DNA from: a virus
Taxonomy: Duplodnaviria > Caudoviricetes
Length of the DNA: 29,719 nucleotides
Strand: one strand, 5' to 3'
IMG/VR virus record: IMGVR_UViG_3300012952_000008
Span: 1-29,719 of that record
The position numbers were made by a program, and so were the translations under genes. Shown in pieces: positions 1-29,719 of this stretch. How positions within the stretch are numbered: position 1 is the stretch's first letter; every line of letters starts with the position of its first letter. The notes under the pieces are model-generated. The model was not told where the DNA came from, did no database searches, and saw only the letters and a list, made by a program, of their open reading frames with translations.

Positions 1-123
1 CGGCCATCGGGTCGTCAAAGGATACCTTCGGGGTGGTCAGGGTGTCAGAGCCCGAGCCGCCCAGGTCGCCCAGGCGGACCATGGTCTGTCGGAGGTCGGT
101 GCGGTCCACGAGATTCTCGTGGA
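1..123. repeat. Terminal direct repeat, left copy (circular assembly overlap)
   Basis: 1-123 is identical to 29597-29719 and lies inside the capsid ORF, which reads through the join in frame. Confidence 0.95.
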
Positions 124-208
124 TCAAGCTGTTGAAGATCTCAGCCGCCCGCATATCCCGGGCGCTGCCTGGAGACGCTGCGGTCCCTAGGGTGAGTTCG
201 TTTGCCAT
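1..208 (-). CDS. Major capsid protein, 5' part (continues across the circular join to 28866)
   Basis: ATG at 208 with GGAG 8 nt upstream; reads MANELTLGTAASPGSARDMRAAEIFNSLIHENLVDRTDLRQTMVRL, in frame with the 28866..29705 ORF. Total 312 aa, directly after the scaffold gene. Confidence 0.85.
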   Translation of the reverse strand, partial: MANELTLGTAASPGSARDMRAAEIFNSLIHENLVDRTDLRQTMVRLGDLGGSGSDTLTTPKVSFDDPMA

Positions 209-360
209 TGTTCATTCTCCAGGCGCCACGGGGCGCTCTTTTGTGTTTCGTTGTCTCGCCCTGTCGGGAGGCGTCCCCGTGTCCCCCTTCGCCCGTTGTG
301 GCCGGCGGCGCCCGGTGGGGGGTGCAATGTGTAGACAATAAGGGGCCGCCCTGGCCCTGG

Positions 361-999
361 TCAATTGAAAGGCCAGCCCCCCGCACCGTTGGACAGCGCG
401 GCCTGCAGTGCAGCCTTCCGGGCCTCCCTGGGAAGGGATGCGATGCTGCCGGGTGTGTAGGCCTGGGCAGCGGCGGGCGTAGGGACGGCTCCGGCGTTCG
501 CGGCGGGTGCAGGTGGGGCCGAGGGCTCGGCGGCGCTCTGGGGTGCCTCTACGGGAGCCACAGGGGCAGCGGCGGGCGCGGCGACCTGGGCAGGAGCCGC
601 AGGGGCTGCAGCCTCCCCGGACAGGTACGGACGCAGCACAGCCGACGGGGCCTCCTGCTGGGTGCCCCACCAGTCGCCCCACTCCTGGGCGCCCTCGGTG
701 CCTGCCTGCTGGTGGTACCGGTGCAGGGCGTAGTCCCGGACCTCGGGATCTGTGACGCCCGCCGACACCATGGCCAGGTGCGCTTCCCCCGTCTGGCGCT
801 GGTCTTGTAGCTGGGCGGTGAGCGCGTCCCGCTCCGTGCGCAGCTCGACAGCGATCTCCGCGTCTCGTTGCCAGGCCTTGGCGCTGGCCTCCAGCTCCTG
901 GTGCTGGCCCTGGAGCGCGGCCAGTGCGGCTTCTGCCTCCTTGGCGCGGGCCAGGACGGCGTCAAATCGAGGCTTCGGGATCGTGGTCTCTTCGGTCAT
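361..999 (-). CDS. Capsid scaffolding protein
   Basis: Between portal and capsid. N-terminal IPKPRFDAV followed by coiled coil, then an Ala/Pro-rich linker. ATG 999 has GGGAGAG upstream. Confidence 0.7.
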   Translation of the reverse strand: MTEETTIPKPRFDAVLARAKEAEAALAALQGQHQELEASAKAWQRDAEIAVELRTERDALTAQLQDQRQTGEAHLAMVSAGVTDPEVRDYALHRYHQQAGTEGAQEWGDWWGTQQEAPSAVLRPYLSGEAAAPAAPAQVAAPAAAPVAPVEAPQSAAEPSAPPAPAANAGAVPTPAAAQAYTPGSIASLPREARKAALQAALSNGAGGWPFN

Positions 1000-1013
1000 G
1001 TTGTCTCTCCCTC

Positions 1014-2480
1014 TCACTCTGCGGCGGGATACACCCGTCGCTCTCTCTGTACTAGGTCAAGATGGGCCTGCGCCTCCTCGCGCGTCCACCCGGGGTTTTT
1101 AGCCAGGACGACGTCCACCAGGGACGCCACGCCCAACGAGATTTCCGCCCGTGCCTCCTCCAGGCGCACGGACCGCTCCTGAGGCGTCAGCGGAATCCCC
1201 GGGTAGCGCAGCCGCCAGCCCGTCTCGGGGTAGCTCGTGCCTCGGTACCGGTTGAGCAAGGCAGCGATCCGGGACAGGGTGCCGCGGTCGCCCCGCTCGA
1301 ACTCGGGCACCATGATCCGTTGCTGCTCGCGCACGGCCTCCCGCTTGAGGGCAATCGCGACCCCAGACTCGGGCCCGCCCACCCGCTGCATGTCGTCGGG
1401 CTGTAGCCCCCCGTGGGCCGCGCTCCGGATCTCGTAGGAATCGATCGCGATCTGCATTCGCTCCGGGTCTGCGCCTGCCTGCCACTGCCCGGCCTGGACA
1501 GGGGTTCCGCCGTCCGGGATCAGCTGCAGGATCGCCGTGGGATCCACGTGGACCTCTTGGCGGGTGGTGCTGCCGCTGCCGCGTTGCTCCGTGCCTCGGA
1601 TCTTGGCTCCGGAAAGGTAGCGGAGGGGGTGCGAGGCGTCCCGCACCAAGTAGCCCCAAAGCGAGTACAGGGCCCCCACCTGTAGCGTCGCGTCTACCAG
1701 CTCACGGCCCGCGAATGGGTCCCACAGTTGGTTGCCCCGCTGGCGGTGGTAGAGCACGTACGGGATCACCGGCTCGCCCTCGACCCTGTAGGGGTAGTCC
1801 GGGCCCGTGAACGTCCCGCCCAGGACCTGCTTCGTGAGGTCGGCTTGTGGGTTGTCGACGTCCAGATCGTCCCCCGGGAGGACCACGCGATAGCTGGGCT
1901 CCTCGGGGTTGCGGATGTCCAGGAGGTCCCAGGTCCAGACCTTGGAGCGCTTGCCGGTGTGGTCTTTTATGACACGCACCCGGGCCTCGCACACGAGGTT
2001 GGGCTCATCCGGGCTGTCGGCGCTTGCCTCGCAGTAGACCAGATCGGCCGGCACCAGTCGCACCTGTGCCCGCCCGGTGTCGCCTTGGTCCAGGTAGTCC
2101 AGGCGCACCAGGGACTCCCGGAGCCCGACGGTGAAAACCTGATTCTGTGACAAGAGAGGCCACAGCCCCGCCGACGTCAGCTCCCGGCCAAACTCCGCGG
2201 CCTGGTCCTCGCTCATGTCGGCATGTGTCACCGAGGGCGGGTAGCTGTAGAGCTGGGACAATCCACGAGTGACAGACCGGAAGACATTCCGCGACAAGTC
2301 CAGAGCGCCAAACCGGGCGACTGACGTGGGGGGAAAGAAGGCCCGCACCCGAGCCTCCAGGTCCTGCTCCCAGTTGCCTTGCAGCATCCGCCGACGGAGG
2401 GCGCTATGGGCTCGTCTCTGCTGGTCCCCGTCCCCAGTGGGCAGAGGCACGACCGAGGATTGTGCCGTGTAATAGTGCAT
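1014..2480 (-). CDS. Portal protein
   Basis: 488 aa, immediately after terL and before the scaffold; size and synteny, with an ESGVAI motif resembling SPP1-like portals. Confidence 0.8.
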   Translation of the reverse strand: MHYYTAQSSVVPLPTGDGDQQRRAHSALRRRMLQGNWEQDLEARVRAFFPPTSVARFGALDLSRNVFRSVTRGLSQLYSYPPSVTHADMSEDQAAEFGRELTSAGLWPLLSQNQVFTVGLRESLVRLDYLDQGDTGRAQVRLVPADLVYCEASADSPDEPNLVCEARVRVIKDHTGKRSKVWTWDLLDIRNPEEPSYRVVLPGDDLDVDNPQADLTKQVLGGTFTGPDYPYRVEGEPVIPYVLYHRQRGNQLWDPFAGRELVDATLQVGALYSLWGYLVRDASHPLRYLSGAKIRGTEQRGSGSTTRQEVHVDPTAILQLIPDGGTPVQAGQWQAGADPERMQIAIDSYEIRSAAHGGLQPDDMQRVGGPESGVAIALKREAVREQQRIMVPEFERGDRGTLSRIAALLNRYRGTSYPETGWRLRYPGIPLTPQERSVRLEEARAEISLGVASLVDVVLAKNPGWTREEAQAHLDLVQRERRVYPAAE

Positions 2481-3889
2481 CAGCGGACCGCCAATCTATG
2501 CGCGCCCCGGGCTCGGGGGTCGAGTACGTCTACCAGAGCATACCTCAGGGCGTCGATCGCATGCGTGAGGTCTGCGTCCTTGCCCGTCTTGCCTCCCCGC
2601 CAATGTGACAGGCCGCGGATCAGGTGCTCGCATCTAGGAGACACAAACAGCCGCCCCGAGAGGAGGGCGTTTTGTATCACACGAGCGCCCATCGACACGG
2701 ACCCGGCGCCTTTCTTGGCTCCTATGATGCGGACCGGCGGGCGGCTTGTGGGCATGTTGAGGCAGCGCGCGATCGCCTCCTCCATCAGGCGGTTCACGCT
2801 GGCCAGGTGCGACGCCTTGCCCGCGCTGTTGGTGTCACCGTGCAGCCTGTCCACGCTGGCAACGGAAAGCCCGTTGCGGTCCAGCATCTGCAGGGCCTGC
2901 AGGGCGTCTTGGTCGATCGTGGTCCTGCCTGGGCTGGCGCACTCGTCCAGCACCCAGGCCCGGCGCTCGTCCTCGTCGTAGGCGTAGAGGAGGCACAGCT
3001 CCCGGCCGGCGTCCTCCCCGTGGTCCCAGGCCATCCCGATCCGGACTTCGTGCGACGGTAGGTGGTCCTCTGTGAGGAGGCATTGCGGGCCCCAGCCGGT
3101 GAACATCCGTTCGGTAGTGACGCCCCGCCACGCGCCGTTGACTCGTTGATCGTACTCCCCGGGCAGGTACCCCGCCGCTTGCTCCCGGATGGACTCGGGC
3201 GAGCGGTGCGGGCAGTCCTCGGGCGTGAGACGGATCACCACCTGATCCCACTCCTCGGTCGGGGGCTCGTCGTCTGTGCCCTCGACCATTTTTCGCAACC
3301 AGTCAACGGGCCGGCCGATCGGGGTAAATGTCATCCACACGGGAGCCCGTGCACCGCTCGGGAGCCGTCGCACTGCGACACGGGACAGGGCCTCGCCGAA
3401 GTGCTGGGACATGCAGATCTCATCGATCCACAGCCAGGACACAGAGGCGGACGCCAGCGCCACGATCTCACCCTTCCCGGAGCGGAATTCGATCAGGCTT
3501 CCGTTCTTCAGCTCGATCGCCTTGCGGCCCCGTGTGCGGTAGCCCCTGGCGGTGTCGTAGGTGGTGGCGTCCGACAGCAGCGGGCCGGGCTCGGTCTCTC
3601 TCAGCTTGCGGCAGATCGTGGGGTAGTGATTCTCCAGATCGGCCACCAGGATCCAGCCGACACAGGGCGCGGCCGGGGTCTCCCGGTAGGGGTGGCTTCC
3701 TGTCGCATTGGCCCAGGCCTCGGCCGAGCCTGAGAAGCTTTTGCCCACCTGGTTGGCTGCCCTTAGCAGGCGGCGGGGGCTCTGGCTTTTATGGAACGCC
3801 AGCTGCTTGGGGCTGGCCCGGTCCCAGTACAGCGCCAGGCGGTCGGCGCTGTAGGTGTCAAGCATGCGACACAAGGCGGCGAAGCTCAC
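2480..3889 (-). CDS. terL: Terminase large subunit
   Basis: Walker A AANQVGKS, Walker B WLWIDE, motif III TFTP, nuclease acidic residues (AWDHG; THAIDALRYA). Confidence 0.93.
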   Translation of the reverse strand: MSFAALCRMLDTYSADRLALYWDRASPKQLAFHKSQSPRRLLRAANQVGKSFSGSAEAWANATGSHPYRETPAAPCVGWILVADLENHYPTICRKLRETEPGPLLSDATTYDTARGYRTRGRKAIELKNGSLIEFRSGKGEIVALASASVSWLWIDEICMSQHFGEALSRVAVRRLPSGARAPVWMTFTPIGRPVDWLRKMVEGTDDEPPTEEWDQVVIRLTPEDCPHRSPESIREQAAGYLPGEYDQRVNGAWRGVTTERMFTGWGPQCLLTEDHLPSHEVRIGMAWDHGEDAGRELCLLYAYDEDERRAWVLDECASPGRTTIDQDALQALQMLDRNGLSVASVDRLHGDTNSAGKASHLASVNRLMEEAIARCLNMPTSRPPVRIIGAKKGAGSVSMGARVIQNALLSGRLFVSPRCEHLIRGLSHWRGGKTGKDADLTHAIDALRYALVDVLDPRARGAHRLAVR

Positions 3890-4353
3890 CCGTCACCCGT
3901 GAGCGTTTCCGCCAGCTTGCGGCGCACCGGCTCCGGCAGCTCCTGCAGCCGCTGGATCACGTCGTCCAGGCTGGCCGGCTCGTCAGCCTGGTGGGTGAGG
4001 GTGGCCGCGTCCTGATACACCCCGAGCACCCGACCCTCGATGCTCAGGAGGGAGGCGACAGGCCCGAAGCTCTCCGCCTCCCGTGCTGCCTGTGCGTGTT
4101 CCCGGACACGGATCAGAAACTCCCCCCGGGTCAGCTCCCGATCGATCGACCGGTACCCCTCGGCGATCTCGTCTAGCACCTGCCGCCGCCAGGCCTTGAC
4201 CGTCTCTTCCCCCACCCCGTAGAGGCTCGCCAGGTCCCGGCAGACCTTGCCCGACCATCCTCGCCGCTCGATCGCACTCTCGACTGCGTCCAGGCGCTGG
4301 CGCATCTGTTTTTTGGTGGTCATAGCTGGGTCATCCCGTCTGGGGCGTATCAC
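3886..4353 (-). CDS. terS: Probable terminase small subunit (HTH); start may be 4323
   Basis: Overlaps the terL start; HTH-like segment CRDLASLYGVGEETVKAWRR; helical C-terminal half. Confidence 0.6.
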   Translation of the reverse strand: MIRPRRDDPAMTTKKQMRQRLDAVESAIERRGWSGKVCRDLASLYGVGEETVKAWRRQVLDEIAEGYRSIDRELTRGEFLIRVREHAQAAREAESFGPVASLLSIEGRVLGVYQDAATLTHQADEPASLDDVIQRLQELPEPVRRKLAETLTGDG

Positions 4354-4374
4354 ATTCTCGAGCCGGTGTAAACA

Positions 4375-4941
4375 CTACCGCCACGAGAGCCCGGGAACGA
4401 TCCTAGCTGGTCCGGTGTGCCCCTGTCGCCAAACAAACCAGCCATAAGCCGCGGAGTCGGTCGCTCCTCGCCTGGTGACGGACGAGACGAAAGACGGCCG
4501 CTGGGCCAGCACGTAGACGGTGTGAAGGCACGCCCCAGGACCTGCCCAGAATGGGATCCGCTTGCGGCTCTCCAGCATCCCCAGGCGCAGGAGGAAGGCC
4601 ACGCCGACGGTTGCCACCCGGAGCGCGTGTCGGGTGTGCTCCTCTGCCTCCCCATAGGGCGGATTTCCGACGATCCAGGACGGCCGCGGGACCTTGGGGT
4701 CCCACTCCTGCAGAAACTCCCGACACAGGGCCCCACGCTGAGATACGGCGATCGATTGGGGGTCGATGTCGGAGGCCGTGACCTGGCACCCCATGACCTC
4801 CAGGGAGTCGAGAAACGCAGCCCCGCCAGCGTGCGGCTCCAGGACGTCCGGAGGGTCTCCCCAGTGGTCGTCCGCCAGCACATGCACGAGGGCACGAGCC
4901 AGGGCGATCGGGGTGTAGTAGCGGTCGAGGTCCTCGGGCAC
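4375..4941 (-). CDS. Orphan amino-DNA methyltransferase (N6-A or N4-C)
   Basis: DRYYTP, SAM-binding motif I LEPHAGGAAF, catalytic GNPPY; no adjacent restriction nuclease. Confidence 0.8.
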   Translation of the reverse strand: MPEDLDRYYTPIALARALVHVLADDHWGDPPDVLEPHAGGAAFLDSLEVMGCQVTASDIDPQSIAVSQRGALCREFLQEWDPKVPRPSWIVGNPPYGEAEEHTRHALRVATVGVAFLLRLGMLESRKRIPFWAGPGACLHTVYVLAQRPSFVSSVTRRGATDSAAYGWFVWRQGHTGPARIVPGLSWR

Positions 4942-4953
4942 CTGCGGAGCGTG

Positions 4954-5592
4954 CTACAGCTTCCGCGCCCTGTCAATGATCCACTGCGGGACCTCCGGTG
5001 GCACCGTGGACCACCTCCCGGGCATGCTGTGGACGTTGGAAACGGGCCGCCCTCGCTCCTGTGCCTCGTTGGCTCGCTGGCCCCCGTCAGCACACCCGCA
5101 CGAGATGGCCCCGGACTTGCCCGGCTCGTGACGGTCGAACACGATCCGCCACCCGGTGCCCAGGCAGTCCCTGCATCCGCCGCTGGCACGCCTCTCGCGC
5201 CTCTGGTCCCTCTGGACGGACCCAACAGCCCGCACAAGGTCCGAGACCTCCACAATGCCCCTCTTGGCCCCGTCTCGGGCTCTGTCGTCGATGATCAGAT
5301 CAAGCGCGGCCTGGAGACGGTCCAGCGGAAGCCGGGAGACGTCCTTCCGGGTGGCCCAGTCGTAGGCGTGGCCGGCGAACGAGTCCCGGCGCCTGCTGAG
5401 CTGGTAGACCGCCCAGTCCAGGATCATCGTCCGGCGCAGATCGGTCTGCTCGTGCACGGTGCACAGCGTCGACCCGGGCCGGGCCTGGTGTCGGCACCTG
5501 TAGCCGTCGCCGTAGCGGACCACGGTCCCGGCGTCGGTGCCTCGGGGTTGCTCTCCTGGGGGGATGTGCTTGTGCCATTCGCAAGCGGGCAT
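4954..5592 (-). CDS. Hypothetical Zn-binding protein, possibly replication or late-regulation related
   Basis: 212 aa, GGAG RBS; N-terminal C..C..CxxH and C-terminal CRDCLGTG...CGC clusters. Confidence 0.55.
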   Translation of the reverse strand: MPACEWHKHIPPGEQPRGTDAGTVVRYGDGYRCRHQARPGSTLCTVHEQTDLRRTMILDWAVYQLSRRRDSFAGHAYDWATRKDVSRLPLDRLQAALDLIIDDRARDGAKRGIVEVSDLVRAVGSVQRDQRRERRASGGCRDCLGTGWRIVFDRHEPGKSGAISCGCADGGQRANEAQERGRPVSNVHSMPGRWSTVPPEVPQWIIDRARKL

Positions 5593-5829
5593 GATGCTCC
5601 AGTGGGGACAGGGGGAAGGAGGGGGGGACTATAGGGGGGGTGGTTGAGGGTATGGGGTGCGGTTCTCAGGTTCTAGGCTTGGACCTGGTGCGGTCTTGTT
5701 TTCTTTTATTTTTAAATAATAAAAGGATTTCAGGGGTTTAGAAGCACAGAGGCACCACAAGCGCGGCCCAGAGGACGAACGCCCCGGCCACTGCCTGTGC
5801 TACCTCTGCGGCTGTCATCTCGTGCCAGC
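5593..5829. other. Non-coding control region: G-tracts, AT-rich patch and long hairpin; candidate origin or late promoter region
   Basis: Largest gene-free gap. AT-rich 5696-5730 with inverted repeat CTTTTATT/AATAAAAG; 64-nt hairpin 5746-5809; G-runs 5604-5657. Confidence 0.4.
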
Positions 5830-6159
5830 TCATGCGGCCACCTGCGCCAGCTCGGAAGCGTGGTGAGAGACCAGAGACTCAAGATCGGCGTGCAGCTCCT
5901 CCAGAAGCTCGGCCGCCGCTTCCTCGTAGTCGTCGTCTGCGTAGCCGGATCCGATCGCGTCGTCGATCTCGGGGATCGTGGTCAGCTCAAGATGACTCTG
6001 TATGTCGCCCAAGGCGTCTTCTTCTTCTTCGGTGTGGTCGCAATCGGAGATCGCCAGCTCTACGACGTTGAGGAGGCCCTCAGCATCAAGAAATGCCTGG
6101 GAGATATCGGCGAGGTCGAAGGTGGCAAGGGCGGTGGACAGCTTGGCGATCGTGTTCAT
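5830..6159 (-). CDS. Very acidic small protein (candidate DNA mimic / anti-defence)
   Basis: 109 aa from ATG 6159 with AGGAG RBS and its own promoter; about 28 D/E, 1 K, 0 R by manual count. Confidence 0.7.
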   Translation of the reverse strand: MNTIAKLSTALATFDLADISQAFLDAEGLLNVVELAISDCDHTEEEEDALGDIQSHLELTTIPEIDDAIGSGYADDDYEEAAAELLEELHADLESLVSHHASELAQVAA

Positions 6160-6257
6160 GTCTCGGCTCCTGTGGGGTGCATCCGTTGCCCCCTTCATGT
6201 TCCACAGTATGGACACCCTCCCCAGTGGTGTCAACAGGAAAGTGCATGTGCGATCGC
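6160..6257 (-). promoter_or_regulatory. Conserved expression module 1 (sigma70 promoter, ACGGA hairpin, SD)
   Basis: TTGACA (6234-6229), 17 nt, CATACT (6211-6206); leader GGGGGCA-ACGGA-TGCACCCC-ACAGGAG. Confidence 0.8.
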
Positions 6258-6258
6258 C

Positions 6259-6289
6259 TTGACATGCAGACACACTGCAGGCACACTGC
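6259..6289 (+). promoter_or_regulatory. Divergent promoter of the RHH gene with tandem direct repeats
   Basis: TTGACA 6259-6264, 17 nt, CACACT 6282-6287; overlapped by TGCAGACACAC-TGCAGGCACAC-TGC. Confidence 0.6.
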
Positions 6290-6307
6290 CCCCAAGGAGT
6301 CCACACC

Positions 6308-6571
6308 ATGAGCACCGAAGAGCAGCAGAAGGCCCGAACCCCCAAGCGTATCCGCAAGGTGGTCAGCATCACCGTGCACCCCAAGGCCCTGGAGGCCCTG
6401 GACCAGCGCGCGGCCGATCTCGAGATCTCCCGATCCCGCATGATCGAACGGCTGGCCCTGGCCCACTGTCGGGACGACTGGAGCGGCCCCGAGGCGATCG
6501 ACGTCCGGGTGAGCTACCACCCCGGGGAGGGGCTGCGCCTGCACAAGGCACGCAAGCGCCCGGCCGTGTAG
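6308..6571 (+). CDS. Ribbon-helix-helix (CopG/Arc-like) DNA-binding regulator
   Basis: RKVVSITVHPKALEALDQRAADLEISRSRMIERL fits the RHH strand-helix-helix pattern; AAGGAG RBS. Confidence 0.8.
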   Translation: MSTEEQQKARTPKRIRKVVSITVHPKALEALDQRAADLEISRSRMIERLALAHCRDDWSGPEAIDVRVSYHPGEGLRLHKARKRPAV

Positions 6572-6591
6572 GGTAGGGGGCGGAGGTCCCC

Positions 6592-6870
6592 ATGCCGCAG
6601 ATCACCTACGCCGGGGAGCGCTTCGAGGGTTACAACAAGCCCAAGCGCACGCCCAAGCACCCCACCAAGAGCCATGCCGTCCTGGTCAAGCAGGGAGACA
6701 CGATCAAGTTGGTCCGGTTTGGCCAGCAAGGCGCCAAGGGCAGCCCCTACCGCAAGGGGGAGAGCGCGGCCAACCGTGAGCGGCGGCGGGCTTGGAAAAG
6801 GCGACACGCCGACAACATCGCCCGCGGCCCTCTGTTTCCGGCATACTGGGCCGACCGCGTCAAATGGTGA
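6592..6870 (+). CDS. Conserved basic phage protein of unknown function (DUF5754/DUF6321-like)
   Basis: GYNKPKRTP..HPTKSH..VRFGQQG..RRH..AYWADRVKW pattern recalled from aquatic phage proteins; GGAGG RBS. Family name is from memory. Confidence 0.65.
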   Translation: MPQITYAGERFEGYNKPKRTPKHPTKSHAVLVKQGDTIKLVRFGQQGAKGSPYRKGESAANRERRRAWKRRHADNIARGPLFPAYWADRVKW

Positions 6871-6882
6871 GGAGATGCCCCA

Positions 6883-7170
6883 ATGACCAACCCAACGACC
6901 CCCCGATCTCTTGCTGCCCTGTTTCCGCTCTTGCACAAGCTCCCCGAGCCAGTGCAGGACGCGATCGCGGTGGCTCTCCTGGCCATGATTGTGATCCCTG
7001 GGTTGGCGTCTACGGCTCGGATCTCCGCTGACATATGGCAGGGCGACCGGGAGCCCCACGACTACCCCGGATCCCCTGTCAAGGCTGGGAAGTCTGCGGT
7101 TGACGACCTTGGGGACTGGGTGGGCCTGGGGGGTGACGACGACGACAGCGCGGAGGCTTCCGCGGAGTAG
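6883..7170 (+). CDS. Hypothetical membrane protein
   Basis: GAGGAG RBS; hydrophobic stretch AIAVALLAMIVIPGLA; acidic tail. Confidence 0.55.
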   Translation: MTNPTTPRSLAALFPLLHKLPEPVQDAIAVALLAMIVIPGLASTARISADIWQGDREPHDYPGSPVKAGKSAVDDLGDWVGLGGDDDDSAEASAE

Positions 7171-7171
7171 T

Positions 7172-7269
7172 GCGATCGCCTGGTGGCCCTGTGTGTTGAC
7201 AGTGTGTGTACTGTCTGTCATTCTGTCGACACAGTGAGGGGCAACGGGTGCCCCCAGGAGAACCAGACC
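7172..7269 (+). promoter_or_regulatory. Conserved expression module 2
   Basis: GCGATCGC; TTGACA 7196-7201, 17 nt, CATTCT 7219-7224; hairpin GGGGCA-ACGGG-TGCCCC; CAGGAG. Confidence 0.75.
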
Positions 7270-7494
7270 ATGAGCATCGAAGACAACATCGCCCTCCTCC
7301 GCCTCGTCGACAGCTACAGCGTTCACAGCGCAGACCTCCCCACGATGGGCGAGCGCCTGGCCCTGGATCGCCTGGTCGCCCTCGGCGTGGCCTCCAGCAC
7401 CTGGGCAGCCGGCGGCGGGTCCATGGGCCAGCTGTACTCCCGCGGTCCGCTTTTCTGGGATGCGGTCGACGCGCTGGACGAGGTGGCGGCATGA
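7270..7494 (+). CDS. Hypothetical protein (74 aa)
   Basis: ATG 7270 after the module 2 SD; first of five overlapping small ORFs. Confidence 0.7.
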   Translation: MSIEDNIALLRLVDSYSVHSADLPTMGERLALDRLVALGVASSTWAAGGGSMGQLYSRGPLFWDAVDALDEVAA

Positions 7495-7745
7495 GCGCCG
7501 CAAACCAGGCCCTTAGGGAGGCCGCCGAGCAGGTCCCCGATCTCCTGTGCTTGATGGTGCTTGTCGGGGGCGCCGCCCAGATGGTGCTGCTGAGGCCTCC
7601 GCAGCTGGGCGCCATCCTGGCGCACTCGGACCGCTTGGGGCTGCCTCTGCCCTGGCAGCGGATCAACCTTCCGAGTGGCCCGGGGATCATGATCTACGGT
7701 GACGGCCTAGAGGCCCTCTGCACGGCCAACGAGGCGACATCATGA
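7491..7745 (+). CDS. Hypothetical protein (84 aa)
   Basis: ATGA overlap with the upstream ORF; GAGG RBS. Confidence 0.6.
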   Translation: MSAANQALREAAEQVPDLLCLMVLVGGAAQMVLLRPPQLGAILAHSDRLGLPLPWQRINLPSGPGIMIYGDGLEALCTANEATS

Positions 7746-7936
7746 GCACAGAGGACAAGCAACCCACCCCGATCATCCCTCGGGAGACGGCGATCCACAT
7801 GCTGCAGCGTGTCCAGCTGGCCGCGTCTGTGGTCGTGGCCGCGGCGCACTGGGCGGAGATGCCATCGAGCCGCAGAAGGCGTGGGCAGCTCCTGGACACG
7901 ATTGATGCCCTCTCGGACCACGTGGGGCTGTCGTGA
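7742..7936 (+). CDS. Hypothetical protein (64 aa)
   Basis: ATGA overlap; GAGG RBS. Confidence 0.6.
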   Translation: MSTEDKQPTPIIPRETAIHMLQRVQLAASVVVAAAHWAEMPSSRRRRGQLLDTIDALSDHVGLS

Positions 7937-8121
7937 GCGGCTACAAGACCCTTCGGGAGGTCTTGGACAAGTACCAGCAAGATCGGGCGGACGCGGCCCT
8001 CCTGCGGCTTCTAGAGGCCCGGCGCAACGGCGCAAGCCCCGAGCGCCTGTACCTGCTCCGCAAGGCCTACGATCGGGCCTGGCTGGCTGCCTCGTACGTG
8101 CGGACGCCTGATCATGGGTGA
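7933..8121 (+). CDS. Hypothetical protein (62 aa)
   Basis: GTGA overlap with the upstream ORF. Confidence 0.55.
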   Translation: MSGYKTLREVLDKYQQDRADAALLRLLEARRNGASPERLYLLRKAYDRAWLAASYVRTPDHG

Positions 8122-8326
8122 GCGGGAGGACCTGGAGGAGGCCCAGGAGTTTGCCCAGGCGGTGGCCGTTGAGCTGCTCGGGGAGCCGATGACGCGCGCG
8201 GCCCTCTTCCGGGCCCTGGACGAGGTGCCCAAGGAGTCCCCACACCGGGAGCCGCTGACGGAGCTGGCGCGGTGTGCGGTGGTGCTGCGGTCGCTGCAGA
8301 CGAGGATCCGAGACCTGGACGGGTGA
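8114..8326 (+). CDS. Hypothetical protein (70 aa)
   Basis: Overlapping start; ends at the boundary of module 3. Confidence 0.55.
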   Translation: MGEREDLEEAQEFAQAVAVELLGEPMTRAALFRALDEVPKESPHREPLTELARCAVVLRSLQTRIRDLDG

Positions 8327-8431
8327 TTGTGTGTGTTGTTTTTTTCGCACAGTGTGTTGACACTCTAGGGAAGGGCTGCCATAGTCATCTCAACAACGGG
8401 GGGCACGGAGCCCGCCACGGAGAACCAGACA
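8325..8431 (+). promoter_or_regulatory. Conserved expression module 3
   Basis: GATTG-TGTGTG-T tract; TTGACA 8357-8362, 17 nt, CATAGT 8380-8385; hairpin GGGC-ACGGA-GCCC; ACGGAG SD. Confidence 0.8.
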
Positions 8432-8809
8432 ATGTCCAGCTACCTCGTCAGCCCCAACCACGTCCTCGCAATCGTCGCCAGCGTCAACCGCTGCTCCTAT
8501 GACAACGCCCCGCTTCGTGAGCTGGCCCAGGCAGCGACCGAGCTGTACCGGGCGAACGCAGAGGCAAGCGAAGAGGATACCGCCAGCCTTCCCGCCTTTG
8601 ACGAGGGCGACGTCTACGAGGCCCGCAAGCTCTCCCCCGTGGAGCTGCTGAAGGCGCTTCAGGGGTACCGCTACCAGCTCAACCAGAAGGCCGGCGAGGC
8701 ACACCGGGACGGCCTGCGCTGCTCCGCCTATCGCTGGTGTAGTCAGGCCCAGGCCGCGGCGATTCGGGCGCTCCCTGGATACGAGGCCGCCGACTGGTCT
8801 ATCCGATAG
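8432..8809 (+). CDS. Hypothetical phage protein (125 aa)
   Basis: ATG after the module 3 SD; phage-like codon use. Confidence 0.75.
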   Translation: MSSYLVSPNHVLAIVASVNRCSYDNAPLRELAQAATELYRANAEASEEDTASLPAFDEGDVYEARKLSPVELLKALQGYRYQLNQKAGEAHRDGLRCSAYRWCSQAQAAAIRALPGYEAADWSIR

Positions 8810-8890
8810 CGCGGGCGCCTCGCGTTGGGGCAGGGGGTGCGCTCCCTGCCCACGCGAGAGGCGAACGGATCGCCCTCAGAGGAGGAGAGC

Positions 8891-9082
8891 ATGGAACAAA
8901 GACAGCACACGGCGCAGCTTGCGAAGAAGCGGCGCGCTAAGTGGTCAGACCGCTACACGGTGCAGGTAACTTGCAGCGCCTGCGGGCACGTGGAGCGCCT
9001 GGGGTTTGCGGGCTGGTCTGCCATCATCTGCCGGGGGTGCGGCTGCACGCTCCAGCGCGGCACGTACGAGGCCCAGCCATGA
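8891..9082 (+). CDS. Small Zn-ribbon protein (63 aa)
   Basis: GGAGGAG RBS; CSAC and CRGC pairs. Confidence 0.65.
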   Translation: MEQRQHTAQLAKKRRAKWSDRYTVQVTCSACGHVERLGFAGWSAIICRGCGCTLQRGTYEAQP

Positions 9083-9723
9083 GCACGATCGACCGAGACC
9101 AGCTGCGCCGAATGGGCGTGATCATACCGCTCCAGGGCCGGGAATACTTGACGCACGATGGGCTTGTCCGCCTGGCGCACGACCACGGGATCGAGAGCAT
9201 CGAGACCCGGATAGAGAGTTGGGATCCGGGAGAGCGCGCGGCAGTGGTCACAGCCACCGCACACGGGGCCCGGGGGACCTACACGGGAATCGGCGACGCC
9301 AACCCGTCCAACGTCGGGCGGGCCATCGCCTCGGCCTGCCTGCGGATGGCAGAGACGCGCGCCGTGAGCCGTGCCCTGCGGCTGTACACCGGCCTCGGGA
9401 TGACCTGCACCTCCGAACTCCCAGGCAACGCCCCACAGCCCGCAGAGTCCCCGCCACCTGAGCCCACGCCCCTGGACATGCTCCGGCAGACCGTGAAGGG
9501 CCCGATGGGCGTGACCACCCTGTCGGCCCTGGACATGCTGGCCCGGTACCTGCGCCAGGTGCCGGACACCAACGAGCCCCACTGGGACACCTGGCAAGAG
9601 CTGGAGGACGATCCAGACGGCCCGGAGTGGGCCCTGGCCCGCATCGGGCGACTGACCACACAAGAGGGGATCCGACCTGTCGAGATCCTACAGGCTGCGC
9701 TTGATGCGCATGGAGGAGAGTGA
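9079..9723 (+). CDS. Probable single-strand annealing protein (Rad52/Sak-like fold)
   Basis: LQGREYLTHDGL...AVVTATA...GIGDA...MAETRAVSRALR...GLG...EL pattern; directly upstream of ssb. Confidence 0.6.
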   Translation: MSTIDRDQLRRMGVIIPLQGREYLTHDGLVRLAHDHGIESIETRIESWDPGERAAVVTATAHGARGTYTGIGDANPSNVGRAIASACLRMAETRAVSRALRLYTGLGMTCTSELPGNAPQPAESPPPEPTPLDMLRQTVKGPMGVTTLSALDMLARYLRQVPDTNEPHWDTWQELEDDPDGPEWALARIGRLTTQEGIRPVEILQAALDAHGGE

Positions 9724-9724
9724 C

Positions 9725-10102
9725 ATGCCAATACGACACGCGACGTTGACAGGGGTTCTGGCCCGCACACCCGAGGCCAAGCAGATCGGGGAGCGCTCGA
9801 TCGTCTCCGGGCGCCTGGCGGTGTCCCAGGGGCGGGAGAAGCCCACGATCTGGCTGGACCTTACGGCCTGGAACCAGTGGCCCGCGGCCGACCTCCTGGC
9901 CTGCAGCAAGGGCACCCGGATCACCGTGTCCGGGCGGCTGACGCTGCGGACCTGGACAGCCAAGGACGGGACCGAGCGGGAGGGCCTGGGCCTGGACGTG
10001 GACGCCGTGGAGGCCCCGCGCGAGGAGAAGCCCCGATCCGAGTACGACGACGCCGGGCAGGTGTACCGCCAGCCCACGGAGGAGGACGATCTTCCCTTTT
10101 GA
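9725..10102 (+). CDS. ssb: Single-stranded DNA-binding protein
   Basis: OB-fold pattern (LTGVLARTPE, WLDLTAW, KGTRITVSGRL) and acidic C-terminal EDDLPF. Confidence 0.92.
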   Translation: MPIRHATLTGVLARTPEAKQIGERSIVSGRLAVSQGREKPTIWLDLTAWNQWPAADLLACSKGTRITVSGRLTLRTWTAKDGTEREGLGLDVDAVEAPREEKPRSEYDDAGQVYRQPTEEDDLPF

Positions 10103-10114
10103 TCGCATGTGATC

Positions 10115-10152
10115 GCCCTTGAGTTTGGCCTACCTGGGCCATTCTCGAGGGT
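10115..10152 (+). terminator. Hairpin after ssb (possible terminator, no U-tract)
   Basis: GCCCTTGAG-TT-TGGCCT-ACCT-GGGCCA-TT-CTCGAGGGT. Confidence 0.4.
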
Positions 10153-10155
10153 GGC

Positions 10156-10264
10156 GCGATCGTGTGTGCGTACTTTCTTGGTCTGTGTGCTTGCACTCTT
10201 CGGAGAGTGTAGTACATTGGATTCATCGACGGGGCGCACGGAGCACCCCCCAGGAGCTAAGAAC
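10156..10264 (+). promoter_or_regulatory. Conserved expression module 4
   Basis: GATCG-TGTGTG; TTGCAC 10191-10196, 16 nt, TACATT 10213-10218; hairpin GGGGCGC-ACGGA-GCACCCC; CAGGAG. Confidence 0.7.
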
Positions 10265-10735
10265 ATGACCAACGCCAACGCCACCACCATCTCCCTTAAG
10301 TTCCACAAGCTCATGCGGACCGCTCGCCTGGTCGGCACCCTGAAGAACGGCCGGGGAATCTACGAGCTGTCCACGGGTGGCGGCACCTACCACGTCCGCC
10401 GCGCTGCCTTCCGTGAGTCCGCCAAGGGCTACACCCAGGCAAAGGGCCTCACGGATGCGGACTACTGCGGTGCAACCTACACCTGCCGCGACGCCTACGA
10501 CCGCGCCGTGTCTCGTTACGAAGGCATCCTTCGGCGGGGGGTTGAGTACGGATATGCTGACTGGGTTGCGTCGGCCGAGGCAGTTATTGATGCCCTGAAG
10601 GCTAACCACACCGAGCCGGCAGCCCCCGCTGTTGAGGAGGCCCCCGCCGCCACATGGCCCGCGAAGTCTCGGTCTCTTGGCCAGGCTCCGGACGGGCTCG
10701 GGGAGTTCATCGAGTTTGATTTCGACCCTCGATAG
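10265..10735 (+). CDS. Hypothetical protein (156 aa), cassette payload
   Basis: ATG 10265 after the module 4 SD; followed by the conserved terminator. Confidence 0.75.
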   Translation: MTNANATTISLKFHKLMRTARLVGTLKNGRGIYELSTGGGTYHVRRAAFRESAKGYTQAKGLTDADYCGATYTCRDAYDRAVSRYEGILRRGVEYGYADWVASAEAVIDALKANHTEPAAPAVEEAPAATWPAKSRSLGQAPDGLGEFIEFDFDPR

Positions 10736-10767
10736 GCTCCAGGCCCTGGCCGCCCGCACTTGGCACG

Positions 10768-10798
10768 GGGCCCCTACGGGGGCCCTTTGTCGTTCTGG
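10768..10798 (+). terminator. Conserved intrinsic terminator
   Basis: GGGCCCC-TACG-GGGGCCC then TTTGTCGTTCTGG, the same tail as the array terminators. Confidence 0.8.
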
Positions 10799-10894
10799 GG
10801 TGTGTGCGCACGCTGTGTTGACACCTGCCCCCTGTGTGTGCCTATACTGTCACCAGACGAAGCGAGCACCAAAGCCCGCCACGAGGAGAAGACC
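10799..10894 (+). promoter_or_regulatory. Conserved expression module 5 (diverged leader)
   Basis: TGTGTG; TTGACA 10818-10823, 19 nt, TATACT 10843-10848; leader loop lacks GGA; GAGGAG SD. Confidence 0.65.
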
Positions 10895-11179
10895 ATGGAC
10901 ACCAACACACCCACCACCCGCGCACCCTGGAGCCTGGCCCGCCTGGATGGACACGACTGCTTTGACCACGCGGCCCCTGGAGCCCTGGAGCGCGTCCGCT
11001 TCGAGTGCAGCCGATGCCACACCACCTGGAGCCGCCACCGCAACCCGGGGATCTGGGTCGCCCAGAACATGGAGTGCAGCTGTGGAGCCCGCGCGCACTC
11101 CGACGACACCTCGATCGAGTGGTATTCAGACACCGAGTGTGGCCGCTGCCACGCCCAGCGCACCGAGGGGGCAGCATGA
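10895..11179 (+). CDS. Cys-rich hypothetical protein (94 aa)
   Basis: ATG after the module 5 SD; CSRC, CSC and CGRC. Confidence 0.7.
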   Translation: MDTNTPTTRAPWSLARLDGHDCFDHAAPGALERVRFECSRCHTTWSRHRNPGIWVAQNMECSCGARAHSDDTSIEWYSDTECGRCHAQRTEGAA

Positions 11180-11616
11180 GCCGGCTAGACAACGCACTCC
11201 GCAACCTGGGCCGCGCGCACCTGATGGAGGACGCCACCCTCCGCGCTCGGGCCATGCACCAGATCCTCTCACTGGCCGCCCTGGGCAGCGACACCGCCGA
11301 CAAGGGCACAGCCGGATCGGGCCTGTTCCGACCCCTGCCCCCGAGTCAGCGGCCGCCCCTGTCCTACGGGGACCACGACGACGTGCAGGACGTCCACCGG
11401 TGGGGGCGCAGCGCCCGCGGCTCTATCAACGGAGAGGGGGCACAGCTGTACTTTGGCAAGGGGTACCGGTCGATCGTCCGGGAGCTGGCCGACAAGGGCC
11501 GCGTCTGCTGGAGGCCCGCAGAGGGGCCAGGGGGACGGGCTGCCCTGTGGCTCACCGACGAGGAGGCCGCCGTGGTCCGTGCCGAGCACGACGCCCGTCA
11601 CAAGGTGACAGCATGA
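11176..11616 (+). CDS. Hypothetical protein (146 aa)
   Basis: ATGA overlaps on both ends; GAGGGG RBS. Confidence 0.65.
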   Translation: MSRLDNALRNLGRAHLMEDATLRARAMHQILSLAALGSDTADKGTAGSGLFRPLPPSQRPPLSYGDHDDVQDVHRWGRSARGSINGEGAQLYFGKGYRSIVRELADKGRVCWRPAEGPGGRAALWLTDEEAAVVRAEHDARHKVTA

Positions 11617-12533
11617 GCGCCCCGGACCTGGCGCGGCTGGTCAAGGACCGGATGTCCACCCCCAGGGACTGGCCCGAGGTCGTGGACACCGGACCGATCG
11701 GACGGGCGGCCCTGCGGCAAATGTACGACACCGAGCGCGGCGCCCCACGGTGGCGCCTGTCGGGCCTCGGCAAGTGCGCCCGGGCCCTGGCCTATATCAA
11801 GTCGGGCACGCCTCCCAACGGCCGCCAAATCGACGCGCGGGCCCGGCTGACGTTCTCCCTTGGGGACATGGTCGAGGCGATCCTGGTCCACGCTCTGGGG
11901 GAGGCCCTGGAGGGCGATCCGACCTGGGGGCTCCTGAACGTCGGAGAAGACCAGGCGGAGGTGTTCCTGGAGGTCCCCGGCCACGAGCCGATCAAGGGCC
12001 ACCCAGACGGGATCATCACTCGAGACGGGGAGCCCTGGGCGGTGCTTGAGATCAAGTCGATCGCCTCCTTCGGCTTCCAGCGGGCAAGCCGTGAGCTGGC
12101 GGAGGGCCGGTGCCCCTGGGACCCCTCGGAGAGCTACTGGTACCAGGCCCAGGCATACGCGGCCGCGCTCGACCTGGACCGGGTGGGCGTGCTCATGCTG
12201 TGCAAGGACTCGGGGGCGGTCTTGTCCTTCTGGGTCCACCGCGACCCGGGCTTCCTGGAGGCCCTGCGGGCTCACCTGGACATGGCCAGCCAGCCACCGG
12301 AGGACGTGCCGCGGGTGCTTCCCGATGGCCAGGAGCTGAAGCCTAGAGACGACAGGCACAAGACCCGAGGCACGCCCAACCGCCGCCACTCCGAACTGCC
12401 GTGGCAATGCCGTTTCTGTGCTCACCACGGCGCGGGGTGCTGGCCCAATCTGGTGAAGACGATCGGGCGTGACTACCGAGGGGCGCCGTCGCTGCAGCTG
12501 TTCGCCGACCGGCCCGATCTGGTGTCACTGTGA
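11613..12533 (+). CDS. Cas4-like PD-(D/E)xK exonuclease
   Basis: SGLGKCAR, GHPDGII, LEIKS, YQAQAYA and C-terminal CRFC...C (Fe-S-type Cys set); ATG 11613. Confidence 0.85.
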   Translation: MSAPDLARLVKDRMSTPRDWPEVVDTGPIGRAALRQMYDTERGAPRWRLSGLGKCARALAYIKSGTPPNGRQIDARARLTFSLGDMVEAILVHALGEALEGDPTWGLLNVGEDQAEVFLEVPGHEPIKGHPDGIITRDGEPWAVLEIKSIASFGFQRASRELAEGRCPWDPSESYWYQAQAYAAALDLDRVGVLMLCKDSGAVLSFWVHRDPGFLEALRAHLDMASQPPEDVPRVLPDGQELKPRDDRHKTRGTPNRRHSELPWQCRFCAHHGAGCWPNLVKTIGRDYRGAPSLQLFADRPDLVSL

Positions 12534-12991
12534 ACGTCCCGATCGAGCTGTTGCGAGTGTGGCGGGCTGTCATCCCTGGACAGCCCGCCGCACAGGCCCG
12601 GCCACGGTTTGCCAACGGCCGCGCGTATCGTGCCGGGCGCTCGGTGCAGTGGGAGACCGCCGCCTCCCACCTGATGGCGGAGAAGTGGCGCCAGGAGCAC
12701 CCGCCAGGGGTCAAGGCCACCGGCCCCCTGGTGATGGACGTAACGGCCGTGTTTCGGCGCCCCAAGCGGATGATCTGGAAGCGCCGACCGATGCCCAGGG
12801 AACCGCACGACCGCCGCCCTGATCTAGATAACGTCATCAAGGCCTGCGCCGATGCGATCCAAGCCTCGGGCGTCATCGACGACGACGGGGCGATCTGCGC
12901 CATCCAGGCGCGCAAGTGTTACGCTGCCGGCGACGAGTCCGCGCACGTGTCGATCGTGCTGAGATGGGCCGCACCGGAGGGCGAGGTATGA
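12530..12991 (+). CDS. rusA: RusA-family Holliday junction resolvase
   Basis: RPDLDNVIKACADAI...VIDDDGAI catalytic motif; N-terminal PGQPAAQARPR. Confidence 0.9.
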   Translation: MNVPIELLRVWRAVIPGQPAAQARPRFANGRAYRAGRSVQWETAASHLMAEKWRQEHPPGVKATGPLVMDVTAVFRRPKRMIWKRRPMPREPHDRRPDLDNVIKACADAIQASGVIDDDGAICAIQARKCYAAGDESAHVSIVLRWAAPEGEV

Positions 12992-13431
12992 CACAGGGAG
13001 CGCAGTGGCTGGAGAGACGGGCAGAGGCTGAGGTACGAGCGGCCCAGCTGGTGGAGAGGCACCAGGGCCCGGTCATGACGATGATCGCCCAGGCGATCCG
13101 AGACCTGGCACCCGAGACGGCGGACATGAGCCAGATCGAGGCCGACCTCCGGATCGCCGGTCTGGTGGCCGAGCGCCTGGACAACGCGATCCACCTGCCC
13201 AACGAGCTGGCCGAGGCCCTGGATCGCCCCCTGATCTGGCTGGTCACTCTGGCCGGTCTCGGGGTTTGGCGGTCCCTGCAGCGGAAGGAGCGCAACCGAG
13301 CCCGGCGTATGGCGCGACTTGAGGTGCTTCTAGCCGATCATGGACCCGAGCTGTCCAAGAGACGCCGACGGACCGCAGAGCGGCGCCTACGGCGCCTGAA
13401 GGCACACAACGAGGGCGGGGCCGCGTCGTGA
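12988..13431 (+). CDS. Hypothetical membrane protein, possible holin
   Basis: One hydrophobic segment (PLIWLVTLAGLGVW), very basic C-terminus, overlaps the endolysin start. Confidence 0.45.
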   Translation: MTQGAQWLERRAEAEVRAAQLVERHQGPVMTMIAQAIRDLAPETADMSQIEADLRIAGLVAERLDNAIHLPNELAEALDRPLIWLVTLAGLGVWRSLQRKERNRARRMARLEVLLADHGPELSKRRRRTAERRLRRLKAHNEGGAAS

Positions 13432-13997
13432 GGTTCGCGATCGTCGTCGGCCACCGTCGGGACCGCCAGGGAGCCCGCGCCCTGTCGGGTGTCCACGAGT
13501 GGGCCTGGAACGTGCCCCTAGCTGGTCGCCTGTGTGGAGAGCTGGAGGCCAACGGACACCGGGCGGATCTGCTGTTCCGGCCCAACGTCTCAAGCGGCGC
13601 GATGGGCCAGCTCGTGGAGCGTATCAACGCGGGCGGCTATGACGCGGTCGTGTCCCTGCATTTTAACGCGGGCGGAGGGGGCGCGGGGGGCTTCCTCCAG
13701 CTGCACCACCCGAGCAGCACCCGAGGGGAGGCCCTGGCCCAGGTCTGCCGCGGCGCCCACGGGCGAGCCTTCCCAGGGCTCCGGGATCGGGGCTTGTGGG
13801 CTACCACGGTCAACGGCTCGGGGACGGAGCTGTGGATCCTTACCAGGACGCGGCCCCCGGCTGTGATCGTTGAGTCCCACTTCGGCGACAGCGAGGATCA
13901 CAGCTACGCCACCGCCAGGCGGGACCAGCTGGCGATCCAGCTGGGGATCGGCCTGTCTGAGCTGGCCGAGCGTGCGGACTCTGGCGCACAATGGTAG
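13428..13997 (+). CDS. Endolysin, N-acetylmuramoyl-L-alanine amidase (Amidase_3)
   Basis: Zn ligands VVGH, E (VHEW) and SLHFNA; catalytic PAVIVESHF. Confidence 0.9.
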   Translation: MRFAIVVGHRRDRQGARALSGVHEWAWNVPLAGRLCGELEANGHRADLLFRPNVSSGAMGQLVERINAGGYDAVVSLHFNAGGGGAGGFLQLHHPSSTRGEALAQVCRGAHGRAFPGLRDRGLWATTVNGSGTELWILTRTRPPAVIVESHFGDSEDHSYATARRDQLAIQLGIGLSELAERADSGAQW

Positions 13998-14025
13998 GAG
14001 GGGGCGACCTGCCACGGGTGACGCA

Positions 14026-14307
14026 ATGACCGACATCGAGATCGAGAAGCTAGCCGACACCCTGATCCAGCGCTCCACCGAGCGCGCCCGCGTGCGCTGG
14101 AACGACCCGCAGGCCCTGGGGGCCATGGTCGGGGTTGCCGTGGTCCTGGTGTCCGCCGTCAGCGGCTACGCCTCCACCCAGGAGCGCCTAGAGGCAACCG
14201 TCACGATGGTGGAGGAGGTCCGGGACGACGTGCGGGCCATGCGCGGTGAGGTCTCGGGGATCGATGCCCTGGAGGTCCGGATCCAGCACTTGGAGCGCAA
14301 CCCCTAG
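14026..14307 (+). CDS. Membrane protein with coiled coil (holin/spanin-like)
   Basis: TM segment ALGAMVGVAVVLVSAVSGYA followed by a heptad coiled coil; directly after the endolysin. Confidence 0.5.
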   Translation: MTDIEIEKLADTLIQRSTERARVRWNDPQALGAMVGVAVVLVSAVSGYASTQERLEATVTMVEEVRDDVRAMRGEVSGIDALEVRIQHLERNP

Positions 14308-14308
14308 C

Positions 14309-14347
14309 CCAGAACGACGAGAGGCCCCGGAGGGCCTCGCGTGCGGT
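14309..14347 (-). terminator. Conserved terminator closing the cassette array, at the convergence of the two arms
   Basis: ACCGCACGCGAGGCCCTCCGGGGCCTCTCGTCGTTCTGG, nearly identical to 15279-15317. Confidence 0.8.
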
Positions 14348-14362
14348 GGGTAGAGTGAGAGG

Positions 14363-14824
14363 CTAGCCCCAGCCACTCTCCGCGCGCTGCGTCATGCGAT
14401 CTTCATAGGCGAACTCTTCATAGGAGCTGCCGCCCTCTTCGTGGCAGCCATCCTCCTCAATCGTGGCGTCTCCCTTGGCGCAGACGGAAGCCCAGCCAAT
14501 GGGGGAGAATGACAAGTCGAACTCCTCTCGAATGTAGCTGCCCACCTCCGAGAGATACGACGCCAGCTCATCGGGGGAGACTAGCCCATAGCGCTGGCAC
14601 CCCCACAGCTCCTCAGAGATCTCGTCCAAGCACTCTTCGTAGGAGCGAAGGCAGGTAGAGATCTGATCGCTGTGGCTGCCTGAGTCCATCTCGCGCTTGA
14701 GCACCTCAAGCACAGCGTCCACGCTGTCCTCAAAAGTCTTCAGGGTAGTCTGGCTGCAGGCGTTGTCCATCATCTCCTTGAGGAGAGGGAAGAGGTCAAT
14801 CTGGGTGGTGCTTGCGTTGTTCAT
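14363..14824 (-). CDS. Acidic hypothetical protein (153 aa), cassette payload
   Basis: ATG 14824 after ACGGAG SD; about 33 D/E versus 10 K/R. Confidence 0.75.
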   Translation of the reverse strand: MNNASTTQIDLFPLLKEMMDNACSQTTLKTFEDSVDAVLEVLKREMDSGSHSDQISTCLRSYEECLDEISEELWGCQRYGLVSPDELASYLSEVGSYIREEFDLSFSPIGWASVCAKGDATIEEDGCHEEGGSSYEEFAYEDRMTQRAESGWG

Positions 14825-14965
14825 GGTCTCGACTCCGTGGGGTGCGTCCGTCGCCCCCGTTTGTGGAACCACTATGCGCTCCCTCCCTGGTGGTGTCAAT
14901 ACACTTTCCCAAGAAAAGCACACAGACGATCCAGAACGACAAAGGGAGCCCCGGAAGGCCCCCTT
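14825..14965 (-). repeat. Cassette junction repeat A (terminator, promoter, ACGGA hairpin, SD)
   Basis: Terminator 14965-14931; TTGACA 14899-14894, 17 nt, CATAGT 14876-14871; hairpin 14858-14839. Confidence 0.9.
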
Positions 14966-14984
14966 GCGCTTGCTTGCGTGTTCT

Positions 14985-15173
14985 CTACTCCGGATACCAA
15001 CTGCAGATCCGCTCCGCAAAATTCTCCGCCGCCTCCCACCAGTCGGCAGTGTCCGTGTGGTTCGGGATCGGGCGCCTGAACTCCTCATAGTACATTTGGG
15101 CCACGTCGAATATGTCGATCATCGGGCTTGTGGGGGTGACGTCCTGGGTTTTGGCGAATTCTCGAAAGGTCAT
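14985..15173 (-). CDS. Small acidic hypothetical protein (62 aa), cassette payload
   Basis: ATG 15173 after ACGGAG SD; MTFREFAKTQ...SWYPE. Confidence 0.7.
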   Translation of the reverse strand: MTFREFAKTQDVTPTSPMIDIFDVAQMYYEEFRRPIPNHTDTADWWEAAENFAERICSWYPE

Positions 15174-15317
15174 GGCGTCGTCTCCGTGGGGTGCGTCTGT
15201 CGCCCCCGTTGATGACCTGACCATAGCAACCCCTCCGGTGGTGTCAATACACTTCGCAGAGAAAACCACACACGCGATCCAGAACGACGAAAGGCCCCGG
15301 AGGGCCTCGCGTGCGGT
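15174..15317 (-). repeat. Cassette junction repeat B
   Basis: Terminator 15317-15279; TTGACA 15247-15242, 16 nt, TATGGT with upstream TG; hairpin loop ACAGA; ACGGAG. Confidence 0.9.
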
Positions 15318-15332
15318 GCGGGCGGTGGGGCG

Positions 15333-15704
15333 CTAGCTGGTCCAGTTCCAGCGGCCCAGGACCCGAGGCCCTGGCGCGTCGAGCCATGCGAAGACGTTGT
15401 CTGAGTCGGTGTCGCAGCAAGTAGGGCCTACGTGCTGCGGTCGCGCTGCCCGCTCCTGGCGTGCCTCGCTGAGCGACTCCAACTCAGCATCCAGGCGCCC
15501 CAGTATCATGCCGAGCGCCGGCAGCCCCTGAACCTGGGCGACATCCAGGGACAGAAGCTGCTCGGCAAGGAACTCTGCCAGGCTGAAAGAGTCGGAGATC
15601 TCCCCCTTGGCCCGAAGAGACCAGCGAGAGTCGAGCCAGGAGAGCAATGCGTTGTCAAGCTCGGGCGGTATGTGGGCGGCGGTGTTGGCGGCTGCGTTGC
15701 TCAT
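15333..15704 (-). CDS. Hypothetical protein (123 aa), cassette payload
   Basis: ATG 15704 after ACGGAG SD. Confidence 0.7.
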   Translation of the reverse strand: MSNAAANTAAHIPPELDNALLSWLDSRWSLRAKGEISDSFSLAEFLAEQLLSLDVAQVQGLPALGMILGRLDAELESLSEARQERAARPQHVGPTCCDTDSDNVFAWLDAPGPRVLGRWNWTS

Positions 15705-15851
15705 GGTCTTTATCTCCGTGGGTGCGTCCGTCGCCCCCGTTTGTGCAACCACTATGCGCTCTCCCTGTCTGTGTGTCAATACACTTTGCCAAGAAAAACA
15801 CACAGGCGATCCCCAGAACGACGAAAGGCCCCGTAGGGCCTCGCGTGCGGT
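15705..15851 (-). repeat. Cassette junction repeat C
   Basis: Terminator 15851-15813; TTGACA 15779-15774, 17 nt, CATAGT 15756-15751; ACGGA hairpin. Confidence 0.9.
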
Positions 15852-15859
15852 AGGTAAAT

Positions 15860-16093
15860 CTAGCGAGCCAGCCAATTGAGGCGCGCCTCAAGCCGCGCAT
15901 ATTCTGAGGGGAGGTGACTTACACACCAAAACTCAACGCCCTGCATCCAGGCTGCGCGAAGCACCCTGCACCCGCCAAAACTAGGGGCCTTCGATGCATA
16001 CCACCGCACCGTACCCTCTCCGTCTCGGCTGTCGCAAAACTTGAAGCCCTGAAGGGCTGCGGCATTGATGTCGTCTCGGGTGCGCTTGTTCAT
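15860..16093 (-). CDS. Hypothetical protein (77 aa), cassette payload
   Basis: ATG 16093 after ACGGAG SD. Confidence 0.7.
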   Translation of the reverse strand: MNKRTRDDINAAALQGFKFCDSRDGEGTVRWYASKAPSFGGCRVLRAAWMQGVEFWCVSHLPSEYARLEARLNWLAR

Positions 16094-16203
16094 GGTGTCG
16101 ACTCCGTGGGGTGCGTCCGTCGCCCCCGTTTGTGAGACCACTATGCCCCCTCTCCTTGTGTGTGTCAATACACTCTGCCAAGAAAAGCACACACCGCGAT
16201 CGC
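16094..16203 (-). repeat. Cassette repeat D (promoter and leader only; first unit of the array)
   Basis: GCGATCGC; TTGACA 16168-16163, 17 nt, CATAGT 16145-16140; ACGGA hairpin; ACGGAG. Confidence 0.9.
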
Positions 16204-16271
16204 TGACCCCCGGCCGGGGAGGGGGAGAGGGGGGGCCCGACCGGGGGGGGCACCGTGAGGCGCCCTATCAG

Positions 16272-17837
16272 CTACGCCGAGTCCTGGACCCTCAGCGCCA
16301 CCAGGAGCCGGCCCCCTGGAGAGTGCCGCACGCCCTGGATCACCGCGATCCGATTGGTCCAACCAATCTCGGAGTCCGTGATCGTGATCTGGTCCCCCAG
16401 ACGCAGCCACCCCCAGGCCTGGTCCAGCTCGTAGGAGACCGACCACGAGGGCAGCCCGTACAGCTGCGCACGCCACCCGACCACCGCCCCCGCCGTGGCC
16501 GCGCTGTAGATGGCGTCAGAGGTCTGGGCCTCAGCCACCCCCACCCCGTACCGCGCGCGGCCCGCCTGGAGCGCCCGGTGGACCCCTCCGCCGTTGGCCT
16601 GGTCCTCCGACCTGGACACCGCCGCCACCCGCTCGGCATAGAGGTTGTGATCGGCGTCGTAGGCATACCGGAGCGCGGACTCCGTGAGCAGCCGGGTCCG
16701 GTCCTCCGACTGCACGCGCCCCACGCGGTACACGCCCTCCCGCCCACGTACGAGGGACGCGATCGGGTCCTCGCCCAGGGGCCACACATGCAGCCCGAGC
16801 CCGCGGGCCGTGCCATGTACCGACACGGGGAGCAGGGGCAGGATCTGCGCCGCCAGCCAATCCCAGGGCCGGAGGTGCTGCGCCGGGTCGCACACGATGG
16901 AGGTATCGATCTGGTAGCCCTCCAGGAGCCGGGCCGCCACGTCCACCGAGACCAGATCCCACGGGGCCGTTGACTGGCGCACCGCCCACCGGATGACCTG
17001 GCCAGCTGTCCGGACCGCCGTCCCGCCCTCCTGGACCAGGCCGGGGCCCTCTGTCCAGCTGGTCCGGTAGACGTCTTTGGAGTGGTAGGTGATTCCCGCG
17101 AAGTGGTTGTTGACGTCTGCCACCGCCACCAGGCGCCCGCGGCCGTCTGACACATGATCGATCGGCCCGACCTCGTCCGATCCGTTTTGGTGCAGCGTGA
17201 CCTGTGACGCGGCCACGGCATGGCCTGCGATTAGGATATATTTATTTGATGAATCGACCGCGAACCCGGGGACAGCCTGGACGGACTGAGAGCCGGAGAT
17301 CGCCCCCGGCTGCCCGATTACGATCGGATACATTTCCCCGTCGGTCTTCTCGGCCGCTCCTGGCCAGGTGTCCGAGTCCACCCGCGCCGTCTCCGGGCAC
17401 AGCTCGCCCGAGTCATCCCAGGGGTTGGCGTCGATCGCCAGCTCCACCGGTGAGCCCTTGGGCCCATAGCTGTAGTCCCGCACACGTCCCGAGAAATACA
17501 GGAGCGAGCGCCCGCCCCGAATATATCGATACACGCGCGCGGTGCATTGGTGGAGGTCCTGGCGGTCCGCAATGAGCGCCGGCACGTCCAGCCAGTGGGG
17601 CCGGATCGTGAGCGTGAGAGACCGAGACGCGGGGGACAGGCTGAAGAGGTCCAAAGACTCCTCCCAGGCGAAGTCCTCTACCCCTGGTCGCCACGTCACG
17701 GGCTGCCCCGTCTCGGGGTCGTTGGCCGTCACCTGCTGCGGTGCCAGGTAGACCACACGCGCGGCCCACTCCAGGCGCACCAGCCACACCAGATCCGCCC
17801 CGAGCAGCTCCCGCCGCTCCCACCATCGGCGGTCCAT
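16272..17837 (-). CDS. Tail tip / baseplate hub (Tal-like) protein
   Basis: 521 aa, last gene of the tail operon; C-terminal LRLGDQITITD resembles hub proteins. Confidence 0.6.
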   Translation of the reverse strand: MDRRWWERRELLGADLVWLVRLEWAARVVYLAPQQVTANDPETGQPVTWRPGVEDFAWEESLDLFSLSPASRSLTLTIRPHWLDVPALIADRQDLHQCTARVYRYIRGGRSLLYFSGRVRDYSYGPKGSPVELAIDANPWDDSGELCPETARVDSDTWPGAAEKTDGEMYPIVIGQPGAISGSQSVQAVPGFAVDSSNKYILIAGHAVAASQVTLHQNGSDEVGPIDHVSDGRGRLVAVADVNNHFAGITYHSKDVYRTSWTEGPGLVQEGGTAVRTAGQVIRWAVRQSTAPWDLVSVDVAARLLEGYQIDTSIVCDPAQHLRPWDWLAAQILPLLPVSVHGTARGLGLHVWPLGEDPIASLVRGREGVYRVGRVQSEDRTRLLTESALRYAYDADHNLYAERVAAVSRSEDQANGGGVHRALQAGRARYGVGVAEAQTSDAIYSAATAGAVVGWRAQLYGLPSWSVSYELDQAWGWLRLGDQITITDSEIGWTNRIAVIQGVRHSPGGRLLVALRVQDSA

Positions 17838-20800
17838 TAGGGGGCCTCCCAGCCGCCTGGAATCTCGGAGATGACGACACGGGAGGAGCGCTGCACCTCG
17901 TCCCGTCCCTCGTAGCCCTGGACGGGCTCCACGCCCGGATCGGACGTCACCCGGCCGTACACGATCAGCTGCCGATCCGTCAGGACGTGATCACCGCTGC
18001 CCCGGTCGATGCGCCCGAGGTACACCACCGGCCGCGCCACGCCCCCCAGGCGTTGAGAGACCAGGGACTCCAGAGCCATGATGACTTCCCCGCGATTGGC
18101 CACGGGCTTCCCGGCGTCGGTTCCCGTCACATAATCCGGCTTGACGTTGTAGCGGTAGAGGCGGCGGGTCTCCATGCCTTCATCCCAGGAAAAAGATACC
18201 TCACGAGACGGCAGCCCGACCCGGCGCCCATACGTCACACCGCTCGAGTCTTGTGACAATTCCCCCAGCTGTCTTGTGGTGATTGTGCGACCGAAAGACG
18301 GCGACTGACCGAATACAAACACGTCCCCGATCAAGAGCTGCCCCAGCTCCTGGAAGCCGTCGACAGTGTCCCCGCCCATGATCCGGAGCCGTAGGTGGGT
18401 GGCCTCGTTGGTGAAGTCATGCGACACCACCACGCCGGAGCGCGCCCAGATTTCGCAGGTGCCCGACGTGGGCTCTGTGCCGTCTATGCCTTCCAGCTCG
18501 AAGATCGGATGCCGGCTTGTGGCGTCGGTCCAGCTGCCGCCGCTGTTGCCCTTGATCTTGCGTAGCACGGTAGACCCACCGATCAGCTTTAATGTGCCCC
18601 CGCGGAACTCGTCCGGCCATATGTAGCGCTCCGCCGCCTGGGCGGTTCCTGTGTCGACGGTGACGGCCGTTCCCTGGCGGGTGAATGTCAGCCCCTCCAG
18701 GCCCTCGGCCAGGTCCAGGGTGCAGATTGTGTTGTAGCTGCTCCCGTTGTTGTCCGAGTAGGCCAACTCTGCCTCTTTAAAGTTACACCGGAGGAGGCAC
18801 ATCCCGATCGTAGCGTTGCGAAGCCGGGCCTCCTGGGTGCTAAGGGTCCAGACCAGATCCTGGTCTGCGCTGTCGTCCCGGCTGCGGTACGTCACAGCGG
18901 GCCCCGGGTTGACCTCCTGATGCGCCGCCTCCACCGGGTAGAGGTGGTCTGCCCCGACCGTCCATTGCTGGCCCTGGAGGGCGGGCCCATCGGTGGCGCT
19001 CAGCTCGATCCCCTTGCGGACGTACTGCGGGATCGGGCTGTAGTCCAGCGGCCGCACGTCGTCCGGGTTGGAGTAGCCCGCGGCCGGTGTGTCACTGCTC
19101 AACCTGGTTGAGACGTCAGGCCACCCGCACCACCCCACATGCGACCAGGTGCTTTCTTGGGTGCTGCTGTCCAGCTTGCCCCACTTGATCAGGGTGTCCG
19201 CTCCTGGACTGGTCCCGCTCTGGTCGCCAAGGGTTCCGGCTGGGCCGTCTGCCCACTGCCGACGATGGGAGGGCGAGGCGTACCAGGTGCGGACGCTGCC
19301 GGCGCTGTCGACTGCGATCCGGATCATCGTGATCGCCGTCATATCGTGCGCGACGGTGTCCCCGACCTGGGATCCGTCTTTTGTATCAGTAAGGGACCAC
19401 CCCCCGGTGCCTGCCTTGATCGATGCGCCATAGACAAAGGTCGCATCGCTGGCCCCGCTGTTGTCGCTTAGCTGTACCGTGATCCCCGTGTCCTCGTCCG
19501 TGAGGGTCGACACCTTCAGGGATATTTCTGCGACGAGTCCTTGATAGTCTGAATTTGTATCACTGTGGGTGTAGTTCAGAACACCCGAACCGGTTAGCTC
19601 TAGAAGGCCCCCGGAGAGGGCGTCGGAGGCCGCGCCGCCCCTGGACCACCCGACGTCCGCGGGCAGTGCCGTGGGCAGGTATAGCGCGCCCTGAAGCTGG
19701 CTGCTGCTGATGTCTGTCACCTTGGAATATGTGACGTGAGAATCAGCGGAGAAATACGAGGCCCCCAGGATGTTCCGGCCCCTGGGCATGGTCTGCGTGG
19801 ACGGTCCGCCCAGGTAGACCGCACGGGTGGCGGTCTCGTCCTCGTCCGTCGTCACGACGAACAGGCGCCCCCCCATGTCGACCGCGCCGTAGTGTGTCAG
19901 ATAATCCGACGAGGAATCCCGCAAGCTGACGTTCTGACCGTGCCACAAAACCCAGGACCGGCCACCGTCGGAGGACCGGCGCAGAAGTTCCGAAGTGTGG
20001 TCCCCCACGCCTGCCGAGCTAGAGAGCAGGGCATACACGTCCCCATCCTCTCCAAGCCAGACAGAGGCCGCCGGGCCGTGGTCATATTCTGGTACGTCTG
20101 GGGTCAGGTCCGTGCTCTTGATCTCACGCTGTAGGCCGTTGGCGATCGGGGTCGATACGGTGGGCAATGCGACCGACACCCAGGCATCTACGTTGGATGC
20201 GTCCGTGTGACGTGTCACGAACACGATCGAGCCGTTGGGGAGTGCGACACAGTCGTGCGTGTCCGTGTCTCCGTCTCCGTCATTGATCGCCAGTTCGGAT
20301 CCGGTGTCGGATGTCACGAGAAGGTACGGGCCGGCCGGAGTCGTGGCCGCGTACGTCCGGACATTCTGAGAGCTGGATCCAGTCGTGCCGAGCGCCAGGA
20401 ACGCGCCCGCGTCAGTGACCGCCGCACGGATCCGGAGGTCCCCGGTGCTCTCCACGTTGTCGTCTACCACCCGCTGAGCGTAGACGGCCCAGGAGTCCCC
20501 CTGATCTTCCGACACAAGAATGTCCACGTTTCGACGGTTGGAGACCGTCCGGTCAGACTGCAGGAAAAGGAACAGCCGGCCGTCTGGTGCTACACACAGG
20601 CCAGGACTCGAGCCTACCCCGAACGTGTACCCGGAGACGGAGACCACCGTGGTCTGTGTCCAGGTGTCCCCGTCAGCCTCGAAGATCATCCGGTGGAGCC
20701 CGTTGCTCAGTGTCTTGGGCCGAGAGATGGCCACCACGCGCCCGCCCTCCAGGCGCTCGACAGCGACCCCACCGCGGGGGACGTAGGACGTGCTCAACAC

Positions 20801-21115
20801 CTCGTGACCCGTGACCAGGCCCAGGTGGTCCGCCCCGTACCAGGACGAGTCTCCATCATCCCGCCAGACGTATCCGCCACCGTTGCGGGCTGGGATCCCG
20901 CTGGTCTGGGTCTGGACGTTGATCGTGTGCTCGTCGTCGTTGGTACCTGTCGCACGAAGTGATAGGTCCGTGTCCCCGCTTGCTACAGGTTGCCCGACGA
21001 TGGGCGACCCCTCGGTGTAGCTGGACAGCGAGGCCGAGAGGTTGGCAAAGGTCACGCGCTCGTCAGGCACCAGGAGCCCGGAGAACTGAGGGTATTTTGT
21101 GTAGCGCTCGCCCAT
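17837..21115 (-). CDS. Large tail protein with BNR/Asp-box motifs (possible evolved Dit / receptor binding)
   Basis: 1092 aa directly after the tape measure; SEDQGDSW, SSDGGRSW, SDNNGSSY; rich in Ser/Thr/Gly/Asp. Confidence 0.65.
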   Translation of the reverse strand: MGERYTKYPQFSGLLVPDERVTFANLSASLSSYTEGSPIVGQPVASGDTDLSLRATGTNDDEHTINVQTQTSGIPARNGGGYVWRDDGDSSWYGADHLGLVTGHEVLSTSYVPRGGVAVERLEGGRVVAISRPKTLSNGLHRMIFEADGDTWTQTTVVSVSGYTFGVGSSPGLCVAPDGRLFLFLQSDRTVSNRRNVDILVSEDQGDSWAVYAQRVVDDNVESTGDLRIRAAVTDAGAFLALGTTGSSSQNVRTYAATTPAGPYLLVTSDTGSELAINDGDGDTDTHDCVALPNGSIVFVTRHTDASNVDAWVSVALPTVSTPIANGLQREIKSTDLTPDVPEYDHGPAASVWLGEDGDVYALLSSSAGVGDHTSELLRRSSDGGRSWVLWHGQNVSLRDSSSDYLTHYGAVDMGGRLFVVTTDEDETATRAVYLGGPSTQTMPRGRNILGASYFSADSHVTYSKVTDISSSQLQGALYLPTALPADVGWSRGGAASDALSGGLLELTGSGVLNYTHSDTNSDYQGLVAEISLKVSTLTDEDTGITVQLSDNSGASDATFVYGASIKAGTGGWSLTDTKDGSQVGDTVAHDMTAITMIRIAVDSAGSVRTWYASPSHRRQWADGPAGTLGDQSGTSPGADTLIKWGKLDSSTQESTWSHVGWCGWPDVSTRLSSDTPAAGYSNPDDVRPLDYSPIPQYVRKGIELSATDGPALQGQQWTVGADHLYPVEAAHQEVNPGPAVTYRSRDDSADQDLVWTLSTQEARLRNATIGMCLLRCNFKEAELAYSDNNGSSYNTICTLDLAEGLEGLTFTRQGTAVTVDTGTAQAAERYIWPDEFRGGTLKLIGGSTVLRKIKGNSGGSWTDATSRHPIFELEGIDGTEPTSGTCEIWARSGVVVSHDFTNEATHLRLRIMGGDTVDGFQELGQLLIGDVFVFGQSPSFGRTITTRQLGELSQDSSGVTYGRRVGLPSREVSFSWDEGMETRRLYRYNVKPDYVTGTDAGKPVANRGEVIMALESLVSQRLGGVARPVVYLGRIDRGSGDHVLTDRQLIVYGRVTSDPGVEPVQGYEGRDEVQRSSRVVISEIPGGWEAP

Positions 21116-21118
21116 GGT

Positions 21119-23149
21119 CTAGCCCATCCCTGTGGGCCGGTGGCTGCCCGGCCGTGGTTGCCCTCTGAGGATCTGAGACTGCAGCGACCCACGGCCCGAG
21201 CGTCCCAGGTCGTACGCCTGGACGTCCAGGACCCGGGTCCGGATCTTCTGCTCGACCACGATAGTCGTGGGCGCGGCGCCCTGGCCCTGGTTGAGGGCTC
21301 GCACGCCCTCCTCCCCACCGACTGCCCGGACCGCGGACGGGGACAGCACGGCCTCTCCTTCTCGGGCTCGGATCATCATCTCGTCGCGGAGCAATCCGCC
21401 CGCGTGGAACGCCGGCGCAGGCTCGGAGGCGATAGCCGCGATCTGAGCAGCCCCGAGCGCTCCCGCGGCAATCGCTGCGGGGATTGTGACCGGTGGCCCT
21501 GGAGGCTGTGCCAGAGCGGCCGCAACAGCTGCAGCGGTGGAGATCGTCGCCTGGGCGAACGCCAGGCTTTTTGACCTCTCGAATGCTTCGAGGGCTGCCC
21601 GTTGGGCTGCGCGCTCGGATTCGATCGAGGCGTCCAGCTCGGCCCGCAGGCGCTCCCGGGTGCGCTCGGTGGTGGCCTGGGCCAGCTGCTCCCGGATGCG
21701 CTGGACGCGGTCGCTCGCCGTCCGCTCCTCCTCGATGCGCTCGGCCATGGCGTCCCGCTCCGCCTGGCTGATTCTGTCGACCACTGACAGGGCGGCACCG
21801 AGGATTTCCTGGTACGCCTCTCGCTGCCTGGTCACCATCTCCGCCAGGGTCTGATCTCGCTTGTCGGCGGCCTCTCGCTGGGCGTCTGCCGCGGCCACGA
21901 TTGCGGCGGCCTCTTCCTCGCTTTTCTGGGTCAGATCTTCGGTCTTTTCTGTGAGGTCGATCTTCAGCTTGATCGTCTCTTTTAGTGCCTCATTCAGATC
22001 GGCCGCTGCGGCGGTCTCCTCGGTGGTGGCCTCGGCCATCTCCTGGGCTGCCTCGGTAGCCTCCTCGGTGGCGTCCGCCATCTCCCGGAACTCTCCGCGC
22101 GCCTCGTGCAGCCTGCGAGTCAGATCGGCCACTCGCTCGGCCATCCCGATCAGGGCCTCCTGGTTTCGCTCGGCCTCCTCCTCCAGGCCTGGCGTACTGG
22201 ACAGAACCCGCTGCGCCTCTGAGTAGCCGCGAAGATGACTCTCAGCCTCTGCCAGCTCTTGCGACAGTTCCTCAATTGCTGCGACTTGTCGACCTTGCTC
22301 TGTGACCACCTGAGGGATCAGTCCCTGTAGCCTGCGGTACGCGTGGATCGAGTCGTTGATCTGCTCAATAAATGTGGTCATCGGGCCCACGAGGGGCTCT
22401 AGCGCGTCCGCCATGAGGCGGCCCAGGGAGGCCTTCAGCAGCGTCACCTGGTCGGTCAGGGCCTCCGATTCCGCCGCGGCCTCGTTGGAGACGATGCCCG
22501 CCCGCTCGATGGCTCCCGCCGCCGCTCGGATTCCCTCGCCCCCACCCTCGAAAGCGGCCAGCAGCTGGACACCAGACCGGCCCAGGAGGTCTTGCGCCGT
22601 CAGCGTCCGGAGAGATTGTGTCTCCACGTCTCCCAGGCGGTCCGCTATGAGGGCGAAACGCTCCACCAGGGGCAAGCGCTCCAGCTCCTGGGCAGACAGC
22701 CCCAGCCGCTCCAGTGCCTCCGCCGCCGGGCCTCCCCTTGTCGCGGCCTCTCCTAGCCTGCGGTTGAGGTCTCGGATCGCCTGCTCTGCTTGGCCGGCGC
22801 TCACGCCTCCGAGGCCCAGGGCTCCCGTCACCACCTGCAGCTCCTCCGCGGTGGTTCCCAGGACGGCGGCCATCTTGGCGATCTGGTCGTTGCTGGCTGC
22901 CATCTGGACCACGGCGGCGCCCACTGCAGCCACCGCCGCAGCTGCCGCAGCTGCAGCCGTCCCAACGGCTCCCAGGGCGCCCCTCAGCCCCGCCATCGAT
23001 ACGGAGGCCTTGCGGGCCGATTGCTGGCCCTCCTCGCCCATCTCCTGGAGGTCGTCCCCGGCCTCCTCCGCGGTGTCTCCGATCTGCTTCAGCGCAGCGA
23101 CCGCGCCGTCGCTGTCTACGACTACCTCGAACTCGATCCGGCGGGCCAT
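21119..23149 (-). CDS. Tail tape measure protein
   Basis: 676 aa, Ala/Glu-rich helical; C-terminal FHAGG...GEAVL motif; follows the chaperone pair. Confidence 0.9.
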   Translation of the reverse strand: MARRIEFEVVVDSDGAVAALKQIGDTAEEAGDDLQEMGEEGQQSARKASVSMAGLRGALGAVGTAAAAAAAAVAAVGAAVVQMAASNDQIAKMAAVLGTTAEELQVVTGALGLGGVSAGQAEQAIRDLNRRLGEAATRGGPAAEALERLGLSAQELERLPLVERFALIADRLGDVETQSLRTLTAQDLLGRSGVQLLAAFEGGGEGIRAAAGAIERAGIVSNEAAAESEALTDQVTLLKASLGRLMADALEPLVGPMTTFIEQINDSIHAYRRLQGLIPQVVTEQGRQVAAIEELSQELAEAESHLRGYSEAQRVLSSTPGLEEEAERNQEALIGMAERVADLTRRLHEARGEFREMADATEEATEAAQEMAEATTEETAAAADLNEALKETIKLKIDLTEKTEDLTQKSEEEAAAIVAAADAQREAADKRDQTLAEMVTRQREAYQEILGAALSVVDRISQAERDAMAERIEEERTASDRVQRIREQLAQATTERTRERLRAELDASIESERAAQRAALEAFERSKSLAFAQATISTAAAVAAALAQPPGPPVTIPAAIAAGALGAAQIAAIASEPAPAFHAGGLLRDEMMIRAREGEAVLSPSAVRAVGGEEGVRALNQGQGAAPTTIVVEQKIRTRVLDVQAYDLGRSGRGSLQSQILRGQPRPGSHRPTGMG

Positions 23150-23159
23150 GCTCTCCCCC

Positions 23160-23503
23160 TTAGCTGGACCACCAGGCGGCGGCCTCGGGCGTGGCTGCCC
23201 CCCTGGCCAGCCTGGAGCGGGCGGTGGGGCTCGTCTGCTTCTGGGGGCGTGTCATCATCCACGCCTCCAGGATGTCCGAGAGTGTAGCAGACCGGGTAGA
23301 CATGAGACGTAGATCGGCAGGGCGCACGCTACGAGACGCCAGCCCCCGGCGCTCGTGCGCGTGGAGAATCTGCCAGTAGGCCAGGAGGCGGAGACGGTCG
23401 GCGCGCGAATTGTCCCAGAATCTCGGAGCAAACCCACGGCCACCCAAGATCCCAATCTCGATGTCTAGCGCCCGCCAGCTCTGCCAGCCTTTGTCACAGT
23501 AAA
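23160..23503 (-). CDS. Tail assembly chaperone, frameshift extension (gpT-like)
   Basis: The -1 frame from GGATTTT (23507-23501) is open to the stop at 23160 (..YCDKGWQSWRALDIEIGILGGRGFAPRFW..). Confidence 0.7.
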
Positions 23504-23884
23504 ATCCACCAGGGCCCCCACCTCCTCAGGGGTGGGCATGGCCTCTTGGGCGGCGCGCATGAGAGCGGAGCCCGTGCCCAGGAGCTGGATCAAGGTCCAG
23601 CCCTCGGCGAACAGCTCAGCTGATACGCGCTCCCCATACACCGCCGGATCGTCGTCGTGCTCGGCCTCCAGGTCGAAGTTTGGATGAGCCCAGAACCACC
23701 CGACGGCGGCAGACGAGATCGCGGCCTGTTCGTGCGACGAGCCCCCGGCCCGTGCGGCTGCCTCGCAATGTCGCAAGAGCCGCACCGGGTCCACCAGTCG
23801 GAACCGGTGGAGCCCCAGGCCTGGGATGTCGATTTCAAGCGCCGCGTGCTCGGGCACCTGGCGCTGTGTTGCCCTCTCCCTCAT
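23465..23884 (-). CDS. Tail assembly chaperone (gpG-like)
   Basis: Between tail tube and tape measure; slippery heptamer near the 3' end; GGGGGAG RBS. Confidence 0.75.
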   Translation of the reverse strand: MRERATQRQVPEHAALEIDIPGLGLHRFRLVDPVRLLRHCEAAARAGGSSHEQAAISSAAVGWFWAHPNFDLEAEHDDDPAVYGERVSAELFAEGWTLIQLLGTGSALMRAAQEAMPTPEEVGALVDFTVTKAGRAGGR

Positions 23885-23897
23885 GCTCCCCCCAGAG

Positions 23898-24488
23898 CTA
23901 GGAAATCATGATCGGCGTCGGGTCTCCCAGGCCGCCATCTGTGCAGGTGAGCGAGATCGTGATCGTGTCCGGGTCGCCCTCGCTGATGCTCATCGAGCCG
24001 AAGCAAAGATTGGCCACCATGACGTGAGAATCCCCAGAGGTGTCTCCGGGGTTGATGATCTCGAACTTGACCGAAACGCCGTTGATCATAGCGTCGCCGC
24101 CAGCCGAGGAAGCGTAGGTGCTTTCCCAATTGCTGGAGACATAATCCCCATATCCAGACATAGCCCACGGGTCCCGGGTGAGCCACAGGGCGATGTCGTT
24201 GAGGGTCTCTACACCGGTGTCCGTGAGGTCCCGCAGGTAGGCCGAGAACTGGATCGTCGTCGGCTCCTCGTCTCCGGCGATGACTCCGGCCAGGTCCTGG
24301 CGGTCTCGAATCAGGACCTTCTGCCGACCTGTCACAGCGATCTGAAGGTTCCCCTCCTCGAACTTGACCTCGTAGGACTCCGCCCCAGCCTCCAGGGCGC
24401 CGGAGGACGTGTTAAATGCGCCTTCCTTGAGAGCGGCGAGGGTGATCTTCCCCATAAGTCGCGACTTCACGACGAGAGATTCGGCCAT
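23898..24488 (-). CDS. Major tail (tube) protein
   Basis: 196 aa, acidic and beta-rich; synteny before the chaperones; GGAGG RBS. Confidence 0.7.
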   Translation of the reverse strand: MAESLVVKSRLMGKITLAALKEGAFNTSSGALEAGAESYEVKFEEGNLQIAVTGRQKVLIRDRQDLAGVIAGDEEPTTIQFSAYLRDLTDTGVETLNDIALWLTRDPWAMSGYGDYVSSNWESTYASSAGGDAMINGVSVKFEIINPGDTSGDSHVMVANLCFGSMSISEGDPDTITISLTCTDGGLGDPTPIMIS

Positions 24489-24494
24489 TTTTTT

Positions 24495-25046
24495 CTACCT
24501 CCCGCGGAGCCTGAGACGCTGCCGCTCTAGTGATTCCCGCTCGCGTAGTCTGCTTGGGCGGTCCTGATACGCTTCAACAGTAGCAGCAAAGAGACTTGTC
24601 CGCAGCAATCGCCGCGCCTGCCGTGCCAGTCTGTCGGCCAGGTTCTGCTGCCTCTGGATCTGTATATCAAGTGACGCGACGTTGTCGCGCTGGACGATCT
24701 CGTTCAGCCGACCGAGTGCACCATTGATCAGCTGCTCCGACTCGGCCTCAACAAGCACCCAGCTCTCTAGCGTGCTGCCGCTGGCGTGGACAAATTCGGC
24801 ATACTCGACCGGGTTACGTATCACCCACAGCGGCGGCTCCCACTGCAGGGACCACGACTGCTGGGAGCGGCCGGTGTCCACTGGCCAGGTATCGATCAGG
24901 TACTCCCGCAGCTCGGCGGTCAGGTCGTCCATCACGGCTTCGACCTCGTCCCGGGCGCCGGGGCTCAGCGCATCCGCAGAACCAGCGATCCGGCTGTAGA
25001 CGTCGATCGATATGTCGACGGCTCCCGAGATCAGACGCCGGGCCAC
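24495..25046 (-). CDS. HK97 gp10-like tail completion protein
   Basis: WPVDTGRSQQSW...NPVEYAEFVH motif. Confidence 0.7.
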   Translation of the reverse strand: MARRLISGAVDISIDVYSRIAGSADALSPGARDEVEAVMDDLTAELREYLIDTWPVDTGRSQQSWSLQWEPPLWVIRNPVEYAEFVHASGSTLESWVLVEAESEQLINGALGRLNEIVQRDNVASLDIQIQRQQNLADRLARQARRLLRTSLFAATVEAYQDRPSRLRERESLERQRLRLRGR

Positions 25047-25519
25047 TACCGGCCCTCGATCTCGTCACCGATGATCCGGGTGATGGCCTCCGCAGCCGCG
25101 TCGAACTCCGTCACCCAGTGCCCCCAGGCGTCCCGCACGGCGTCGCCCTTCTCTCCGCCTCGCAGGTGGATCCACTGGGCGTATTCCCGGCCCGTGTTGG
25201 GGTCTCTCGCGCGATTGGTGGCGACGACCCTCCCGGCACCCTGCTTGACCTCCCAGGACGCCAGAGAGCGGCCAGAGCGGCGCCCCTTGGGATCGTCAGG
25301 CTCGGTGTACCACTTGCGGCCGGACTTGCTCCGCCTGGTCGTGCCGATGGGCCACCGGTCTCCCTCGCCTGGAGCCGTGCCATCCCCCCGCAGGTCCTCC
25401 TGCCACCGCACCGTGGCCTCCGCCAGCTCACGCGCCACAGCTCGATCGATCGCTAGGTCCATGTCCCGCAGGTCCCGAAGGAGGTCCTGGAGCCCCTCGA
25501 CCCGTACCACCGCCGCCAC
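25046..25519 (-). CDS. Second HK97 gp10-like protein
   Basis: VRVEGLQDLLRDL...WP...SGRSLASW...N...YAQWIH. Confidence 0.6.
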   Translation of the reverse strand: MAAVVRVEGLQDLLRDLRDMDLAIDRAVARELAEATVRWQEDLRGDGTAPGEGDRWPIGTTRRSKSGRKWYTEPDDPKGRRSGRSLASWEVKQGAGRVVATNRARDPNTGREYAQWIHLRGGEKGDAVRDAWGHWVTEFDAAAEAITRIIGDEIEGR

Positions 25520-25521
25520 GG

Positions 25522-25962
25522 CTACAGCTCCAGATCGGCGGCGATGTCGAAGTCGATCTCAGTGATCAACCACTCCCGGGTTGGGGTCGGAATGCTACGG
25601 GTGGCCAAGTAGTAGATCGTGAGGTCGTCCACGGTGGACGTGGTGTCTCCGCAGACCGCTTGGACGATGTCGTCCCGGTAGTCCGCGGCCTCTCGGATGG
25701 CGTCCCGGGCCGGGGTGAATCCCCCGATGATCTGGGTCCCCACTCGAACCGTGATCCGGTAGTTGAGGCGGGCCGACCGGTCCCCCCTGTCTCGGTACTG
25801 CCTGGAGTTGGTATCGGACCACGTGACCGAAAAGCCCCGGGCAAGCTGCGTCCGTGGCTCGTCGCGTGGGTCTAGCAGCTCGGGCAGCTCTACAAGCTCC
25901 GTCACATTCCCCACCAGGGTTGCGACATTGTCCAGGAGCTGGCGGGTGGTCAGGCTGGCCAC
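25522..25962 (-). CDS. Neck / tail terminator-like protein
   Basis: 146 aa; synteny in the head-tail joining block. Confidence 0.5.
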   Translation of the reverse strand: MASLTTRQLLDNVATLVGNVTELVELPELLDPRDEPRTQLARGFSVTWSDTNSRQYRDRGDRSARLNYRITVRVGTQIIGGFTPARDAIREAADYRDDIVQAVCGDTTSTVDDLTIYYLATRSIPTPTREWLITEIDFDIAADLEL

Positions 25963-26708
25963 GTCGGATCCCAGGTCGAGAGGCCAGGCCCGCCGATAAA
26001 TACGACACCGGCCGCGCTCTCGATCTCGTTCGCTCCTGGTAGCCCTGTCTCGTCGCTGTCGTAGCGGATCGAAAGCGTCCCGAACGTCTGCTCGAACATC
26101 CGGTAGTAGTCCTCCGACAGCTCACCGAACCGGCCGTTTCCGGCGCTCGTGGCGAAGTCACGGAAAACCAGGGAGAGCGACAGGTACAGGTGCGAGGACC
26201 GCAGGGCAGACGACGACAGAACCAGCCAGGGCCGGCGCCCCATCTGCAAGAGCTGCGTCTGTAGCTGCGTCCAGGCCTCGTCGATGTAGCTCTGAAGGTT
26301 GCCACCCGTGCGGGACTTCCACCGGCTGAGGTCCCCGTGCATGGCCTCCAGGTCGGTATCAGAAATCACCGGATACAGCCGGAGCCGCACCAGGTGGGCT
26401 TCCCGGGTGAACGTGTAGGTCTGCCCGTCGGACATAACCAGGGACCACCGGATCTGCCACAGGTCCGAGAGGTTTTTTGACTCGGGAAGGGTGGCCGCCG
26501 TCACCGTGTAGGTAGCCTTGGAGCTGGCCACCGTGACCGCTGCACCGTCCACGACCTTGTCGCCTGCCTCGTCGTAGATCGTGACCGTGCCAGACGTGGG
26601 CGCAGAGATGGCCCCGTCTCGGTAGATCGCGGCCTCGATCTCGTTGTCCTGGTTTCGTACCAGAAACTCAGGCAGAGGGAACCGCGGGGCGTAGTCGGTG
26701 AACGGCAT
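25950..26708 (-). CDS. Head-tail adaptor-like protein with an N-terminal beta domain
   Basis: 252 aa; beta-rich N half and helical C half; synteny. Confidence 0.5.
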   Translation of the reverse strand: MPFTDYAPRFPLPEFLVRNQDNEIEAAIYRDGAISAPTSGTVTIYDEAGDKVVDGAAVTVASSKATYTVTAATLPESKNLSDLWQIRWSLVMSDGQTYTFTREAHLVRLRLYPVISDTDLEAMHGDLSRWKSRTGGNLQSYIDEAWTQLQTQLLQMGRRPWLVLSSSALRSSHLYLSLSLVFRDFATSAGNGRFGELSEDYYRMFEQTFGTLSIRYDSDETGLPGANEIESAAGVVFIGGPGLSTWDPTWPA

Positions 26709-26891
26709 CTACTGCGCCGCCTCCCAGGCTGCGATCGCGTCCTGGAGCTGGCGCCAGTAGGCCGCGCGCTCGGTGTTATTCGTAACGCTCTCGGACTCCT
26801 CCTGGGAGATCTCCAGCTGGATCACATAAGTAGGGGCCAGGTCTGACGGGCTTGGGCCTCGCTCCTGCTTGGCGATGTCTAGAACGTTCAT
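26709..26891 (-). CDS. Hypothetical protein (60 aa)
   Basis: ATGA overlap upstream; abuts the next start. Confidence 0.6.
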   Translation of the reverse strand: MNVLDIAKQERGPSPSDLAPTYVIQLEISQEESESVTNNTERAAYWRQLQDAIAAWEAAQ

Positions 26892-27694
26892 GGTGCGCCG
26901 TACCTTTCAATGACCAGGCGTTCAATCGACGCATCGATCCCGTCGTACGACTGCACATAGAGGCGAAGATATCCGTCGCCGCCGAAGGTATAGTCGTTGC
27001 TCGTCTCGAACCGTGAGCCCTGCAGCCTTAGCCGGGCCCGTTGAGTTAGCTCGCCAATGTCGGTGAATGCGCTCGTACCAGTGTCGCCACGCATCCAGAC
27101 GTCCGCGTCTACCCCGTGCAGCTCCATCCGAGCCACGGACGGCACCGTGCTCGTCCCAAGGTTTCCCCAAGTGGCAGACGGCCCCCCTGAATAACTAGCC
27201 GGCGGCGGTCCCAGAGATAGGCCATTCAAAGCCATATTGTCGCTGTAGTGGGTGTCGCCTTTGTACTTTTTGAGGCTCGCCAGGATGCCATTTGTCGCGC
27301 CCGACAGTGCGTCCTCGTACGTCAGCCAGCAAGCAGCGGGGCCGCTGGTATGGCCGACCATGCTGGTCGTTTTGTACCTTACCCAGAACCTCCACTGATC
27401 ATAGCCAGCAAAGTCCCCGTAATCGCTTAAGTCAATGGACACGATCCCGGTCTTGACGCTGCCAGATGCGCCCGATACGGCAATGCGCAGGCCCGAGGAG
27501 TCAACCGCAAAGGTCCCCACGTCAGCCGTTCCGGAGACGTGGACGCTCTGGCCATTGCTGAGGGTCTTGGTCCCGTCTCCGTCGCTGGCCAGGTTCTGAG
27601 CGTCAAGAGACGTGAAATCGAGGTCAAGCAAGGTTTCGGGACCGCTGCCGCCACCTCCACCGCCGCCGCTTGTGGTGTGTGTGTTGATGGGCAT
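26888..27694 (-). CDS. Putative head fibre / decoration protein (268 aa)
   Basis: ATG 27694 with GGAG upstream; poly-Gly linker then a beta-rich domain; visibly lower GC than its neighbours. Confidence 0.5.
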   Translation of the reverse strand: MPINTHTTSGGGGGGGSGPETLLDLDFTSLDAQNLASDGDGTKTLSNGQSVHVSGTADVGTFAVDSSGLRIAVSGASGSVKTGIVSIDLSDYGDFAGYDQWRFWVRYKTTSMVGHTSGPAACWLTYEDALSGATNGILASLKKYKGDTHYSDNMALNGLSLGPPPASYSGGPSATWGNLGTSTVPSVARMELHGVDADVWMRGDTGTSAFTDIGELTQRARLRLQGSRFETSNDYTFGGDGYLRLYVQSYDGIDASIERLVIERYGAP

Positions 27695-27698
27695 CGGC

Positions 27699-27983
27699 CT
27701 AGGACTCCAGGACCTGGCCGGTGGGCGTCCCCGCGGCTGCCTTGAGTTCCAGCCGCCACCCGCTGCCCAGAGCAGCCGATCCCCGGGGGAGCGCGAAGGT
27801 ATAGGACTGGCTCGCACCGATCGGAATCTCGATCACGCTGTCGGCCGGGTCCTTGATCTTGATCGTTCCTGCGACAAGTGCGCCTGAATCAAGAAAGGAG
27901 ACCTCAACCTGGGTGGTTCCAGACTCCAGGGACAGCGCGGTCCCGTAGCTGGTGGTCTGTGCCTGTGTCTGGATCCGCGCCAT
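27699..27983 (-). CDS. Small beta-rich virion protein (94 aa)
   Basis: In the head operon; alternating beta-strand pattern. Confidence 0.6.
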   Translation of the reverse strand: MARIQTQAQTTSYGTALSLESGTTQVEVSFLDSGALVAGTIKIKDPADSVIEIPIGASQSYTFALPRGSAALGSGWRLELKAAAGTPTGQVLES

Positions 27984-27986
27984 GGC

Positions 27987-28127
27987 TCACCCTTTCTTGC
28001 GACGTTCCAGCCGCTTGATCGTCTCGACTGCCTTGGCCCTGGCCTGGTCAGCCGGGACGCCTGAGTCTCTCACGCGCCGGGCTAGCCTGTCGACTGCCTC
28101 CCGGCCTCCCTTGCGCTCCCCGCTCAT
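27987..28127 (-). CDS. Small basic protein (46 aa), absent from the ORF track
   Basis: MSGERKGGREAVDRLARRVRDSGVPADQARAKAVETIKRLERRKKG; ATGA overlap with the upstream stop, GAGG RBS, fills the gap exactly. Confidence 0.65.
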   Translation of the reverse strand: MSGERKGGREAVDRLARRVRDSGVPADQARAKAVETIKRLERRKKG

Positions 28128-28798
28128 GCGTCTGCCTCGGGGGCTGCCTTGGGCCGCTTGGGGCGTCCTGGGCGCTTGGGCTTGTAGGTGCCCGCCATGG
28201 CCTCGTGGTGCTGGCGTAGGCGCTTTGCTCGGGCCTGCAACATGGCGTTGTGTGGAGAGTTGGCCGCGGTGGCCTCGGCGCGCTCCAGGCGGGCCGCGTG
28301 GCGGCGCAAGTGATACGTGCGGATATTTTTCGACATAGGGGCCACGATGCCCGAGTCCCGCAGGTGCCGAAGGAACTCATAGAAGCCCGGGCGATCGAAG
28401 TCCTCGAAGACCATCCCGCCCTCGATCGTGTAGTTGTTCCAGCGGCTGGCGTAGGCCTTCCGGCCGTTGTCCACGGGTACCGCCTGCATGTAGTCCCGAT
28501 GCTTGCCTAGGCGCTCGTCCGTGGGCTTGATCATGGTCCACCCGCGCTCCTGGGCGCTGGCGATGGCGAGGGTGATATTCCCGTTCTCCAGGACGTTATT
28601 TTGTCCCGCGTCCAGGACGATCCGCCCGAGCCTGGGGAGCCACTCCCCGGCCTCTCCTGCGTCCCGATAAAAGTGCCACCGCTTGGGGTGCCACTTATAC
28701 ATCCACTGATGCATCCGCCGGGCGCGTCGAGCGGGTAGGGCTGCGGTACCCGCCTGGGGGGACTGGATGGCGGCGGGCTGGCCGATCACTGCTGGCAT
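28124..28798 (-). CDS. Hypothetical protein (224 aa) after the capsid gene
   Basis: Strong GAGGAGG RBS before ATG 28798; basic C-terminal KPKRPGRPKRPK. Confidence 0.7.
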   Translation of the reverse strand: MPAVIGQPAAIQSPQAGTAALPARRARRMHQWMYKWHPKRWHFYRDAGEAGEWLPRLGRIVLDAGQNNVLENGNITLAIASAQERGWTMIKPTDERLGKHRDYMQAVPVDNGRKAYASRWNNYTIEGGMVFEDFDRPGFYEFLRHLRDSGIVAPMSKNIRTYHLRRHAARLERAEATAANSPHNAMLQARAKRLRQHHEAMAGTYKPKRPGRPKRPKAAPEADA

Positions 28799-28817
28799 GG
28801 TCTCTCCTCCTCTTTGT

Positions 28818-28857
28818 GACACATGGGGAGGGGGGTGCTACCCCCCGTCCCCGTGTC
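28818..28857 (-). terminator. Strong hairpin after the capsid gene (attenuator or mRNA stabiliser; no U-tract)
   Basis: GACAC-GGGGA-C-GGGGGGT-AGC-ACCCCCC-TCCCC-AT-GTGTC. Confidence 0.55.
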
Positions 28858-28865
28858 GGTTAGCC

Positions 28866-29719
28866 TTATGGGGTATCGGAAAGGATTCCGACGCCGCGCG
28901 CGTCCTCCAGGATGGACACACCGCAGAAGGCGTGGCCCACGATGCGCGAGATGCCGGGATCGGCGTCTCGATCGAATTCGGCATAGAGCGGGGAGCCGGC
29001 CGGAGTCACCAGCGCGGCCATGCTGCCGGGCATTGCCTGGCGGGGGCTGGCCTCCACATAGGCGAGGGCTCCCAGGCCCATCATAAATCCGTTGTAGTGG
29101 CCTCCGCCCGAGGTCACGGAATCCACGCTGTACGTGTCGCATCCGTACAGGGTTCCCTGGTACCCGGGACCCTTGATCGCGATCTGCTCCGGGGTGGCCG
29201 GGTTGAATGCGATCGTGTTGCTGGTCTCACCGCGCAGGCTGCTCTGCAGCTCCACCCACTGGTTGTGATGCAGCACGCACGAGTAGGGGCCGGGAACGCT
29301 CGACTGCTCCAGCTGGGCGATCGAGTCGAAGAAGGCGGCCACGTCCATGTTCGTGGAGGCGGTCACATCGGCGCTGAATGACTCGGCAGCGGTGCAGACC
29401 AGATCCGTCACACGGAGGATGTAGGCGTCCGCCATCTTGGCCGCCAGCTGGGCCATGTTGAGGTTCCCCGGGCCACCGGTGATCATAAACTTATCGCTCA
29501 GACCGTAGGCCAGGATCTGGTGGGCCACTGCGATCGAGGTCTGGCCGACTCCGAGCGCGGTGTTTCCGGCCGCCGTCACCTCGTCCGTGTTGGCCGCGGC
29601 CATCGGGTCGTCAAAGGATACCTTCGGGGTGGTCAGGGTGTCAGAGCCCGAGCCGCCCAGGTCGCCCAGGCGGACCATGGTCTGTCGGAGGTCGGTGCGG
29701 TCCACGAGATTCTCGTGGA
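28866..29719 (-). CDS. Major capsid protein, 3' part
   Basis: Open frame continuing from 208 across the join; 312 aa in total; position after the scaffold; HK97-like C-terminal pattern. Confidence 0.85.
   Translation of the reverse strand, partial: HENLVDRTDLRQTMVRLGDLGGSGSDTLTTPKVSFDDPMAAANTDEVTAAGNTALGVGQTSIAVAHQILAYGLSDKFMITGGPGNLNMAQLAAKMADAYILRVTDLVCTAAESFSADVTASTNMDVAAFFDSIAQLEQSSVPGPYSCVLHHNQWVELQSSLRGETSNTIAFNPATPEQIAIKGPGYQGTLYGCDTYSVDSVTSGGGHYNGFMMGLGALAYVEASPRQAMPGSMAALVTPAGSPLYAEFDRDADPGISRIVGHAFCGVSILEDARGVGILSDTP
29597..29719. repeat. Terminal direct repeat, right copy
   Basis: Identical to 1-123. Confidence 0.95.

Follow-up and report, generated by a model that had tools for sequence, protein, structure and literature searches.

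Promoter cassettes and leader hairpins in the window

The window, that is, the whole stretch of 29,719 nucleotides analysed here, is the complete 29.6-kb genome of a marine tailed phage, in which ten gene starts are preceded by a hairpin, nine of them within a repeated promoter cassette. The repeated unit comprises a promoter, a leader of 40 nt and an SD, and is usually located behind a terminator. All nine promoters are near-consensus and of the sigma-70 type, with an AT-rich tract upstream. The features of this region are listed below, with hairpin loops in brackets.

6157..6234, minus strand: cassette 1, TTGACA-17-CATACT promoter, hairpin 6174-6193 (ACGGA), SD, ATG of ORFan 5830-6159
6259..6571, plus strand: divergent promoter without hairpin and ribbon-helix-helix (RHH) repressor gene 6308-6571 (RHH_1, E 2.4e-6)
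7196..7272, plus strand: cassette 2, promoter, hairpin 7238-7254 (ACGGG), SD, ATG of ORFan 7270-7494
8357..8434, plus strand: cassette 3, promoter, hairpin 8398-8417 (ACGGA), SD ACGGAG, ATG of ORFan 8432-8809
8846..8893, plus strand: promoterless copy, hairpin 8858-8877 (ACGGA, four compensatory pairs), SD, before gene 8891-9082
10191..10267, plus strand: cassette 4, TTGCAC-type promoter, hairpin 10231-10249 (ACGGA), SD, ATG of ORFan 10265-10735
10767..10897, plus strand: cassette 5, terminator 10767-10796, promoter at 10818, hairpin 10862-10879 (ACCAAA), SD, ATG
14309..14337, minus strand: terminator-like hairpin at the end of the array of minus-strand cassettes (repeat family D5, inverted pair I12)
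14822..14965, minus strand: cassette 6, terminator 14931-14965, promoter at 14899, hairpin 14839-14858 (ACGGA), SD ACGGAG, ATG of ORFan 14363-14824
15171..15307, minus strand: cassette 7, terminator 15279-15307, promoter at 15247, hairpin 15188-15207 (ACAGA), SD ACGGAG, ATG of ORFan 14985-15173
15702..15841, minus strand: cassette 8, terminator 15813-15841, promoter at 15779, hairpin 15720-15738 (ACGGA), SD ACGGAG, ATG of ORFan 15333-15704
16091..16200, minus strand: cassette 9, promoter at 16168, hairpin 16108-16127 (ACGGA), SD ACGGAG, ATG of ORFan 15860-16093

The divergent promoter with its RHH gene is also found in the related phage G001, and cassette 5, whose loop reads ACCGAA in record L020 and run X9, heads an exonuclease-RusA-amidase operon. 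A preliminary description of this DNA had listed nine hairpins, and all nine are present with the coordinates and loops given there: ACGGA at 8405-8409, 8865-8869 and 10238-10242 on the plus strand and at 6182-6186, 14847-14851, 15727-15731 and 16116-16120 on the minus strand, together with the variants ACGGG (7244-7248) and ACAGA (15196-15200, minus strand). It was also right that hairpin 8858-8877 has no recognisable promoter. The hairpin of cassette 5 is an additional tenth one, with a hexaloop lacking GGA. The leader hairpin had been called genome-wide; it is restricted to 6.1-16.2 kb of the window.

The leader is 39-40 nt long in eight of the nine promoter cassettes (the ninth was delimited at an internal ATG), and the hairpin, with a predicted fold energy of about -7 to -15 kcal/mol, begins 11-16 nt past the -10 box. 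On the sense strand no U-tract follows the hairpin, on which ground a role as sense-strand terminator was rejected, and separate terminators lie upstream. Rfam gave three matches in the window at E 2.8-4.4, none of them on the hairpin element.

The bare ACGGA word is not enriched in the window (71 found, 67 expected). A folded ACGGA pentaloop followed by SD and ATG was observed seven times, against a mean of 0.025 and a maximum of 1 in 200 dinucleotide shuffles; with the SD not required, the seven observed compare with a mean of 1.74 and a maximum of 7. The stem covariation reported earlier was borne out in 16 leaders, with both sides changed in five of seven pairs. The covariation score was 0.398 versus 0.089 in these leaders (0/500 shuffles; slid controls at most 0.077) and 0.326 versus 0.086 in 37 leaders, figures that are not probabilities because the leader copies are related to each other. 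The proposal of a selected RNA hairpin at the 5' start of accessory-gene messages is supported. The second GGA proposed next to the hairpin is likewise present, overlapping the SD in all ten window copies; it is the SD itself and therefore not independent evidence.

Small ORFans are exchanged directly behind the leader

Between close phage strains, small ORFans are exchanged directly behind the leader, and the hairpin is part of the cassette at which this happens, a point the preliminary description had overlooked. Behind the leader of cassette 1 a different gene is found in runs X2 and X3, and in X3 the ORF of cassette 8 stands behind cassette 1. The ORF of cassette 2 gives way to 503 other letters in X3 and that of cassette 3 to 272 other letters in X4, the ORF of cassette 4 is replaced in X3, X9, X12 and also L020, and the first ORF of cassette 5 is missing in X3. 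In other runs, joints lie directly behind leaders (7261-7488, 8438-8807, 10894-11185, 15705-6160, 10289-10750). Of 74 differences in four runs, the 40 listed lie in the cassette 4 promoter spacer, at 10217-10224 and at 10257-10269, and none of these 40 is within 10231-10256. Neither the gene that comes first in each of cassettes 1-4 and 6-9, eight in all, nor gene 10895 had a blastp match in 14 related records.

The exchangeable genes marked by the cassette are probably early genes.

We class the cassette as a variant of the PeSL (promoter-early stem-loop) cassettes known from T4-type phages. Both are repeated intergenic units of an AT-rich tract, a sigma-70 promoter, a stem-loop made of a G-run and a C-run, an SD and a start codon, both precede ORFans, and both are sites of gene shuffling (PMC2839356, PMC4122927). 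However, the PeSL stem-loop is mostly within the promoter and acts as a terminator, a configuration not seen in the present sequences, whereas the present stem-loop follows the predicted start site, has a biased loop, lacks a U-tract and is accompanied by a separate upstream terminator hairpin, in a 29.6-kb phage that is not of the T4 type. Excision as mini-circles is a further trait of PeSL cassettes; the comparison made here covered assembled contigs.

Loop sequences in related phages and the candidate host class

The host of this marine phage is likely to be found among the myxobacteria. Of 182 genomes from one myxobacterial class, 23 contain head and tail modules related to those of the window phage. 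The best prophage match is in genome G013 (in which no 16S was found). The phage appears to belong to an undescribed family whose hosts are uncultured myxobacteria. Annotated phages gave weak terminase matches only (identity under 27%, 11 records). Searches of the 182 class genomes with positions 1-19900 of the window returned no convincing CRISPR spacer or close DNA link between phage and host, and gene 12988 and the amidase gene of the window were each found in 0/182.

A DNA pattern that left the loop sequence unspecified retrieved related phages by itself, and promoter-plus-G-run patterns had no match in viral contigs or in four records because the relatives use other -35 boxes. Stem, position and SD are kept in all 45 tallied cassettes of related phages, a tally that leaves out the duplicate records L016, L048, L144, L090, L122, L086 and L110 as well as pattern matches in contigs that share no gene with the window, which made up about half of the 41 matches in one search and roughly two thirds of the 28 in another. 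The arms change completely while still pairing, they are spaced 5 to 7 nt apart, and the first loop base is A in 45/45. A(N)GGA loops make up seven of ten in the window and 22 of 45 across related phages, 21 of the latter being pentaloops with a pyrimidine N and one reading AGGGA. None of the 13 hexaloops holds GGA, ACGGG occurs in four cassettes, including all three of G011, and ACGGA, ATGGA and ACGGG together account for 25/45 loops. The natural series on the same stem includes ACGGA, ATGGA, AGGGA, ACGGG, ACAAC and ACTGAA, with ATGGA and ACAAC occurring in L132 and AGGGA at L256:2153.

The preliminary description had named a loop not conserved in homologues as evidence against its reading, and this applies to about half of them: 23 of the 45 cassettes lack A(N)GGA, with stem, position and SD retained. 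A preference for the motif is supported in part. A(N)GGA, where N may be C, U or G, recurs in four deep lineages whose capsid identity goes as low as 26-31%, and there it sits on five or more unrelated stems; the 23 cassettes without it weaken the case. A scan of G220, G055 and G048 agnostic to loop and stem gave three matches, all with A(N)GGA (G048 repeats G055). Alternative loops were predicted to fold better in 751/1024 and 511/1024 cases on two window stems, and a thermodynamic explanation of the loop sequence was rejected, as A(N)GGA loops are not unusually stable.

A proposed structural leader and possible readers of its loop

The element is repeated, its stem covaries, its geometry is fixed and the genes behind it are swapped. 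We lean, with confidence slightly above even, towards a structural 5' leader within an exchange cassette, with a loop that is optionally read by a protein. The hairpin would work in RNA, shielding the message end, standardising the message and keeping the ribosome site open for any following gene. Transcription is predicted to start about 7 nt past the -10 box and, with the predicted folding, would leave 5-6 unpaired bases, and pairing of the G-run with the C-run would keep both from occluding the SD or pairing with whichever coding sequence is newly brought in. The 21 runs listed as carrying the sequence include no RNA data set. Genes may be moved by recombination between cassette copies. The loop is probably an optional protein site: a host protein reading A(N)GGA would bind it in lineages keeping the motif, but the cassette evidently persists without it.

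Several points weigh against a structural leader. Classical 5' stabilisers tolerate fewer unpaired 5' bases than the 5-6 predicted here. A purely structural role leaves the recurrence of ACGGA, ATGGA and AGGGA on unrelated stems unexplained, though better-folding loops exist, and likewise the invariant first A, and the relatives G005, G006, G008 and G010 and all integrated copies examined are without the cassette. As with known 5'-terminal stabilising stem-loops and obstacles to RNase E scanning, a hairpin stands near the predicted 5' end and ahead of an open SD, but here the hairpin is preceded by unpaired bases and the loop is visibly constrained, and a bare orthogonal stem-loop is easily passed by RNase E (PMC9943677). 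On the favourable side, an RNase J-like gene in G013 scored 311.6 bits, under the cut-off of 400, and the other four genomes examined gave no full-length RNase J match.

Since csrA is absent from 25 phage records and blastp of 14 related records found no small phage protein common to relatives, any loop reader would be a host protein, for which we tentatively name the divergent CsrA encoded in the candidate host class as the best candidate. The presence of csrA in the predicted host, proposed earlier as a check, holds for 65 of 182 class genomes, with csrA not found in 117; among the 23 prophage carriers it is present in 10 and not found in 13. The protein of G013 keeps T5, K7, R31 and R44, and in host-class CsrA R6 is replaced by Q and H43 by L or Q. 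FliW was not found in five genomes.

A host-CsrA regulon, as first proposed, is in our judgement unlikely, with evidence pulling both ways. Spelled out here, a host CsrA dimer on the loop GGA and the SD GGA would block translation of accessory genes or, near the 5' end, protect the message, and lineages with GGA-less loops would either have hosts that lack csrA or have released individual genes from this regulation. Also doubtful to us is a portable leader that would put every gene dropped behind the cassette under host CsrA control (SD repression or 5'-end protection), the loop decaying and the stem being kept in lineages infecting csrA-lacking branches. Recurrence of the motif in four lineages, the three scan matches and the csrA of G013 favour CsrA; its absence from 23/45 loops, the 117 genomes and 13 carriers without detected csrA, and the changes at R6 and H43 count against it. 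ACGGA pentaloops, suboptimal for affinity, are reportedly poor targets according to Lapouge 2013. In CsrA/RsmE target leaders such as hcnA and the RsmZ stem-loops, A(N)GGA likewise stands in a hairpin loop with a second copy on the SD, and the frequent SD ACGGAG resembles the rahU oligo (PMC4005645, PMC4066749); a bound protein moreover obstructs RNase E (PMC9943677). The present leader differs from these systems in its pyrimidine-N pentaloops and borderline spacing and in the motif missing from so many homologous cassettes. Loops reported to bind with high affinity are ANGGAX hexaloops and pentaloops with a purine N (PMC4005645), a geometry unlike that of 21/22 A(N)GGA loops here and of all 13 hexaloops, and four loops read ACGGG although the core bases tolerate no substitution (PMC4005645). 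The GGA-to-GGA gap of 9-10 nt (11 by reading for genes 6159 and 8891) is borderline against the stated minimum of 10 nt between two sites, whose way of measuring may differ (PMC4066749).

Loop type could not be matched to host csrA status among the cassette-free integrated relatives (best host match E 0.92), and model R1 in 31 host-class genomes (144-150 candidates scored per genome) gave a best E of 2e-5 with a loop unlike ACGGA, the rest being coding or weak. A search for host Csr-type small RNAs yielded repeats within coding sequence and an inverted-repeat element with CACGGAG that showed no tie to csrA, and 12 hairpin-like matches in host genomes all lacked leader context.

That another factor preferring A-Y-G-G-R (a host RNA-binding protein, nuclease or small RNA) reads the loop seems improbable; it would account for 25/45 loops and tolerate ACGGG, but AGGGA breaks the pattern, Rfam has no match at the element, the window holds no intergenic antisense word for the loop apart from the hairpins' own opposite strands, and neither a candidate nor a shared small phage protein is at hand. 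The suggested sponge, in which abundant leaders titrate host CsrA and reprogramme the cell, found no support and is highly improbable: nine near-consensus promoters and up to two GGA per leader would suit it, but each leader has a single loop site and is fused to a coding gene, G001 carries only two cassettes in 27 kb, no gene-less array was found, and known sponges are non-coding RNAs presenting many GGA motifs (PMC8545117). A role of the inverted repeat as DNA, be it an RHH-protein operator or a recombination signal as speculated for PeSL GGGG...CCCC stems, is just as hard to credit. In its favour, GGGC/GCCC inverted repeats are tied to T4 deletions (PMC2839356), genes swap at cassettes and an RHH gene is present; against it, the sequence of the arms is replaced entirely while they go on pairing, their spacing is variable (5 to 7 nt), an RHH homologue occurs only in G001 among 14 records, and joints lie on the ATG side, not at the stem.

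The cassette marks the exchangeable genes of what appears to be an undescribed phage family. Phage-encoded csrA genes are known (PMC7366521), and no report of a phage coupling plug-in genes to a host global regulator via RNA sites appeared among the papers listed in literature searches. If the loop is read by CsrA, this phage would couple its whole plug-in gene set to such a regulator via RNA sites and not via a csrA copy of its own; should CsrA control hold, the loop signature would be a host-range marker and would offer a first handle on the function of the divergent CsrA of this class.

Hairpin cassettes in the phage genome

The preliminary description had proposed a genome-wide CsrA/RsmA regulon of leader hairpins with an ACGGA loop beside a GGA-containing Shine-Dalgarno sequence (SD). 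Its nine hairpins were all recovered (9/9), and a promoter-first scan of the window added a tenth at 10862-10879 (loop ACCAAA), but the element is restricted to 6.1-16.2 kb. The word ACGGA is about as frequent as expected by chance (71 vs 67). Folded ACGGA pentaloops followed by an SD and ATG occur seven times in the window, against a shuffle mean of 0.025 and a maximum of 1 (200 shuffles), and the proposed stem covariation held, with five of seven pairs changed on both sides, a score reached in 0/500 shuffles and slid controls near zero, although these controls exaggerate significance because the hairpin copies share kinship. RNAalifold returned the same helix, and the covariation picture was unchanged in a 37-leader set.

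The nine promoter cassettes have in common a T-rich tract, a -35 box, 16-19 nt and a -10 box. With the seventh base past the -10 box taken as the first, their leaders are 39-40 nt long. This seventh base is an almost invariant A in the 37-leader alignment and is therefore the suggested transcription start, which would leave 5-6 unpaired bases 5' of the stem; the SD follows the stem by 1-6 nt. Four promoters are preceded by a conserved terminator-like hairpin, which also closes the minus-strand array. The promoter of the ribbon-helix-helix (RHH) gene at 6259 has no hairpin.

The window is an entire record, classed as complete; it has a 123-nt terminal repeat and encodes a terminase, scaffold, tape measure, SSB, Cas4-type exonuclease, RusA, amidase, methyltransferase and RHH protein. 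Among sequencing runs, a marine metagenome matches it best and may be where it came from. Neither an integrase nor CsrA was found among the 46 window proteins scanned, and none of 25 phage records carried a CsrA gene. Further features were as follows:
Window 6160-6308 and L015:5087-5134 (a stretch from another record): back-to-back promoters, the hairpin-less one driving the RHH repressor gene opposite a cassette promoter; kept in the related phage G001.
Upstream of most -35 boxes: GTGTG words, which could be RHH operators.
Window 6592-6870: adjoining the RHH gene, a small, basic protein belonging to phrog_7595, a widespread family (E 5e-33).
Window 195-364, minus strand: long capsid-gene leader behind a separate promoter, with similar leaders in L001, L005, L015 and L018; folding z-score only -1.3.

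Gene exchange and loop variation

We lean towards reading the cassette, whose observed properties include repetition, covariation, geometry, gene swaps and loop distribution, as a portable strong-expression module in which the hairpin is structural and the loop an optional protein site. The nine first genes behind the promoter cassettes had no blastp matches in 14 related records. Contigs from other runs joined 7261 to 7488 (503 different letters) and 8438 to 8807 (272 different letters) and had a junction from 10894 to 11185; others joined 10289 to 10750 with 254 different letters, all these joints lying directly behind the leader. The gene at 15333-15704 stood behind cassette 1 in another run. 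These leaders also preceded different genes in L020, L008, L032 and L047. Strain differences around cassette 4 flank the hairpin and SD, with none in 10231-10256 among the 40 of 74 differences listed. This behaviour matches the gene exchange described for promoter-early stem-loop (PeSL) cassettes of T4-type phages, but unlike those, the window stem-loop lies within the predicted transcript and lacks a U-tract (PMC2839356, PMC4122927).

Phages with no window gene in common share the layout of promoter, GGGC hairpin and SD (L093:6001, L100:6001, L102:5325, L087:3665, L103:6001), L093 having loop GATGGA and SD ACGGAG.

Searching with a model of 16 leaders added copies in L047, L032, L020, L049 and L039, and two collection scans with fixed stem and free loop returned 41 and 28 stretches, matches being kept in contigs sharing window genes. 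In the resulting tally, which is non-redundant, was entered by hand from model and pattern scans and draws mostly on fragments, the CsrA/RsmE-type motif A(N)GGA was conserved in 22/45 loops, while 23/45 carried others. The motif occurred in 14/21 loops of the close lineage, in 4/20 of a lineage at about 50% capsid identity, and in 2/2 of each of two lineages at 26-31%. The first base was A in 45/45, ACGGA made up 20/45 and ACGGG 4/45, and GGA was found in 0/13 hexaloops; discovery bias acts both ways, as the models favour ACGGA and the first pattern favours GGGC stems, which carry hexaloops. In G061, neighbouring copies have the loops ACGGA, ATGGA and, twice, ACAAC. The corresponding figures from a promoter-first scan, which ignored the loop but took 30 previously found promoters as seeds, were 11/18 and 4/19. 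A stem- and loop-blind scan of 12 distant records returned three promoter-type matches (G220, G055 and G048, which repeats G055), all with A(N)GGA on unrelated stems, one an 8-bp stem with AGGGA; in the 12 remaining matches (G003, G005, G006, G008, G010) the loops differed and the cassette promoter was missing. By the energy model ACGGA is not a stable loop, since on two window stems it is outdone by 751 and 511 of the 1024 possible loops. Tally and energy comparison thus indicate that the stem is obligatory and the loop constrained yet dispensable.

CsrA and the candidate host

Control by CsrA as the main purpose of the cassette appears unlikely, though it is the strongest alternative. ACGGA and AUGGA pentaloops were reportedly poor targets in the work of Lapouge in 2013. 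RsmE uses its backbone to read A(N)GGAX, in which no core base can be exchanged, and binds hexaloops best and pentaloops well if N is a purine (PMC4005645); PMC4066749 includes ACGGA and ATGGA among primary sites and places bridged sites at least 10 nt apart. The window leaders have GGA-to-GGA gaps of 9-11 nt, mostly stem. Overall, their match to the CsrA rules is suggestive but falls short of good. Were CsrA to bind, protection would be as plausible as repression, because RNase E is described as passing a bare stem-loop and being hindered by bound protein (PMC9943677).

A capsid relative was found in one scanned GTDB genome, G013, whose terminase, portal, scaffold and capsid genes lie amid chromosomal genes. 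Its class, which is the candidate host class and is regarded as myxobacterial, we take to be UBA796. MYXO-CTERM matches numbered 30 in G013 (8.3 Mb), 18-51 in four class members and 0 in 14 controls, and one homologue of the G013 CsrA was labelled Myxococcota. Portal relatives occurred in 23/182 class genomes at no more than 40% identity, with tail genes too in 10/23 (surrounding regions examined); the integrated relatives lacked the cassette. Stretches L236-L255 hold integrated head-and-tail modules of the window's phage family from many class genomes (25-40% identity), which may be either prophages or domesticated particles.

In these incomplete genomes csrA matches were found in 65/182 (63 over the cut-off), in 21/31 near relatives of G013 and in 10/23 portal carriers. 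The host-class CsrA aligns to solved CsrA/RsmA (E 7.5e-10) and keeps T5, K7, R31 and R44, with Q at position 6; R44 is required for RNA binding (PMC7366521). FliW was not found in five host-class genomes searched. L044:1444-1644 (minus strand) and L052-L063 show a divergent CsrA, strongly conserved within the class, with no flagellar context seen.

In G013, the genes flanking the prophage head module (L031:521-5544) are a Fic-like one and one for a 1036-aa protein which, judged by its sequence, resembles a SIR2-fused prokaryotic Argonaute. A dispersed inverted-repeat, MITE- or REP-like element of CACGGAG units (L276:1440-1560; L301:1500-1960) has 54 pattern matches in G013 and is also abundant in the csrA-negative G110, G115, G120 and G124; one pair flanks a gene, presumably GxxExxY-family nuclease-like.

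That another factor reads the loop is a still fainter prospect; a role for the leaders as a sponge is very improbable, and a DNA-level role equally so.

A probable portable expression module

In the module we favour, transcription would start at the predicted site past the -10 box, the hairpin would protect the 5' end of the message and insulate the SD, and cassette copies may recombine with each other. A literature search at listing level returned no report of phage leaders read by host CsrA. A preprint on myxobacterial viruses notes that genomes are scarce for several uncultured classes, and its accessible part mentions neither CsrA nor promoters (10.64898/2026.09.14.751636). The cassettes are a variant of the PeSL type, in an undescribed family of phages that probably infect myxobacteria.
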